Part shown: in pieces, positions 1 to 62,857 of the stretch
How the letters are laid out: each line of letters opens with the position of its first letter
Position numbering within the stretch: the first letter of the stretch is position 1
Source of the DNA: a virus
Taxonomy: Duplodnaviria > Caudoviricetes
IMG/VR virus record: IMGVR_UViG_3300025009_000105
Coordinates: 1 to 62,857 of that record
Length of the DNA stretch: 62,857 bases
Reading direction: 5' to 3' (one strand)
Program-made: the position numbers and the translations under genes
Notes under the pieces: generated by a model
Database searches by the model: none
Told to the model about the DNA's origin: nothing
Seen by the model: the letters and a program-made list of their open reading frames with translations, nothing else

Positions 1-40
1 CCGCGTACGCGCATTACGTACCGCGTCCCGCGCCCTGGCG

Positions 41-49
41 TGGTATAAT
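41..49 (+). promoter_or_regulatory. extended -10 promoter (TGGTATAAT), probably a leaderless transcript
   Basis: TGnTATAAT consensus 6 nt upstream of the ATG at 56; no SD sequence. Confidence 0.6.
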
Positions 50-55
50 GCGGAC

Positions 56-304
56 ATGCCCAAGTTGACGTCCGACTACCCGACTCCGCTTAACATCCTG
101 GTCACGCCTGCCATGAAGCAAACATTGATCGCCGTGTCCTTCCACCAGGGGCGCCGGGGCGCGTTCGGCGCGGCTGCCCGGGACATGATCCAGGCAGGGA
201 TTGACAAGTACCTGGCAAGCCTGGGACCTGCTGACCGTAAGCGCTTCGATGAAGTGATGCAGAACGTAAAAATATCCAGCCAGTACAAGCAGGATCTAAA
301 ATAA
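56..304 (+). CDS. small DNA-binding protein, ribbon-helix-helix-like
   Basis: 82 aa; alternating N-terminal strand (PLNILVTP) followed by two helices; own promoter and terminator. Confidence 0.45.
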   Translation: MPKLTSDYPTPLNILVTPAMKQTLIAVSFHQGRRGAFGAAARDMIQAGIDKYLASLGPADRKRFDEVMQNVKISSQYKQDLK

Positions 305-336
305 CTCCCGCCGCGTGTCGGAACGCGGCGGGTTAT
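301..336. terminator. bidirectional intrinsic terminator between convergent genes
   Basis: CCCGCCGCGT...ACGCGGCGGG stem flanked by ATAAC/GTTAT. Confidence 0.6.
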
Positions 337-380
337 GTTAAAACACTTGAAACGGGGGGTTATTTCATGGGGTTGCCTCC

Positions 381-698
381 TCATCCATCCCAGAACGGGG
401 GATTTAATTCAGGCTCGCCAATGCCAAGGCTGCTTAACTTGTGCTGCATTTCCAGGAGTTGCAGCTTCTTGAGTTCAATCTCCAGGTCTTGCAGTAGTAC
501 CGCGTTGTTTTCCTTGGCGATTCTAGCCTGCTCCTGCTGTATCTTTAACTTGCCCTGTTCAATCTTTACTTTTTCCAGGGTGATGTTATCAAGCGCCTTA
601 CGTAACCGGCGCGGGGCGCCCATCATCCCGGCAAGCCCGGAGAGTATCCCGGACATTGCAGCATAAGGCGAACGGTAGGATCGACGGCGGCGGGACAT
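381..698 (-). CDS. hypothetical coiled-coil protein
   Basis: ORF from MSRRRRSY; Leu/Lys/Glu heptad-rich C-terminal half. Confidence 0.5.
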   Translation of the reverse strand: MSRRRRSYRSPYAAMSGILSGLAGMMGAPRRLRKALDNITLEKVKIEQGKLKIQQEQARIAKENNAVLLQDLEIELKKLQLLEMQHKLSSLGIGEPELNPPFWDG

Positions 699-705
699 GA
701 GTCTA

Positions 706-1014
706 TTATACCTCCGCCTCGACTTTGGCAATGACGGCGCGGGCACGTTGCAAAATATCCCATGCCTCGCCCGGCCTGTCTGGTTGGGGGTAAATGTTCG
801 GGGCGGCAATTTTAACAAGAGATTTTAGCGCGTCAAACACGGCGGGGGCCTCGGCTATAAAGCGCGCGTTGGCTTCGGCTTCAACTGGCCATTCTTTGGC
901 GTTGCCCATTGTGCAAATGATGCAGGGCGCGGCGTCTGCAATGACTCCCGTCTCGCCCTTCTTGCCGATGTTGTTGTGAACCTTCCAAGGTCCGGGGGTG
1001 TGTTTGGTCGCCAT
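706..1014 (-). CDS. conserved small phage protein (KHTPGPW...ANARFIAEAP type)
   Basis: N-terminal KHTPGPW and ANAR.IA.AP motifs are common in phage early proteins. Confidence 0.7.
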   Translation of the reverse strand: MATKHTPGPWKVHNNIGKKGETGVIADAAPCIICTMGNAKEWPVEAEANARFIAEAPAVFDALKSLVKIAAPNIYPQPDRPGEAWDILQRARAVIAKVEAEV

Positions 1015-1016
1015 GG

Positions 1017-1553
1017 TTACGCCTCGCTCTTGGGTGCGATCTTGCCGTTGGCGAAAAACAGGTACCCATTGGAGTCGCACGTCTCCCCAAATTGATCGTC
1101 GGAGTATTGCCCTTCACAATCCACCTGGGAGGCGTGTAACCAGGTCTTAAATGCTGCCTGCATGAGTTCCGGGAGGTCGGTCACTCCACGGCGGAACGCG
1201 GCGCGGAGTCCGTCTATCGCGTCCTCGTCTCCACAGTACCCGGTCAATACGCACTCACCATCCCCCCTACCCGTGCGCCGGTTATAGGATCCTAACTTGG
1301 AGATGGCGCCGCGAATCTCCTGCTTGGTAAGGTCTGGCATGTCGAAGGTTGCGAATGAGGGGGAGCAGTTGAACCAGTCTATCTCATAGTTCACCAACTT
1401 CCCGCCGAAATGCTGCGCCAGTTTTGCCAGAGACATCAGGGCGTCTTTACTCCAGGAATAGCCCCAGATGGACTGATGATCCTGCTTGGCGCGCGCCTTG
1501 CCCTTCTCGTCTAATTCACTGAAGGGGTAAACTGTCAGGGTGATGGTTTTCAT
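1017..1553 (-). CDS. conserved phage early hypothetical protein
   Basis: TVYPFSELDEKGKARA start, LTGYCGD core, NGYLF C-terminus; AAGGAG SD. Confidence 0.7.
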   Translation of the reverse strand: MKTITLTVYPFSELDEKGKARAKQDHQSIWGYSWSKDALMSLAKLAQHFGGKLVNYEIDWFNCSPSFATFDMPDLTKQEIRGAISKLGSYNRRTGRGDGECVLTGYCGDEDAIDGLRAAFRRGVTDLPELMQAAFKTWLHASQVDCEGQYSDDQFGETCDSNGYLFFANGKIAPKSEA

Positions 1554-1930
1554 TTTGACTCCTTATGGTCGCAGTCGCACGCCTCCGAAAAGTAGAGGGG
1601 GTGGTAAGTTCCGCCGATGTTGTCGTCTTGCCATGGATCGCCGGGGCGGATGTTTTTGCCGCGTGCCACAATGACCGCGGCGGGGGGGAGGGCGTCAAAA
1701 AATTCTCCATGGACATGCCAACAAGCGGAGGCAATATGACGTTGCACTCCCTTGTTGTTTACATGCCCCAGGCGCCCACCAGGACCGCGGGAGTTGTTGA
1801 CTGTGAGCGTGAAGCGGATGTTCTTACCGCACGGGGTCACGGATCGAAAACGGACATTCCCGCCGAAGTTTTGATTAACCCTCTCCAGGGCGGACTCCAA
1901 GTCTTGCACTGTAACATTTTTAACTAGCAT
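1550..1930 (-). CDS. hypothetical early protein with Cys/His motifs
   Basis: AAGGAGCATAGAATG start; ACWHVHG and CDC motifs. Confidence 0.7.
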   Translation of the reverse strand: MLVKNVTVQDLESALERVNQNFGGNVRFRSVTPCGKNIRFTLTVNNSRGPGGRLGHVNNKGVQRHIASACWHVHGEFFDALPPAAVIVARGKNIRPGDPWQDDNIGGTYHPLYFSEACDCDHKESK

Positions 1931-2024
1931 TCTATGCTCCTTGTTTACGGGGCAGGCGGTATTCCTGCCGTCCGGCTTGCCCCAGACCTTACCGGGTCCG
2001 GGGCAATATCGGAGGGGCGGGAGG

Positions 2025-2501
2025 TTAGCGCGCCCAGTAGGTCACGCCGTCAAATTCGGCAGATGTGTAATCCTGCTGCAAGTCCTCGGCGACTCCTTCC
2101 CAATTGATATTACCGGCGATATATTCCGGGAGGTCGCGCGGCAATGCACCAAGGTCGCTTACAAGGTCCTTGCAGTAGTCAATCCAGGCGGACTCCCGGA
2201 TGAGGGTTACGCCGTGGCGCCAGTCGTCGCAGTACCCTTCCAGGTCATCCCGGAGGGATAGCAGTACCTTTAATTCCTGCCCGTCGTCGGAGTCGTCCCA
2301 TTCTCCCCACTTTTCCGCCTGTTCATCGGTCCAGTTCTTAATGATCGCCGGCTGATTCTGGGGGGCCTCCGTGTTCAGATAATCCGGGAGGTCGTTTTCA
2401 GATTGAAAATCATCCCGGGCGGATTCGAGGTCGTTAATACGTTCCTCTATATCCCGGGAGTCGATATAGTCGTCATTGTTGGAGGGGGGATTCTTAATCA
2501 T
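2025..2501 (-). CDS. acidic ArdA-like antirestriction / DNA-mimic candidate
   Basis: very Asp/Glu-rich; C-terminal LPEYIAGNINWEGVAEDL resembles the ArdA C-terminal Y.D.E..ARDL motif. Confidence 0.5.
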   Translation of the reverse strand: MIKNPPSNNDDYIDSRDIEERINDLESARDDFQSENDLPDYLNTEAPQNQPAIIKNWTDEQAEKWGEWDDSDDGQELKVLLSLRDDLEGYCDDWRHGVTLIRESAWIDYCKDLVSDLGALPRDLPEYIAGNINWEGVAEDLQQDYTSAEFDGVTYWAR

Positions 2502-2518
2502 GGTATGCTCCTTGTGTA

Positions 2519-2665
2519 TCAGATTCGGCACGTACAGCGGCCACCATATCGCCTTACCATATCGCAGAATGCGAAAACATCGGTTAGCGAATCGGTGAAG
2601 TAATCCCCGCTTACTTCATAGGCATAATTCGGATCGTGGTACCAGTAACTTATACAATATTTCAT
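2519..2665 (-). CDS. small hypothetical early protein
   Basis: AAGGAGCCTGCTATG start; 48 aa. Confidence 0.45.
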   Translation of the reverse strand: MKYCISYWYHDPNYAYEVSGDYFTDSLTDVFAFCDMVRRYGGRCTCRI

Positions 2666-2675
2666 AGCAGGCTCC

Positions 2676-3059
2676 TTAATAATCCGCCAGTTCTTGCAGG
2701 TCGCCATCGGTTAATCCAAGCCTGACGGCTGCCTGATCCGACTCTTGACATCCCTTTATTATCCTAGGGATGTCGTTACCCTTGCAACCCTCTAAAATTT
2801 CCCACTCCTCGAAGCGCGCTATCATAGCGTCGGACGCGAAACATGCCGCCGCGCCTCGGAGGTCGCAACCCTTCCCGGTCTCCATGTCGTGCCTGCTCCC
2901 CCAGAAGTCAAAAGTATAAGACCGTCTTCCAACCTTTGATTTTCTTCCCGTCTTGATTGTTACTTCATAGCAACGGCCGGACGGCTCCCAAGGCGCCTTT
3001 TTATTCCCCCTTACATAATCCAGTTTAACGGCATGTCCAGATTTTAGCGGTATGTCCAT
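2676..3059 (-). CDS. hypothetical early protein
   Basis: AAGGAGCATAGAATG start; 127 aa. Confidence 0.7.
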   Translation of the reverse strand: MDIPLKSGHAVKLDYVRGNKKAPWEPSGRCYEVTIKTGRKSKVGRRSYTFDFWGSRHDMETGKGCDLRGAAACFASDAMIARFEEWEILEGCKGNDIPRIIKGCQESDQAAVRLGLTDGDLQELADY

Positions 3060-3163
3060 TCTATGCTCCTTCCCGACTCATGTCGGTAATAGTGAGATGG
3101 GCACATCCCATCTCTAGCCCGGGTACGTCCAGGGAGACGCGCCCAGGATAGGGACGGGAGGGG

Positions 3164-3478
3164 TTATGAGATTAAGCAGGAAAACTCCTCGGGTCCCATG
3201 TTCTGCGCTTCAGGCATGGCTGCGAACCGGTTAAACTCCCGTGCGACCGTGCGGACTCTCATTCCCTTAAACCGGCGCAGATCATCCGGGGTGCCAACGA
3301 TGGTTGTACCCGACTCGGTTACAACGAAGTGGAACGGGTAAAAATACCACCTGCTGCCCATGTCGCCAGAATGCTCCCAGGCGGACTCTATGTCCGTGAA
3401 TGCGTCCTCATGGTAGGGCGTCTCGGTTTTATAATCGCCGTCAAATGACATGCAGATTAATTTGTACTTCGGGGTCAT
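3164..3478 (-). CDS. hypothetical early protein
   Basis: AAGGAGCACACCATG start; MGSRWYFYPF motif. Confidence 0.7.
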   Translation of the reverse strand: MTPKYKLICMSFDGDYKTETPYHEDAFTDIESAWEHSGDMGSRWYFYPFHFVVTESGTTIVGTPDDLRRFKGMRVRTVAREFNRFAAMPEAQNMGPEEFSCLIS

Positions 3479-3792
3479 GGTGTGCTCCTTTCAAATTCGA
3501 TTGTCCAGGGAATGCAGGGGGTATGATTGTCATCCGCCAATTTGTAAAATGTCTCCAGGCTGTAAATATTCTGGAATGCCGCGCCGGTCCTGCCGTCCTT
3601 AACCATCAGGTCCCGGGCGTCCTGTTCACTGGTTGCAATGACCTGATAAACTCCCTGTACATCTTGGGAATGATAAACGAAAGTAAACAGGACAGGCGCC
3701 GGGGGATTATCGCAGGCTTGGCAGTATTTGACGCCGTGCGCACGCCCAAATTCAGGGAGGGGGTTCCCGCAGATTGTACATTTTTCATTCAT
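3475..3792 (-). CDS. hypothetical zinc-ribbon protein
   Basis: AAGGAGCATACCATG start; CTIC...CQAC. Confidence 0.65.
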   Translation of the reverse strand: MNEKCTICGNPLPEFGRAHGVKYCQACDNPPAPVLFTFVYHSQDVQGVYQVIATSEQDARDLMVKDGRTGAAFQNIYSLETFYKLADDNHTPCIPWTIEFERSTP

Positions 3793-3877
3793 GGTATGCT
3801 CCTTATGATGTATTATCTCATGGCTGATATATAGTGGGGGAGGATGAAAGTCACCCTTCCTAATATGACATTTGTCA

Positions 3878-3985
3878 CTATTTGCCGGGGTCGAACCACC
3901 CCAGGCACAGCCCCATGGCAAGGACCGCAGCCACCAGGACAAGGGAGGGCAGGACTCCCGGGTTGCAGATGATCGTAATTGTCAA
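3878..3985 (-). CDS. 35-aa single-TM peptide (not in the ORF track)
   Basis: AAGGAGCATACC leader followed by TTG; hydrophobic VLPSLVLVAAVLAMGLCLGWF. Confidence 0.45.
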   Translation of the reverse strand: MTITIICNPGVLPSLVLVAAVLAMGLCLGWFDPGK

Positions 3986-3997
3986 GGTATGCTCCTT

Positions 3998-4426
3998 TTA
4001 GAGCGGCGGAAATTCCCGGGCGTCAAGGCACTTAAACTCTGTGCGCGAGTTCTCGGCGCGGATGGTCAGGATCTGGACGCTGGGATTAAACTCAAGGGCA
4101 AGGATGCCGTAACCGCATGTAGCCATAACCTTGCACCAGTCAAAGAACGGGTGAGTAGTGATGGTTTTCGATCCCTTTCCATAGCCGCCGGGGTGACATG
4201 TGGTTTTTAGGTACATTGGGATGCAAGTCTCGAAAGGCTCTTCTGTGCGTGCGCGGGCACTTGCCTTATAAACCTTCTCAAGGTCAGTTGTGGTGATGGT
4301 GATTTGCCCGTCCTTCACAGTGAGACGCGCATGATTCAGGATTGGCAGGGGTGAGCCTTTTGTAATCTTGACTTCCTTTACTGCCCGAAATAGGTTTTCG
4401 GCTAAAACGGCATTGGGTGTGCTCAT
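3998..4426 (-). CDS. single-domain homologue of the DNA polymerase III beta-clamp N-terminal domain
   Basis: SPLPILNHARLTVKDGQITITTTDLE and terminal FKCLDAREFPPL match the start and end of DnaN domain I; only 142 aa. Confidence 0.65.
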   Translation of the reverse strand: MSTPNAVLAENLFRAVKEVKITKGSPLPILNHARLTVKDGQITITTTDLEKVYKASARARTEEPFETCIPMYLKTTCHPGGYGKGSKTITTHPFFDWCKVMATCGYGILALEFNPSVQILTIRAENSRTEFKCLDAREFPPL

Positions 4427-4501
4427 TCTATGCTCCTTTACGATTGTAGATTGACATTGCACAAATTGCCTGGGTTATACGTGATTTTATCCTGATATGC
4501 C

Positions 4502-4819
4502 TTACACCTCCCGAACATCATCCCAAATAAGCCCGTTCATGTCATATAAGCGGACCTTACCAATGCGGGCGGTATCATAGACGGCAGAATGGAATGTATC
4601 AGGGTCTGACCCTTCGAAAGTGATGATAAGGTCGTTGCCTTTGAATTGATATTCCATCTCGCATTCCTTCAGCCATTTTTCAACGTCTGATTTTAAGCAC
4701 TTGGGATTCGCCCATCCATTCCAGTGACTGCCGTCTGTGAACCCGCGGACGCGTTCTTTATCCCCATCAATGCAGAAGTATGACATTGCCAGCGGTTTAC
4801 GTTCACTCCATGCTACCAT
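4502..4819 (-). CDS. hypothetical early protein (WNGW motif)
   Basis: AAGGAGCATAAAATG start; GFTDGSHWNGWANP. Confidence 0.7.
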   Translation of the reverse strand: MVAWSERKPLAMSYFCIDGDKERVRGFTDGSHWNGWANPKCLKSDVEKWLKECEMEYQFKGNDLIITFEGSDPDTFHSAVYDTARIGKVRLYDMNGLIWDDVREV

Positions 4820-4900
4820 TTTATGCTCCTTATGTTAGATTCGGCTTATGCCGTCCAGTTCAGCCATTAACTGATTAATGGCTGATAGCATGGCACAAGA

Positions 4901-5101
4901 CTAGGGATTGACGGGTTCAGTCGTTTCCGTTACCTTTACAATCTTGCACAAGGCGGCCTGTTCTTTCCAGTATGCTGCGTTTCCACGATCTGAGCATTCG
5001 CCGAATCTCGCGACGGCTTGCTGTGCTTCTGGCAGTGTGTCGAAATTCATGTTGGCGAATGTGCTGGGTGTAATTACACGGTAGTAAACTTTTGCATTCA
5101 T
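4901..5101 (-). CDS. small hypothetical early protein
   Basis: AAGGAGCATACAATG start; 66 aa. Confidence 0.6.
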   Translation of the reverse strand: MNAKVYYRVITPSTFANMNFDTLPEAQQAVARFGECSDRGNAAYWKEQAALCKIVKVTETTEPVNP

Positions 5102-5112
5102 TGTATGCTCCT

Positions 5113-5214
5113 TTATAGTCCTATGAATGTGAATGCCCAATTGACAAGCAGATAAGCGCCAATTGCAAGCAGGATAAAAAAGATTGTGTTTAGAGTGGAA
5201 AGCGTTTTGTTCAT
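5113..5214 (-). CDS. 33-aa single-TM peptide, first gene of the early array (not in the ORF track)
   Basis: AAGGAGCAACCAATG start; MNKTLSTLNTIFFILLAIGAYLLVNWAFTFIGL. Confidence 0.5.
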   Translation of the reverse strand: MNKTLSTLNTIFFILLAIGAYLLVNWAFTFIGL

Positions 5215-5236
5215 TGGTTGCTCCTTGAATGCCTGT

Positions 5237-5242
5237 ATTATA
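5237..5242 (-). promoter_or_regulatory. -10 element of the leftward early promoter
   Basis: TATAAT on the minus strand just upstream of the first SD of the array. Confidence 0.45.
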
Positions 5243-5460
5243 CTTTCACTAGTACATATAAGCCACTTTTACAAGGTCTGAATGTGATACCAATATATGC
5301 CTTCTACCTGGACGCCGGCACTGTACACATGTTCTAAGTATGCGCCTGGCTGATCTGATTTGTCATAGTGTAATGTGACATTAGGCGCCCATGTATGCAC
5401 ATTGTAAGAAGGGCTGCTATATGCGCATTCTTGTCAATGTTTATTGTAATGAATTTTATA

Positions 5461-5472
5461 TGACAAATGTCA
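5461..5472. promoter_or_regulatory. palindromic operator-like site TGACA-N2-TGTCA
   Basis: same site at 3866 and 14756; variants at 48680 and 62769; lies in the divergent early/late intergenic region. Confidence 0.55.
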
Positions 5473-5594
5473 CACGCGCACGCAGAACAAATGTTCTTCC
5501 GAAACGAATTTTCGCTAATGCACTACCCCTCTCGCAAAATTTGCCTAAAAATGGGTCTTATGTCTATTCCTAATAGGAATAATAGTGATACAAT

Positions 5595-6164
5595 GTGCAG
5601 GAACAGGAGAATAATCCCATGAATGTCATTTTGAAACATTTGAGGCAAGTCGAGGAGGGGATGTCCCTGCTCGATCAGAACGAAGTAACCGAAGTCCTGC
5701 GGTTGTTAAGAGCGTGCAGGAGTTTAGGCGGGACGGCCTACATCTTTGGAAATGGGGGGAGCGCGGCGACGTCCAGCCACTTTGCGAACGACCTGGTGAA
5801 GATGGGCAGGTTGAGGGCGCACTGCTTGAGTGACCAGGTGCCCGTAATGACCGCGTACGGGAATGATGAGGGGTGGGGGAACATGTATGCCAACATGCTG
5901 CGAAAGTATTTCAACCCGGAGAAGGATGTGGCGGTTGGGATCTCGTGCAGCGGGAGCAGTGAGAATGTGATATGGGCACTGAAAGATGTGATCGAGTCGG
6001 GTGGGTCTGCGGCTGGGCTGACCGGGATTGACAACGATTCCGGTATTCACCTGGTAGGCGACATAAGGTTGGTCCATGCGAGGGTGCCGGACATACGGGT
6101 GCAGGAGGATATACACAGCATGGTGTGTCACGCACTGGCGCGTGGGATGCAGGAGGGGGAATGA
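5595..6164 (+). CDS. gmhA: sedoheptulose-7-phosphate isomerase (SIS domain)
   Basis: FGNGGSAATSSHFANDL, TAYGND, GISCSGSSENV, QEDIH motifs. Confidence 0.9.
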   Translation: MQEQENNPMNVILKHLRQVEEGMSLLDQNEVTEVLRLLRACRSLGGTAYIFGNGGSAATSSHFANDLVKMGRLRAHCLSDQVPVMTAYGNDEGWGNMYANMLRKYFNPEKDVAVGISCSGSSENVIWALKDVIESGGSAAGLTGIDNDSGIHLVGDIRLVHARVPDIRVQEDIHSMVCHALARGMQEGE

Positions 6165-6502
6165 ACAGAAAAGAATGGAAAGAGGTACGAGAAAAACTAA
6201 CCGAAGGAAAGATTCGGGAGATGTATGAGGCGCAGGACAAAATAATGTGCGCTTATTGTGGTCACACAAACAAAAAGAGCGACAAGGCGGGAGTAATAAA
6301 TCACACCTTAACCTGCGACAAGCGCCCGGAGAAGAAACTGCTTGCCGAAGCATTCAAGGTGGAGGATCGTTTGTTCGGTTGGCTCAAACACGTAACCGGC
6401 ATTTCAGCGGACAGCGCAGAGCATTACTGGCCCACGCAGTGCAAAACGTGCGCGGAGATTAAAGTAGCACTTGATCGGTACGATGAAAAAGAGGATAAAT
6501 GA
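6161..6502 (+). CDS. hypothetical zinc-finger protein
   Basis: CAYC...HxxxC and CKTC; ATGA overlap with gmhA. Confidence 0.6.
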   Translation: MNRKEWKEVREKLTEGKIREMYEAQDKIMCAYCGHTNKKSDKAGVINHTLTCDKRPEKKLLAEAFKVEDRLFGWLKHVTGISADSAEHYWPTQCKTCAEIKVALDRYDEKEDK

Positions 6503-6503
6503 T

Positions 6504-7394
6504 GTGGCGAAATGTCGGGCACTCAAAAAGAACTGCAAATGCGGGTGGCGCGTCGGGTTGGGGAAACGGCAGGAGAATTGTCCTGTATGCGGGACTGACC
6601 TGCATTGTGGGCATGATCCTGTACCTGGCTACGCTTATTGCTCGTATCATGGCGCCCCTGCGCCGGATCGAAATTTCTACGGCAAGGGCACGATGAAGAA
6701 CGGGTCAGCCAGCCAGTTCCCGCTGATGAGACTGGCATCCAAGTACAACCAGATGCTCCGTGATGGGCGGGTATTGAGCAACCGTCAGTCGCTCGAGATC
6801 GTGCGGATGCGTATTCAGCAGTTGGCAGACCGCATCGACATAGATGAGGCGCCAGACCGGGTGGCGAAACTTTATACACTGTGGCAGGAGTACGAGGCGC
6901 TGCGGGGTGCCAATCGGGATGGGGAAGCGAAACTCAAGGAAAAAGAGATCGATGACGAGTTCGAGAAGGTGTACCACGACTACGCCGCCTGGAAGCAGAT
7001 GTTCGACGCGCTTGACCTGGACAGGAAGATGGTCGAGAGCGAAGTCAAGATACTGAAAGAGATCAGAGCCATCATCACTGTCGAGGACGCCTATGAACTG
7101 TCCGCCAAACTCCTTGCCGCCGTTATGCGTGTCGAGGATGACCCCAAGAAAATGAAACAGGTGCAGTATGAGTTCACACGAATCATCGGAGAGTCTGGTG
7201 ACAACGCTTCAGCGGGATATGGGGAGGATGATCGGGGAAGCAGCGGAGAAGAAATTATCGAGCCAGGATCCGGTACGGTGGATAGAGAGGAATTTTTATA
7301 TCCCGGAGACCAAGAACGATCCGAAATTGAAGGGCAGGATCGGTCTGGAGGATTACCAGAGGGACGCATTGAGGGAGGCGTTATCGAGGGATGA
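6504..7394 (+). CDS. terminase small subunit-like protein with N-terminal Cys-rich zinc domain
   Basis: GTG after GAGGA; CKC, CPVC, C..HG; helical core; directly upstream of and overlapping TerL. Confidence 0.55.
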   Translation: MAKCRALKKNCKCGWRVGLGKRQENCPVCGTDLHCGHDPVPGYAYCSYHGAPAPDRNFYGKGTMKNGSASQFPLMRLASKYNQMLRDGRVLSNRQSLEIVRMRIQQLADRIDIDEAPDRVAKLYTLWQEYEALRGANRDGEAKLKEKEIDDEFEKVYHDYAAWKQMFDALDLDRKMVESEVKILKEIRAIITVEDAYELSAKLLAAVMRVEDDPKKMKQVQYEFTRIIGESGDNASAGYGEDDRGSSGEEIIEPGSGTVDREEFLYPGDQERSEIEGQDRSGGLPEGRIEGGVIEG

Positions 7395-8703
7395 AAATGG
7401 AAATTTCAAGTATTCCATCATCGTCTGGTCCGACATCAAGAAAAGTTACAAAAGCACCATCTGCGCGGCAGTCAACCTTTACCGCGCCATCCACACGGAA
7501 TTTGGTGAGTATTATATTATTGCAAATGATCTAAAACAGGCGAACTCGCGCGTTGCGCAGTATTTGCGCCGCGCAATTCTACTCAGCCCGGAACTAAGAA
7601 AAAAATGCAAGATGGCGGGGTATCGTATCGAAGTGCCGTCAGGCTCCTACATCGAGGCGATTCCCATTGATCCTTCTGGTGAGGCCGGAACCAACGCGGA
7701 TCAGATTTCTTTCAGCGAGTTATGGGGCGCATACGAGGACGCAAAGCAGAACATGTGGGCGGAAATGACAATACCCCCAGGAAAGCACGGGCAGGCATTT
7801 CGCTGGGTGGAGTCTTATGCGGGATTTGTAGGGGAAAGCCAATTGCTATATTCCCTATACGAATTAGGGGTTAAGCAGGGAGAGATGTTGTGGCCCGACC
7901 GTCTCTATCACACAAACTTTGGCGACCCCTCTCCTCTGGAACTTTATGTCAATCGTCCTGCTCGCATGTTGTGCTTGTGGAATACAGTGCCGCGCTGCTC
8001 GGCGCAAAGCAAGGAATACTACGATTCTGAAAGAACAATCTTAACTCCCATCCAGTTTGACAGGATGCACAGAAACCAATGGGTTACGTCAACAGAAACC
8101 TTCGTCCCGATGGCTTGGTTTTACGCGTGCAAAAGAGCAAATGAGGAGTGGCCCGAATTTGATAAAAAGAATCAGGCAATGATAATTGGGCTAGACGCCG
8201 GAGTCTCTGATGATAACTTCGGTATGTACATGGGTTGCCGTCACCCAACGCGCCCGGAAGAAGTCCTTACCGAATATGTTAGAAGGTGGGCTCCTCCAAA
8301 GAACGGAAAAATAGATTTTCAGGGAACCGAAGAACATCCCGGCCCCGAAAGAGAATTGCGAAGATTGATAAAAGAATATAACGTGATCGAGGTGGCTTAT
8401 GACCCACACGAAATGCACGACTTCACCAACCGCCTGCGGAAAGAAGGGCTGGCGTGGTTTAGACCGTTTATCCAAGGTGACGACCGGTTGATTGCTGACA
8501 GCGGCATAAGGAATCTAATTCGCGACAGAAAACTATGGTACAGAGGCGAGAAAGATTTCGAGGAGCATGTGCAAAACGCGGACGCAAAGGTGGATCCAGA
8601 GGATCGGAAAATTCGCATCGTCAAGAGGGCGGAACAACTCAAAATTGACATCCTCATTTCGGCATCAATGGCTTGTCACGAACTCTCCCGCCTAAATCTA
8701 TAG
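7168..8703 (+). CDS. terL: terminase large subunit
   Basis: LEDYQ adenine-binding motif, variant Walker A/B, RNase H-like IGLDAG, AYDP, KID; position before portal; exact start uncertain. Confidence 0.85.
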   Translation: MSSHESSESLVTTLQRDMGRMIGEAAEKKLSSQDPVRWIERNFYIPETKNDPKLKGRIGLEDYQRDALREALSRDENGNFKYSIIVWSDIKKSYKSTICAAVNLYRAIHTEFGEYYIIANDLKQANSRVAQYLRRAILLSPELRKKCKMAGYRIEVPSGSYIEAIPIDPSGEAGTNADQISFSELWGAYEDAKQNMWAEMTIPPGKHGQAFRWVESYAGFVGESQLLYSLYELGVKQGEMLWPDRLYHTNFGDPSPLELYVNRPARMLCLWNTVPRCSAQSKEYYDSERTILTPIQFDRMHRNQWVTSTETFVPMAWFYACKRANEEWPEFDKKNQAMIIGLDAGVSDDNFGMYMGCRHPTRPEEVLTEYVRRWAPPKNGKIDFQGTEEHPGPERELRRLIKEYNVIEVAYDPHEMHDFTNRLRKEGLAWFRPFIQGDDRLIADSGIRNLIRDRKLWYRGEKDFEEHVQNADAKVDPEDRKIRIVKRAEQLKIDILISASMACHELSRLNL

Positions 8704-8704
8704 A

Positions 8705-8770
8705 TGGTATAATAAGAACACCCGCGACGTTGAGGCGTCCGGGTGTTTGACCAAAACCCTGTTGGAGGTT
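8705..8770 (+). promoter_or_regulatory. extended -10 promoter plus stem-loop leader of an HNH gene
   Basis: TGGTATAAT 8705-8713; GAACACCCG-C-GACG...CGTC-CGGGTGTTT stem; GGAGG SD. Confidence 0.6.
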
Positions 8771-8773
8771 CTG

Positions 8774-9418
8774 ATGAAAAATATTGTAGCACAGAAAACG
8801 TGTTCGTTGTGCAAGAAAGAAAAAGAGACGCGATATTTCAATAAAGACAAAAGCAGGGCGGATGGGTTGTCTTATGTGTGCCGAGCATGTTCCCAAAAAA
8901 GGTCTAATCTTTATTACAAGAATCACATAGAAGAACGACTTGCGAAATATAAAAAATATAGGGAGGACAATAAGGAGCGTTTACGCGTCAGGGCGAAAGA
9001 GTTGTACTTTTCCGACCCGAAAAGATTTAATGGATATGTCAAAAAATGGACGAATAAAAACATAGACCATGTAAAAACAAAGCAAAAAGAATGGCGCGAA
9101 AACAACGTGGAAAGAATAAAGAAAACCGTAAGAGAGTGGGCGGATGCGAATAAAGACAGGCGTGCATTGTCTGCCGAAAAACGCAGGGCATTAAAACATG
9201 CTGATGGCGGAATAGTAACAGCGCGGGAATGGAAAGACCTGAAAACGAAATACGGCAATAAATGTTTGCGCTGCGGAAGGGATGATGTAAAACTAACGAT
9301 GGATCATGCGACTCCGTTGTCCGCTGGCGGAAAACACGTAATCGAAAACATCCAGCCCCTCTGCGGTTCGTGTAATAGCATCAAGCATACACAGACAATA
9401 GATTATCGCCCCTTCTGA
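8774..9418 (+). CDS. HNH endonuclease with N-terminal zinc ribbon and basic helical repeats
   Basis: CSLC...CRAC; CLRC...DHATPLSAGGKHVIENIQPLCGSCN; AT-rich insert. Confidence 0.9.
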   Translation: MKNIVAQKTCSLCKKEKETRYFNKDKSRADGLSYVCRACSQKRSNLYYKNHIEERLAKYKKYREDNKERLRVRAKELYFSDPKRFNGYVKKWTNKNIDHVKTKQKEWRENNVERIKKTVREWADANKDRRALSAEKRRALKHADGGIVTAREWKDLKTKYGNKCLRCGRDDVKLTMDHATPLSAGGKHVIENIQPLCGSCNSIKHTQTIDYRPF

Positions 9419-9434
9419 CAGACGGGGCTTTTTT
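9408..9434 (+). terminator. intrinsic terminator after the HNH gene
   Basis: GCCCC...GGGGC stem followed by T6. Confidence 0.6.
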
Positions 9435-9462
9435 GTAGTACAATCCAAAGAAATGAGGCCTA

Positions 9463-9930
9463 ATGAAAAAATCGAATTTCAAACCACGCACCACCATCCG
9501 TATTGAAGCACCACTGGCAGGCAAGGGAAAAGATGGGAAGCCGACCTTGCTATGCCCGTTCTGTCATCCGACCCATCCGATCATCCCGGGCAAGGTTTCG
9601 TTGTGCGGCACCAACCTGGAGATGCGCGCAACCCAGACCGTGTTCCGGGCAAGGTTCATCAAGAACATGGTGTGTGCCAAATGCGGTCAGGGTGGCGGAG
9701 ACATGGTGCATTTTCAGAACGCCTTTATCCACGTACATGACTGCACCCCGGGCGTGGCAACTTTCACAGAACCCCCAAGTATGACGTGGTTCGCCCGTAG
9801 TGTGTATTGGCTTCCGAATGGTTTCAAGAAACATATCGAGAAACGCACAGGCAGGGCGGTTCCAGTGGATGAAGTCAAACCGGACGGCACGCGCACCGGC
9901 AAAGTTTTAGGATACTTCTTTAACAGATAG
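9463..9930 (+). CDS. hypothetical zinc-binding protein
   Basis: CPFC and CAKC motifs; immediately before the portal. Confidence 0.65.
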   Translation: MKKSNFKPRTTIRIEAPLAGKGKDGKPTLLCPFCHPTHPIIPGKVSLCGTNLEMRATQTVFRARFIKNMVCAKCGQGGGDMVHFQNAFIHVHDCTPGVATFTEPPSMTWFARSVYWLPNGFKKHIEKRTGRAVPVDEVKPDGTRTGKVLGYFFNR

Positions 9931-9941
9931 GAAGGCGCACA

Positions 9942-11396
9942 ATGCCTAATGTTCCAAGACTAACCCCGACCAACCAGTTCCCCAAGGAAGCCATACGGCA
10001 AAGTGTGCAGGTGCAGCCCGAACCCACTGCCTCAACGACGTGGAACGGCGACCTGGCGACCATGCTGACCATCGGCATTGCGTCCGTGGCAGACCAGATC
10101 TCGCCGTGGGGAAGGAACGTCAAACTTCGGGATAAGCAGTTGCGGGATTTCTGGCCTACCGAATCCTACCTGGCTGGCGCGCTTGTCAATGTGTCCTTCC
10201 GCAACTCGGCATTCGATTGGGAGATCAAGGGCGAGTCGGATAAGGTGGTCGAGGCGGTCACGCAGATGTTCCTGTCTGCTATTTCAGGCGACTCCTTTGG
10301 TTGGGCACCGTTTATGAACAAGATTTCCGAGGACTTATACTCGCAGGACAATGGGGCGATGATCGAATTGATACGCGAGCCCGGCATGGATGCCAATAGC
10401 AAATTCAAGGGCGTGATGGCACCTGTCATTGGAATTGCCCACCTCGACTCAAACCAATGCACTCGTACTGGAAATGCCGAATATCCCATCCTGTATGAAG
10501 ATGCAAAATCAAAAGTTCATAAACTGAAGTGGTGGCAGGTGATCCCGCTTTCGGATTACCCATCCTCCATTCAGCGCATGAACGGTGTGGGGTACTGCGC
10601 GGTGACGCGCGCCTTACGCCTGGCGCAGATCATGCGCTCCATCGAATTGTTCAAGGACGAAAAGATAGGTGGACGGCACTTCAAGTCCATTCACATCGTC
10701 TCCGGCGTGGCGCGCATGGAACTCGAGGATGCAAAGAAGCGCGGCAGGGAGGAGGCGGACAATCAAGGGCAGATGCGCTACATCGACCCCGTGATCATTG
10801 CATCCCTTGACCCGGAGAAACCGGTCTCGACCGCCACGATCGATCTCGCTTCCCTGCCGGAGGGCTTCAATCTCGACCAGGAAATGCAGTGGTACATATC
10901 CGGTCTTGCGCTTTCCTTCGGCGTGGATTATCAGGAGTTCGCTCCTCTCCCGGGCGGCAACATTGGCTCCAGCGCACAGTCCATGATGCTCCATAAAAAG
11001 ACCAGTGGCAAGGGACCGCGCATCTTCATGCGCACATTGGTTGAGGCATTCAAGAATTACGGCGCCATCCCCCGCGGGTACGACATGATATTCAATGACC
11101 GCAACGAGCAGGAGGAGATGGAAAAGCAGGAGATCCGCACCAAGGCTATCGAGGAAGTCGTGATGGCTGTACGCGCCTTCGTCCTCACCCCGGAAGCCGC
11201 CCGTGCCGATCTGGTGAAGCGCGGCATCTACACCAAGGAAACGGTCAAAGGCATCCCGACAGACTACGGTCTGGATGAAATGAAGCCCAAGCAGAATGTG
11301 GGCGAGATTGGCGGCTCCACGATTGGCGATGACACCAAGCGCCAGGATACCGGAAAGACCAACGACAAAAAGAGTGGAAGGCTTGCGAAAACATGA
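9942..11396 (+). CDS. portal protein
   Basis: 484 aa after TerL; D....DNGA.IE, G.G.CAV.RA and LALSFGVD..E patterns. Confidence 0.8.
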   Translation: MPNVPRLTPTNQFPKEAIRQSVQVQPEPTASTTWNGDLATMLTIGIASVADQISPWGRNVKLRDKQLRDFWPTESYLAGALVNVSFRNSAFDWEIKGESDKVVEAVTQMFLSAISGDSFGWAPFMNKISEDLYSQDNGAMIELIREPGMDANSKFKGVMAPVIGIAHLDSNQCTRTGNAEYPILYEDAKSKVHKLKWWQVIPLSDYPSSIQRMNGVGYCAVTRALRLAQIMRSIELFKDEKIGGRHFKSIHIVSGVARMELEDAKKRGREEADNQGQMRYIDPVIIASLDPEKPVSTATIDLASLPEGFNLDQEMQWYISGLALSFGVDYQEFAPLPGGNIGSSAQSMMLHKKTSGKGPRIFMRTLVEAFKNYGAIPRGYDMIFNDRNEQEEMEKQEIRTKAIEEVVMAVRAFVLTPEAARADLVKRGIYTKETVKGIPTDYGLDEMKPKQNVGEIGGSTIGDDTKRQDTGKTNDKKSGRLAKT

Positions 11397-11713
11397 GCCC
11401 AATTCGACTTCCCGGAACTTCGCCATCCCAGACCGAGATCAAGTCCACCGTTGACGCGAACGGCGAGCATATTCCGCATGTAAATATTGATAGCGCAATT
11501 ACTGTTGACATGGCGACGGTGGTTGCGGAGTTGGAAGTTCTCAACTCCCTTATCCCGGATTTATATGATTACATTGGAGACTTTGTGTATGACGTTAACA
11601 GCAACCTGACTTCCATCACATTCAGATTAGGAGGTCCGGCAGGCGCGGTTGTTTGCACTCTCACCATGACCTATGATGGAAGTAATCGTTTGACAAGCGT
11701 TTGGTCAACATGA
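11393..11713 (+). CDS. virion-associated hypothetical protein (YD-like beta hairpins)
   Basis: YDVNSNLTSI and YDGSNRLTSV. Confidence 0.55.
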   Translation: MSPIRLPGTSPSQTEIKSTVDANGEHIPHVNIDSAITVDMATVVAELEVLNSLIPDLYDYIGDFVYDVNSNLTSITFRLGGPAGAVVCTLTMTYDGSNRLTSVWST

Positions 11714-12096
11714 GAATTGTATTCAATCCGTTTACCGCAAAGTTTGATTATGTACTTGCCCCCGCAGAAATTCTTGCGGGGCTTCTTGCGATTGACGGTG
11801 CGGGATCTGGGTTGGACGCGGATTTACTGGACAGCAATCATGCCGCCGCATTTGTTGCCGTAATTGGCGATATTATGACTGGGGATTTGCGGGGGATGGA
11901 CTTCGTTGCAACCAGGACTGTTGCGCTTGCAAGAGATGGAAGTGGATATATTTCAACAGTCACGAAAACTGGCGGCAGAACGGTTACAATCACAAGAGAC
12001 GTTAATCATTATATTACCTCCATCACAGACACAATCAATACATGGACATTCACGCGCGACGTCGACAATAAAGTGACTGATATAACGGTGACATAA
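11710..12096 (+). CDS. fibre-like structural protein
   Basis: DGAGSGLDADLLD motif typical of phage fibres; TRD..I/VT beta repeats. Confidence 0.6.
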   Translation: MRIVFNPFTAKFDYVLAPAEILAGLLAIDGAGSGLDADLLDSNHAAAFVAVIGDIMTGDLRGMDFVATRTVALARDGSGYISTVTKTGGRTVTITRDVNHYITSITDTINTWTFTRDVDNKVTDITVT

Positions 12097-12097
12097 T

Positions 12098-12442
12098 ATG
12101 ACAACTACCCTAACCAAATTGCCGGGTGCTAAATGGTGGATCGAAACAGATGACACCACATCTGAAATTGTTGGAACATATAACAAGGCGTTTATTGTCG
12201 CGGATATTCAAGCGATACGGGACACATTGTTACGGTATCCATCCCCCGCCCAAGATGCCAGTGATGTGGCGGATTTGCTGGTTGCAATCGCTGGGAAGTG
12301 GACACCCGCCAAAAACGCACGCATAGTCGCGTTGACAAACTCCATGTATCAGGCGTATCAGGGCGATCAAAAAAACTTGGAAGCAGCGCAGTTACAGGCT
12401 AGGCTGGACGCATTGATTATCTTGCGGGATAGGTTGGTCTAA
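12098..12442 (+). CDS. hypothetical protein (possible fibre chaperone)
   Basis: 114 aa, translationally coupled inside the fibre module. Confidence 0.5.
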   Translation: MTTTLTKLPGAKWWIETDDTTSEIVGTYNKAFIVADIQAIRDTLLRYPSPAQDASDVADLLVAIAGKWTPAKNARIVALTNSMYQAYQGDQKNLEAAQLQARLDALIILRDRLV

Positions 12443-14235
12443 TGCCTACTAAAACAAGTAACGGTACTGGCGGCGGGTTGTTTTCAGCGGGCGCGACCTG
12501 GGTGGGCGGCGTTGCCCCCATTGATAACGACACTGTTGTAATCGCCGCTGGCGATGTTGTTACCTACGAGTCGGATTGGTCGAGCGCCGTCACGTATCCA
12601 AATGGTATTGCTGGAATGACCATCACAGGTACGCTGAAATTGTCCCGCACCACATCCGGCTATCTGAAAATGAAAGCGGCAACGACAATCGCTGGGGCTG
12701 GCACATTCGACTGCGGCGCGTCTGCGGGAGATGCCATTCCGTTTGCTGTCAAGCATACGATCACGGGCGGCGCGGCGTGGTTCATTCAGGGGTCGGGCGG
12801 ACTGACCATGACGGTCTATGCCGCAGAACCCGCCATCCCTACCGCTTACTTATCTGGTGCAGAGGCGATTGGGCAGACCGAGTTGGGCCTGGACAGAGAT
12901 ATAACCGGAGATATTTGGGCGGACGGGGATACGGTACAAATAGACAATATCAATAAAATAGACAATAGCGAGGAGCGCACGATTGCGGCAGGAGGAAGGA
13001 ACGCGGCGCACATTGACGTAACTGCCGGACTTACCGCCGCCAAATTACAAGGCTCGCTAGTTCATCTTACGACCCGCAACGTCCGCTTGGTTGGCGTTGG
13101 CGCGTCTGGGTTTGTTGCTCAAAACTTTGCAACTAGCAAACTAACCATAGCAGGCGGAGAGTGGACAACAAGCTATAGGATATTTAATGCTTGTACGGGC
13201 ATGGCAGTTTCGGGTGGCGTATTTCATGGGAGTGCGGTTGTGTTTAGAGGTTGTACTTCTGCGTCTATTACGGGAGGTGTGTTTACCGGAAACTCCAATC
13301 CAATTAACGTATGTACTGCATTCTCTGTTTCCGGTGGTATTTTTTCTGGATTTTCTAATGGCATTTCAGGAAACGGACATAAAGTTTCTGGCGGGACATT
13401 CATTGGCGGCTATTATCCCTTTTCTGATGCTTTTGGGATTGTTGTGTCGGGTGGGTCGTTTTCGTATTGCACTTATGCGTTTTGGACTTCATTCGGAATT
13501 ATAACCGGAGGGACGTTTAGTTACTGTACAAATGGGTTATATAATAGCGCGTTTGAAATTAAAAATGCAACCTTCTCAAACAACTCAACCTCTGATGTGG
13601 CATTATCGTCCGTAAAGGCATTTAATACGTCTTTCTTATCAACAGAAAACACCGGATATACAAGTTTGGCGAGAGAGGTTTATTCCGAGTCAATAGATCA
13701 CGATACAACAGCAGGAGCGTTTACCGCGTGGACAAAAGGCGGGATAACCACCAACGCGAGCGCGACTCTCCCGACTGGTTTTACCACCTACATGACAACC
13801 GCATTGGAGAACGCCGCAATTGAAGGATTTTGGCAGAAGGAGGTATTGGTAGCGTCGGGCGCGTCCGCAACAATCTCAATGTGCCTGCGTAAAACGGCGG
13901 CGATGACATATCTCCCTCGTTGTATTGTGTTCAATAAGGCGTCCACCGACCCGTTCACTGGAGGGGCTGGACTAAACACGTTCACTATGACCGACAGTAT
14001 TGATACGTGGGAGTACAGCACATACACCTATACAAATTCTGGAACGGCAGATGTTACTTTGGTTATTCGCTTTCAGGGAGAGAACGCAACTGGAAACATG
14101 CTGTCCGCTGTGGGCGTGGAGGTGCTGAATGTGGACTTGACAACTGTATTGGCGAACCTCGCCATTGTGGACGCAAATATAGACATCATTAAGGTTCTGG
14201 CGGATGACGCCGTGGCGTTGATAGCGAGTAAATAA
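12442..14235 (+). CDS. beta-helix spike/decoration protein with G8-like N-terminus
   Basis: ATWVGGVAP..D.VVI start; periodic (S/T)GGxF repeats; C-terminal helical tail. Confidence 0.65.
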   Translation: MPTKTSNGTGGGLFSAGATWVGGVAPIDNDTVVIAAGDVVTYESDWSSAVTYPNGIAGMTITGTLKLSRTTSGYLKMKAATTIAGAGTFDCGASAGDAIPFAVKHTITGGAAWFIQGSGGLTMTVYAAEPAIPTAYLSGAEAIGQTELGLDRDITGDIWADGDTVQIDNINKIDNSEERTIAAGGRNAAHIDVTAGLTAAKLQGSLVHLTTRNVRLVGVGASGFVAQNFATSKLTIAGGEWTTSYRIFNACTGMAVSGGVFHGSAVVFRGCTSASITGGVFTGNSNPINVCTAFSVSGGIFSGFSNGISGNGHKVSGGTFIGGYYPFSDAFGIVVSGGSFSYCTYAFWTSFGIITGGTFSYCTNGLYNSAFEIKNATFSNNSTSDVALSSVKAFNTSFLSTENTGYTSLAREVYSESIDHDTTAGAFTAWTKGGITTNASATLPTGFTTYMTTALENAAIEGFWQKEVLVASGASATISMCLRKTAAMTYLPRCIVFNKASTDPFTGGAGLNTFTMTDSIDTWEYSTYTYTNSGTADVTLVIRFQGENATGNMLSAVGVEVLNVDLTTVLANLAIVDANIDIIKVLADDAVALIASK

Positions 14236-14750
14236 TGTCGCTTGCCATTCACTTCTCGCTCACCCTCCCCAAAGACGGCACCTTCCGCAATAAAAAGTGG
14301 AAGGAGGAAATTCTGCGCGCCATGAAGTATAAGTCCGAGCCGGAACTTAAGAAGTTGTTCAACCAGACGGTTTTCGGTTGGAGCACGAAGCCACGCGCAA
14401 AGTTCGACCACGTGTGGGAGGGAGATCGTGCGGTGATAGACATGTATGCTGCGGGAGAAGGCGCGGATACCTGGAACCTCGTCAGTTCTGGGTCTCCGCA
14501 CCACAGGATCCCCCCAAAGAATTTTGGTGGACTGTTGTGGTTTCGCCCTGGCTATAAAGCCGCAACGAAACCCGGGCAACTTCAGTCTGGACGCGCCTAC
14601 CGTTCCGGGAAATATGTAAATGCTTTTGAAATTCCAGACCACCCCGGATTCGAGGCGCGCAAGTTCCCCGAACTCATTGAGCGAGAGTTCGAGCGCAAGT
14701 TCATTAACCAGATGCAGGACGCATTTAACAAAGCGGCAAGAGAAAAATAG
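14235..14750 (+). CDS. neck/head-completion protein (HK97 gp10-like)
   Basis: basic protein; G...HRIPPK...L.F and HPG...RKF pattern. Confidence 0.5.
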   Translation: MSLAIHFSLTLPKDGTFRNKKWKEEILRAMKYKSEPELKKLFNQTVFGWSTKPRAKFDHVWEGDRAVIDMYAAGEGADTWNLVSSGSPHHRIPPKNFGGLLWFRPGYKAATKPGQLQSGRAYRSGKYVNAFEIPDHPGFEARKFPELIEREFERKFINQMQDAFNKAAREK

Positions 14751-14810
14751 TCAAGTGACAAATGTCATGTTTTTTGTAGTACAATACTCCAAACCAACAG
14801 GAAGGTTCCT

Positions 14811-16478
14811 ATGGCAAAAAAGAGTGAAAAAGAAAAACGCCGTGACCGCTTGGAGCGAGAACGCCTAAAACTCAAGAAACAACTTGCGCGGGACGAGGCC
14901 ATGATCAACTCCGATGAGCCGTTCACCGAGGAGGAAGTCGAACCCATCGAGGACGACGTACCAGAGGAATCGGAAAAGTCCATGGAAGCAGGCGAAGTCG
15001 CACTTTCGATGGGCGGTCCTACTTCCTTTGGCGAATTGGATATGGCGCGTGAGATGCAGGCAAAGAACGGCGAATTGCAATCGACCGCCTACGATGTGGA
15101 GGCACTCGTCCGTAACATCGTTTACCATCCCATGCTGACCCCTGCGGAAAAGTCCAACGCCATCAAAGCCGTTGGAAACGAGTTCGGAACGCGGGTGGAA
15201 TCCATTATGGACAAGCCCGTGATGAAGGAACTTGATATGGACTTGCTGGAGTTGGAGGCGCTGATCGCAAAAGACACGCGCGCTACTCCGGTTGCCGAAC
15301 GTGTCGGAAATTGGGTTGCAAAGGCGATCATGGGATCCACGGTGGAAAACAAACTCCAGGACAAGACGCACGTCCGAATTGCCATGGCGCGCGCCGCCCA
15401 GATGATCAGGCGCGGCGGCGAGGATGCAGAACAGGCGCGCGCTGAACTTCCCAAGATCAAGACTGCCGCAAAGAGCATGGGCATTGGCAGTATCGAGAAA
15501 ACGCAAAGCGCGGTGGTGATCGAGAAGGACGCCAGTGGAACGTGGCGCGCTGTGATGTGGCCTTCCAACAATTTCAAGGATTGGGACGGGGAGATCATCT
15601 CCGAAAAAGCCCATCTTGAATATGTGGAATGGGTCAATAAGAATATGGACTGCGCTCCCGTCTTTACGACCTGGCACAAACCCGAACTGGTTCGGGAGCA
15701 TCCGGTGGATTTCGTTTCCTATGAGAACGGTTTCCTGCTGATGAGTGCGCCACTGACCGAGGCGGAAGCCGGCGCCTTGCTGAAGGCACAGAAACTCACC
15801 GACATTGGAATGTCACATGGTTCATTGGTTTTCGAGCGCGACCCGCAAGACCCGCGCATCATAAACAAGTATCGAATGGTAGAGGTGTCTGACCTGCCGC
15901 TGGAAAACGCGGCCAATCCATTCACAGATTTTTCAACCCTCATAAAGGAGGCTGATATGGATACACTGAAATACCTTGCCGCAATTCTCGGCAGCGAGGA
16001 AAAGGCGAAAGCCTACCTCGATAAGACCGAGGGCAAACAGAAGGCGTTGCAGGCGGCTGGCGTGGAGACCAAAGAGGTGAAACCGGAAACGGTTGAAACT
16101 CCTGCGGTTGAAACTCCCGCTCCCGTTGCTCCCCCCGCGCCCAACACGGATGAGATCGTGGCGAAGGTTCTGAAGGAACTGGACATCGAAGGATTGCAGG
16201 ACTTCCTCAAGAAGTCGCAGGAATCCCTCGAGAAGGTGCCTGTCCTGGAGAAACTTGTGCAGGATCTCTCCGGCAACCGGGACGACTGGTTGGCGGAAAA
16301 GATTGCTCCCGCTGCCGAAAAGCGGTTCCTCTGGTCACGCGCTTCGGGAGACGAAACCAACGTCTTGAATAAAGACGATGCTGCCGACGAGGAACTCAAG
16401 AAAACCGCGGCAGGACTTCCCGAAAACTGGCTTGGTGATGCCCTCGGCGTCCAGCCACTCGTTCTCGAAACCAAGTAG
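14811..16478 (+). CDS. prohead protease-scaffold fusion
   Basis: D.DGEII, WH, GMSHG and EVS.LP...AANP protease motifs; Pro/Glu-rich scaffold C-terminus; precedes the capsid gene. Confidence 0.75.
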   Translation: MAKKSEKEKRRDRLERERLKLKKQLARDEAMINSDEPFTEEEVEPIEDDVPEESEKSMEAGEVALSMGGPTSFGELDMAREMQAKNGELQSTAYDVEALVRNIVYHPMLTPAEKSNAIKAVGNEFGTRVESIMDKPVMKELDMDLLELEALIAKDTRATPVAERVGNWVAKAIMGSTVENKLQDKTHVRIAMARAAQMIRRGGEDAEQARAELPKIKTAAKSMGIGSIEKTQSAVVIEKDASGTWRAVMWPSNNFKDWDGEIISEKAHLEYVEWVNKNMDCAPVFTTWHKPELVREHPVDFVSYENGFLLMSAPLTEAEAGALLKAQKLTDIGMSHGSLVFERDPQDPRIINKYRMVEVSDLPLENAANPFTDFSTLIKEADMDTLKYLAAILGSEEKAKAYLDKTEGKQKALQAAGVETKEVKPETVETPAVETPAPVAPPAPNTDEIVAKVLKELDIEGLQDFLKKSQESLEKVPVLEKLVQDLSGNRDDWLAEKIAPAAEKRFLWSRASGDETNVLNKDDAADEELKKTAAGLPENWLGDALGVQPLVLETK

Positions 16479-16488
16479 GAGGTGAACT

Positions 16489-18009
16489 ATGTTCCCCAAC
16501 AAACTCGATGGGACGGTTGATCCCGTCAAACTCGGTGCTGCCATCGCTGAAATGATGGTCAAAGCCGGTGGACCGCAACTGATGCAAAAAGGCACGGGTG
16601 CGTCCATTGGACCATACGTCCACGGCCCCGGTGGGCTGTTCGGCGTGCGTGGTCTTTCGCGCGGCATCATCTCCACCCATACCCAGATCACCGGGTCATT
16701 GGGCGAGATGCTTCCCATCATGCCCAGCATGGACACCAATCCCCTGTTCCCGTACATCACGGGTTTCCTGCGCTCCGATACGCAGGAAAAGGACGGCATC
16801 TGCGACGAGCCGGAGGAAGCCGCACCTTTCAAGACCTGTATCCAGACCACCGTGTTTGGGCGCAAGGAGTTCAAGACCCGGGAACTCGAAGTCAACCGGC
16901 TTGGACAGCGCATCAACCGCGGCGAGTTCATGGACTTGCAGTTGGAGAACTCCCCATTGGTCGCCTCCATGGGCGGACTCATGGCGTCGTTCTTTGGTCT
17001 GGACAACCAGGCTGCCGCAATCGCAGGTAACGATGTGGTCATGCGCATGGTGGAAGTCGGCGTTGCTTATCAGCGTTGGTTCTGCCCCCAGGTGTACACC
17101 GGCAACCCCGCCAACTCAAGCGCGGGTGGTGGGTACAAGGAGTTCATGGGGCTTGACCTCCTGATCTCCAAGACCAAGTTGGACGCCATCACCGGTACTC
17201 TCTGCCCCAGCCTGTACTCGGACATCAAATCCTTCGGTTATCGCCAGGTTTCAAGCACAACCGACCCGGATATTGTCCGCACCCTGACCACCATGATCCG
17301 CATTCTGACCCGCAAGGCTGTCCAGCAAGGGTTGGCACCGGTGCAGTTGGCAATCGTCATGCGCGAACCCCTGTTCTATGAACTGACCCGCGTTTGGCCT
17401 TGCCAGTACAACACCGACTCCTGCATCGGCTCCGCCTCCAACGGTCTGACCGGTGGCATCAACATGATCAATGACTTCCAGGTGACGATGCGTGACGCAA
17501 TGCGCAACGGAATGTACCTGCTCATCGACGGTCGGCAGATCCCCGTGATCGTGGATGACTGCATCATGGAGGAGAACGCCGCCGACAACCAGAACATCCC
17601 TGCCGGTGGGTTTGCTTCCGACATCTACATCGTCCCGCTGTCCGCCCGTGGCGGAACCATCAAGACCCTGTATTGGGAATACTTCAACTTCAATGGCTCG
17701 AACGCAGCCATCCCCTCCACCGCATCCCTTCCCAAGTACTTCTGGTCGGACAATGGCGTGTTCCTGTGGACCATGCTGACACCGCACGTCTGGTGTATTG
17801 ACCTCGCCGTGAAGGTCGAGCCTCGCATCATCCTGCGTACTCCGCAGTTGGCAGGCCGCCTGACCGATGTTGTCTATGTCCCGTTGCAGCACACCGATGA
17901 TCCTCTGCCCAGCCAGGACTACCACGTCAACGGTGGCGTGACCACTGGCTACCCGTTTGCCTCTCCGTTCAGTGAGTACAACCTCTCTGGACCCGGCGTA
18001 ACGGCGTAA
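16489..18009 (+). CDS. major capsid protein
   Basis: AGGAGG SD, strongly biased codon usage, follows protease, followed by terminator; KEFMGLDLLI and SDIYIVP. Confidence 0.8.
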   Translation: MFPNKLDGTVDPVKLGAAIAEMMVKAGGPQLMQKGTGASIGPYVHGPGGLFGVRGLSRGIISTHTQITGSLGEMLPIMPSMDTNPLFPYITGFLRSDTQEKDGICDEPEEAAPFKTCIQTTVFGRKEFKTRELEVNRLGQRINRGEFMDLQLENSPLVASMGGLMASFFGLDNQAAAIAGNDVVMRMVEVGVAYQRWFCPQVYTGNPANSSAGGGYKEFMGLDLLISKTKLDAITGTLCPSLYSDIKSFGYRQVSSTTDPDIVRTLTTMIRILTRKAVQQGLAPVQLAIVMREPLFYELTRVWPCQYNTDSCIGSASNGLTGGINMINDFQVTMRDAMRNGMYLLIDGRQIPVIVDDCIMEENAADNQNIPAGGFASDIYIVPLSARGGTIKTLYWEYFNFNGSNAAIPSTASLPKYFWSDNGVFLWTMLTPHVWCIDLAVKVEPRIILRTPQLAGRLTDVVYVPLQHTDDPLPSQDYHVNGGVTTGYPFASPFSEYNLSGPGVTA

Positions 18010-18022
18010 CTCTCCCACAACT

Positions 18023-18052
18023 GAAGGGAGGCTGGAAACAGCCTCCCTTTTT
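18023..18052 (+). terminator. intrinsic terminator after the capsid gene
   Basis: AAGGGAGGCTG-GAAA-CAGCCTCCCTT followed by a T-run. Confidence 0.85.
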
Positions 18053-18070
18053 GGAATCCTTGAGGTCAAT

Positions 18071-18415
18071 ATGTCCAATGAAGAAATTGCAGTCATTATC
18101 AAGGACGCTATTCACGACGCGCTGGAAGGGGCGACATTTCCGCAATGTGCATTGGAACTACAGCGCATAGCAGCATTCGAGGAAATATCCAAGAAATTAT
18201 CCATCATCATCACTGGAAACGGAGACCCCGAAAAGGGTCTTGTGACGCAGTTCGCACACGTCAGGACGAACGTGGAGAACTTTCACGTCGAGACCAGGAA
18301 AGAGATAAGCGAACTAAAAGAACAGAACAAAGAGAAACGCACAAGAGAGTGGGCGTTGGTTATGATCGGCATTGGAATGATCGCAACAGCAATCGGCGGC
18401 TTGATACTCAAGTAA
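18071..18415 (+). CDS. coiled-coil protein with C-terminal TM helix
   Basis: GNGDPEKGL motif, coiled coil, WALVMIGIGMIATAIGGLIL. Confidence 0.6.
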   Translation: MSNEEIAVIIKDAIHDALEGATFPQCALELQRIAAFEEISKKLSIIITGNGDPEKGLVTQFAHVRTNVENFHVETRKEISELKEQNKEKRTREWALVMIGIGMIATAIGGLILK

Positions 18416-18457
18416 TTTCAGGCGCGCACCGCGTATTGCAATTTTTCTGCATTGGTG

Positions 18458-18571
18458 TATAATCGTGAGTGCGCGAGTAGCATAGTTCTAGGCCAACTGT
18501 GTGACGCAACCGCTTCCATTGCCTCGCGCGCTCACGATTGTCCATCATTAGGAAGCGAAAGAGGAAGCGTG
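18458..18571 (+). promoter_or_regulatory. promoter plus three-way-junction RNA leader with an anti-SD loop
   Basis: TATAAT 18458-18463; 17-bp stem 18461-18477/18523-18539; loop CGCTTCC complementary to GGAAGCG at 18551 and 18563. Confidence 0.6.
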
Positions 18572-19039
18572 AAAAAAATCCCATTAACGCAAGGTAAATT
18601 CGCCATTGTTGATGACGTTGATTATGAACGTCTGTCGAAGTTTAAGTGGTATTGCCATTGTGGGTATGCTCGGAGAATGGGCGATGGAAAGGCAATTCAC
18701 ATGCACCGGGAAATTCTCTCCCCGCCTGATGGTTTTATAATAGACCATGCCAACGGAAACAGACTCGATAATCGCAGGGAGAATATACGGATATGCACAT
18801 TCGCCCAGAACACCCAAAATGCAGAGCGCCGTTCCGACAACTCCAGCGGATACAAGGGGGTTAGTTGGCATACAAACAAAAAGTGGAGAACGCAGATTAT
18901 AGTAAACGGGAAAGTAACACACGTTGGCATGTTCTCGAATATCATAGATGCCGCAAGGGCATACAACGAGGCGGCAATAAAATATTATGGGGAGTTTGCA
19001 AAATTGAATGAAATCCCACAGGAGAGTGTGTCATGCTAA
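18569..19039 (+). CDS. HNH endonuclease with C-terminal AP2 domain
   Basis: IPLTQGKFAIVD, MHREI, DHANGNRLDNRRENIR, SGYKGVSW, AARAYN. Confidence 0.92.
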   Translation: MKKIPLTQGKFAIVDDVDYERLSKFKWYCHCGYARRMGDGKAIHMHREILSPPDGFIIDHANGNRLDNRRENIRICTFAQNTQNAERRSDNSSGYKGVSWHTNKKWRTQIIVNGKVTHVGMFSNIIDAARAYNEAAIKYYGEFAKLNEIPQESVSC

Positions 19040-19953
19040 CTGGCGAAATCCTTTTGCTTGGCGGAAGCGGAACTTTGGGGAGAGCAATTATCAAGCGCGC
19101 TTTCGATGAAAAGTGGGATTGTAGGATTGCGATTTTCTCAACTGACCCGATGAAACATCACGCCATCCGTTCTGAATATCCAGAAGTCCAGTCAATTATT
19201 GGTGATATTCGAGACTTTACGACACTTTATAATGCGATGTCTGGAAAGGACTATGTTCTGCATCTGGCGGCACAAAAACATATTCCAGACGGCGAATATA
19301 GCTCAATCGACACATTCGGCGTCAACGTCACCGGTTCGCTTAATGTTGCGCAGGCTGCAATGCAATTGAACATTCCGCATGTCTTGGCGATCTCCACGGA
19401 TAAATCCTGCCATCCGGCAAACGCGTATGGCGCAAGCAAATACGCGATGGAAAAAATCTGGCAGGAATATTCCCGTTTGGGGGTGAGAACAAGATTTCAC
19501 TTGACGCGGTACGGAAATGTCCTCGAGTCCACCGGTTCAGTAATCGAAATATGGAACAATGCAATCGAGCGTGGTGAGAAGATCAAGATGGTTGACCCGG
19601 ACATGACGCGTTTCTTTTTATCTCCATCGCAAGCCGTTGATCTAGTACAGCTTGCCGTGAAACTGGATTCGGGATTGATACTCATTCCGAAACTTCCCTC
19701 TCTGTCCATTGGAAAACTGGCAGAGTACACGGTTGGCGAACAGGAAATGGAACTCATTCCCATGCGCCCGGGCGAGAAATTGGACGAGGAACTCCTGACG
19801 CTCGAGGAGACCGCATTCGCCGTTGAATCCGAAAGTTTCTTTTTCCTGCATCCCACCACCACCGAGAGACTGAATAACGACATCCAGCCATTCAACAGCG
19901 CAGGGGCAAAGGAACTGACAAAGGAACAACTCACGGAGTTGCTCAATGGCTGA
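19033..19953 (+). CDS. nucleotide-sugar 4,6-dehydratase (PseB/CapD family)
   Basis: GGSGTLG, AAQKHIP, ISTDK, YGASK, RYGNV, MTRFF, RPGEKL. Confidence 0.9.
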   Translation: MLTGEILLLGGSGTLGRAIIKRAFDEKWDCRIAIFSTDPMKHHAIRSEYPEVQSIIGDIRDFTTLYNAMSGKDYVLHLAAQKHIPDGEYSSIDTFGVNVTGSLNVAQAAMQLNIPHVLAISTDKSCHPANAYGASKYAMEKIWQEYSRLGVRTRFHLTRYGNVLESTGSVIEIWNNAIERGEKIKMVDPDMTRFFLSPSQAVDLVQLAVKLDSGLILIPKLPSLSIGKLAEYTVGEQEMELIPMRPGEKLDEELLTLEETAFAVESESFFFLHPTTTERLNNDIQPFNSAGAKELTKEQLTELLNG

Positions 19954-20665
19954 TTTCCTGGACATCAAGGAGTTCGGGGAAGGCGCAAAGATACCATCCC
20001 CCACTCTCTGCATCGTCCTTGTTACATACGAGCGAACCCCTCTGGCGTTGCGCACTATTCAAGGCGTGTGCGAGAACCTCGACTATCCACAGCGCACCTG
20101 GTATATTGCTGACGACGGAAGTTCGAGAGAACACGTTGATAGACTGGTGGGAGAACTGAAGTCCAGAGGGGAAAACCTGTATGCCATGCACAACCAGACA
20201 TTCGCAGAGCGTCCTTATTGCGGCAGGGGATGGAACCACGCCTTGCGCCGCGCCCACGATCTGACGGACTACGTTCTTTGGCTTGAGGATGACTGGCATC
20301 TTGAAAAGCCACTTGACATCCGACCCTATATGCGCGCCCTGCTGGAACGGGAGGATGTGGGCATGATCTCCATGCGTGGATTATCCAAAGGACTTCGCTT
20401 GGAAGTGGATGGGCATAACGGCATCCATTACTTCAAGGTGTTGCGGGAAGGAGACCGGGATTCCATGGCTTATTCTGGCAACCCGCTTATTCGCCACACT
20501 CGCTACCTGGAGTATGGTTGGTTTTCAAACGTGGAAACGCCCGGAGACATTGAGATCGTGTGCGATCACAATTACAGACACCACTTCGGTCCGAACATCT
20601 GGAGACCCGCCGAGATAAGCGGTTGGGGCATCTGGGGTCACATCGGCAGTTCACGTACATGGTAG
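19946..20665 (+). CDS. glycosyltransferase, GT-A/GT2-like
   Basis: VLVTYER, IADDGS, WLEDDW, HIG. Confidence 0.85.
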   Translation: MADFLDIKEFGEGAKIPSPTLCIVLVTYERTPLALRTIQGVCENLDYPQRTWYIADDGSSREHVDRLVGELKSRGENLYAMHNQTFAERPYCGRGWNHALRRAHDLTDYVLWLEDDWHLEKPLDIRPYMRALLEREDVGMISMRGLSKGLRLEVDGHNGIHYFKVLREGDRDSMAYSGNPLIRHTRYLEYGWFSNVETPGDIEIVCDHNYRHHFGPNIWRPAEISGWGIWGHIGSSRTW

Positions 20666-20671
20666 GAGACT

Positions 20672-21394
20672 ATGACACTTCCAACTTTGACAATCGGCAT
20701 CTGTACTTATAAGCGCCCTCATTATGGGATGCTGACGATTAACTGCCTTAAGGGTTGGCTTGGTTATGACGGTCCGCGCAAGTTCCACATTGCTGATGGC
20801 GGCAGTCCACAGGAGGAGATTGATTACTATCTCAAGATCCTCGAAGGCGAGAAGGTGACGGTGGAAGTCACGAACAACCTGGCGGATATGGTCAACTCCT
20901 GCGCCCGGAACGGCGGGGATGTGTGGCTGACCACCCTGGATGACTTCTGCCCACGCTATCCAATCAACATCACGCCCGATGTGGAGTTCCTTATGTCCCG
21001 TGAGGATGTGGGCGTGGTGAGGATGGCGCGGTTGGCGTTCTGGGGAAGCGGGTCTGGAGACCCGGAGACATCCGCCGATCTGTTGCAGTTCCATGGACTG
21101 CACTGGTGGAAGTTGAGTAAGGAGCGTTCCAAGGACGGCTACATGTGCAGCATTGGAACGCATCTGTACCACAGGCGTTTTTGGGATGCCTATGGCGACA
21201 TTCCGTCCTGCGCTCCCAACGTGCCGGGGCAGGCTGAACTGAATGGTGCGGCACGCTTCAATGGTCATCCCGGTCCTGCGGTCGCTGTCCCGATGCGTTT
21301 CGGGCAGGATTCTCCGCATTACCAGGAACCAATTTGGCATCTCGGCATCTGGAGAACGGACGAGTATGCAGAAACGGCAGGGTCCAGACTATGA
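20672..21394 (+). CDS. glycosyltransferase, GT-A/GT2-like (paralogue of the upstream GT)
   Basis: ICTYKRP, IADGGS, TLDDF, HLG. Confidence 0.8.
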   Translation: MTLPTLTIGICTYKRPHYGMLTINCLKGWLGYDGPRKFHIADGGSPQEEIDYYLKILEGEKVTVEVTNNLADMVNSCARNGGDVWLTTLDDFCPRYPINITPDVEFLMSREDVGVVRMARLAFWGSGSGDPETSADLLQFHGLHWWKLSKERSKDGYMCSIGTHLYHRRFWDAYGDIPSCAPNVPGQAELNGAARFNGHPGPAVAVPMRFGQDSPHYQEPIWHLGIWRTDEYAETAGSRL

Positions 21395-22476
21395 CGTACA
21401 AAATCTCTCTTTCGGCTGTGAACATTCCAGAGGAGACCTATCCCCTGATGGAGAAGGCTTTGCGCGCCGGCAAGGTGGGGCAAAGCGAATACGTGGAGCA
21501 ATTCGAGCATCTGATCGCAGATTTCGTGGGCTCCAAGTATTGCGTTGCGATCTCCAACGGAACGATGGCGGATGCGGTCGCTGTGGCTGCCATGAAGGAG
21601 AAGTACGGCATCAAGCGAGTGGTGGTGCCTGCCCTGACCTTCATTGCCCAACCCAACTCCGTGCGCTACAACAACCTGGAAGTCGTCTTTGAGGATGTAA
21701 CGGATGACTGGCAGATGGACATGCTGAAGTACGATCAGGAACACTCGTATGACAGCGAAACCCTTTTCTTTATCACAGACCTAATGGGCAGGGTGTCGTC
21801 TCGACCCGCACCCGCTTATCGCTTCATCGAGGATGCGTGCGAGGCTTTTGGTAGTTTTGTCGAGGGCGACAAGTTCTCTGGTACGCTTGGAAAGATGGGA
21901 ACCTATTCGTTCTTTCCTTCCCACACTATCTCGACCGGCGAAGGCGGAGCAATCGTCACGGACGACGTTGAACTTGCCGGTCTGTGCCGTCAGTTGCGCG
22001 CCCATGGTTTCCGTTCCATGTCGCCGTTTGACAAATTCTCCTTCCCGATCATGGGTTTCAATGCCCGGATGACCACCATGCAGGCGGTCATTGGGATTGC
22101 CGTGATGGGACACATCAGCGAGTATATCTACAACAGGCGCAAGATCATGGTCGCCATGCAAGATGCGGTAGGCGGCTTCTATGATCGAGAAGGCGATACC
22201 ATGATCATCCCGCACGGTTTCCCCATCCAGTACAAAACGGAGATGGCAAGAAACAGTGCCATGTTCGAGATATTGGAGTCGGGAATTGAGTGCAGGAAGT
22301 TCTTCTCCTGCATCCCGACCGACGAGGAACCCTACTCAAAGGATAACGTCCTGGAGTTCCCCAATGCAGAGCGTATCGCCCACACCCACCTGTATGTCCC
22401 GTGCCACCAGAACATGACACTGGAGGATGTGGACTATATCGCCAAAGTCGTGAAAGGAATTGGAGGCAGGGTATGA
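21391..22476 (+). CDS. DegT/DnrJ-family PLP enzyme with Lys-to-His change; probable NDP-4-keto-6-deoxy-sugar 3-dehydratase (ColD/E1-like)
   Basis: SNGT, PALTFIA, IEDACEAFG; SFFPSHTISTGEGG has His at the Schiff-base Lys position. Confidence 0.8.
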   Translation: MTYKISLSAVNIPEETYPLMEKALRAGKVGQSEYVEQFEHLIADFVGSKYCVAISNGTMADAVAVAAMKEKYGIKRVVVPALTFIAQPNSVRYNNLEVVFEDVTDDWQMDMLKYDQEHSYDSETLFFITDLMGRVSSRPAPAYRFIEDACEAFGSFVEGDKFSGTLGKMGTYSFFPSHTISTGEGGAIVTDDVELAGLCRQLRAHGFRSMSPFDKFSFPIMGFNARMTTMQAVIGIAVMGHISEYIYNRRKIMVAMQDAVGGFYDREGDTMIIPHGFPIQYKTEMARNSAMFEILESGIECRKFFSCIPTDEEPYSKDNVLEFPNAERIAHTHLYVPCHQNMTLEDVDYIAKVVKGIGGRV

Positions 22477-23054
22477 ATCCTACATTTGATGGCGAGACAG
22501 CAGAGACCTGGTTGCGTGGTCTGAATGGAATGAGTGACCACAATGCAAAGCACATACTCTCCACCTTCGCTTATTTTGGATTACCGAAATCAATGCTGGA
22601 TGTTGGCTGTGGGGATGGCACAATGGTCAAACTGGCGCGGTTGCTGGGAGTGGAGGCCTACGGTATCGATCAGTTGGTGCAACCCGACTGGCCTCCGTAC
22701 TATTATTATCGAAACCTCGTGGACGCTTTCAGGCTGGATCATCCCGTAGAGATGGTGCTGTGTCTGGAAGTTGCAGAGCATATCCACGAAACCGCGCACA
22801 GCACATTCATGGATACCATAGTAGAGAACATGGTGCCTGGCATAGGTGCAAGGCTTATCTTTAGCGCGGCGCATCCAGGACAGGACGGAACTGGACACGT
22901 TGCCATGCGCCCAGCAAAATACTGGCGGGAGGAGTTCACCAACAGAGGTCTGACCCACAACCGCATGGACACCATTAACCTTGCCCTTCTGTGGTCGCAC
23001 ATCCAAAGTCCGCTTGGGCATCTCGCCGCCAACTTGCAGGTGTTTCACAAATGA
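22473..23054 (+). CDS. class I SAM-dependent methyltransferase (probably acting on a sugar)
   Basis: LDVGCGDG, CLEVAEHI, FSAA.PGQ.G.GHV. Confidence 0.85.
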   Translation: MNPTFDGETAETWLRGLNGMSDHNAKHILSTFAYFGLPKSMLDVGCGDGTMVKLARLLGVEAYGIDQLVQPDWPPYYYYRNLVDAFRLDHPVEMVLCLEVAEHIHETAHSTFMDTIVENMVPGIGARLIFSAAHPGQDGTGHVAMRPAKYWREEFTNRGLTHNRMDTINLALLWSHIQSPLGHLAANLQVFHK

Positions 23055-23356
23055 ACGACACTCTCGCCTTGTTGGTTTTCCTGTTCGTGGTGTTTTTGCT
23101 CCTGCGCTGGAAGTATCATCAGTGGCTTCGGAAGCACGACTGGTGGAACTGGTACAGCAACATCTACTTGAAGTCGTGGCATTGGAAACACTACCGGATA
23201 AGGCGACTTCTGAAAGCGGGTTATGTGTGTGAACATTGCGGAAGGAGACGAAAGCCATTGCAGGTACACCACTTGAGTTATGACGATCTATGGCACGAAA
23301 AGATGGGCGACACGATGGTTCTGTGCGTTCCATGCCACAATAGGATACACCAATGA
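23051..23356 (+). CDS. small HNH protein with an N-terminal TM helix
   Basis: LALLVFLFVVFLLL; YLKS..W; CEHC...LQVHHLSY...LCVPCH. Confidence 0.75.
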   Translation: MNDTLALLVFLFVVFLLLRWKYHQWLRKHDWWNWYSNIYLKSWHWKHYRIRRLLKAGYVCEHCGRRRKPLQVHHLSYDDLWHEKMGDTMVLCVPCHNRIHQ

Positions 23357-24327
23357 TCATTTCGCGCACCCCTCTGCGGGTGAGTCTGGTCGGCGGAGGA
23401 ACAGACACTCCGGCATTCTATGAAAAAGCCCCCGGCGCGGTGGTGAGTTTTGCCATATCGAAGTATATCTATGTATCCGTTAACGAAAAGTTCGACGGCA
23501 CCTTTCGGGTTTCCTACTCCAGGACAGAGAACGAAGCGACAATCGACGGGATACAACACGATCTGGTGCGCAGGGCGCTACAGACCTTCCGAGTTGTATC
23601 GGGTCTGGAGATAACATCCGTTGCCGACATTCCGGGATCTGGAACTGGACTTGGTTCATCCAGTTCATTCACGGTCGGATTGGTCAATGCTCTTGGGCAT
23701 CACCTGCATAAGAACAACCCCAAGGGTGGCGGATTGGCGGAGTTCGCCTACGACATCGAGGCAACCGGACACCCGGAAATCGGCAAGCAAGACCACTACG
23801 CCGCAGCCTGTGGCGGACTGAACCTGTTCCGTTTCAACAAGAAGTCTGTCACCATCAAGCCCGTGGAGGCGGAGGATAGCGACCTGGTGGAATTTGAAAA
23901 GCACCTTGTTCTCCTGTGGACTGGCATCACCCGCCCATCGTCCATTCCGCTTAGAAGCCAGATGAGGAACTTCTCCGCCTTGGATAAAACCATGAAAGCG
24001 GGAATTGAAATGGCTGCGTATGCCAATGAACTGTACAGGCAGATGCAGGCAGGAAACTTTCACATGATTGGCGAGTATCTGCATGAGAACTGGTTGCTCA
24101 AGAAGTCCATCTCGGACGCCATCTCCAACGAAAAGATAGACTGGTTGTACGAGGTGGCAACGAAAAACGGGGCAGATGGAGGCAAGTTGTGCGGCGCGGG
24201 TGGAGGCGGATTCCTTCTATTCCACTGCGACCCGGACGCCCGGGACAGGATCGCCAAGGCAACCGAATTGCGCCGTGTTGATTTCAGGATTGATACGAAA
24301 GGAAGCGACATAATCTATGAAGCCTAA
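23353..24327 (+). CDS. hddA: D-glycero-alpha-D-manno-heptose-7-phosphate kinase (GHMP family)
   Basis: SRTPLRVSLVGGGTD, DIPGSGTGLGSSS, GKQDHY, GGKLCGAGGGGF. Confidence 0.85.
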   Translation: MIISRTPLRVSLVGGGTDTPAFYEKAPGAVVSFAISKYIYVSVNEKFDGTFRVSYSRTENEATIDGIQHDLVRRALQTFRVVSGLEITSVADIPGSGTGLGSSSSFTVGLVNALGHHLHKNNPKGGGLAEFAYDIEATGHPEIGKQDHYAAACGGLNLFRFNKKSVTIKPVEAEDSDLVEFEKHLVLLWTGITRPSSIPLRSQMRNFSALDKTMKAGIEMAAYANELYRQMQAGNFHMIGEYLHENWLLKKSISDAISNEKIDWLYEVATKNGADGGKLCGAGGGGFLLFHCDPDARDRIAKATELRRVDFRIDTKGSDIIYEA

Positions 24328-25171
24328 ACTGTTGTTTGTGGACGACAAGCCTAGTCGTTGTGAGGATGCCATCAAAAGATACGGGGATGAATACGAAGTT
24401 ATTCTTGCTCATACTGTGGCGGACGCCTTACGTCAAATGAGTGGGAATAACCTGTCGGTTGTCTCTCTCGATCACGACCTGAACGGTCAAGATTTTCAAG
24501 ACCCGGACGAATCTACAAGCGGAATGGCGATCCTCCGCTACCTTCAGAAAACCGGATGGCCTTTCGATCAAAGACCTAGACCGCGTTTTCTGATACATTC
24601 AACGAACCTGTTCGCCGCAAGTGCGATGGTTGACATTCTATGGCAAGGCGGGTTCGATGCAATCTCCCAGCCCTACAACTGGAAGCAGTATCAGCATGGC
24701 GTGGTCGCCGGGGCTTTCGATGTCATCCACCCGGGCTACATCTATCTCCTGCGGGAAGCGAAGGAACTGTGCCATAAGGTCACGGTGCTGCTCCACGACA
24801 AACCCAACCAGGTCTTTGAACTTTCAGACCGCGCCACCGCCTTACTCGCCCTGAAGTATGTGGATGATGTCATACCCTACACAAGCGAGGAAGGATTGGA
24901 CAAGTTGCTGGAAACGCTTCATCCAGATGTGCGCATCGTCGGAAACGACCACAAGGGAAGCACCACGCGTCCAAACATTAACGTCAAGACCATCTACCAC
25001 GACAGGCAACATCTTTGGTCCGCTACGAGGTACAAGAAAATGATAGCAGAGAAAGTTGGCGTTGTTCCGAGATACGGAATACATTATGCGCCTTGTAAAC
25101 ATTGTGGTGTGTTGGTGGACGTTAACGATGACGGGGTTTGCTTTGATTGTTTCAACAAGGGGAAAGAATGA
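24317..25171 (+). CDS. fusion of a cyclic-phosphate-processing receiver-like domain and a TagD/HldE-type nucleotidyltransferase
   Basis: N-term LFVDD...SLDHDL...SG..I...IHSTN; C-term GAFDVIHPGY, R...L.ALKYVD.V, G.D. Confidence 0.75.
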   Translation: MKPKLLFVDDKPSRCEDAIKRYGDEYEVILAHTVADALRQMSGNNLSVVSLDHDLNGQDFQDPDESTSGMAILRYLQKTGWPFDQRPRPRFLIHSTNLFAASAMVDILWQGGFDAISQPYNWKQYQHGVVAGAFDVIHPGYIYLLREAKELCHKVTVLLHDKPNQVFELSDRATALLALKYVDDVIPYTSEEGLDKLLETLHPDVRIVGNDHKGSTTRPNINVKTIYHDRQHLWSATRYKKMIAEKVGVVPRYGIHYAPCKHCGVLVDVNDDGVCFDCFNKGKE

Positions 25172-26094
25172 AAATCCTCGTCTCCGGTGGCGCAGGGTTC
25201 ATAGGCTCCAACACCGTCAAGTTGCTTGCCAAGCGCGGGCACGACGTATTGGTCATTGACAACTTCTCAACCGGCAGGAGCGAGAACCTCAAGAGTTTCA
25301 AGGGCAAGGTGGTCATTGCCGACATCACGGATTACAAGTCTGTGGATGCCGCGTTCTACGAGTTCGGTCCCGATGCGGTTCTGCACCTGGCTGCGCAGAG
25401 TGCCATCACCACGTCCATCAACGACCCGCAGAAAGACCTAGAGATCAACGGGATGGGCACAGTGAACATGCTCCGGGCAGCACAGGCTTTTGAGACAAAG
25501 CGGTTCGTGTTCTCGTCCACATCTGCCGTGTACCGGGAAACCAGTCCGTTGTTCGGCGGAGTGAGCGAGAAGTGGCCTTGCGCTCCCACTTCCCCCTACG
25601 GCATCTCCAAGTTGACCTGTGAACACTACATCCGTCTTATGCACCCCAACCACATGATCTTGCGCTATGGGAATGTCTATGGACGCCACCAGAGACCTGT
25701 CGGACAGAACCAGGTGATCGCCCGGGCGTTGAGCCACTTCATCCACGGAGACGACTTCTTTGTAACCGGAAGCGGAAAGCAGAAACGTGATTTCGTCAAT
25801 GTCGAGGATGTGGCTTACGCCAACCTGCTTGCCTTGACTTCCGAAGTGACAGGCACGTTCAACGTCGCCACTGGCAAAAACCACTCGGTCAACGAAGTGC
25901 TTGCCATCCTGGAACGCCTGTACGATGTGGTAGGATATGAGTGGGAACACACAAACTCCCCTGACCCGCGTGGTGACGTGGCATTGGATGTCTCTGCGAT
26001 CAGGAGAGAACTCGGTTGGAAAGCAGTTGTTTCATTGGAAGCCGGACTGAAGGACACCGCAAAATGGTGGAACAACGAGGAAGCGAAACGATGA
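25168..26094 (+). CDS. NAD-dependent epimerase/reductase (GalE-like extended SDR)
   Basis: GGAGFIGS, HLAAQ, YGISK, RYGNVYG, RDFVNVEDVA. Confidence 0.9.
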   Translation: MKILVSGGAGFIGSNTVKLLAKRGHDVLVIDNFSTGRSENLKSFKGKVVIADITDYKSVDAAFYEFGPDAVLHLAAQSAITTSINDPQKDLEINGMGTVNMLRAAQAFETKRFVFSSTSAVYRETSPLFGGVSEKWPCAPTSPYGISKLTCEHYIRLMHPNHMILRYGNVYGRHQRPVGQNQVIARALSHFIHGDDFFVTGSGKQKRDFVNVEDVAYANLLALTSEVTGTFNVATGKNHSVNEVLAILERLYDVVGYEWEHTNSPDPRGDVALDVSAIRRELGWKAVVSLEAGLKDTAKWWNNEEAKR

Positions 26095-26933
26095 GCGCGC
26101 AACTGTTTCAGGGCGACTGCATAGAATTTATGAAAACGATGCCGGAAAAGTCGGTGGATGCGGTGATTACCTCGCCACCGTACAATTGCCGAAAAGACTA
26201 CGGAACATTTCTGGACGAAATGCCGTGGTCGGAATATTATGTCTGGATGGGACATTTGCTCGACGAATTTTATAGGGTATTAGTAGACGGCGGATTAGTT
26301 GCCATAAATATTCCTGGAGTTATCCGGTGGCAATCAGAGCATAAATATTCTGAGACGTGGACAGACTTCGACGCGTCATACAAGACTCACAGAAACGGAG
26401 TAAAGGTAATCGGGAAGGGGAGAATTGAGCCTGTTGGATTCAGGCTGTTTCAAATGATGGAAGATAGAGACAGCCACATACGAGAACCGATTGTGTGGGT
26501 AAAAGGAAGTGAGGGAAACGCCATAAGTAGCGATTACAGAATGGGATGCGATAGCGACCCCTATATGCGACCGGCGCATGAATTAATATTATTGGGAACA
26601 AAAAACCGATGGTTTCATAGAGGCGGCACGGGTAGGCGAGGGAAAGACGCAGTTCCGTTTTTGGACGAAACAAAAGATGTCTGGTTTATTACACCCGAAA
26701 GGAATAAAAACCATCCTGCTGTTTTCCCGATTGAATTACCGTCGCGCTTAATAAAGTTGTTTACCCATGCAAATGACGCACTGGTCTTTGATCCATTCAT
26801 GGGTAGCGGAACAACAGGTGTGGCTTGCGCGCGGTTGGGCCGCAACTTTATCGGTTGCGAGATTGATCCTAAATACTACGCCATCGCAAAGAAACGGATT
26901 TCGGAAACACACAGGCAGGGAGTTCTGTTATGA
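26091..26933 (+). CDS. DNA methyltransferase, beta class (probably N4-cytosine)
   Basis: TSPPY, HPAVFP, DPFMGSGTT; AT-richer than neighbouring genes. Confidence 0.9.
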   Translation: MSAQLFQGDCIEFMKTMPEKSVDAVITSPPYNCRKDYGTFLDEMPWSEYYVWMGHLLDEFYRVLVDGGLVAINIPGVIRWQSEHKYSETWTDFDASYKTHRNGVKVIGKGRIEPVGFRLFQMMEDRDSHIREPIVWVKGSEGNAISSDYRMGCDSDPYMRPAHELILLGTKNRWFHRGGTGRRGKDAVPFLDETKDVWFITPERNKNHPAVFPIELPSRLIKLFTHANDALVFDPFMGSGTTGVACARLGRNFIGCEIDPKYYAIAKKRISETHRQGVLL

Positions 26934-29746
26934 CGGTTAATGTTTATATTAATCCAGATTATGCAAACACGCCTCAGCAGAAGGACAACGGCGGGATTCG
27001 TAGAGTGATTTCTGCCATGGCTGAACATCTGCATAAATTCGATATAAATGTCGTACACAATCCAAACGATGCCGATGTTATTAATAATCACGGCGGCGCG
27101 CTTGTTGAGGTTCGCGGAACGCCAATGGTAAATTCGTGCCACGGTTTATACTGGAGCAGGCAACCTTGGGGCGACGGTTTCTACGAAGTAAATAAACAGG
27201 TAGTAGAATCAATGTGCAGGTCTGACGCATGGACAGCGCCTTCGGATTGGGTTAATCAAGCGATGCGCAGGGGCGGATATTTCTACCCCGTCACGGTGTA
27301 TCATGGGGTTAACCCTGACGAATTTCTCCCATCCAAGACGCCCGGAAATTACATCCTTTGGAACAAGCTTCGCCAAGATTACGTCTCCAATCCAGACGAC
27401 ATGCAGAGACTTGCTGCCAGGATGCAGAACAGGAGTTTCGTCTCCACCATCGGATCTCAAACCCCGAACGTCTCCATCACCGGCGCGATCTCCTATGAGG
27501 CCATGCACAAACTGGTGGCAGAGGCAGGCGTGTATCTCTCCACGGTCCGGGAGACCTTCGGTATTGGAATATTGGAAGCCCTGGCGTGCGGCGTACCGGT
27601 GGCAGCGTTCGATTGGGGTGGCAATTCCGAGATCCTCTCGCATGGCTACACCGGTTATCTTGCTCCCCCAGGAGACTTCGTGGCGCTGGCGGAATGCGTG
27701 GAACGCTGCTTCTCTGAACGTGACAGGCTCTCCAGGAACGCAGTCAGTGACGTCCGGGCAAGGTGGACATGGGAACCGCGTATCGAGCAATACGCCAATA
27801 TATTCAAGCGGGTGCATGACCGCTTCAAGACAGACATTCCGAAGGTCAGTATCATCCTGACCGCCTATAAACTGGACACCTACCTTCCGGCTTGCCTAGA
27901 TTCTGTACAGGCTCAAACCTATCCGAACTTTGAGTGCCTGGTCATCGACGATGCCCAACTCAAGTCCACAGAAACGATTGTGAGGAACTATGCCGTCCGA
28001 GATCCACGCATCCGATACATACCAACTCCTAACAATTTTGGACTGCCCGGTGCTAGAAATTTTGGTTGCTCGCAGGCTAAAGGGCATTACATCCGACATC
28101 TGGATGCTGACGATTACCTTGCACCGAACGCGCTTGAGTTGGAAGTCGCCGCGCTGGACAAGGATCGGGGAACCGATATTGTCTATGGTCATCTGGAAGT
28201 AGTGCGGGAGGACGGGACGCGCTTTCTGGACAAACATCAGCAACCGATACGTGGCGGATGGCCTCCCGAACAATTTGACTGGCACAAGCAGATGTCGCAC
28301 ATGAACCAGATCCCATCCTGCGCAATGGCAAGGCGGGAAGTGTTCGAGAGGGTGGGCGGATACCGGGAGCGCATGAAGCGCAATGAGGATGCGGAGTTCT
28401 GGTGCCGCGCCACTTCGCTTGGCTTGAGGGCAAAGAAGTTCACGCAGGCAGTCACCTACTTCCACCGGGAGCGCAATGACAGCAAGGGCGCATTGGAGTG
28501 GAAAAACGAAGGTGGAGAACCGGACTGGACCGCCTGGTTCCCGTGGAGGGCGGGTGCAGCCAACTCCGAACAGGCTCGGAAACTGGAAGGGCAGATACGC
28601 CTTCCATACATCGTTCCGTTTGGGGCGCAGGGCAAACCCCCGGACGGCATGAAGTTCTGGTACGTCCACGACTACGCTTATCCGGTTGTCTCTGTTATTG
28701 TCACCTGCGGACCCGGGCACAAGCATTACCTGATCGATGCCCTGGACTCTGTGCAAGCCCAGACCTTCCCGGATTGGGAATGCCTGGTGGTCAACGACAC
28801 TGGCGAGGAATGGAATAACGACATTCCGGGCGCGCCGTGGGCAAGGGTGATCAACCTGAAGGGCAACCAGGGAACTTCCAAAGCGCGTAACGCAGGCTTC
28901 CGCTTTGCGCGTGGCAGGTACATCGTCTGGTTGGACGCGGATGATTACTGGTTGCCTTGGTTTCTCGAGAAGATGGTCGGATACGCCGAAGTGAACGATG
29001 GCGTGATATTCTCCGACCTGATCGCCTTACAGGACACATACAAGGTCTATCGGTATGACGAGTTCGACCCGCAACGCCTGAAACTGTCCATGCGCTACCC
29101 GGGTTCATCCGTCCTATACCCCCGTAATGTCGTGCAGGCAGTCTTTGATAAGCAGGGTGGATACGACACCGAGATACCAGGTATGGAGGACTGGGATTTC
29201 CAGTATGCCGTCCACGACCTCGGCTTCTGTGCTTATCATATAGACGAACCGCTATTTGTGTACAGAATGCTTTCATCCACGAAGCGGGAAAAGGATTATA
29301 ATAAAATCGAATTGATACGCGCCTACATGGATAAGAAGTGGAGTGCGTATCGGAAAGGCGAGAAACCATTCATGTGTGGATGCCAGCAACCCAAAAAGAA
29401 ACCTTCGGCGCCCCTTCCGGCAAGCACCCTTAACAGCTCCGGCAACTTCAGCGCGGATGCCATCAAGACCATGGAAACGTCCGACCAGAACCAGATGGTC
29501 ATGTTGGAATACATTGGACCAATGGAAGGCACGTTCTCCATTCGGTCCCGTGTGGACAAGACCAAGATATACCGCTTCGGGAATAATCCCGGGCACAAAG
29601 CCCGTGCGGTGTTTTTGGGAGATGCGGAACTCCTGACTTCCATGATGGATGGTCAGGGCAACGCTTCCTACCGTATCGTCAACCAGGGAGGCGCGGGCAT
29701 ACCCTATGACCCGATTGCTTTCCTCGGACAACCAATCAGTTCATAA
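26930..29746 (+). CDS. multidomain glycosyltransferase: GT4 + GT2 + GT2 + C-terminal CGC-containing domain
   Basis: ETFGIGILEALACGVP (GT4); two VS.I...LDSVQAQT.P..ECLV / ARN.G / LDADDY / ED..F modules (GT2); tail MCGC...YRFG. Confidence 0.9.
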   Translation: MTVNVYINPDYANTPQQKDNGGIRRVISAMAEHLHKFDINVVHNPNDADVINNHGGALVEVRGTPMVNSCHGLYWSRQPWGDGFYEVNKQVVESMCRSDAWTAPSDWVNQAMRRGGYFYPVTVYHGVNPDEFLPSKTPGNYILWNKLRQDYVSNPDDMQRLAARMQNRSFVSTIGSQTPNVSITGAISYEAMHKLVAEAGVYLSTVRETFGIGILEALACGVPVAAFDWGGNSEILSHGYTGYLAPPGDFVALAECVERCFSERDRLSRNAVSDVRARWTWEPRIEQYANIFKRVHDRFKTDIPKVSIILTAYKLDTYLPACLDSVQAQTYPNFECLVIDDAQLKSTETIVRNYAVRDPRIRYIPTPNNFGLPGARNFGCSQAKGHYIRHLDADDYLAPNALELEVAALDKDRGTDIVYGHLEVVREDGTRFLDKHQQPIRGGWPPEQFDWHKQMSHMNQIPSCAMARREVFERVGGYRERMKRNEDAEFWCRATSLGLRAKKFTQAVTYFHRERNDSKGALEWKNEGGEPDWTAWFPWRAGAANSEQARKLEGQIRLPYIVPFGAQGKPPDGMKFWYVHDYAYPVVSVIVTCGPGHKHYLIDALDSVQAQTFPDWECLVVNDTGEEWNNDIPGAPWARVINLKGNQGTSKARNAGFRFARGRYIVWLDADDYWLPWFLEKMVGYAEVNDGVIFSDLIALQDTYKVYRYDEFDPQRLKLSMRYPGSSVLYPRNVVQAVFDKQGGYDTEIPGMEDWDFQYAVHDLGFCAYHIDEPLFVYRMLSSTKREKDYNKIELIRAYMDKKWSAYRKGEKPFMCGCQQPKKKPSAPLPASTLNSSGNFSADAIKTMETSDQNQMVMLEYIGPMEGTFSIRSRVDKTKIYRFGNNPGHKARAVFLGDAELLTSMMDGQGNASYRIVNQGGAGIPYDPIAFLGQPISS

Positions 29747-29752
29747 GGAGAA

Positions 29753-29818
29753 TGGTATAATAAACACGTCTGGGATGGTACTCCCGGTACTGTCCCAGAC
29801 AACGCTCCGGGAGGGCGT
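29753..29818 (+). promoter_or_regulatory. extended -10 promoter plus two-hairpin kissing-loop leader
   Basis: TGGTATAAT 29753-29761; 14-bp stem with loop TCCCG and 6-bp stem with loop CGGGA, covering the GGAGGG SD. Confidence 0.6.
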
Positions 29819-29823
29819 GTAAA

Positions 29824-30273
29824 ATGAAAACCAATGAGTATTACAGAAAATGGCGCGCAGAACATCGAGAAAGCGTTAGAAATTACTCTAGGAAATACCG
29901 CAAAACGCACCTCGAAAAAGTTTTGACAAAAGAGAGAGAACGTCACCGACTAAATAAAGAAAAGGAAAATTCCTATTCAAGAGAATACAGCAGGAAACAC
30001 AGTGAAGAAAAAAGGCTCGAGCGAATCACTTTACGGAAAGAAGTTCTGGAACACTACGGCGGGAAATGCGCCTGTTGTGGCGAGACAAAATACGAGTTTC
30101 TGTCAATCGATCACATTAATGGAGGCGGAAGCAAACACAGAAAAGAAATTAACGGAATGATATGTCCGTGGCTAAAAAACAACAATTTCCCCGATGGATT
30201 TCAGGTTTTGTGTTACAACTGTAATCAGGCTAAAGGAATCTACGGGTATTGTCCACACCAAAAAGGAGAATAA
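29824..30273 (+). CDS. HNH endonuclease
   Basis: basic N-terminal repeats; HYGGKCACCGE...LSIDHINGGG...QVLCYNCN. Confidence 0.88.
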   Translation: MKTNEYYRKWRAEHRESVRNYSRKYRKTHLEKVLTKERERHRLNKEKENSYSREYSRKHSEEKRLERITLRKEVLEHYGGKCACCGETKYEFLSIDHINGGGSKHRKEINGMICPWLKNNNFPDGFQVLCYNCNQAKGIYGYCPHQKGE

Positions 30274-30274
30274 A

Positions 30275-30529
30275 ATGACTTCCCCCAACATATTCAAGAG
30301 TCGTAAGTTCTGGATTGCCGTTATCGACGCGTTGATCTCAATTGCGACGATGGCGACAACGCTCTATCTGGCGGACGACATCGAGACCCGAGGTTTCATT
30401 CTCGGTGTCATTGCCGCGGTCCAACCAGTGCTCGTGGCGGTAATCAATGGCATAGCCACAGAGGATGCCGCACACATGGCGGCTGCCGCTTCTGTACAAG
30501 TGGCTGAAACAAAACTCGACGCGGGCTAA
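30275..30529 (+). CDS. holin-like two-TM protein
   Basis: KSRKFW N-terminus, two hydrophobic helices, IATED. Confidence 0.7.
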   Translation: MTSPNIFKSRKFWIAVIDALISIATMATTLYLADDIETRGFILGVIAAVQPVLVAVINGIATEDAAHMAAAASVQVAETKLDAG

Positions 30530-30539
30530 CCATTCGATG

Positions 30540-30566
30540 ACTGGTCGGGGAAACCCGACCAGTTCT
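30540..30566 (+). terminator. 10-bp GNRA hairpin / terminator after the holin
   Basis: ACTGGTCGGG-GAAA-CCCGACCAGT. Confidence 0.55.
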
Positions 30567-30570
30567 CTAT

Positions 30571-30891
30571 ATGAACATATTCACATTCGTTATTCTGTCC
30601 CTTGCCACTTGGCGCGTCTCGAAGTTGCTCACAGGAGAGGCGGGGCCGTTCAATGTGTTCCTGCGGATTCGCAAATTGGCGGGAATTGTCTATATAGACG
30701 ATGATCCATTCCAGATCCCGGATACCTTCTTTGCTCAACTTCTAAGTTGTGTATGGTGCTTGTCAATCTGGGTGGGCGCGCTGTGGTTTCTCGCTTGGTA
30801 TCTTGTCCCGAAGGAAACCGAACTGATCGCCATTCCATTCGCATTGAGCGCAGTTGCCATCCTGTTTGAAGGTCACATTTCGCCAAAGTGA
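30571..30891 (+). CDS. DUF1360-like membrane protein
   Basis: LATWRVS.L...GPF..F..IR and LLSCVWCLSIW. Confidence 0.75.
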   Translation: MNIFTFVILSLATWRVSKLLTGEAGPFNVFLRIRKLAGIVYIDDDPFQIPDTFFAQLLSCVWCLSIWVGALWFLAWYLVPKETELIAIPFALSAVAILFEGHISPK

Positions 30892-30897
30892 AGTATA

Positions 30898-31188
30898 ATG
30901 TCGAGTGAACTGCCTTTGCGGTGTGACGCCTGTCACCAGGAAACAATGGTTGACATGGAACGGATGGAAACCCGGCCCGTTTCCAACCTGGTCACGATGG
31001 AAGGGTTCACATGTAAGCACTGTCACGAATGGAAGCCGGTGTTTGCTCTGACGGCATCTCTCGCAGGTGCCATGCGAAAACTGAACGCACTCTCGCCAAC
31101 GCGCAGGGATTTCCTGTGGCATTTCGCCAAGACACTGCACAAGGCAGAGGGAGTTCAAAAACGCGGAGAAAACTATGGCGCGTTCTGA
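30898..31188 (+). CDS. hypothetical zinc-ribbon protein
   Basis: CDAC...CKHC; preceded by TATAAT. Confidence 0.55.
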   Translation: MSSELPLRCDACHQETMVDMERMETRPVSNLVTMEGFTCKHCHEWKPVFALTASLAGAMRKLNALSPTRRDFLWHFAKTLHKAEGVQKRGENYGAF

Positions 31189-32392
31189 ATATAAGACCTG
31201 GCTTCCTTTGGACGAGTTCGCACAACTCATGGGTTTTAATCCCCTCGGGTTCAATCAACTCACCAGTTCGTCTTTGTTCCCGAACAACACCTGCGGCGAG
31301 ACCACATTCCAGTACGCTTACCAACATTCTGACCGTGTAGGTCGGGAGGATATGGCGTTGGTTCTTCAGCAGGCGGAGTATGAGATTGCCCGGGAGATCG
31401 GGTTCAATTTAATGCCCGACTGGACGCTGAACGAGCGCCTTCAGTATCCTCGTCCATCCTTCCCGGAAGCATACAACCTGATCGGCGTCAACCCGCGTTG
31501 GCAGTTGAAGTCTGTCGAGGCGAGCAAGGGACACGTCATTTCAGGCGGGATCCGCGCAAAGACGTTGCTCGAGGCGGGTGCGGCTGTGGTCAGGACGGAC
31601 GCGGACGGGGATGGGTTCACAGAAACCTGCACCGTCATCGTGGCGATCACCACCACCGATCTAAGCGAAGTGCGCGTCTTTTACAACACCAAGTCTGGCG
31701 CGGATGAGTGGGAAGTCCGCCCGATCAAGGTTGCCATCTCCGGTGGGTTCGCCACCATCACATTCAAGGCGTGGCAGATCGTCAAGTGGGAAAAGATGGA
31801 GGAACTGGATGCGGATGCCCTGGATGCCCATACTGCCGGCAACTTCGAGACCACCGTGGATGTGTACCGTGTCTGGAATAACCCGGCGACGCAGGCGCAA
31901 CTCCTATGGGAGAATTATCCGAACTGCTGCGGAACTTGCCAGGCTTGCACCATTGGGACACAGGACGCCTGTTTCCACCTGCGGGATGAAAGGTTGGGCA
32001 TACTTGTCCCGGCTCCCGCCACTTGGGATGCGACCGACGAGGAGTTCGACACCGCAGAGTGGTCGGCGTGCAGGGAGCCGGACCAAATACGCCTGTGGTA
32101 CTATAGTGGCTACAGAGACGAGAACCTCCTGCGACCCTACGCCGAGATGTCTCCGAGGTTCAAGTTCGCCGTGGCGGTCTTTGCCGCCTCGAAATTCGAG
32201 AGACCCGTCTGTGGGTGTAGCAACGTCAACCAGTTCATCGAAAAGTGGCGCAGGGATGGGGCGTACTCCTCAATGAACGAAGGCGGTTTCACCATGACCT
32301 CCGAGCAGGCTTCCAACCGGCTCGGGACAAGTATGGGAGCCTTGTACGCATGGCGTGTCATTCATCAAGGAGATTTGAAGGTGAACAAATGA
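31175..32392 (+). CDS. head-tail adaptor/connector-like structural protein
   Basis: A...AE..I...GF N-terminal pattern; position before the tail genes. Confidence 0.5.
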   Translation: MARSEYKTWLPLDEFAQLMGFNPLGFNQLTSSSLFPNNTCGETTFQYAYQHSDRVGREDMALVLQQAEYEIAREIGFNLMPDWTLNERLQYPRPSFPEAYNLIGVNPRWQLKSVEASKGHVISGGIRAKTLLEAGAAVVRTDADGDGFTETCTVIVAITTTDLSEVRVFYNTKSGADEWEVRPIKVAISGGFATITFKAWQIVKWEKMEELDADALDAHTAGNFETTVDVYRVWNNPATQAQLLWENYPNCCGTCQACTIGTQDACFHLRDERLGILVPAPATWDATDEEFDTAEWSACREPDQIRLWYYSGYRDENLLRPYAEMSPRFKFAVAVFAASKFERPVCGCSNVNQFIEKWRRDGAYSSMNEGGFTMTSEQASNRLGTSMGALYAWRVIHQGDLKVNK

Positions 32393-32688
32393 GAGAGATC
32401 ATCCACACGGACGAGAAGGGACGCAAGTACAAAGTCCTTCTTGATGGAAGCATGGGTGACGAACTATCCATTGTTGTTGGACCACCGGAAGGCGTGGTGG
32501 ACGAAATGGGACTGCCTGAACCATTTGCAACCCGCCTGCACAACGCCCTGTGCGACCGAGGCATTTTCACGTTCAAAGATATATCCTCGAACCAACGCGC
32601 CGCACTTGGCGCATTGCAAGAGGCGTTGAATACCGACATTCAGAAATTGGCGGAAGCCTATTTGAACTATGAAAAAGAAACCATCTAG
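32389..32688 (+). CDS. hypothetical protein
   Basis: ATGA-coupled 99-aa ORF; LHNALCDRGIFT. Confidence 0.6.
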   Translation: MREIIHTDEKGRKYKVLLDGSMGDELSIVVGPPEGVVDEMGLPEPFATRLHNALCDRGIFTFKDISSNQRAALGALQEALNTDIQKLAEAYLNYEKETI

Positions 32689-32697
32689 GAGGTTCCC

Positions 32698-34203
32698 ATG
32701 ACTGATCTAAAACAACTCCAGGCGATAAATCAAAGATGCTGGTATGTCGAGGGGGGTGTACATCCCTCACGCGCACCACAATTCCTGGCGCTTGGCAAAT
32801 TCTCCGATGACCCCGCAATCACCATCGGAGAGGAAACGAAGGTCTCTGCACCCGATCCGAACAACTTCGGTCGGGACATCTCCATCGGATCCATGCCCGG
32901 GGAATCGGAGCGCGCCACGCTTGCCATCGGCATCCGTTCCACAGCGCAGAAGTCGATCCTGTTGGATTGGAAAAACAAGCGTTGCCGCGTGGACATCTAT
33001 GCCCTCAGCGGTAAATGCGGAAATCCACAGGACTTCACCGAAGGCGGAGAGAAGTGGGTGTACTTCCCGGACGGCAAGATCTCCGGGCACGCCTACGAGA
33101 ACTTCGGTGCCTACGGTCTGGATGAGAACAACCCGACCAACGAAGCCGTGCCCATGACCGCAGAGGACTACTACGAGTTCCTGTACATGCGGCAGGATCA
33201 GATGGGGAGTTCCGTCACAACCCGGCTTATCTACACCGTGGATACCTATGCCGGAGACCTGTGTGAGAATTGCCCGGATCAATGCTCACGCGTCCTGATG
33301 ACCATGGCGGGTTTGGGCGCCACGCCTGGTACGCAACCCACCCTGTTGTATTCGGACGATGCCGGAGAGTCCTTCTCCTCACAATCCATCGACACGCTGC
33401 ACTCGAATGAGGACATCGTGGACGGTCTGGTGATCGGGAACTACTTCATCATCGTCTCCCACACCGCCAACGAACTTCACTGGACGAGTGCCATGGAGTT
33501 GTTCGAGGACGCCTCGAATGACTGGAACCAAGTGGCGTCCGGGTTCGTGGCTGCGAAGGCGCCCAATGCCATCACCGCTGCTGACATCCGCCATATCTGG
33601 ATCGCCGCGGACGGCGGGTATGTGTACTTCTCCGAGAACTTCAAGGTCGATGTGGAAGTACAGGAAGCCGGTATTGCCACCACGCAGAACCTCAATGCCA
33701 TCCACGCCTACGACACGCAGAATGTGCTTGCGGTCGGCAACTCCAACGCTGTCATTTACACCAGTAATGGTGGAAGCGTTTGGGAGAGCGTGACTGGTCC
33801 TGCCATCGGTGTCAACCTCGGCGCGTGCTGGATGTGGGATGCGAAGGTCTGGTTGGTTGGTGAGGGTGCTGGCGGAACAGGCAAACTCTGGCTGACCGTC
33901 AACTCCGGCGCAACCTGGACACAGATCGGTCTGCCTGCCACCTATAACCGCATCTACAAGATCGTGTTCATCTCCGAAGCGGAAGGTTATCTGCTTGCGG
34001 CTGATGGTTCACAGACCTATGTCCTGCGCACCATCACCGGTGGCAACGAATGGGTGGTCCTGCCCCAAGGCAAGAAAGGCACGCCCATCGACAACACTTA
34101 CCTGACCGATGTTGCGGTCTGCTCCAAGTACGCCAACACCGCTTACGCTGCGGGTCTGGCGTCCAACGGCACCGCAGGCATTGCGCTCAAGATGGTCGGG
34201 TAG
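32698..34203 (+). CDS. major tail tube protein fused to an Asp-box (BNR/YCF48-like) beta-propeller
   Basis: AGGAGG SD, biased codons, precedes chaperones and tape measure; SDDAGESF, TSNGGSVW, TVNSGATW, TITGGNEW repeats. Confidence 0.65.
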   Translation: MTDLKQLQAINQRCWYVEGGVHPSRAPQFLALGKFSDDPAITIGEETKVSAPDPNNFGRDISIGSMPGESERATLAIGIRSTAQKSILLDWKNKRCRVDIYALSGKCGNPQDFTEGGEKWVYFPDGKISGHAYENFGAYGLDENNPTNEAVPMTAEDYYEFLYMRQDQMGSSVTTRLIYTVDTYAGDLCENCPDQCSRVLMTMAGLGATPGTQPTLLYSDDAGESFSSQSIDTLHSNEDIVDGLVIGNYFIIVSHTANELHWTSAMELFEDASNDWNQVASGFVAAKAPNAITAADIRHIWIAADGGYVYFSENFKVDVEVQEAGIATTQNLNAIHAYDTQNVLAVGNSNAVIYTSNGGSVWESVTGPAIGVNLGACWMWDAKVWLVGEGAGGTGKLWLTVNSGATWTQIGLPATYNRIYKIVFISEAEGYLLAADGSQTYVLRTITGGNEWVVLPQGKKGTPIDNTYLTDVAVCSKYANTAYAAGLASNGTAGIALKMVG

Positions 34204-34232
34204 GATAGACGAACCGGAAGCAAAGAGGAAGC

Positions 34233-34790
34233 ATGTCAAAAGTAACCGATAGCGATAAAACGATTGCGAAAGCAATCGACGTTGCGAAGGGAGAGGCGGA
34301 TGATAACCTCGTCCGCCTCTCCACGGGCGTTGTGCTGAAGGTCAAGCAGGCAAACCCCAACGTCCTGATCCGCATAATGACGTCCCAACGGCGTCCCGTT
34401 CCCCCGGTCTATTTCAACAAGGTCATGGGGCGTGAGATGGAAAACCCCGACGACCCCGATTACGTCTCCCGCGTCAAGGCGTGGCAGATGGACTACAACA
34501 ATGGGATGCTGAACGCACTCATTGGATTGGGCACGGAACTGGTCTCCAAGCCGAAGGGAATGCCCGGACCGGACGACGATGCGTGGATCAGGGACTACGA
34601 AGCCCTTGGTCTGCCTTCCATGAAGGACAGCCCTGCGTGGCGCTACATGACCTGGGTCTTGTTCAAGGCTGCGGTGATCGATGCCGACACAGCCGCCATT
34701 GGAGATGCAGTCAAGAAACTTTCGGGCGTCAAGGAGGAGGATGTCAAGTCCGCCGAGACGTTTCCTGGGAGTGACAAAGCGGGTCGGTGA
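34233..34790 (+). CDS. tail assembly chaperone (gpG-like)
   Basis: position between tail tube and tape measure; overlaps a downstream ORF that lacks an SD. Confidence 0.7.
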   Translation: MSKVTDSDKTIAKAIDVAKGEADDNLVRLSTGVVLKVKQANPNVLIRIMTSQRRPVPPVYFNKVMGREMENPDDPDYVSRVKAWQMDYNNGMLNALIGLGTELVSKPKGMPGPDDDAWIRDYEALGLPSMKDSPAWRYMTWVLFKAAVIDADTAAIGDAVKKLSGVKEEDVKSAETFPGSDKAGR

Positions 34791-35067
34791 AGTGCAGGAA
34801 AACATCACGCGCGTTGAACTGGATAACGCGGTGAGCGCAGGTATTTACTGGCAGAGACTCGGAGAAGGTTTCGTTCCCATTTATGAGGAACAACTTTCCA
34901 GACTGGAGCGCAATATCAGCATGGAGGCGTGGTATCGCATGGAACCCATGGAGCGCGCCATGGTGATCGCCGTGCGGCGTATTGAGAACGCCTCCAAAGG
35001 GCACCAGTCCGAGGCTGAAAGCGCAGCCATCAAGAGGCAGACTGCCATGAGAGGAAAACGCCATTAA
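34762..35067 (+). CDS. tail assembly chaperone extension (gpT-like), probably reached by frameshift
   Basis: open +1 frame from TTT-CCT; EAWYRM...ERA.VIA; stop overlaps the tape measure ATG. Confidence 0.55.
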   Translation, partial: FLGVTKRVGEVQENITRVELDNAVSAGIYWQRLGEGFVPIYEEQLSRLERNISMEAWYRMEPMERAMVIAVRRIENASKGHQSEAESAAIKRQTAMRGKRH

Positions 35068-37781
35068 TGGAACAGGTCGGTGTTGAGGCCGTACTTAAAG
35101 GACTCGAATCTTTCCTGGGGGGCATGGGGAAGATGGACAAGAGTATCCGCGACCTTATCCCAGGGAACTCCCTGTTGGAGAAGGCGTTCCTTTCGGTTGG
35201 AGACACGATTTCTAAATTTGCCAGTAGCGCGGTACGAACACTGGAATATGCCCTTGGTCAATTATTGGCAGATGCCATTAAGAAGGTCATCAGTTTTATA
35301 GGCGACCTTATAAAAGATGTTATCGACGCAGGGGATGAGTTTTCGCGCCTCCAGATACGTTTGCAACGCCTGAACTTCAACGCACTCACCGAATCCGGCA
35401 TGGAATACAACGAAGCCATGAAGGAGGCAACCAGACTTACAAAAGAGCAACTCGACTGGACGATACGCCTTGGCGCAAAGACTCCTTACGACGCCAAGGA
35501 TATTGCCAACATCTACACCCTTGCGCTCGGTTATGGCTTTACAGCCGACGAAGCGAAGGGATTGACAGAAGCAGTTATCGACTTTGCGTCCGGCATGGGC
35601 TTGACCAACGTGGAATTGGAGCGAGTGGTCATCAACTTCGGTCAGTTGCGGCAGCAGGGGAAGTTGAACGGGCAGGACTTGCGCGACCTGGCGCGCGGCG
35701 CGTTTGTTCCTATTAATAAAATTCTGGCAATCACAGCAGAAAAACTCGGTCTGACAACCGAGGAGTTCAACAAACTCAAGGCTGCTGGGAAATTGTCCGC
35801 CGATCAGGTGGACGTATTCATCCAATCCTTTGAGGAATTTGTTGGAATAAACTTCAAGGGCGCGGCGGAAGCATTAGGAACCGTGTTCAGCGTGGCGGCA
35901 GAGAACGTGCGCGGCATGATCCGCGACATGCTTGCTTCCTACGTTGTGTTTCCCGTATTTATGCAACTCGGCGGTTGGATACAGGGAATCGTGGACGCTA
36001 TTGCCGACAGCGATACGCGCTGGAATAAACTTGTTGGCGCCTTACAGGTTATTGGTCAGACAATCACTCTCATTGTCGATGATCTGCTCGAAATGGTTCC
36101 GTCCACAGAAACAATAGCAGACAAGATCGTTGATGCTGTTCAAAAGATTTCGGCGTGGTTTTTCAAGAACCACGATGTTGTCGTTGAGTGGGTTAGGAAC
36201 GCGGTCAAGTGGTTCAAAAAATCCTTTTTACCAACGCTCCAAAAGGTATGGAAATTTATATTTGGAGATAAGAAAGAAGGGGAGAAAGGCGCTCTCGCTG
36301 GCTTTTTTGATTTTATCGAGAGGGTCGCTCCAGGCGTAGAACAAATGATTAAGTGGATAGTAGATCAACTCACCACCTTCTCAAATTGGGTTACAGAGAA
36401 CAAACCGTTGATTGATGAGTTCTTCTCCACACTTGGAGAGATCGTCTCTGATGTTCTGGAGGGATTGTTCGGAGAAACCCCAGGGGAAGGCGAGGGTTTC
36501 CTGGGAACTCTCAAGACAATCATGCAATGGGTAATTGACAACAAGGATGGAATTGCCGAGTTTATCGAGAACTTTGTTCGCCTCGCCGTTGTCTGGGAGA
36601 TAGTCAAGACTGTGGGGGGAGTTGTTATTGGTATTCTTCTCATACTTGTCGGAGTGATACTCTCCATCATTGGCGTTTTTACAATGTTGGGACCCGGAGC
36701 GGTAATTGGCCTTGCCTTGTTGCTTGCGGCAGTAGCCGGAAGTTTGCTTAGCGTTGACGAAAAAATCGACGAGTGGGGTGCTGGAGTTATAGACAAATTT
36801 AAGGGGTGGTGGGACAAAACCGTAATTGATGTCGGTAATTGGGCAACCGAGATCAACGAAAAATTTGAGATATGGAAAAGCGATAACGCCACCAAGATAA
36901 AAGCGTGGGCAGATGAATTTAACGAAAACTTCAAAAAGGGTCTTGAGGAATCCGGCAATCCTGTGGACGCGTGGGCCGCCGAGACATTAACATCTATTCA
37001 GAAATGGGCGGATGAAACTAAAATCAAGATGGGAGAGGCGTCCACAAACATCGACGGTAGTGTAAAGGAATGGACATCCACTACGCTTACCGACATACAA
37101 ACGTGGTTTGACGAAACCCAAAAGAAGGGAGAAACATGGTCCACTGAGTTTGACGGAACCATCAAAACGTGGGCTTCTACGACCATCGCAGACATTCGCG
37201 CCTGGGGTACGGATGCCGGTGTGGAGGTGGACAATGCCATTGCCGGATTTATAACAAAACTTCGTTCTTGGGGAGCCGATGCTGGCGTTGCCATCGATGA
37301 AAGTTTCGCAGACCTGCTTGGTAAATTCAGCACCATCTGGGAACAAATCAGAACTACTGTTACTCAAATACCGATATGGTTTGAGATTGGAGCAGATATG
37401 CTTCAGGGAATAATAGACGGCGTTGTGTCAAAAGGAAGCGAGTTAATTACGACGGTTGTCACTCTTGCGGTCGATGCCTATAACGCGCTCACCGCTGCAC
37501 TTCAGACCGGCTCCCCGTCCAAGTTGTTCATGGAAGTTGGCTATTCCATTGACGAAGGACTAATCGCAGGTATCACCGGCATGGCAAAGGATGTAGGAAG
37601 CGCAATGGGTAGTGTGATGGGACAGGTGACTGCACCCGCAATGGCTGCCACCGCATCCCCGGGCAGGTCGATCTCGAACAGTTACCAGAACACCCGGAAC
37701 TACAACCTGAACATTACATCCGGTGCGAACTCGGAGGACATCATCTCCGACTATAATATGCTGGAAAGCCTGGCAGGATAA
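35067..37781 (+). CDS. tape measure protein
   Basis: KTPYD...ALGYGF...NFGQLRQQGKLNGQDL domain, hydrophobic segment, Trp-periodic repeats, GSPSKLF. Confidence 0.92.
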   Translation: MEQVGVEAVLKGLESFLGGMGKMDKSIRDLIPGNSLLEKAFLSVGDTISKFASSAVRTLEYALGQLLADAIKKVISFIGDLIKDVIDAGDEFSRLQIRLQRLNFNALTESGMEYNEAMKEATRLTKEQLDWTIRLGAKTPYDAKDIANIYTLALGYGFTADEAKGLTEAVIDFASGMGLTNVELERVVINFGQLRQQGKLNGQDLRDLARGAFVPINKILAITAEKLGLTTEEFNKLKAAGKLSADQVDVFIQSFEEFVGINFKGAAEALGTVFSVAAENVRGMIRDMLASYVVFPVFMQLGGWIQGIVDAIADSDTRWNKLVGALQVIGQTITLIVDDLLEMVPSTETIADKIVDAVQKISAWFFKNHDVVVEWVRNAVKWFKKSFLPTLQKVWKFIFGDKKEGEKGALAGFFDFIERVAPGVEQMIKWIVDQLTTFSNWVTENKPLIDEFFSTLGEIVSDVLEGLFGETPGEGEGFLGTLKTIMQWVIDNKDGIAEFIENFVRLAVVWEIVKTVGGVVIGILLILVGVILSIIGVFTMLGPGAVIGLALLLAAVAGSLLSVDEKIDEWGAGVIDKFKGWWDKTVIDVGNWATEINEKFEIWKSDNATKIKAWADEFNENFKKGLEESGNPVDAWAAETLTSIQKWADETKIKMGEASTNIDGSVKEWTSTTLTDIQTWFDETQKKGETWSTEFDGTIKTWASTTIADIRAWGTDAGVEVDNAIAGFITKLRSWGADAGVAIDESFADLLGKFSTIWEQIRTTVTQIPIWFEIGADMLQGIIDGVVSKGSELITTVVTLAVDAYNALTAALQTGSPSKLFMEVGYSIDEGLIAGITGMAKDVGSAMGSVMGQVTAPAMAATASPGRSISNSYQNTRNYNLNITSGANSEDIISDYNMLESLAG

Positions 37782-37782
37782 G

Positions 37783-40236
37783 ATGGCGACACTTCGGATT
37801 TGCGTTCCTGACGCTACCACGAACTACATTGAGAACCCCGCCTTCCGCTACGCAACAACCGGATGGACTGCGGTGGGATCCGCTTTGACGCGTGTCCTAA
37901 CCGAAGCCCGGTGGAATGTGGCATCCTGTCGGGTGGTGACGAACGGCTCGGCGTTGTACGAGGGTTTGTATTATCGGGTGAGCAGGTTATCTGGCATCAG
38001 CGAACCGGTCTCTGCAAGCGTGTACGTGCGGGGAAGCGGGACGGTGAGATTGCGCCTGATCGACAACCCATCCGGGCAGCAATGGACAAGCAAGGCAAAA
38101 AGACTGCGCACAGATCGTTGGTTGCGCCTGACCGTTACAGGGCGTTCCACGGGCTCGGATGACATGCGCCTGTATGTCGAGACAGACAAGACTGCGCAGG
38201 CCGTCACGTTCTATGTGGACGGCGCGCAGATGGAACGACACCCCTACTCCACGACCTACTGTGACGGAGACCAGGAGGATTGTATGTGGGCGGGAACCAG
38301 TCACGCCAGTCAGTCCAGTCGAACTGGTTTCACACGGGCAGGTGGACGCTGGGTGAGTATTGCGGGATGTGAACGGGACGACCCGGATATTTACTTGACG
38401 GTGATTGGCGGGATGGGCGTGGCTCCCATTCGGAACAACACGCAGTCCTACGCCAACGCTCCGGGCTCCTACCACCAGAACTCAAAGACACTGGACAGGG
38501 TGGTGACGCTTTCATTCAATGTCAAGGCTGCCGATACGAGGCGGAAAACGCTCGAGGCATCCCTAAAGAAACTGCACCAACTCCGGCAGAAACTATTCGA
38601 TGTCATCAAGCCGGACCGCACCCCGGGAAGTCAGGAGTTCCTGATTGAATATCAGGACGGCGCCTACCCCATGTATTTCAAGGCTGTCTATGACGGCGGG
38701 ATGGAAGGCGAATGGGACATTCGTAACCAGTGGATCAACTCATTCCCCGTGCGCCTTCTGGTGGTCTCCCCATACTTCACAGAGGACACACAAGAAGCTG
38801 CGCAGTTGGGCATCCGGGACGAAGCCACGGTCAATTACATCATGCAGCGTTTTGATGGACAGTGGAGCGAGATGAACGGCGGAATGAACGCGGAAGTGCT
38901 GGATATGGCAATCGGCAGCCAGGGCGAAATCATTGCGGTCGGCAACTTCATCCTGGCGAACAATAAGGTGACAGCCATTGACCCGCAGATATTCGCCAAC
39001 TACGTTTGTTATTGGGACGGCAGGCAGTGGCGAGGCTACGGTACTGGCGCGGACGGCATCATCAACGCAGTGGCAGTGGCGCCCAACGGAGACGTGATCG
39101 TCACAGGCAACTTCACGAACATTGGAGGCGCGGCAGCCAACCGGATAGCCAGATGGGTGAAAGCCACTTCCACATGGACCGCACTCGGCGCTGGACTTAC
39201 CGGAGGCGCAGGCTTCGATGTGGCAGTTGCGCCTAATGGAGACGTGTATGTAGTCGGCGCGTTCACTCACGCAGGCGGACAACTCATGCACTACTGCGCC
39301 AGGTACGACGGTGCGTGGCACTCGCTAAGTTCGCAACCAGGTCTGAATAATTACGTCTATGCAATAGCAATCTCAACAGACGGCTCTTATGTCTATCTCG
39401 GAGGTGATTTCACGGACGAGTGGGGAGACCCGGCAACTTTGGATATTCAAAAGATCGTTGGGTACGAAGTATCTGGAAACTCATTCTTTGAACTTGGCGA
39501 CGGCTTTGACAACACGGTTCTTGATCTTGTGTATGCTCCCTCTGGAAGGCTATATGCCTGTGGAGAGTTCACGCTGGCTCCTGCAACATCAGATCAACTT
39601 CGATATATGGCGTATTGGAACGGTGCGCAATGGGCCGAAATAGGCGGAGGCGCAGATAACACTGTAAGATGTTTGAGCGTATCTAAATCGGGCTACATTC
39701 TTGCTTGTGGCGATTTCACTACGCTCGGAAATGTGAACTCGAAATACGTCGGATATTGGAACGGGTCGTCGTGGGTTAATCTTGACGTGGCGATTAACGC
39801 CCCGGTGTACGCCATAATGTTTGACCAATATGATAATATTTTTACGGGATCTGGAGTTGTTACAGAGTTCGCATCCATTACCCCTGTTAATAACATTGGA
39901 ACGGCGGAAACCAATCCAATCCTTTACTTGATAGGACCCGGAACATTGCGGTGGGTCGAAAATCAAGTAGCGCAGAAACGCGTTTATGGAGACGTTGAAA
40001 TTCTTGAGGATGAGGAGGTGATTTTAGATTTTGCAACGGGGAAAATAACAAGCACCGTGCGCGGAGATTTAACCTATACAATTCTTTCCGGCTCGGATAT
40101 TAGCGCCTGGAAACTGCTTCCTGGAAACAATGATATTGCCGTTTTATTTATAGAGGATGTTGGCGCCAGTGCATACATGTACTATGTGCCCCGCCACTGG
40201 AGCGCAGACGCAACCCAACGCGGAGACTCGTTGTAA
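37783..40236 (+). CDS. evolved distal tail (Dit) protein with carbohydrate-binding-like and beta-propeller insertions
   Basis: NYIENP.F...GW and FYVDGAQME; repeated AVAPNGDV.V.G.FT / WNG..W blades; LLPGNNDI C-terminus. Confidence 0.75.
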   Translation: MATLRICVPDATTNYIENPAFRYATTGWTAVGSALTRVLTEARWNVASCRVVTNGSALYEGLYYRVSRLSGISEPVSASVYVRGSGTVRLRLIDNPSGQQWTSKAKRLRTDRWLRLTVTGRSTGSDDMRLYVETDKTAQAVTFYVDGAQMERHPYSTTYCDGDQEDCMWAGTSHASQSSRTGFTRAGGRWVSIAGCERDDPDIYLTVIGGMGVAPIRNNTQSYANAPGSYHQNSKTLDRVVTLSFNVKAADTRRKTLEASLKKLHQLRQKLFDVIKPDRTPGSQEFLIEYQDGAYPMYFKAVYDGGMEGEWDIRNQWINSFPVRLLVVSPYFTEDTQEAAQLGIRDEATVNYIMQRFDGQWSEMNGGMNAEVLDMAIGSQGEIIAVGNFILANNKVTAIDPQIFANYVCYWDGRQWRGYGTGADGIINAVAVAPNGDVIVTGNFTNIGGAAANRIARWVKATSTWTALGAGLTGGAGFDVAVAPNGDVYVVGAFTHAGGQLMHYCARYDGAWHSLSSQPGLNNYVYAIAISTDGSYVYLGGDFTDEWGDPATLDIQKIVGYEVSGNSFFELGDGFDNTVLDLVYAPSGRLYACGEFTLAPATSDQLRYMAYWNGAQWAEIGGGADNTVRCLSVSKSGYILACGDFTTLGNVNSKYVGYWNGSSWVNLDVAINAPVYAIMFDQYDNIFTGSGVVTEFASITPVNNIGTAETNPILYLIGPGTLRWVENQVAQKRVYGDVEILEDEEVILDFATGKITSTVRGDLTYTILSGSDISAWKLLPGNNDIAVLFIEDVGASAYMYYVPRHWSADATQRGDSL

Positions 40237-41519
40237 TGCCATCAACATACCAACTTTGGCTGACAGACGACGTGGGCACGCGTCTGTTGGAATTAAAAAA
40301 CTATGCCTTTATATCCTATTCTCGCTCCCTGCTTGGACTTGGAACATTCAACATCGGTATCCCCTATAAGCAGTTTGTTACAGAGATTTCGCCATATTTC
40401 GAGGTTGACAGACGCGTAGAGGTGTGGAGATCGCCGGATATAGGCTACCCGTTGCGCAGGGAAAATGTATATCTTCTTAGAAAGCCACGTATTTACACAA
40501 GAGAATCGGACAGTGTGCAAATCCTTGAACTGTTTGGGCGCAGCCCCATTGATCTTTTGCGCAGAAGGGTAATCATTCAGGCTGCGGGTTCAATATACAC
40601 AACCAAAACCGGCACTATTGACGATATTATGAAGCAAATTGTTCGGGAGCAAATGTTATACAACGATGCGTTGGACGAAAACGGAGCAGTTGATAACACG
40701 CGGGCGTATCCGCAAACTGGTTTTTTTGTTCAGGAGAATTTATCTTTGGGGCCGTCTGTTAGCGTAGAATACGCAGACAGAAACGTGTTGGACGTTCTTA
40801 ACGAATTAAGGGATATGAGTTTTCAAAAAACGAAGGAAGATAGCGCAAATATCCGCATTGGATTTGATGTAACACCAAGCGAACAGGACGCGGCTCTGCG
40901 TTTTATTCTGGAGGAAGATTACGACATTATCCTGGACGAGGACGGCATTTTACTAGAAGCGGAAGATAGTGCTGCCGTCTATTCAAAAAACGGATTTCGC
41001 TTTATCACTTATGCAAACCTGTATGGATTGGACAGGACCAAAGGAACAGTGTTTTCTGTCGAAAACAACAATCTGCGCGCTCCATTCTATTCCAAGGATC
41101 ATCTCGAAGAAGTGAATACTGTTATCGTCAAGGGACTTGGGCGCGGTGACAGTCGTTCTGTCAGTATTGTTCAGGATCAAGAGCGTGTGTATTCAAGCCG
41201 CTGGAACCGTTGTGAGAGTTTTTTGGATGCCGGTAACGAACCGGATGCGTCAAATTTGGACGATCTGGGCAAATCCGCGCTGTGGGATGGAGAGCCGATT
41301 GAGCAAGTCACGGCTGTTTTTTTAAGCGTTCCGCAAAGTCAAGATTCTCCAAGTTCTTTGTATGGTATTGATTGGGATTTGGGGGATTTGCTCCCGGTAG
41401 AATATGCAGGAAAAAGGTTTGATTGTGAGGTGGTAATTGTATATGTTTCAATCAACGATAGAGGTCAGGAAAATATAACCGGAAGGAATGAGGTCGATAA
41501 TTCTGGAGAGCAAACGTGA
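40236..41519 (+). CDS. baseplate hub / minor tail protein (siphovirus Gp37-like)
   Basis: follows Dit; N.VIV.G.G.G..R, R.E.FLDA, YGIDWDLGD. Confidence 0.75.
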   Translation: MPSTYQLWLTDDVGTRLLELKNYAFISYSRSLLGLGTFNIGIPYKQFVTEISPYFEVDRRVEVWRSPDIGYPLRRENVYLLRKPRIYTRESDSVQILELFGRSPIDLLRRRVIIQAAGSIYTTKTGTIDDIMKQIVREQMLYNDALDENGAVDNTRAYPQTGFFVQENLSLGPSVSVEYADRNVLDVLNELRDMSFQKTKEDSANIRIGFDVTPSEQDAALRFILEEDYDIILDEDGILLEAEDSAAVYSKNGFRFITYANLYGLDRTKGTVFSVENNNLRAPFYSKDHLEEVNTVIVKGLGRGDSRSVSIVQDQERVYSSRWNRCESFLDAGNEPDASNLDDLGKSALWDGEPIEQVTAVFLSVPQSQDSPSSLYGIDWDLGDLLPVEYAGKRFDCEVVIVYVSINDRGQENITGRNEVDNSGEQT

Positions 41520-41944
41520 GTCAATTTAATCAAGATGACCCCCAACTGCGCATCATAAGGGAACTTGCGAAAATCAAAGCAGATATACGCAGGTCTGATT
41601 CTGTACAATCTCCCTATGATGTGGCAAACGAAAATACACCGGATCAGATTACGATTAACCCAAACGATTATGACCCCGGGAACTATTCTGTTTTACGCCT
41701 CTCAACGGACGCGGCAAGAAACATTACGGGAATTTCTGGAGGCGTCAAGGGACGTTCGCTTCATATTATAAACGTAGGCACATTCACAATTACGCTCATA
41801 TACAATTCTGCTTTGTCAGTGGCGGCAAACAGGTTTTACATAAGCACCGCCAGTAATTACGCTTTGGCAACCAACAAGATAGTGGATTTATATTATGACA
41901 GTACGATTGCAATGTGGCGAATTATTGCTCCAGGGTCATCGTGA
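41516..41944 (+). CDS. minor tail protein
   Basis: N-terminal coiled segment; ITGISGG..GR.L.I.N and LYYD...WR. Confidence 0.6.
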   Translation: MSQFNQDDPQLRIIRELAKIKADIRRSDSVQSPYDVANENTPDQITINPNDYDPGNYSVLRLSTDAARNITGISGGVKGRSLHIINVGTFTITLIYNSALSVAANRFYISTASNYALATNKIVDLYYDSTIAMWRIIAPGSS

Positions 41945-41950
41945 TATAAT
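41942..41950 (+). promoter_or_regulatory. extended -10 promoter for the fibre pair
   Basis: TGATATAAT upstream of the GAGG SD and ATG at 41968. Confidence 0.45.
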
Positions 41951-41967
41951 GATGTTGTGAGGAAAAT

Positions 41968-42669
41968 ATGGCAAAAATCTCAGATTTCGCAGACGGGGGG
42001 GCGCCGCAAAACGCGGACGAGTTTGCTGTTGCGCGCGTTGGAAGCAATTTCAAAATAACGTGGTTAAACATTTTGACATTGCTCGGTACAATTTATGCCG
42101 CAATAGCAAACAGTGTTACGGGCGGAGACTCTCATGATCACAATGGCGGTGATGGCGCGCAGATAAACCACACTGCATTATCCAATATCGGCACAAATAC
42201 GCACGCTCAGATCGATGCTTTTTTGGCGGTGTCTGGTTCTTGGACTACCGTTAAAAAAACGGCCGACGAGTCTGTCAGTTTGGACACCACCCTAAGCACA
42301 GATGGCACCTTGCAGTTTACGGCCACCGCAAATAAAACATACGCGGTGCGTGGCAGAATATGGTTTTCGACTGCCGCAACTCCCGACTTCAAATATCGTT
42401 TTGCGTTCGCCGGAACATCCATGTGGATTTTACATACGTCTTATCCGGCAGGAAGTTCTACGCCAACGGTCACAAATGACAATGCAACCCCCGGAACAAC
42501 AGTCGCCCTCTTGGGCGCCGCGTATGGGGGATATATTGAGTTTGACGGAGTGCTTGTTTGCGACGGCAGCGCCAGGGTGTTGGGTTTTCAGTGGGCGCAG
42601 AACACTTCGGATGCCGCCAACACAACGGTCAATGCCGGCTCGTATTTAGAATACATCCAGGTAAATTGA
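41968..42669 (+). CDS. short tail fibre / receptor-binding protein 1
   Basis: KISD N-terminus, SHDH.GGDG..I.H..L knot, C-terminal beta sandwich ending GSYLEY. Confidence 0.7.
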   Translation: MAKISDFADGGAPQNADEFAVARVGSNFKITWLNILTLLGTIYAAIANSVTGGDSHDHNGGDGAQINHTALSNIGTNTHAQIDAFLAVSGSWTTVKKTADESVSLDTTLSTDGTLQFTATANKTYAVRGRIWFSTAATPDFKYRFAFAGTSMWILHTSYPAGSSTPTVTNDNATPGTTVALLGAAYGGYIEFDGVLVCDGSARVLGFQWAQNTSDAANTTVNAGSYLEYIQVN

Positions 42670-42937
42670 CATGCCAAGAATATCAGATTTAAGTAGCGGC
42701 GGCGACCCAAGAAGCGCAGACGAATTTATTGTCGCAAGGGGCGGTGCATCAAAAAAATTAAACTGGTCATCCATACGCGCCGTGCTAGATCCGCTTTATA
42801 TTCCGTCGGGCGATGCGGGGCTGGTTACAAACGGAAACTCTCATGATCACAATGGCGGTGATGGCGCGCAGATAAACCACACTGCATTATCCAATATCGG
42901 CACAAATACGCACGCTCAGATCGATACTTTTTTGGCG
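42115..42937 (+). repeat. 114-bp direct repeat (42115-42228 / 42824-42937) with an 89-bp identical core
   Basis: direct alignment; five mismatches, all G in copy 1 and A in copy 2. Confidence 0.95.
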
Positions 42938-43381
42938 TCTTATTCAGGAACGGCAAAAAAAGCCGCAAATGAAACCATTAATAACAGTGTCGTTGGTGTA
43001 TGGGATGATTCCCTGTATTTTACAATGTTGCCAAACAAAAGGTATTCAATTCATGGCGCAATGTTTGTTTATTCCAATGCCGCGGCAGATTTTATAGTCG
43101 CTTTTCATCATCCTGCCGGAACCGGAAATGTTGTCGTATTCAAATCGGTAAGTTTTGATGTTGGTAGTGCTACGCCAGTACACGACATCAGCATTGGATC
43201 GTCCATTGGTGTTACCATTAATGGCGCCGCTTCTGGTATTGGTGTTATTCGTTTTGATGCACTACTCATCCCAATCGTTGCCGGAGGAACATTTAGAACT
43301 GGTTGGGGGCAAGTCACAGCAGACCCAAGTAATACAACGGTATATGCCGGTTCTTATATGGATTATGTACAGATTAACTAA
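42671..43381 (+). CDS. short tail fibre / receptor-binding protein 2 (paralogue)
   Basis: same architecture as the upstream gene, ends GSYMDY. Confidence 0.7.
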   Translation: MPRISDLSSGGDPRSADEFIVARGGASKKLNWSSIRAVLDPLYIPSGDAGLVTNGNSHDHNGGDGAQINHTALSNIGTNTHAQIDTFLASYSGTAKKAANETINNSVVGVWDDSLYFTMLPNKRYSIHGAMFVYSNAAADFIVAFHHPAGTGNVVVFKSVSFDVGSATPVHDISIGSSIGVTINGAASGIGVIRFDALLIPIVAGGTFRTGWGQVTADPSNTTVYAGSYMDYVQIN

Positions 43382-43382
43382 A

Positions 43383-44414
43383 ATGGGCGAAATATTCGGT
43401 CCTGATCATTATTGGGCGGATTGGTGCAAGCGAGACGAGAACAACCAACTCGTTTATTGCGGAATCGACTTTGCCAAAGCCAAAGCCAACGGAGTGCGTT
43501 TTGTTGGGCTGAAGGGTTGCGACGGACTGGAGCCGACCCCGTTCTTTCACGAGGCGTATCGGGATGCGACTGCGGTCTTTGGGAAGTACGTCCTGATATA
43601 CTGTTGGTTGGATGCGGCAATCTATGCGGACCCCAAGGCGCAAGCGACATTTTGGTACAACGAAGTTGGGAAACTCGGAAACCCGATTGCCATAGACTTT
43701 GAGCGTTATCTTGACAATATTCCGGGGAAGGACGAACTCTGGGCGTCCGGCTATCGGATGCGGGAGTTGGGTTTTCGCAAGGTGCTGATACCATACTCCA
43801 ACTGGTCATATTGGTTGGAACACGCAAGCAACTCACCTGCCTGGTTGGATATATTTGACGGAATCTGGTTGGCGGATCCCGACAGTCCGGTTCCAACTCC
43901 CCCCATCTGGGCTCCTGGAGAAGCAGGCAAGAAGGCGCCTTCTCCGTTCCCGGATTACCTCATCCACCAGTATTCATGGACAGGAGACCCGGAGTTTTAC
44001 GGCGTCCCGTACAAGAAGGCTGTGGACGAAAACAGGATACAATCAGAAGCAGACCTTGCAAGACTGTTTGGCGGAACCATACCGCCAGAACCACCGGAGG
44101 AACACATGAATAAAATTACGATCACCTGGAGAGACGGGGCAACCAAACGCGCGCAACCTTATTACCCCGCCACCCCCACGGACGGCGTCCTGCCTTTGGG
44201 CGCGGTCGTCTATTCAGACAAGGAGCAGGTGCTAGACGCCTATGGAAACAAGTGGATCGAACTCACGGACGGTTGGTTCATTGCGACCGTGTATGGTGGC
44301 GCGCCACGCTGCACCATCGTCCCTGTGACAGTACCGCCCGTGGACACGATCTCGACCACCCTGGTCTTTGATGACACGGGTGAGACGTACAAGGGTACGC
44401 TCACAAAGCAGTAG
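43383..44414 (+). CDS. endolysin, GH25 muramidase with C-terminal SH3-like binding domain
   Basis: IDFAKAKANGVRFVGLK, AIDFE, WLA, HQYSWTG, VD.N; Pro linker; WI..T.GW. Confidence 0.85.
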   Translation: MGEIFGPDHYWADWCKRDENNQLVYCGIDFAKAKANGVRFVGLKGCDGLEPTPFFHEAYRDATAVFGKYVLIYCWLDAAIYADPKAQATFWYNEVGKLGNPIAIDFERYLDNIPGKDELWASGYRMRELGFRKVLIPYSNWSYWLEHASNSPAWLDIFDGIWLADPDSPVPTPPIWAPGEAGKKAPSPFPDYLIHQYSWTGDPEFYGVPYKKAVDENRIQSEADLARLFGGTIPPEPPEEHMNKITITWRDGATKRAQPYYPATPTDGVLPLGAVVYSDKEQVLDAYGNKWIELTDGWFIATVYGGAPRCTIVPVTVPPVDTISTTLVFDDTGETYKGTLTKQ

Positions 44415-44421
44415 CCCGCGG

Positions 44422-44480
44422 TACACTAAAACGCCTCGCTTTATATTGGATATTGTGATATTATTCGATATAAAGCGAGG
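44422..44480 (+). promoter_or_regulatory. -10 element plus 19-bp SD-sequestering hairpin
   Basis: TACACT 44422-44427; stem 44434-44452/44462-44480 ending in GAGG. Confidence 0.6.
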
Positions 44481-44485
44481 TAACA

Positions 44486-45055
44486 GTGAAATGCCGTTTG
44501 TGCGGAAAGCATACAAAAAAACATATTTGTGGGGGTTGTGTCCGCAGAATAAACACGTGGGGAGAGTGTGGATATTCGGAAATGAGAAGCCTTCTTTCGT
44601 TTTCGGAGATTGAGGTTGAAGAGGTTTATCGTTTTTGCGAAAAGTATTATATTGGAAGGTCAAGAGTAGAAAATGAAAAGAGATCAATATTCAAAGTGTC
44701 AATGAGAATACTCGGCTGGAAAGGGAAAATCGTTGGGAGGCATAAAAAATACAACGACTATCTTCATGTCCGAAACGCAAATATAGGAAAACACAATAGG
44801 GAGGGAACGAAAAAAACATTTTGCGAGATTTGTAAAGCAAAAAACGATTTGCGACTGCACCATGTCGTTCCTGCGTCTTGGGGAGGCGCCTTCTTTTTCC
44901 CGGATCTTGTTGTAACTCTTTGCGAAAAATGTCATCGAGAAATACACGCAAAACTAACAAAGAGGTTGACAAGAGAGTTGAAAATAGGATATTTTTCTCC
45001 ACACATGGATGAGATAAAAAGACTGGCATGTTCTATGTTTGATTTTCAAATATAA
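44486..45055 (+). CDS. HNH endonuclease
   Basis: CRLC...CGGC; CEIC...LHHVVPASWGG...LCEKCH; AT-rich. Confidence 0.8.
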   Translation: MKCRLCGKHTKKHICGGCVRRINTWGECGYSEMRSLLSFSEIEVEEVYRFCEKYYIGRSRVENEKRSIFKVSMRILGWKGKIVGRHKKYNDYLHVRNANIGKHNREGTKKTFCEICKAKNDLRLHHVVPASWGGAFFFPDLVVTLCEKCHREIHAKLTKRLTRELKIGYFSPHMDEIKRLACSMFDFQI

Positions 45056-45079
45056 ACCACAACTTAGGTTAAACCATAT

Positions 45080-45958
45080 ATGAGAACCATAACCATCCAC
45101 GCCACGCGCAACGCCACGCCTCCACTCGTCATCCCGGAGGAAATACGTGGGAAGCGGGAGTTCATGCTCCACGACTTCCAGTGTGATGACGACAACTTCA
45201 ATGCTTATTATCCACGCGTCTGTAATGCGGACGGCACCCCGCGCTTGGTGGATGGGGAACCCATCGGACTGCCGGAGACAGAGAAGGCGGGAGAGAACGC
45301 CTACGACATTCTGTATGAGCCGTTCCAATGGATGTGGTTTGAGTTGGTGGTGGAGAGTGCCAAAGTGAATGGCGTTCTGACCATCCCGTTTGAGGTGCTG
45401 AAAACGCAAAGGTGGCCGGACTTGCTTGCCGGAGATAAGGCGTTCTGCAACAAGCGCGGTGTCATTCGCAACCCCCGTACCGAGAAGCGTTATTACGACT
45501 TCATCAACCAAACGTCCAACCTGACCGAGGAACCCGCAGGGAAGGAACGCGTCACAACCTGCGGCAACCAGGTGATCATGTGGGGCGGAGAAAAAAGCAT
45601 CGGCGGCGTGCCGTTCCAGGGCGTCCTGTGTCTCGAAGCCACGAAACTTCCGACTTCAGCGGAAATCCTCGCTCACCCCCTGTACCGATACTTCATCCAC
45701 ACGGCGACCACATGCAGACCGGAACCGGCATACGCAGAGAACTTCCCGCGCAGAGCAAAGGCACCGCACGGGACATACGTGGTCAATCCATTCCCGCACC
45801 TGGGCGGACTGGATGTACCTGTGCCGTTCGTTTCATCTGGCGGAGAACAAGTGGATCTGATGGGACTGCACTGCTGCGTGAACTATATTGCCACCCGCAG
45901 GCTTGTCCTGCTCGATGACAACGAGATGCCATCACCCTACGTGCGCCTCAAGCGGTGA
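45080..45958 (+). CDS. hypothetical protein
   Basis: 292-aa ORF with genome-typical codon usage; no motif recognised. Confidence 0.65.
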   Translation: MRTITIHATRNATPPLVIPEEIRGKREFMLHDFQCDDDNFNAYYPRVCNADGTPRLVDGEPIGLPETEKAGENAYDILYEPFQWMWFELVVESAKVNGVLTIPFEVLKTQRWPDLLAGDKAFCNKRGVIRNPRTEKRYYDFINQTSNLTEEPAGKERVTTCGNQVIMWGGEKSIGGVPFQGVLCLEATKLPTSAEILAHPLYRYFIHTATTCRPEPAYAENFPRRAKAPHGTYVVNPFPHLGGLDVPVPFVSSGGEQVDLMGLHCCVNYIATRRLVLLDDNEMPSPYVRLKR

Positions 45959-46129
45959 TTCGTCGGTGTACTTCCTGATCGTCGGCTCCTTCATGTCGAT
46001 GGAGACAACGTACATTCCAAAGTCCCACTTCCTGTGACGGATGGTGGTCATAATTGTAACCACACTCGCAAGCGAACTTGCGAGTGTGTATATTACATCA
46101 TCCATGACGGTTGGGGGTTCTGGTTCCAT

Positions 46130-46564
46130 TTATTTGTTGTCCGGGTCTAATATAAACATCGCAATATGCCTGCCCGTTCCCTTGTGCGCGGTTTTGTCCT
46201 CGATGGCTCTCCATTGAACATCTTTTAGGTTTCGGACTTTTGCGCCTGCATCCAACAACATTAAAACCCACTTATCAATCGGATAAACCATTACGACACG
46301 CTTGCCTTTTTTGAACTCCTCGATACATTTTCGAGCCCACGCCGTTGCCCCTCGTTTCTTTCCGTCCTGATAAACAATTGCGCCAAAAGGAGGGTTGACA
46401 TAGTTAGACTGACCCCATTCTGCGGTCAAACCATCAAAATCATCCGGTTTGGGGTAGGGACAAGGGTCAAAGTCGAAGTTGAACTCGGCACGCAGATCAT
46501 CCATTAATTCGTCTGGCGTCAGCCAGTAATGCTTTCCATCTTTCGCGCCTTGAGTAAATGTCAT
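46130..46564 (-). CDS. small phage N6-adenine DNA methyltransferase
   Basis: WLTP, F.FDFDPC, DGL..EW, YVNPPF. Confidence 0.8.
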   Translation of the reverse strand: MTFTQGAKDGKHYWLTPDELMDDLRAEFNFDFDPCPYPKPDDFDGLTAEWGQSNYVNPPFGAIVYQDGKKRGATAWARKCIEEFKKGKRVVMVYPIDKWVLMLLDAGAKVRNLKDVQWRAIEDKTAHKGTGRHIAMFILDPDNK

Positions 46565-47001
46565 TTTATTCTCCCGACGCTTCGCCAGTGCCCATCGATG
46601 TATTCCTTGATGATCTTAGCGGGGTTGCCCTCGACCATGCAGTAGGGCGGGATGATCATGCCTCTTACTACTGACCCGGCTGAAACAACACAGTGATCCT
46701 GCAACCAACAGTCATAAAGCAGCGCCAGAGAGCCTACAAAGACGCCCTTCTCTATCCAGCACCTTTTCAGCACCATTTCGCCTACACCACCCTGTTTTAG
46801 GTCATGGCTGGCAGTCAGGATGTTCACCCTGAACCCAAATGTGATGGATTGGTTGCACCGCATCTGTAGATCACCACGGAAGTCAATCAACCCGATTTGC
46901 CTGTCCCAAAACCACTGCGGCTCGAGGCCGGACACCTTGGCGGGATCATATTCTCCGAGGATGGAACCACGCTCTACGAGGAGTTTCAGGTAGTCGGTCA
47001 A
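46561..47001 (-). CDS. left-handed beta-helix (hexapeptide) acyltransferase
   Basis: ILTASHD, IEKGVFVG, VVSAGSVV, GNPAKII. Confidence 0.8.
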   Translation of the reverse strand: MTDYLKLLVERGSILGEYDPAKVSGLEPQWFWDRQIGLIDFRGDLQMRCNQSITFGFRVNILTASHDLKQGGVGEMVLKRCWIEKGVFVGSLALLYDCWLQDHCVVSAGSVVRGMIIPPYCMVEGNPAKIIKEYIDGHWRSVGRIK

Positions 47002-47169
47002 TTATTTTCCCTGCCACGAAAGCGCACCAGCGCATAATCCGACGAAGAAAAAGATACCTGCAATGGTGTAGGACTGCGGTTGTAATTCGACAAACCTAAG
47101 AACAATCAGCCATAACAGGGCGAGGAATGACAACCACGATGCAAGTGAAATGATCTGTGATACTTTCAT
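47002..47169 (-). CDS. 55-aa two-TM peptide (not in the ORF track)
   Basis: ATGA-coupled to the upstream gene; two hydrophobic stretches. Confidence 0.45.
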   Translation of the reverse strand: MKVSQIISLASWLSFLALLWLIVLRFVELQPQSYTIAGIFFFVGLCAGALSWQGK

Positions 47170-47537
47170 TCTTGCTCCTCTGAGTCGTCATCAAACGGTT
47201 CGCGTCCTGCGGGAAGAAGGCGCGATAGCGTTTCCTTCATTTGCCTTATTGTATCTTCGTGCTTTTCCCTCGAGATCAGATTCGGCACATACACACTGAC
47301 AGGATTGACCTTGCATTGTTCGGCGGTCAGCCCGGCAACCTCCTCGCTGACCATCGTCACGCAGTACAGTGAGGTCTCTCCATAGAACTGCGTGAATGCT
47401 GGATATTCGCTTGTTGCAGGCACGTCCACGCGGAGCATCGGTGGTCCGAGTTCCACGCTTTTCTGGATTAAGCCAGACACAACCTTGCGTCCCATCAATT
47501 CAACAACTGCCCATTGACCAGAATTTTCGTTCTCCAT
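47166..47537 (-). CDS. conserved phage hypothetical protein
   Basis: WAVVELMG, LRVDVP, TQFYG. Confidence 0.7.
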   Translation of the reverse strand: MENENSGQWAVVELMGRKVVSGLIQKSVELGPPMLRVDVPATSEYPAFTQFYGETSLYCVTMVSEEVAGLTAEQCKVNPVSVYVPNLISREKHEDTIRQMKETLSRLLPAGREPFDDDSEEQE

Positions 47538-47545
47538 TTTTCTCC

Positions 47546-48094
47546 TTAAGAATGATCACCAAGCCACTCGAAAGTTTCGGTTATGATCTTGCGCCCGTCT
47601 GTAGGTAAGTCGGGTTGGTTCAACAGAGTTGCGATTGCCTTGTTTGCTTTTGCTCCGAAGTATTCCCAGGTTCGTGTGTCACCATACCTGTCTCTGGCGT
47701 GTTGGTCCACGTCCCGGGATGAGATTTGACCTTCCCCATAGAAAACGTCCATAAGAAGGTTGAGAATTTGTTCGTTGTTCAGATGGTAGCGCTCCCTGGC
47801 TTCGTACAGGGCGCGGAAATGAGCGCGGTAAATGTACGGAGATTTTCTTGCACCACGAACAAACGAGGCGGCGCGCGGCATTTGGCGCAACTCTTTATAG
47901 ATTTGATACGCGTGACTCAAATCTTCGACCGAATCAACAGAGATTCCCATGTCGGAGGCAAGTCCGATAGTTGCGCCCCTTTCGTACTTACCGACTATTT
48001 GACCACAATAAAACGCACTAACCCAAGTTTTTGCGTCGCCTTGGCGGTACGCCTCTGTTGCCTTGCGAAATAATTTTGCTAATTTCTCATCCAT
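47546..48094 (-). CDS. hypothetical protein (possible HTH)
   Basis: LASDMGISVDSVEDL. Confidence 0.6.
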   Translation of the reverse strand: MDEKLAKLFRKATEAYRQGDAKTWVSAFYCGQIVGKYERGATIGLASDMGISVDSVEDLSHAYQIYKELRQMPRAASFVRGARKSPYIYRAHFRALYEARERYHLNNEQILNLLMDVFYGEGQISSRDVDQHARDRYGDTRTWEYFGAKANKAIATLLNQPDLPTDGRKIITETFEWLGDHS

Positions 48095-48584
48095 TTTCCC
48101 TCTCTGGAAAATTCAACTTTGCATATTCTCCGTGCAACCGTTTTGCGGCTTCGTCGTATGCGCGTGCCGCCTCTTCTATGGTTAGATACGATCCTAAATA
48201 AATAGGTTGCTTTCTTACTTGTATCAGCGCATACCATCTGTTTATGTTTTTCTTTTTATACGCCCCCCTATATCCAGTTGTGTTGTTCTCTCTTGTTTTT
48301 GAGTTCATTTGATTTTGAGAACAAGTACACACCCGCAAGTTTTCTTCTCGATTGTCTAACGTATCATGATTAATGTGGTCTGTGTACATTCCTTTCGGAG
48401 TTCCGGCTATAACAGAGTGCATAATAATTACTTTTTTACCGTCAATATATGATGTTCGGACTGCGTAAAATGAACGCATCTTAGGATCGTAATGCGCTTG
48501 CCACTTATGTTGACTTAGTTCATCGTACCACCAATCGTCAACCGTAGTTACTTGACCTTGCGTTAGGTGGATTTCTTTTGCCAT
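48087..48584 (-). CDS. HNH endonuclease with AP2 domain
   Basis: IHLTQG, MHSVI, DHINHDTLDNREENLR, TGYRG, AARAYD. Confidence 0.92.
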   Translation of the reverse strand: MAKEIHLTQGQVTTVDDWWYDELSQHKWQAHYDPKMRSFYAVRTSYIDGKKVIIMHSVIAGTPKGMYTDHINHDTLDNREENLRVCTCSQNQMNSKTRENNTTGYRGAYKKKNINRWYALIQVRKQPIYLGSYLTIEEAARAYDEAAKRLHGEYAKLNFPERENG

Positions 48585-48585
48585 G

Positions 48586-48658
48586 GTCTCCTAAAAAAGA
48601 TTGGGAAGGCAGGGATGGGAGCAGCACCCATACCTTCCCATCTCAATTCATTTTATCA
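48586..48658 (-). promoter_or_regulatory. extended -10 promoter plus hairpin leader of the HNH-AP2 gene
   Basis: TGATAAAAT, then GAGATGGGAAGGTATGGG...CCCAT-CCC-TGCCTTCCCAATCTT, then TAGGAG. Confidence 0.55.
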
Positions 48659-48691
48659 GGTTCCGCGCAGAATACAATATGACATTCGTCA

Positions 48692-49270
48692 CTACTTCCT
48701 GCACAAATACTCATGCCATACCCAACGACTGTCCTCGATCATAGCCCAACCCAGGACGCCGTGCGACATCTCGCGGATCTTTACTTCGGTTCCAATGGGC
48801 AGGACGTACATAATATTGGTTCCGGCAGGCATTCCATAGACAGGGGCATCTATCCCGCAGATGACGTAAACATGGGGGTCATAATCAAGCGGGTTGTACA
48901 CTTCATCCGGGGTGAATTGGCTCTCTGTCAGATAGTTGGCACAGACCCAATGTTCCTGGTTGGAGACATGTGCCCAGGATTGGCACTCGTCAAGGTTGGC
49001 ATCGTAAAGCCAACTGTCCACCAGAACGACGGAGCCTTCCGGGTAAAAGCCAACGTCAAGGCAGGTTACGGAGGGGCAAGTGCGTTGGCGCAGGTCTGTG
49101 GTGACAAAAAACACTCTTGGCGGGTAAGTTGTGACCGTCGAGGTTGGCGACTGTGTTGCAGATAAGGTTGGCAACGGGGTTTCTGAGGGTTGGCGATACC
49201 TGTTTTCCAGAGATGAACAACCAACTATCAAAGCGCCGACCATCAATAGCAGGATAAGATTACGGTTCAT
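48692..49270 (-). CDS. lipoprotein with two SH3b-like domains
   Basis: lipobox LIVGC; Thr/Pro linker; R.CPS and W..V...WV...YL twice. Confidence 0.7.
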   Translation of the reverse strand: MNRNLILLLMVGALIVGCSSLENRYRQPSETPLPTLSATQSPTSTVTTYPPRVFFVTTDLRQRTCPSVTCLDVGFYPEGSVVLVDSWLYDANLDECQSWAHVSNQEHWVCANYLTESQFTPDEVYNPLDYDPHVYVICGIDAPVYGMPAGTNIMYVLPIGTEVKIREMSHGVLGWAMIEDSRWVWHEYLCRK

Positions 49271-49505
49271 TGGTTTTTCCTTCGGTTGGCACAGTCGGCA
49301 CTATGGAGACGATCTTATTATCCTCGACTTTGGCATTCGGGATGATGATAACCAACAGTGGAATGCCTCCGTTTCCTGGAACCTCCATTAATTCAACTTC
49401 CTTGCGCTTCGCCAACTCTCCGATGTACTCAAACGTCAGTATTTTCATCAGATCGGTGGGTTCGCTTCCATTGCTCGAAGGCGTTCCTGTGAAAGAGATA
49501 GTCAT
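49260..49505 (-). CDS. hypothetical protein
   Basis: 81-aa ORF within the operon. Confidence 0.5.
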   Translation of the reverse strand: MTISFTGTPSSNGSEPTDLMKILTFEYIGELAKRKEVELMEVPGNGGIPLLVIIIPNAKVEDNKIVSIVPTVPTEGKTNEP

Positions 49506-49712
49506 TTGTTGGCCTTGATCCTTTCCGGCCTTTGCCGATATAACGTACAGACTTCCTGTGCTTGTCTGGAGTGCGCCATACCACTCCTCTAAGTTCGCCA
49601 GTTTTTGCGTTAATTCGCCATTCTCGCCTTGGTTCTTTATCCGTTTTGATTATACTGACAAGATGGGCATTTGCAAGGCGCGGGATTGATTCTGCAAGTG
49701 CCTCTGGCGAAA

Positions 49713-50576
49713 TCAAAAAGAAGGCTTGGGCTCCTCGGGCGGTTCGGGATCCTTGTAGATGGCAGGATTGACAAACACCTCTTCTTTACCGGGTTTGTTG
49801 ATGTCGTCCGTATCGTAAGTCGGAGGATAGTGCAATCTTTTGGAAATGGGCGCAACCTTCCAATCCGGGTCCTGATAGTTCATAATCCCGTCTCCATCGT
49901 CATCCTCGAGCATCTGCGCAAGGATGGGATAACCCATGGCTTTTGCGGTCTTGGCAGCCTGCCCGGGACCGGGGAATTGCTTCCTGATCTCCTCAAGGCG
50001 TTGCGACAGTTTCGCCATGCTCTCGATCTCGGCTTGGAAGTCGTTGGTAGTTTCCTGTAATTCGAGACGGGAGGCAATGCTTTTCTGTCGCTTGGCCTCA
50101 GATTTACTGCCTTCATCGATCATCCACCACCAGGCAAGCATGATAGCCTGGGCGCCGGTCAGGATGATCACAATACCCCATAGCAGGGCTGCGTTAATTG
50201 AGATGACGTCCACCAGATAGTCCAGGAAGGCGAGGACAAGGGAGAGCAGGATACCGCCAACTGTGCCAACTGCTGCAATATTGCACTGGCTCTTGTTGCT
50301 GTACTTGCGGGAATGCGGGTACAGGAAGTCCCACCAGAACAATGCCAACACACCGGAGACGATGACTGTGACCGAGGCGAGCAAGATACTGCCGGTCATC
50401 TTGGCGACCACATCGAAAGCGCGCACATCCAGTGAGATGAAGATGATATTGGCTGCGATCAGGGCGAGAGTTGGCACGATCTTGCGCTTGGTCTGTTCCT
50501 TCTTTTCGTGCTTCTGCTTCTCCAGATTGACTTCGGCAGAGCGTTTGTTTTCAGCGAGATCTGAAATTTGTTTCAT
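49713..50576 (-). CDS. four-TM membrane protein with C-terminal coiled coil
   Basis: AAGGAG SD; four hydrophobic helices; DDDGDG motif. Confidence 0.7.
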   Translation of the reverse strand: MKQISDLAENKRSAEVNLEKQKHEKKEQTKRKIVPTLALIAANIIFISLDVRAFDVVAKMTGSILLASVTVIVSGVLALFWWDFLYPHSRKYSNKSQCNIAAVGTVGGILLSLVLAFLDYLVDVISINAALLWGIVIILTGAQAIMLAWWWMIDEGSKSEAKRQKSIASRLELQETTNDFQAEIESMAKLSQRLEEIRKQFPGPGQAAKTAKAMGYPILAQMLEDDDGDGIMNYQDPDWKVAPISKRLHYPPTYDTDDINKPGKEEVFVNPAIYKDPEPPEEPKPSF

Positions 50577-50816
50577 TTGGTCTCCTTCGTTATTGAAAGA
50601 ATTGTGCTGTTTTGAAAGAGGGCGTATTTACCAGTTACCTCATTACGGCAACTTGTGAACGAGTCGTTGACTTGGACATACGAACAAACAACAGTTGTTC
50701 CATCAACAAATCTTATAACTCCCCCCCCCCTTCAATACCGACAGTGAAAAGACACACCGAGAACACGATAAGCGCGGCGACAACGAGAATAAACAAAAGT
50801 CCACCAACACGATCGT

Positions 50817-51155
50817 TCATTTTTTCCTCACTTCCATTGTCTGAATGACCTGCTTGACACAGGTTTCCGGGTCTTTGCGCAACATCGTTGGCGAGAAGCG
50901 CAGGAGAAGCCAACCGAGCGTGGCGGCGATATTATACTTCTCCAAGTCCCGGTCCATCATGTGCTTTCCGCCACCCGGCGCGCCCCAGGCGTTGCCTTCC
51001 ACCTCGATTGCGACCTTGTAGTCCGGGAACGCAAAATCAAAGCGGTGTTTCCTGCCGAGGTGCTTGTCGAAAGGATATTCCGCCTCGGGCTGGATGAGTG
51101 TGCCGTACACTTTCCAGATGAAAAGGAACTCCCCGGCGCGGTCAGAGTGTTGCAT
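50817..51155 (-). CDS. PD-(D/E)XK endonuclease (Vsr/DUF559-like)
   Basis: EYPF...RKHRFDFAFP..KVAIEVEG, D.EKYN.A...GW..LRF. Confidence 0.8.
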   Translation of the reverse strand: MQHSDRAGEFLFIWKVYGTLIQPEAEYPFDKHLGRKHRFDFAFPDYKVAIEVEGNAWGAPGGGKHMMDRDLEKYNIAATLGWLLLRFSPTMLRKDPETCVKQVIQTMEVRKK

Positions 51156-51373
51156 TATGGCACTATCCGACCGGCGATCAGTTCGATCTCGTCAGGGGAG
51201 AGAGTGATTTCGCCATTGGAAAGACGTTCAACTTCGTCAGAGAGTTGGTCGGCGGTCTTGTTCCAGGCACTCCATAGCGCGGGGAGGACAATGTGCAGGC
51301 GCGTGATGAAATGGTAACGGATAGCCTTTGATTCGGACTGGCTGAACTTTTCCCCAAAGTTGTTTCTTGGCAT
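51155..51373 (-). CDS. hypothetical protein
   Basis: AAGGAG SD before MPRNNF. Confidence 0.5.
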   Translation of the reverse strand: MPRNNFGEKFSQSESKAIRYHFITRLHIVLPALWSAWNKTADQLSDEVERLSNGEITLSPDEIELIAGRIVP

Positions 51374-51441
51374 AGCGGTCTCCTTTTGCTCTATTCTACT
51401 CTCACTCTCTCGCCTTGTCAATCTCCCGATACAGTTCGGAA

Positions 51442-52704
51442 TTATTCTCCTATTGCTGTGAACTGTGCAACCAACCCTTCGGATGGGTGCCAGAGGAATC
51501 CTTCCGCAGCCTTGACCGACCCGACGAAGCCATGGTCATGCGTCCAGGTATCTGCCGGGGCGAGGGAACGCTGCACCCGGATGGTGACGCCCAACTTCTC
51601 GTCAATGCGCAGTTCCAGGGACTTCTTTTTGTGTATGTGGGCGATATGCCATTCCCGGACTTTCGACTTTCCCCACAGGAGAGGCACTTCGGTTGCCATG
51701 ATGGAAGGGAGTTGATCCACGTTTTCGTAATCTCCGTGGGTGAAACCGATCAGGTTCGTGCCATACAACTTGTACTTGCGTTTGTTCGCCTTATTATCGA
51801 CCTCCACATTTTGATTGTTCCTGAAGTAGCAGTCGAGAGAATCCCCCATGTAGAATGACCTTTGTTCGTCGTGGTTGCCCGGGATGATAAGGACGCTCAC
51901 CGGGGCTATCTGCATACAGGTCTCGATCATCTCACAAGCCAGTTGCCGACCGAGGCGGAATGTTTTCGCCCACCTGGTATCCTCCTGCTGTGGGGTGCCG
52001 TTGACCGTGGTGTCGTGCTTGTTATCGACGTTGAACCAGTCATTGCCGACCGGAAGCAGCACCTTCGAGATCTTGAACTTGTCTGCATAGGACAAGAGAC
52101 GGGCAAGGGCTTTCTGGACAGTCTTGCGTGCGATCTTGACATCGTAGTCCTTACCGCTTTCCTCCGCCCAGGCTAGGCGGCCGAAATGTAAATCGGGGAA
52201 GTCGATTTCGTAGATCAGGTTCTCCGGCGCCTTCGGGTACTTGATGCGCGCCACCTTCGGGGAGTGCTTGCGCAGGTCTGCCAGGATGTCATCGACCGCC
52301 TTCCTTGCGTGGATCTCATCGGTCTTGCGGACAAGCCAGAGTTTGACGCGGTACACGGGTTTGGCAATGATCTTGCCTGTGTCGTGGACATCACCTTGCA
52401 GCACTTCTCCGTCCCTGACCACCCATTCCACAGACCTATCCTTGCGCCACCCTTCGTCCACGCCGCATGTCCAGCGGTCCACAGCCCATTCAGTTGTGTC
52501 GATGTTGCAGGCTCGGATGGCGTCCTTCTCATTCATCACACGCTCATGCACAAAGGCTTCCATCTCGGCCTTTTCGCCCTTGACGGACAACCGCATTTTC
52601 CCCGCATCTGGTTTCTGATACTTCTTGCACTTCTTGCACTGAAACCATGCTCCCCTGTTCGCCCACTCCGTTCCCCCGCAGTGGTCACATTTGAGTTTTT
52701 GCAT
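51442..52704 (-). CDS. calcineurin-like metallophosphoesterase with N-terminal zinc ribbon
   Basis: DLHFG, GND, PGNHD, THGD, HIH. Confidence 0.85.
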   Translation of the reverse strand: MQKLKCDHCGGTEWANRGAWFQCKKCKKYQKPDAGKMRLSVKGEKAEMEAFVHERVMNEKDAIRACNIDTTEWAVDRWTCGVDEGWRKDRSVEWVVRDGEVLQGDVHDTGKIIAKPVYRVKLWLVRKTDEIHARKAVDDILADLRKHSPKVARIKYPKAPENLIYEIDFPDLHFGRLAWAEESGKDYDVKIARKTVQKALARLLSYADKFKISKVLLPVGNDWFNVDNKHDTTVNGTPQQEDTRWAKTFRLGRQLACEMIETCMQIAPVSVLIIPGNHDEQRSFYMGDSLDCYFRNNQNVEVDNKANKRKYKLYGTNLIGFTHGDYENVDQLPSIMATEVPLLWGKSKVREWHIAHIHKKKSLELRIDEKLGVTIRVQRSLAPADTWTHDHGFVGSVKAAEGFLWHPSEGLVAQFTAIGE

Positions 52705-52731
52705 TTGACCTCCGTCATCTATGCGACAATT

Positions 52732-52941
52732 TTACTCCAAAACGGCGGTTAGTTTTATGGCTTGCTCATACGCCACCTTCGACTTTACTCCGCAATTACG
52801 AAGTATCCGATACTTGCGGACCCTCTCCAGCATCTCCTCCTCGGTCTTGAGTTGAGCGAGGTGGAGACCTTCGGCAATGTGCTGGGCGGCGAATCCGTTT
52901 TCAGCGAGACCTTCCTGGACGATCAATTCTACGATTGTCAT
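52732..52941 (-). CDS. hypothetical protein
   Basis: AAGGAG SD; 69 aa. Confidence 0.5.
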   Translation of the reverse strand: MTIVELIVQEGLAENGFAAQHIAEGLHLAQLKTEEEMLERVRKYRILRNCGVKSKVAYEQAIKLTAVLE

Positions 52942-53029
52942 ATCTTACTCCTTGCTCTCCATCCGTAAACGTACCCAAACAACCACCCAACTAGGTACGC
53001 TACAACTCCAATCATAATATATGTCATGG

Positions 53030-53611
53030 CTACTCCTTATCAAGAACGATTGAATTTTCGACTTCGTTACCGAACGCGGCCCACCCTTGTCGAGGGTGTC
53101 TTGCGAATAGTTCAAGATACTTCCTGCCGGGGTACAGGCGCTCGATCTTGCCATACTGCTCGTCCGGCTTCCGTGAGTGTTCCCGGATGGGTGTCACTAT
53201 CAGGTTTCTTTCGCTTCGGGTGGCAACTTTCATGGTTCCCTTGACAGCCAGAAGGCAGGGTTCGGGGTTGGCGCGGGTGTAATATCCGAGACCGATATGG
53301 AAACCCATTCCAGACTTATTGAGTTTTACCCACTCGAAACCAAGTGTCCGATACCTGAATCCCCAGGCATTAATCACCCTTTCGGCGTCGAATATGCGAG
53401 GCCAGACCGCCCACATAAACAGGGCGCAGTTTTCAGCGGCAAGGTCGGCAATTGGCAAGGCGCAAATATCATCCACAGACATCACATCGTAATGGGCGGA
53501 CGGGGTGCGGGAGTTTGCCTTCTTGTCCCACGTCTCGAAGTTCCACGGTGGATCTGCGAGGATGACGTCGTACTTCTGGGATTCAATCGCCAGTTTGGTT
53601 GAGGTGTCCAT
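53030..53611 (-). CDS. MT-A70 family adenine methyltransferase
   Basis: ILADPPW, LFMW, WGF.Y, GYYTRANPE, HSRKP, ELFAR. Confidence 0.9.
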   Translation of the reverse strand: MDTSTKLAIESQKYDVILADPPWNFETWDKKANSRTPSAHYDVMSVDDICALPIADLAAENCALFMWAVWPRIFDAERVINAWGFRYRTLGFEWVKLNKSGMGFHIGLGYYTRANPEPCLLAVKGTMKVATRSERNLIVTPIREHSRKPDEQYGKIERLYPGRKYLELFARHPRQGWAAFGNEVENSIVLDKE

Positions 53612-54192
53612 TATCCCCATTGCTCCGCCATAGCATCGGCAATTCCCTGGTAGGTTCGGCTTCTTTCCATCCACCTTGTCTTGCTGGGCGGGATGTTGTT
53701 CCTGCCGCTGGGTGTTTGGTTCTGCCATCGTCCCGATTCCGGCAGTTCAAGAATGTTTGTTGCAGCAAGTTTCGGCAGGTTTTTCAACCACAAGCAGGTG
53801 GATTTGCTTTCCGGGTGTCCGAATTGGAATGGTTGAATAATCTGGTCGGGCTTCCTTACTTGTGTGCTAATGCAACCAATGGGGTTTTCAAGCGCTATTT
53901 TTTCTATCGGAGCATTGAGCAGAATCCGCACAAAATCCAGTGCCTCGCCGGTCAATTTGCAGCGTTCCGGGCGGCGGCTATTCCAATGCAACCCGCTTGA
54001 CGCTAAATACGTACATGGAGGATGAGCGATCATCATATCCCAACCGTCGTTCAGGATGTCCATTACGTCACCCTGATAATGTTTGCCGGGTCTTTCGGAT
54101 GGCAACAGGTCGCAGGACATGGCGCCGTGCCCTCTGCTTGCAAAGGCATCCCGGACAATTCCGCTGAACTCACAGGCAACCAGTATTTTCAT
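53611..54192 (-). CDS. short DNA cytosine methyltransferase-like protein
   Basis: LVACEFSG, HPPCTYL, LENP, K.TCLWL, RSRTYQGIA.AMA.QW. Confidence 0.8.
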   Translation of the reverse strand: MKILVACEFSGIVRDAFASRGHGAMSCDLLPSERPGKHYQGDVMDILNDGWDMMIAHPPCTYLASSGLHWNSRRPERCKLTGEALDFVRILLNAPIEKIALENPIGCISTQVRKPDQIIQPFQFGHPESKSTCLWLKNLPKLAATNILELPESGRWQNQTPSGRNNIPPSKTRWMERSRTYQGIADAMAEQWG

Positions 54193-54193
54193 G

Positions 54194-55570
54194 TCAATCC
54201 TCTCCAAAGACATCTCTACGCCTGGTGTCGGGTTCGTTGAAATTAACGTGTCGCTTGGTGCAGTTCTCGAACTTGGTGAGTTCCTTGCGGAATAGAAGGT
54301 CCTCTTTTCCGACCCGACCGTTGCGGTGCTTCGCTATAATGATCTCGGCAATCCCGTTTTTGGCAGTGTCGGCTTCATACTGGTCAGGTCGGTAGATGAA
54401 GGCAACCAGGTCGGCGTCATTCTCGATGGATCCGCTTTCCCGCAGGTCGGACAGGATGGGACGCTTGTCTGCACGAAGTTCCACTGCCCGGGAGAGTTGC
54501 GCGGCAGCCCAGATGGGAACATCGAAGTCCTTCGCAAGCACCTTCAGTCCCGACATGACCTTACTGACCTCCAGTTGGCGCGTCTCGTAGCGCCCTTCCG
54601 CATCCGCCAGTTGCAGGTAGTCCATCATCACCATGTCCATCTCCCCGTACCGGGCTTCGAGGGTGCGTAGGGTGCGGGACATCTGCCGGACAGAGATGGC
54701 AGGCAGGTCACACAGGTACAGGGGAAGGTGCTCGATGTTCTTTATCGTGTCGTAATACTTCTCCCACCCTTCCGACGATAGGTTCCCCTTGCGTTGATCC
54801 CCGAATGACACGCCTGATTCCATGGCGATCAGGCGCATGGCGAGTTGGATGTTCGCCATTTCCAGTGTGAAAAACGCAACTCTTTTACCTCCCTTGACCG
54901 CGTTGTGCGCCATATTCAACAGGAGCGCGGTCTTACCCTGACCGGGACGGGCGGCGAGAATATGCACGTCCGGGGCGCAGGCGCCATCGTCCAACAGCCT
55001 GTCAAGGTCACAGAAGCCCGTAGGAACGATTTTGCGCCCTCCCTCGGATGATTTTATGGTTTCGTCACTGGCGACGCCCACGGCTTCTCCCAGGGTCATG
55101 GTGTGGGTATCCGCGGTGTGGTTTGGAACCCGTACATCTGAAAAAGCGGCAATTAAGTCCTTTGAGATTTCCGAGGCGCTTCTGCCGTTCTCCGCCCATT
55201 GGTATCCACGCTTGCACAATTCGATCTGCCGGCGTTTCGCGGCGTAATCCAGGACGTTGTTGGCGTAGGTGGGGGCGTTCCCCGGGAACCCTTCCTCCCG
55301 GATGTAGGCGAGGGCGTTGCGACCCGACTTCCCGCCAATCCCGAAGTCCGCCATCATACCGTTGCGTTCCAGTTCGTCTCCGACCGTGATCACGTCGATG
55401 CCCATGTTCCGTTCCCGCAGGGACAGCATGGCGTCCCACGTCCAGCGCAGGACATCCGACAGGAAGTCATCCCGGGTCAGTATGTCGTGGACCAACTCGA
55501 TCTGCTTCGGTGCCTTGAGCAAGGAACCGATGAGTGCCTTTTCTGCCTCGAAGGTCAGGTCGTTATTCAT
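54194..55570 (-). CDS. dnaB: replicative DNA helicase
   Basis: AARPGQGKT, FTLEM, DYLQL, QLSR, DLRESGSIENDAD, KHRNG. Confidence 0.95.
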   Translation of the reverse strand: MNNDLTFEAEKALIGSLLKAPKQIELVHDILTRDDFLSDVLRWTWDAMLSLRERNMGIDVITVGDELERNGMMADFGIGGKSGRNALAYIREEGFPGNAPTYANNVLDYAAKRRQIELCKRGYQWAENGRSASEISKDLIAAFSDVRVPNHTADTHTMTLGEAVGVASDETIKSSEGGRKIVPTGFCDLDRLLDDGACAPDVHILAARPGQGKTALLLNMAHNAVKGGKRVAFFTLEMANIQLAMRLIAMESGVSFGDQRKGNLSSEGWEKYYDTIKNIEHLPLYLCDLPAISVRQMSRTLRTLEARYGEMDMVMMDYLQLADAEGRYETRQLEVSKVMSGLKVLAKDFDVPIWAAAQLSRAVELRADKRPILSDLRESGSIENDADLVAFIYRPDQYEADTAKNGIAEIIIAKHRNGRVGKEDLLFRKELTKFENCTKRHVNFNEPDTRRRDVFGED

Positions 55571-56349
55571 TGGGCAAACTCCATCTGGCTTTGTCTTTGA
55601 TATTGCTCTATTCTTTTGTTTGAAAGTTCAATATATTCCGGCTGTAATTCAAACCCGACGAAATTCCTTCCCGTTTTAATGGATGCGATTGCTGTTGTTC
55701 CGCTTCCGCAAAATGGGTCAAGCACGGTATCGCCCTTATCTGTGGAAAACAAGATGGCTCGGCACGCAAGATTTACTGGCATTTGTGCCGGGTGCGCCTT
55801 CTCGTTTGTTCCGGGCTTTAGTATCGCCTCGGGATGCGAAACGGACCCGGCGTACACAAAGGGTATATCATCCCAATAATCAAGAAGTTGTCCTTTTGGC
55901 TCCGTTGAATATCCGCCCCACCGCAAATTCTGGCTTGAGATTTTCCTTGTTTGTGCATAAGTGTTGAATTTATATTCTGCCGTTTTTCCAAAGACAACGA
56001 TGGATTGCGTGGAAGGCCAGAACTGCTTTTTGGCATGAGAGGCGGAAACATTTCGCCACTCGATTTTATTGACAAACACCCCGTGTTTTTCCATCTCGCA
56101 CCCCATACGAAAAACATGGCGAGCAATGGTCATCAGATAGAATGTTCCGGTGGGCTTAAGTACCCGAAAGCCATCAGCAATCCAATCTTTGCACCAACTG
56201 TAGTAATCCGCCCGATTATCGTTACTTGCTTTTCCGCCGTATTTTTTCCCGATATTAAATGGGGGATCCGCAAATATCATATCTATGCTTTCCGACTCGG
56301 TGGATTTGAAAAGTTCAATGCAATCGCCTTGCAACAATGTAACTGTCAT
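55567..56349 (-). CDS. DNA methyltransferase, beta class (N6-A/N4-C)
   Basis: ADPPF, HPAQMP, DPFCGSGTT. Confidence 0.9.
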   Translation of the reverse strand: MTVTLLQGDCIELFKSTESESIDMIFADPPFNIGKKYGGKASNDNRADYYSWCKDWIADGFRVLKPTGTFYLMTIARHVFRMGCEMEKHGVFVNKIEWRNVSASHAKKQFWPSTQSIVVFGKTAEYKFNTYAQTRKISSQNLRWGGYSTEPKGQLLDYWDDIPFVYAGSVSHPEAILKPGTNEKAHPAQMPVNLACRAILFSTDKGDTVLDPFCGSGTTAIASIKTGRNFVGFELQPEYIELSNKRIEQYQRQSQMEFAQ

Positions 56350-56585
56350 TTCTGCTCCATAAAACTCATCACATAATCCGCCACCTTATCCAAGTCCAGG
56401 CACGGCTTGACCGGGATGGGGTCGGTTTCGAGTAGATCAAGATAGTCCACGTAGCGAGCCTGGAGATCCACCAACACCGCGGAATCCCGGTCTGTGAACT
56501 CCTGCTGCTTTTCGACCTTCTCGAGCAGGGCGAGGGCTTCGTCTCCTATCTGGTTGACGATGGCGCGGGCTTCGGAGGAGGTCAT
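56346..56585 (-). CDS. hypothetical protein
   Basis: ATGA-coupled 79-aa ORF. Confidence 0.55.
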   Translation of the reverse strand: MTSSEARAIVNQIGDEALALLEKVEKQQEFTDRDSAVLVDLQARYVDYLDLLETDPIPVKPCLDLDKVADYVMSFMEQK

Positions 56586-56833
56586 TTTTGCGCCTTTCGG
56601 AAGTTTTCAAGAGAAACAAACATCTGCTTTTTCGCGGACGCTCGCGCTTTGGCGTCCTCATAAGCCAACCCGCTTTCTGTATGTCGTTTGAAAATTTCCA
56701 CGTCCTCCGCCAACTTCTCTGCGGCGGATAGTTGCCTCTCTATTTTTTCAAGTTTAGTTTTCATATTTGCCACAAAATCATCATGTTGTTTTCGTAACTT
56801 AGCGATTGTTTCAAACATGTTTTCTTCGCTCAT
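56582..56833 (-). CDS. coiled-coil hypothetical protein (paralogue of 57234-57608)
   Basis: shared ERQLSAAEKLAE and FRKA. Confidence 0.6.
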   Translation of the reverse strand: MSEENMFETIAKLRKQHDDFVANMKTKLEKIERQLSAAEKLAEDVEIFKRHTESGLAYEDAKARASAKKQMFVSLENFRKAQK

Positions 56834-57376
56834 CCCTTACCTGCCAGTTTCTTGTCTGCCATACGGTGGCATTTTCCGCACAACCATAGAACATCAAGGG
56901 CGCGGTCATCGCCGTATCCACTCCAATGATGTGCCTCAATGCGCCCCGCCTCACCGCATACCTGACATTTCGTTGGTCTTATTATTTCTCCCTTCTCAAC
57001 AGAAAAATTCAATCTGCGTTGCGCCCTTACTTTTTCTGCGTTATTCTCGCGCCACTCCTTTTTGTGCGCCCTTACTTTTTCTGGGTTGTTGGCACACCAC
57101 TCAGCCCAATGATTTAAGTGGTCAGCATAACGGCGACTGATTTCCAAAGCCTGCTCAGGATGCGCAATTCTCCAACGCCTATTAGCCTCCCGGCATTTAT
57201 CGCGGTGCGCTTTATTCCAATCGTTAGAACTGCTCATTTTTCATTACCTGCCTTTCGGAAGTCGGCAAGGGTTTGGACAATACGCGCGCTCAATATGTAC
57301 CCAAATGCTCCCGCAACCGGCAATCGTTCCTCCACCGCCTCCGCCAACTTCTCTGCGGCGGATAGTTGTCTCTCTA
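56704..57376. repeat. 39-bp direct repeat (56704-56742 / 57338-57376), one mismatch
   Basis: CCTCCGCCAACTTCTCTGCGGCGGATAGTTGYCTCTCTA. Confidence 0.9.
56830..57237 (-). CDS. HNH-like endonuclease
   Basis: W...NPEKVRA repeats; CQVC...EAHH..Y....DV.WLCGKCH. Confidence 0.75.
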   Translation of the reverse strand: MSSSNDWNKAHRDKCREANRRWRIAHPEQALEISRRYADHLNHWAEWCANNPEKVRAHKKEWRENNAEKVRAQRRLNFSVEKGEIIRPTKCQVCGEAGRIEAHHWSGYGDDRALDVLWLCGKCHRMADKKLAGKG

Positions 57377-57608
57377 ACTCTAGACTCGTTTTGAGCAAGG
57401 ATGAATATTCGCGCTTGGCAAGTTCGATTTCGGCGGTGAGTTCTCTATTGCCTTTTACCACCTGCTTCACTTCATCATCTGCGGCGGCAAGACGGGCGCG
57501 AAGTTGGTTGTTCTCAGCGAGTAGGGCGGAGAGGTCAATATCCTTCAAGATTTCTCCTGCAATTTTTTCGGCATATCTCTTTGCAATAATATTGTTTGTT
57601 GCGCTCAT
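57234..57608 (-). CDS. coiled-coil hypothetical protein
   Basis: heptad repeats; paralogous to 56582-56833. Confidence 0.6.
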   Translation of the reverse strand: MSATNNIIAKRYAEKIAGEILKDIDLSALLAENNQLRARLAAADDEVKQVVKGNRELTAEIELAKREYSSLLKTSLELERQLSAAEKLAEAVEERLPVAGAFGYILSARIVQTLADFRKAGNEK

Positions 57609-57895
57609 TCCTTCCTCGCTTTTTGAATCCTTCCGTATTCACGAAGCAAGTCAACAATAAGATCCTCTTGCTTTACCCTGTCTGCCGGGACATCGAAATT
57701 GCCGTAAAAAAGAGTGCCCACAGCATCCCACAATTTATCGGCAATAGTGAGTTCGGCATCCTTCGCGGCAAGTTCCTTCTCCGCCTCGTCTCTCCCACAG
57801 GAGCAGTGGCGATCACCAGAATAGACATAGAACGTGCATGTCCTTTTGTGCTTCTCAAGGAACTTCTCAAGCGGGGATAGGTTAATTTTGCTCAT
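57605..57895 (-). CDS. hypothetical protein
   Basis: H...C and CSCG zinc-like motif. Confidence 0.55.
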   Translation of the reverse strand: MSKINLSPLEKFLEKHKRTCTFYVYSGDRHCSCGRDEAEKELAAKDAELTIADKLWDAVGTLFYGNFDVPADRVKQEDLIVDLLREYGRIQKARKE

Positions 57896-58000
57896 GACCT
57901 ACCTGCCTTTAGGAATTGCAAGCACGCGCAAATCCACGCGCCAAGTTTTGTTTTATGTTCGTGGTGAACATAATCAGAACACGACCACGCTATTTTTATC

Positions 58001-58903
58001 CTATTTTTGCTCATGGCTCTCCTTCCATATCTTGTACTCCGCTGCTGTCATTTTGTTGCCAGTCTCCGGCTCCGGGACGTAGGGCTTGTGATATTCCGGG
58101 ATGGGTTCGGAGGAAACCTGGGCACTGATCAGTTCCAGCCAGTGTTCTTGAATGCCCTTCAGGTCGTACTGTTTCCAGTTGAAACGCTTGTCGAATTTCC
58201 ATGTCTCGGAGGCAGTTTTGATCTGTTCGGGAGTGACCTTGTTCTCGATTGCCCATTCCATGAATTGACGACCGTACTTCGTCTCGAAGTTGGGTGTGTA
58301 TAGGAAATACTTTGCAAGTGCGTCTTTAATGGCTTTTGGACTTAGGGAGTATTTGATGATTCCATCAACCAGATCCCCGCTTTTGTTTGTCTTGTTATAC
58401 TCTTGTTTAGGTGAAGTTTCTTCACCGATTCCCGCGTCAGAGTTCACTAAGTCCGCGTCAGAGTTCACTGGTGAAGTTTCTTCACTACCCGGAATTACGG
58501 GGTCAGACGTGCCGAAGGCGGCGTAAGAAAGTATCCTATAAACATTGTGGCCACGTGTGTTTTTTACTGTCAGATACCCCTCTTTCTCAAGTTCCCTAAC
58601 CGTGTCTATGATCTCCCTGTTACTAAGGCCGGTGTCTTTCTGCATTTTTGCGATAGACGGGTAACTAACATAGTTCTCGTCTATTCTAATGGCAATCGCC
58701 ATCCAAACAGAGAGGCGCGCGCCCTTAAGGTTTCGCATGGTCTCCAGGAATGCCATGGATATTTTCACCCACGCATCCTCCCTTATCTCAATGGGCTTCC
58801 CATTCCTGTCTGATTTGATTACCCTTTGTGGAGGGTGAATCTCGTATCCTTTCCCCAACATTTCAACCGCGTCTGTAATGTATTCTGATTGTTGCTCTGT
58901 CAT
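58001..58903 (-). CDS. replication initiator (N-terminal winged HTH)
   Basis: YPSIAKMQKDTGLS...I...V.EL...GY; internal iterons; upstream of dnaB. Confidence 0.8.
   Translation of the reverse strand: MTEQQSEYITDAVEMLGKGYEIHPPQRVIKSDRNGKPIEIREDAWVKISMAFLETMRNLKGARLSVWMAIAIRIDENYVSYPSIAKMQKDTGLSNREIIDTVRELEKEGYLTVKNTRGHNVYRILSYAAFGTSDPVIPGSEETSPVNSDADLVNSDAGIGEETSPKQEYNKTNKSGDLVDGIIKYSLSPKAIKDALAKYFLYTPNFETKYGRQFMEWAIENKVTPEQIKTASETWKFDKRFNWKQYDLKGIQEHWLELISAQVSSEPIPEYHKPYVPEPETGNKMTAAEYKIWKESHEQK
58410..58485. repeat. iteron cluster / probable replication origin inside the initiator gene
   Basis: GGTGAAGTTTCTTCAC at 58410 and 58470 enclosing CCGCGTCAGAGTTCACT at 58432 and 58453; adjacent T-rich tract. 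Confidence 0.75.
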
Positions 58904-58906
58904 AAC

Positions 58907-59014
58907 AAAATCCTCCGAAACTTTGAGAGATGCTCAGGCGACGCAAGGGCTTTGATTGAATCGGCTGGCGTTGCCGAAATAACCTAAGCACCTCTCAAAA
59001 TCCCGAAGGACTTT
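58907..59014 (-). ncRNA. cis-regulatory RNA: 32-bp stem sequestering the initiator SD
   Basis: 58983-59014 pairs with 58907-58938 on the minus strand, 25 Watson-Crick + 7 G-U pairs, no bulge. Confidence 0.7.
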
Positions 59015-59068
59015 TATCGCCTTACGTCTGATTGTCACTCTTGCTGCGGGTTGCCATCCCACAACATC

Positions 59069-59096
59069 ATTATAATCGTTTCCTTGTCGTTGTCAA
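59069..59096 (-). promoter_or_regulatory. consensus sigma70-type promoter for the initiator operon
   Basis: TTGACA-16 nt-TATAAT. Confidence 0.75.
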
Positions 59097-59293
59097 CCAC
59101 TTGCCCTGCCGTCTATCCTGACTTATCGGCGATCATCAGTGCCTTGCACGGCAGGGTGGCGAACTCCTGGTTTGATCGGTTTGCACCTCTTTCGACGTGT
59201 GTTTATTCCGACTTTCTCATGCTCAACGCTAATTCGCGTCCACCAGTAGTCTCATCATAATCGAACACTTCAAAAACAAGGTAGTGACGAAAG

Positions 59294-59533
59294 TCATGTT
59301 TCCAGGAACTCGATGACATACTCATAGATGCCCTTGGCGCGCTTGTCGGCGTCCCGGTAGTGCTTGATCTGGCGTGCGGTCCCGATGCGCTTGCCCTGCG
59401 GGTTCTCGACCGGAAGCACCTTGCGCGGGGGTTCCTTGGCGTAGATGTTGACGTGGTTCTCCCGGTTGAACATCTTGTCGTACTTCTTGTGACGGGGGTC
59501 ACGCTTGGTTTCATCGACCACTATCTTTTGCAT
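59294..59533 (-). CDS. small basic hypothetical protein
   Basis: AAGGAG SD before MQKIVVD. Confidence 0.55.
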   Translation of the reverse strand: MQKIVVDETKRDPRHKKYDKMFNRENHVNIYAKEPPRKVLPVENPQGKRIGTARQIKHYRDADKRAKGIYEYVIEFLET

Positions 59534-59766
59534 TGGACTCCTTTTCCGAGATGTATCGGACGATGTGGGCATCGGCGCCACTGGCTGTTGCACACAGGGC
59601 GTAGGCGAACAATCCCATGAGGGGCATTACGATCAATCCAACCGGCAACAGGCAGACAAGGGCGTCCATGTTAAATCTCCTTTGCGCTTCCCTCCAGTAT
59701 TTCCTCTCCAGATGGCTTCCTGCGACCTGGAGATCGGGACGGATGTGGTTCGGTAGGCGTTGGACA

Positions 59767-60183
59767 TCACAATTCCTTTGCGATCTGAACCCGGCTCTCC
59801 TCGTCGGTTTCCGTGCCTGGCACTACGCCGAACTCCTTGGCGTACTTCTCGACCTTCTTGAAGTCGGTGGAGAGGGCGGCGGGCAGGTTGACGAAGCACC
59901 AATCCCAGACGCGGACGGCATCCACCACCTTGAAGGTCTTGAAGGTCTTGACCTCGACCTTGGGATGGACGTGTTTGTTGCCATCAATGGCAAATTGCTG
60001 CAACGCTTTTTCCTTGATCTCGTTGACCAGGCGCTCCTCCTCGCCTTCAGCCAGGGCGGACACGGCTTGCAGGGAGGTGTACTCATCCGACTTCTGGATT
60101 ACATCGACCATCTCTTTCATGGTCAAACGGGCTTTCTCTTGTGATTCGCGGACTGTGCGAAGTTTCTCGAGCAGGGTATCCAT
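59767..60183 (-). CDS. Gam/Gp157-like coiled-coil protein
   Basis: helical N-terminus; D.K.V.K......VPG......V.I C-terminus; near recT. Confidence 0.5.
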   Translation of the reverse strand: MDTLLEKLRTVRESQEKARLTMKEMVDVIQKSDEYTSLQAVSALAEGEEERLVNEIKEKALQQFAIDGNKHVHPKVEVKTFKTFKVVDAVRVWDWCFVNLPAALSTDFKKVEKYAKEFGVVPGTETDEESRVQIAKEL

Positions 60184-60185
60184 GG

Positions 60186-60425
60186 TTACTCCTTTGCGGG
60201 TAGCAGGATGATGGAACGGGACTGGCGCGCAATGATGCGTGCCCATCCAAGTTGTTCCATGCAAGCCAGGTCGTAGTTGACGACACTGGTGGAGGTCTCG
60301 AACGCGTCTGCGATCTCACGTCGGGACGGGGTGATGGAGGTGCGCTCCTGGTACTTCTTGATCCAGTCGTACACCTTGCGCACCTTCTTTTCGTGCTGGG
60401 TTCCGATGCGGCGGGTGGTGGGCAT
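60186..60425 (-). CDS. LexA-type winged-HTH transcription regulator (DNA-binding domain only)
   Basis: VYDWIKKYQ....TPSRREIADAFETSTSVVNY.L..M...GW......SRSI. Confidence 0.8.
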   Translation of the reverse strand: MPTTRRIGTQHEKKVRKVYDWIKKYQERTSITPSRREIADAFETSTSVVNYDLACMEQLGWARIIARQSRSIILLPAKE

Positions 60426-60426
60426 G

Positions 60427-60669
60427 TTATTCGCCCTCCGCAATTACGCAACATTCAGACTTTTCCCGGATGAGCGCCCAAAGCGCCCTGGCTTTGTTGT
60501 CATAGAATGAGCACTCATCTGAGTCTCCGACAAGATACAGGGTTATTTTTTCCCCTGCAATTGCTGGCGCGCCCTCGGATGTGCGTGTTTCGTGGGTCGG
60601 TTCATAGCGCACATACGTCACGAGATCCAGATTTACAACGTGGTTTCCAATTTGTATTAGTTGTGCCAT
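60427..60669 (-). CDS. hypothetical protein
   Basis: IQIGNHVVNLDLVTYV; GGAGG SD. Confidence 0.6.
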   Translation of the reverse strand: MAQLIQIGNHVVNLDLVTYVRYEPTHETRTSEGAPAIAGEKITLYLVGDSDECSFYDNKARALWALIREKSECCVIAEGE

Positions 60670-60670
60670 C

Positions 60671-61765
60671 TTATCCTCCTGTGACTGCCTTCTTGAACGC
60701 AGCCTTGATCATCGGCTTGGTGAACTTGCCGGACTTGATGCCTGTGGCAATTTCTTTGGCAGCCTGCCCGGTGGACATGTTCCACTTCTGGGCGGCGAAC
60801 TTGACCGCCTCCACTTCCATTGGGTCGATCTCGACCGCGTCCGCAGCCTGTTCCTCTGTGCGGGGGAGCATGGACTTGGCGGGTTCTGGTTCGGACGGAA
60901 CATATTTGCCACCAACAATCATCTCCTCGTTCTCGACCGTGGCGGACTCTGCGTCCACAACTTCAGCATCCCGGTCGGCGGAGAGGGCTTCCTTGAGTTG
61001 CAGGTTCTCGGTGCCGGACAGGTCTGCCCAGGACAGCAGTTGGCGCAGGACGGTTTTCATTTCCATTACATGGCGCTTGGAGGGGTCGCTCCAGTTGGGG
61101 TTGGAGTCATACTTCTGGACGTACTGCCGGGCGTGTTCCTCGATCTCCTGGCAGGACATATAGACCGATTTCTTGAAGCCCTTGACGGTCTCGAAGTATC
61201 CCATCCATCCAATCGTTTTCTTGCCCTGATCCCGGCGCACGGTGACATTGGCATACCCGGAGTAGCGGTGGTTGACACGTGACTGCGATTCCACTTCGGG
61301 CATGGTGACGAGCCCGTTTTCCAGTTGGACAACGTGCATACCGGTCAGGGGATCCTCCAGGACAGTCTGCCCTTCATAGATGGGGCCGACATTGATGATG
61401 TGGTAGCGCCCGGTGCGCATGGCAAGGGTGTGCAAGCCCTTGTAGTGGGGTTGGAACTGCGCTTCCTTCTCCCAATGTTCCGGGGTGTCTTTGGTGGCTG
61501 CCACCTTCTTGTTGTACGGAACCAACCACGCCTGTTTGAGGGCGGGGTCGCAGGACAAACCGAGGGAGGCGGCGCGCAGGGCGGCGCGCATGATGCTGGG
61601 AGGCGTGCACTTCGTCAATTCGGGGGACGCGCTGACTGCGATCAGGACGCTCTGGACGTAGGGGGCGGCGTTCCCGCCGAGCAAGTCCTCGAAGCGTGCC
61701 AGGTTGGTCGGTTGGCGCATGAAGTCTGAAACGGTGATGGCGGTGGTGGGGTTGGGTTGGGTCAT
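60671..61765 (-). CDS. recT: RecT-family single-strand annealing protein
   Basis: CTPPSI..A...AASLGL..DP....AWLVPY, QFQ..YKG...LA.RTG, M..KTVLRQLL. Confidence 0.9.
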   Translation of the reverse strand: MTQPNPTTAITVSDFMRQPTNLARFEDLLGGNAAPYVQSVLIAVSASPELTKCTPPSIMRAALRAASLGLSCDPALKQAWLVPYNKKVAATKDTPEHWEKEAQFQPHYKGLHTLAMRTGRYHIINVGPIYEGQTVLEDPLTGMHVVQLENGLVTMPEVESQSRVNHRYSGYANVTVRRDQGKKTIGWMGYFETVKGFKKSVYMSCQEIEEHARQYVQKYDSNPNWSDPSKRHVMEMKTVLRQLLSWADLSGTENLQLKEALSADRDAEVVDAESATVENEEMIVGGKYVPSEPEPAKSMLPRTEEQAADAVEIDPMEVEAVKFAAQKWNMSTGQAAKEIATGIKSGKFTKPMIKAAFKKAVTGG

Positions 61766-62157
61766 TTGATCTCTCCTTGTTTGACGTATTCGATGGCTTC
61801 GTGGAGCAAGCCGATCATGGGGATGGGGTCGCCGTATTCGGAAAAAGCGTAATACGGGGATACGATCTCTACCACCCTGAGACCGTCACATCGGACTCCT
61901 CGCACCTTGTACAGAGGGCAGAGTTTGCATTTGTCCTTGACGGCTATGCACACAGCGCAGGAGTCCATGTCGATTGTCATAACCCTCATATTGTCTCCAT
62001 GGATGGCGGCGCCGTCTTGCTTCAAGCCGTGCGTTTTCAGGATCGATGGTTGTAGTCCGCGCCACTTGCGCAGGGCGTGTTTGAGCGCGCCAAGCATGGT
62101 GGTCGGTGCGGTTGCGGGAACGGGGTAATACTTCTTTTGCCAGGTCTTGAAACTCAT
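61762..62157 (-). CDS. hypothetical Cys-rich protein
   Basis: KW.GL, CAVC...CKLCPL. Confidence 0.65.
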   Translation of the reverse strand: MSFKTWQKKYYPVPATAPTTMLGALKHALRKWRGLQPSILKTHGLKQDGAAIHGDNMRVMTIDMDSCAVCIAVKDKCKLCPLYKVRGVRCDGLRVVEIVSPYYAFSEYGDPIPMIGLLHEAIEYVKQGEIK

Positions 62158-62172
62158 ATCAATTCTCCTTGG

Positions 62173-62451
62173 TTAGAATGGGATCTCGGGGATGGTCGCC
62201 CAGTGGGTGTCGAACCACTCATTGATGCGGTCGTTCTCTGCCTGGGCAGCCTGGTCGGGGGTGTCGTAGTCCGGGGGTGTGGCGTGCAGGGTACCGGGGA
62301 ACAGCACCTTATGCGGGAGGCGTGCTGGGGTCGGGTCACACTTGCACGCCTCGTACCGCGCTCCGCACTCATAGCAGATTCCGATGTTGGCGTATATCTG
62401 CTCGATCACGCCCGGGGGGAGTTTAATGGCGGGTCGCCTACTTTTTGACAT
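62173..62451 (-). CDS. hypothetical protein
   Basis: CYEC...CKC; ends EIPF. Confidence 0.55.
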   Translation of the reverse strand: MSKSRRPAIKLPPGVIEQIYANIGICYECGARYEACKCDPTPARLPHKVLFPGTLHATPPDYDTPDQAAQAENDRINEWFDTHWATIPEIPF

Positions 62452-62707
62452 GCGTATCCTCCTGGCGCTTGTAGGGCAGGAACTTCCCATCGGTCAAGAC
62501 GATGGACTTGTCCATGGACCCGAAGGATCGGAAGTCCTGGCGCGTCTGCTTGTCTGCCGCCTTGTCGCTCATGGAACTGTACGCTTTGTATACCAGGTAG
62601 CGTTCGTTCATCTCGGCTACGATCTCTCCGATGGCGGGACCCGGTTGTTTTGCAACCCAGGCTTTTACTTCGTCGGTCAGGGGGTCGGACTTAATTCTGG
62701 TTGTCAT
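62438..62707 (-). CDS. hypothetical protein, first gene of the right-arm operon
   Basis: AAGGAG SD; preceded by TGCTATAAT. Confidence 0.6.
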   Translation of the reverse strand: MTTRIKSDPLTDEVKAWVAKQPGPAIGEIVAEMNERYLVYKAYSSMSDKAADKQTRQDFRSFGSMDKSIVLTDGKFLPYKRQEDTHVKK

Positions 62708-62728
62708 AGGCTTTACTCCTTGGTGTGG

Positions 62729-62737
62729 ATTATAGCA
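62729..62737 (-). promoter_or_regulatory. extended -10 promoter of the right-arm operon
   Basis: TGCTATAAT on the minus strand. Confidence 0.55.
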
Positions 62738-62857
62738 CATACGGGCGGAAACACAAGGATGGGAAGGGTGACGAATGACACTATTTTAGTATGACATTCG
62801 GGGGAGGGGGGTCGCGCGCCGATACGCCTCGGGGGGTCGGGGGGGGGGCGCGCCCAC

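Follow-up and report, generated by a model that had tools for sequence, protein, structure and literature searches.

NDP-heptoses are innate-immune agonists in vertebrates, and the phosphatase step of their synthesis has been reported absent from viral heptose gene sets (commentaries on Tang et al., PMC11461863). In these commentaries, the heptose-enzyme fusions listed are of the kinase/nucleotidyltransferase and isomerase/kinase/nucleotidyltransferase types; a phosphatase/nucleotidyltransferase fusion is not listed. A phage route is described for contig 53, where the attachment of heptose to 5hmC in E. coli depends on a bifunctional HAD/APH enzyme, a cytidylyltransferase and a glycosyltransferase (GT), none of which is dispensable (Pyle et al., bioRxiv 10.1101/2023.12.21.572611).

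The receiver-like cREC family is large (2,583 clusters at 50% identity, E <= 1e-3) and experimentally uncharacterised, according to Iyer and co-authors (Viruses 2022, PMC9503650). Its predicted role is the processing of cyclic phosphates or ADPr derivatives (Iyer, Burroughs, Aravind; PMC7824862, PMC9503650), and these papers place the domain exclusively in RNA-repair and NAD/ADPr contexts. The first-pass annotation of the locus described here had quoted the same cyclic-phosphate proposal and RNA-repair context for the "DHDL" family. The literature search returned no paper in which cREC is tied to the synthesis of heptoses or sugar nucleotides; the full text of Tang et al. could mention a phosphatase-nucleotidyltransferase architecture.

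The window, that is, the whole stretch of 62,857 bp analysed here, is the genome record of a complete uncultured siphophage. Unlike in the described systems, its cREC domain is found in a nucleotide-sugar cassette, fused to a sugar nucleotidyltransferase. The relevant features are the following.

5595..6164, + strand: GmhA-like sedoheptulose-7-P isomerase (SIS_2), not part of the sugar cassette; from profile and PDB matches
19033..29746, + strand: sugar cassette between head and tail genes, also found in related phages
23353..24327, + strand: HddA-like GHMP kinase, whose stop overlaps the start of the fusion by 11 nt
24317..25171, + strand: whole fusion, 284 aa plus stop, made of cREC, cytidylyltransferase-like and putative zinc-ribbon parts; from Pfam and AlphaFold2
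24317..24676, + strand: cREC (receiver-fold) domain, aa 1-120; from Pfam, conservation and predicted REC topology
24689..25060, + strand: cytidylyltransferase-like (CT) domain, aa 125-248; from Pfam, motifs and Foldseek
25079..25159, + strand: C-terminal CxxC-x13-CxxC tail, putative zinc ribbon, aa 255-281; low model confidence (pLDDT 56-65)
25168..26094, + strand: GalE/GDP-mannose-dehydratase-like SDR, whose ATG overlaps the TGA of the fusion (ATGA, 25168-25171)

With a probability of about 0.6, comparison of sequences and gene order identifies the fusion as a bifunctional heptose-1,7-bisphosphate phosphatase and heptose-1-phosphate nucleotidyltransferase of a phage NDP-heptose pathway. The cREC-CT protein probably represents a new variant of this pathway, in a setting that is new for cREC. 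The GmhA-like isomerase would convert host sedoheptulose-7-P into D-glycero-D-manno-heptose-7-P, on which the HddA-like kinase would place the anomeric phosphate; the cREC domain would then take off the 7-phosphate (the GmhB step), and the CT domain, marked by an HPGY motif, would couple heptose-1-P with NMP (the HddC/HldC step). The product would pass to the translationally coupled SDR, then to the aminotransferase, methyltransferase and glycosyltransferases of the cassette. The location of the cassette, flanked by head and tail genes, makes virion glycosylation the likely use. From these comparisons we infer all catalytic activities, heptose as the substrate, its anomer, the nucleotide and the glycosylation target. 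The replacement of both GmhB and HddC by the fusion, as put forward in the first-pass annotation, finds its support in comparative genomics.

The direct observations concern architecture, folds, residue conservation, gene-order statistics and mutual exclusion of phosphatase types. In the N-terminal half, cREC_REC (PF20274) matches aa 6-108 with an E value of 3.9e-11; the score of 43.9 bits (46.2 when the genome was scanned) exceeds the cut-off of 27. The signature residues, for which a catalytic role is proposed, are D9/D10 (LFVDD, aa 6-10), R14, D52-H53-D54 (SLDHDL, aa 50-55) and H94-S-T-N97 (IHSTN, aa 93-97), placed at the C-terminal ends of beta1, beta3 and beta4. They are invariant across 32 fusions and also across 25 cREC domains of the same clade. 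When the window protein is aligned with 64 distant stand-alone cRECs, D10, D52, D54 and H94 are invariant in all 65 sequences, while D9, R14, H53 and N97, all present in the window protein, are at least 90% conserved. The AlphaFold2 model of the fusion (pLDDT 88.7) places a REC-type beta-alpha domain ahead of one of the TagD/HldC type. For the cREC half, Foldseek finds REC domains (TM 0.64–0.68 by target), and the Atlas model reaches TM 0.87 to a cREC cluster and 0.71–0.73 to Response_reg. The receiver-like and TagD/HldE-type halves, originally read from the letters alone, are thus confirmed by Pfam, AlphaFold2 and Foldseek, with all the motifs in place, including HPGY at aa 138-141. The domain resembles the described cRECs in scoring over the gathering cut-off, in carrying the full family signature and in belonging to a mostly phage-borne family; a histidine kinase partner is absent here.

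Aspartyl-phosphate chemistry is common to HAD and receiver domains. On the receiver scaffold of cREC, D52 would serve as the nucleophile and D54 (D+2) as the general acid/base, like the DxD motif of HAD phosphatases, with D9/D10, R14, H94 and N97 completing the pocket. The role proposed here is that of a monoesterase, in contrast to the opening of cyclic phosphates proposed for described cRECs. We give even odds to cREC being a genuine sugar-phosphate phosphatase that uses aspartyl-phosphate chemistry on a receiver fold.

The Cys4 tail has no counterpart in the other 31 of the 32 aligned fusions; similar tails are carried by some stand-alone proteins, both cREC and CT. This tail (aa 255-281) and the GmhA-like gene at 5595-6164 had been passed over in the first-pass annotation. 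Among GenBank phages the fusion is matched via its CT half only, with coverage of at least 80% in 0 of 46 records; for the capsid-like protein encoded at 16489-18006, no match was found among GenBank phages.

Besides kinase, fusion and adjacent SDR, the cassette includes a PseB-like SDR, two GT2-type paralogs, a DegT aminotransferase, a methyltransferase and a 938-aa GT4 + 2xGT2 protein; inserted genes for an HNH endonuclease and a DNA methylase interrupt it. The fusion had been described as lying directly after hddA: a GHMP kinase does adjoin and overlap it, but is HddA-like only, scoring 151 bits with NF049969 (HddA), against a cut-off of 600. The reported absence of GmhB and HddC from the window holds over the whole 62,857 bp, with no match to either TIGR01662 or PF00483, and no HAD of any kind was found in Pfam scans of 13 + 64 window ORFs. 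HAD-IIIA and PF00483 are also absent from all five related virus records searched; a SIS_2 gene occurs in 5 of 5 related records. Two near-complete relatives (CheckV 100% and 96%) feature neither PF01467 above cut-off nor PF00483. A protein of about 230 aa, encoded after the PseB-like SDR, was considered as the missing transferase of such CT-less relatives, and rejected for its GT2 hallmarks: TYKR, DDGS and EDDW are present in the alignment, the GxGxR motif is absent. The genome holds isomerase-like, kinase-like and transferase-like genes of a putative NDP-heptose module, in which the phosphatase role is assigned to cREC only by position and exclusion.

The proposed step is that of GmhB (HAD-IIIA), and the position between heptose kinase and nucleotidyltransferase is the same. 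cREC, however, has a non-homologous receiver fold, lacks a DxDxT motif at its start and is at most an analogue of GmhB. The distribution of phosphatases was examined in a kinase-anchored scan of viral sequences, where 80 loci were kept from at least 527 contigs. gmhA is present in 61 of them and a CT in 44. The phosphatase role is filled by GmhB-like stand-alone HADs (PF13242 + PNK3P) in 18 loci, by a small HAD in four and by cREC in five; in 53 no phosphatase is detected within about 6 kb. Two phosphatase types were not found together in any of the 80 loci.

Loci containing cREC form 65 clusters at 95% identity; many were retrieved by HPGY or cREC peptide patterns, and their counts are conditioned on those motifs. 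A kinase is located within 3 kb upstream of cREC in 27 of the 32 loci with enough upstream sequence; on the downstream side, 36 of 38 loci have an SDR within the same distance. A CT is fused to cREC in six of the 65 clusters and separate in nine. For most loci with at least 3 kb of flank on both sides (11 out of 14) no transferase is present, so that it is kinase and SDR, rather than the transferase, that constantly accompany cREC. When filled, the slot after cREC always corresponds to a nucleotidyltransferase, either a CT (fused, split or moved elsewhere) or, once, an HddC-type enzyme. In two loci (L186, L189) the CT is relocated upstream of the kinase, and a canonical HxGH CT is found in L186 and L205. 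In L195, the gene following a stand-alone cREC encodes an HddC-type NTP_transferase instead of a CT; this fits a CT half doing the job of HddC, and a cREC not doing it. The first-pass annotation had proposed that the fusion should co-occur with hddA, exclude gmhB and not be accompanied by a separate gmhB or hddC. In addition to the frequent upstream kinase, no locus combines two phosphatase types: the small HAD was found in none of 85 cREC loci (0/85), and no GmhB-like HAD was seen.

The nearest CT relatives of the fusion are viral HAD-CT fusions of 240–260 aa, about 40–47% identical to the window CT by best local alignment. They have the same layout, an HPGY CT preceded by a phosphatase-type domain, and the same kinase, GmhA and SDR partners; their HAD motifs (DxDxT, TARG, K, DD) are intact, and FDVIHPGY and WS(A/S)T are present as in the window CT. 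Unlike the window fusion, they contain a small EcbF/BcbF-like HAD (TIGR01689, 25–57 bits) and have an adjacent GmhA; they are uncharacterised as well. Operons of the type kinase-SIS/GmhA-[HAD-CT]-SDR are found in six loci (L028, L037, L039, L060, L081, L104), which places cREC in the position of a phosphatase. A HAD-CT fusion is also encoded by the cultured Synechococcus phage SynMITS9220M01 (gp206, annotated "hypothetical protein"), next to genes annotated as heptose-7-P kinase, phosphoheptose isomerase and ADP-heptose epimerase. One locus (L116) features instead a GmhA-CT fusion. The contig 53 phage, compared by its published description, is similar in that a phosphatase-containing enzyme and a cytidylyltransferase-family enzyme supply the heptose donor; it differs in having the HAD fused to an APH-like kinase, and 5hmC in DNA as the acceptor.

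The pathway may be the same and the 7-phosphatase a host enzyme, GmhB or another, with cREC doing something else: hydrolysis of cyclic or mis-phosphorylated sugar phosphates (proof-reading or salvage), regulation of the transferase, or degradation of a host signal, either a nucleotide sugar or of the ADP-ribose type. We regard this as unlikely. Such a role would be in line with the published predictions for cREC, which point to cyclic phosphates and ADPr derivatives (PMC7824862, PMC9503650), and with the lack of a transferase in most well-flanked cREC loci. The 53 kinase-anchored loci with no phosphatase in the flank indicate that the step can be host-supplied or encoded elsewhere, and the window phage might also use host GmhB. 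However, the mutual exclusion of cREC and HAD types (0/85, and no double among 80) and the occurrence of cREC in the place of the HAD, fused to an orthologous CT, argue for cREC as the phosphatase. Furthermore, the contexts published for cREC are not seen here: Pfam scans of the window, where a histidine kinase is also lacking, revealed neither NAD genes nor a ligase, Nudix, 2H, sirtuin or Macro domain, and those of cREC neighbourhoods no NAD, RNA-ligase, Nudix or 2H genes.

The order of the two reactions could also be swapped, the transferase acting first on heptose-1,7-bisphosphate and cREC then dephosphorylating NDP-heptose-7-P. The fusion architecture permits both orders, and NDP-heptose-7-P is similar to the ADP-ribose phosphates suggested as substrates of other cRECs; for the family, nucleotide-sugar phosphates are the predicted substrates (PMC7824862, PMC9503650). 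We consider this order improbable: in known pathways GmhB precedes the nucleotidyltransferase (commentary on Tang et al.), and stand-alone cRECs are found without any transferase in most well-flanked loci.

Returning to the reading of the fusion as a heptose enzyme, the identity of the sugar is inferred from distant GmhA and HddA homology. The four best solved relatives of the kinase are heptose-7-P kinases (4n3o, E 1.4e-36, then 3k85 and WcbL 4usk), while the isomerase, scoring 56 bits against an equivalog cut-off of 209, has phosphoheptose isomerases as 13 of its 15 PDB matches. In the CT half, CTP_transf_like (PF01467) matches aa 130-216 (E 4.5e-9, 37 bits against a cut-off of 21), and Foldseek returns TagD (1coz, TM 0.81 by target, rmsd 2.2), with the HldC fold also matched. 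The domain is an equivalog neither of HldE domain II/HldC (TIGR02199, 43 bits against 181.5) nor of TagD (TIGR01518, 42.2 bits against 165.4), and is by profile equally near TagD (glycerol-3-P) and HldE domain II. Fold and proposed step are shared with HldE domain II/HldC; HddC, to which the same step is ascribed, has an unrelated fold (PF00483).

A module activating a non-heptose substrate, such as a polyol or another ketose-derived sugar phosphate, into a CDP-linked product in a TagD-like way is also improbable. It would fit the better match of the fusion profile to TagD (1coz, 9.9e-19) than to HldC (5x9q, 1.7e-9) among solved structures, as well as the scores of kinase and isomerase, far under the equivalog cut-offs. 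Stand-alone HPGY CTs, moreover, occur in varied contexts, without a nearby kinase or gmhA in 32 out of 34 bacterial/archaeal loci; a link to heptose is therefore not a general feature of the HPGY clade. On the other hand, the solved relatives of kinase and isomerase point to heptose, a transaldolase is found within two related clusters (L060, L218), and rfaE_dom_II is the best NCBIfam match for six of nine HAD-CT fusions. In viral kinase-GmhA modules, the same slot is occupied by HldE/HldC-family CTs with the canonical HxGH motif (HAGH, HldE-II-like), present in 38 of the 44 CTs of the kinase-anchored set.

The HxGH motif of the fusion reads H138-P-G-Y141 (24728-24739), with Tyr in place of the catalytic second His; WSAT (25016-25027) is found in place of the (R/I)STT motif, without the Arg that belongs to the 'STTR5' motif named in the commentary on Tang et al. 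For tree and architecture classes an HMM of 133 positions was built from stand-alone CTs: the cREC-linked CTs form one group (34 rows, SH-aLRT 91). H138, G140 and Y141 are invariant among the 32 fusions, and HPGY is also invariant in 14 aligned non-cREC CT proteins, 13 of which have an N-terminal HAD-type segment. The frequency of HPGY in the loci (237 out of 243) is biased by their retrieval with an HPGY peptide pattern; because viral and genome loci were fished in this way, the invariance of the motif is only partly independent evidence. In TagD and CCT, the second His of HxGH plays an important part. A catalytically dead transferase half, kept as a scaffold or binding module after the loss of this His, is nonetheless very improbable, given the invariance of the motif within and outside the fusions, the retention of the remaining motifs and of the fold, and the presence of HxGY and HxGF CTs in the slot of HxGH CTs.

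If cREC is indeed a sugar-phosphate phosphatase, this would be the first enzymatic, metabolic function assigned to the family, and the receiver scaffold would act as a metabolic phosphatase replacing a HAD domain. At least three unrelated viral solutions would then exist for the heptose-bisphosphate phosphatase step, namely the GmhB-like HAD, the CT-fused small HAD and cREC. The phosphatase gap reported for virus-encoded NDP-heptose gene sets would be explained, and cREC-CT and HAD-CT would add two new architectures to the heptose-enzyme fusions. By extension, cRECs associated with RNA repair or ADPr may be ribose-phosphate phosphomonoesterases, not cyclic phosphodiesterases. A large, phage-centred family would thus gain a concrete candidate substrate, heptose-1,7-bisphosphate, which is commercially accessible and suited to a simple assay. 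For the phages themselves, the same reading would mean that heptose-based glycosylation cassettes sit whole within the structural modules of uncultured siphophages.

The product of ORF 24317-25171 (284 aa) joins a receiver-like domain (cREC) to a cytidylyltransferase-like domain (CT), as the first-pass annotation had observed: both halves score above the Pfam cut-offs, and every sequence motif it reported was found in the ORF, including HPGY, a variant of HxGH. Its features are:

aa 6-108: cREC_REC (PF20274), 43.9 bits against a cut-off of 27
aa 130-216: CTP_transf_like (PF01467), 37 bits against a cut-off of 21
25079-25159, + strand: CxxC-x13-CxxC tail at the C-terminus

Zinc-ribbon-like Cys4 tails (CxxC...CxxC) recur terminally on cREC, CT and cREC-CT proteins of the clade, in some members only; they are also seen on the proteins P0035, P0122, P0036 and P0130, and at L009:6926-7492. 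In membership tests the fusion belongs to the cREC family and to the cytidylyltransferase-like superfamily, and falls outside GmhB, HddC, the HldE domain II equivalog and the TagD equivalog.

The AlphaFold2 model, with a 32-sequence alignment as input (pLDDT 88.7, pTM 0.67), gives the N-terminal half a receiver topology, with D9/D10, D52/D54 and H94-N97 at the C-terminal ends of beta1, beta3 and beta4, respectively; C-terminal strand ends are the place of the phosphorylation site in receiver domains. Foldseek matches this half to BeF3-activated ArcA, PmrA and further receivers (0.64-0.68), and the CT half to TagD (TM 0.81 by target), an RfaE-like archaeal protein, the Fom1 cytidylyltransferase and HldC. 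The ESM Atlas model agrees with this picture.

Both domains are present in 30 of the 120 proteins listed by a word-indexed search, the window protein included, all metagenomic. An alignment of 32 fusions shows D9, D10, R14, S50, D52, D54, P89, H94 and N97 to be invariant in the cREC half, and G128, F134, H138, G140, Y141, S235 and others in the CT half; the former are also invariant, or nearly so, among 64 distant stand-alone cRECs. At E<=1e-3 the cREC-clade profile matches 2,583 representatives out of 1.84 billion searched, of which 29 reach E<=1e-30. Among 33 longer matches scanned, the only fusion partners are CT (4) and a prohead protease (1): in the latter protein, P0241 (321 aa), a C-terminal cREC domain is joined to a prohead serine protease (Peptidase_S78), which suggests that some cRECs may be packaged into capsids.

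The window is a single complete IMG/VR virus record of 62,857 bp (CheckV completeness 100%) with a siphophage gene set: terminase, portal, tape-measure, tail, lysis and replication. Features around the fusion and elsewhere in the record are:

19033-29746: sugar cassette, between head genes and tail genes
5595-6164, + strand: GmhA-like SIS_2 gene, separated from the cassette by about 17 kb and placed just before the terminase region
2025-2531: ArdA-like anti-restriction gene
26016-26933, 46130-46564, 53030-53728, 55567-56349: four DNA methyltransferase genes (two N6_N4_Mtase, one Dam-like, one MT-A70)
8747-9418, 18452-19039, 22991-23356, 29824-30273, 44486-45055, 48087-48584: HNH / AP2-HNH homing endonucleases

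The cassette comprises a PseB-like SDR, two GT2-type paralogs, a DegT aminotransferase, a methyltransferase, a GHMP kinase, ORF 24317-25171, a GalE / GDP-mannose-dehydratase-like SDR and a 938-aa GT4 + 2xGT2 protein, with one HNH endonuclease and one DNA methylase inserted. One of the four DNA methyltransferase genes lies mid-cassette; in a related phage (L003:5954-8776, 941 aa) the cassette DNA methylase is split by a LAGLIDADG-containing intein. Two large proteins at the capsid position, 16489-18009 (+) and 14811-16478 (+), have no Pfam, PHROG or GenBank-phage matches; related phages carry there a DUF6582 protein and a protein of about 500 aa. An 11-nt overlap between kinase stop and fusion, and an ATGA common to the fusion end and the SDR start, suggest that the three genes may form one translational unit.

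Several observations point to heptose as the pathway sugar. The best solved relatives of the kinase are heptose-7-P kinases (4n3o, 1.4e-36, then 3k85 and WcbL), and 13 of the 15 PDB matches of the SIS_2 protein are phosphoheptose isomerases. Both, however, score far under the equivalog cut-offs, so that heptose is a putative substrate. The SIS_2 gene is found in all five related virus records, and in related phages, too, it lies apart from the cassette. In other viral loci the isomerase comes directly after the kinase, and 61 of the 80 loci found via the kinase have gmhA; two clusters add a transaldolase, whose product is sedoheptulose-7-P. Database annotation already gives heptose-enzyme names to these neighbouring genes in the cultured phages SynMITS9220M01 and Cr30. 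Two results count against heptose: by profile comparison CT resembles TagD as much as HldE domain II, and of 34 bacterial or archaeal loci with a stand-alone HPGY CT, 32 have no heptose genes nearby. Such CTs (132-140 aa) are common in MAGs of marine Bacteroidota and Gammaproteobacteria (L084-L115), in varying surroundings (rml genes, trehalose synthase or LapB) with no heptose kinase or isomerase nearby.

The nearest CT relatives outside the fusions are proteins of 240-260 aa with an intact small HAD phosphatase at the N-terminus (DxDxT, TARG, K, DD) and, in the CT half, the FDVIHPGY and WS(A/S)T motifs of the cREC-CT fusions. They lie in kinase-GmhA-[HAD-CT]-SDR operons, as gp206 of SynMITS9220M01 does; some viral modules have instead a separate GmhB-like HAD (PF13242 + PNK3P) adjoining a canonical HxGH CT. 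The 80 kinase-anchored loci contain a GmhB-like HAD (18), a small HAD (4), cREC (5) or no detected phosphatase (53), never two types together; nor does a small HAD accompany cREC in any of 85 cREC loci fished by motif. The lack of a phosphatase near the kinase in those 53 loci counts against cREC as the phosphatase: dependence on the host for this step is probably common.

Neighbours were counted in 65 non-redundant cREC loci. Of these, 32 extend 1.1 kb or more upstream of cREC, and 27 of the 32 have the kinase no further than 3 kb upstream. In four of the five loci without a nearby kinase a DegT gene is directly upstream; in L163, the only one of these with enough upstream sequence, the kinase is found beyond it. 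The SDR follows within 3 kb in 36 of 38 loci; at its usual position, between cREC and the large glycosyltransferase, L145:8402-8710 encodes an Acb2/Tad1-hairpin protein (anti-CBASS/Thoeris sponge family).

The gene following cREC, where present, is always a nucleotidyltransferase, of variable type. CT is fused to cREC in 6 of the 65 clusters and split or separate in 9; L186 and L189 have it relocated ahead of the kinase, L186 and L205 have a CT of canonical HxGH type, and L195 has an HddC-type NTP_transferase (order cREC-NTase-SDR-GT, 4-nt overlaps). Tyr for the second His is unusual, which counts against a transferase role, yet it is fixed in the clade, and HxGY and HxGF CTs occupy the same slot as HxGH ones. 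In a 123-sequence tree, of moderate support, with few alignment columns and midpoint rooting only, the cREC-linked CTs (28 fused, 5 adjacent, 1 alone) form one group (SH-aLRT 91). The HAD slot, mutual exclusion, stable neighbours, following nucleotidyltransferase and coherent CT group make cREC a candidate phosphatase. Against this reading, 11 of the 14 cREC loci flanked by 3 kb or more on each side lack CT, and two relatives that are essentially complete show no PF00483 and no PF01467 match above cut-off; unless these phages use a transferase of the host, their pathway must end at heptose-1-P.

Other CT architectures were also encountered. A Pacearchaeota MAG contig (L116:5910-6839) encodes a 310-aa GmhA-CT fusion with HPGY, without a kinase domain, beside a GHMP kinase, DegT and SDR; a large viral contig (L269:2223-3503) encodes a CT-PEP mutase fusion, phosphonate-type as Fom1, with an HddA-like kinase about 2.5 kb downstream. 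Further viral fusions in the Atlas listing are of the types CT-UDP-glucose dehydrogenase and CT-RpiB. Commentaries on Tang et al. (Science 2024; incl. PMC11461863) describe single-domain, kinase-fused and isomerase-kinase-fused heptose nucleotidyltransferases, and the phosphatase as absent in viruses.

By comparison with HAD phosphatases, D52-x-D54 of cREC would mirror their DxD, whose second Asp serves as general acid/base. Iyer et al. (PMC9503650) term the cREC site metal-independent; PMC7824862 and PMC9503650 predict opening of cyclic phosphates, with RNA-repair and NAD as sole contexts. The sugar cassette of the window differs from these contexts, and the role would therefore be new, yet a monoesterase activity is without precedent. 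A literature search found no paper tying cREC to heptose or sugar-nucleotide synthesis.

As to the acceptor, virion proteins are the more probable one, as the cassette lies among structural genes. The study of Pyle et al. (bioRxiv 10.1101/2023.12.21.572611), where heptose on 5hmC requires a phage HAD/APH enzyme, a cytidylyltransferase and a GT, raises DNA as a possible alternative.

Independent lines of comparative evidence thus support the proposal of the first-pass annotation that the fusion may replace GmhB and HddC; we put at about 0.62 the probability that it functions as GmhB plus HddC/HldC do. If so, the pathway variant would be new, and the uncharacterised cREC domain would acquire a new role.
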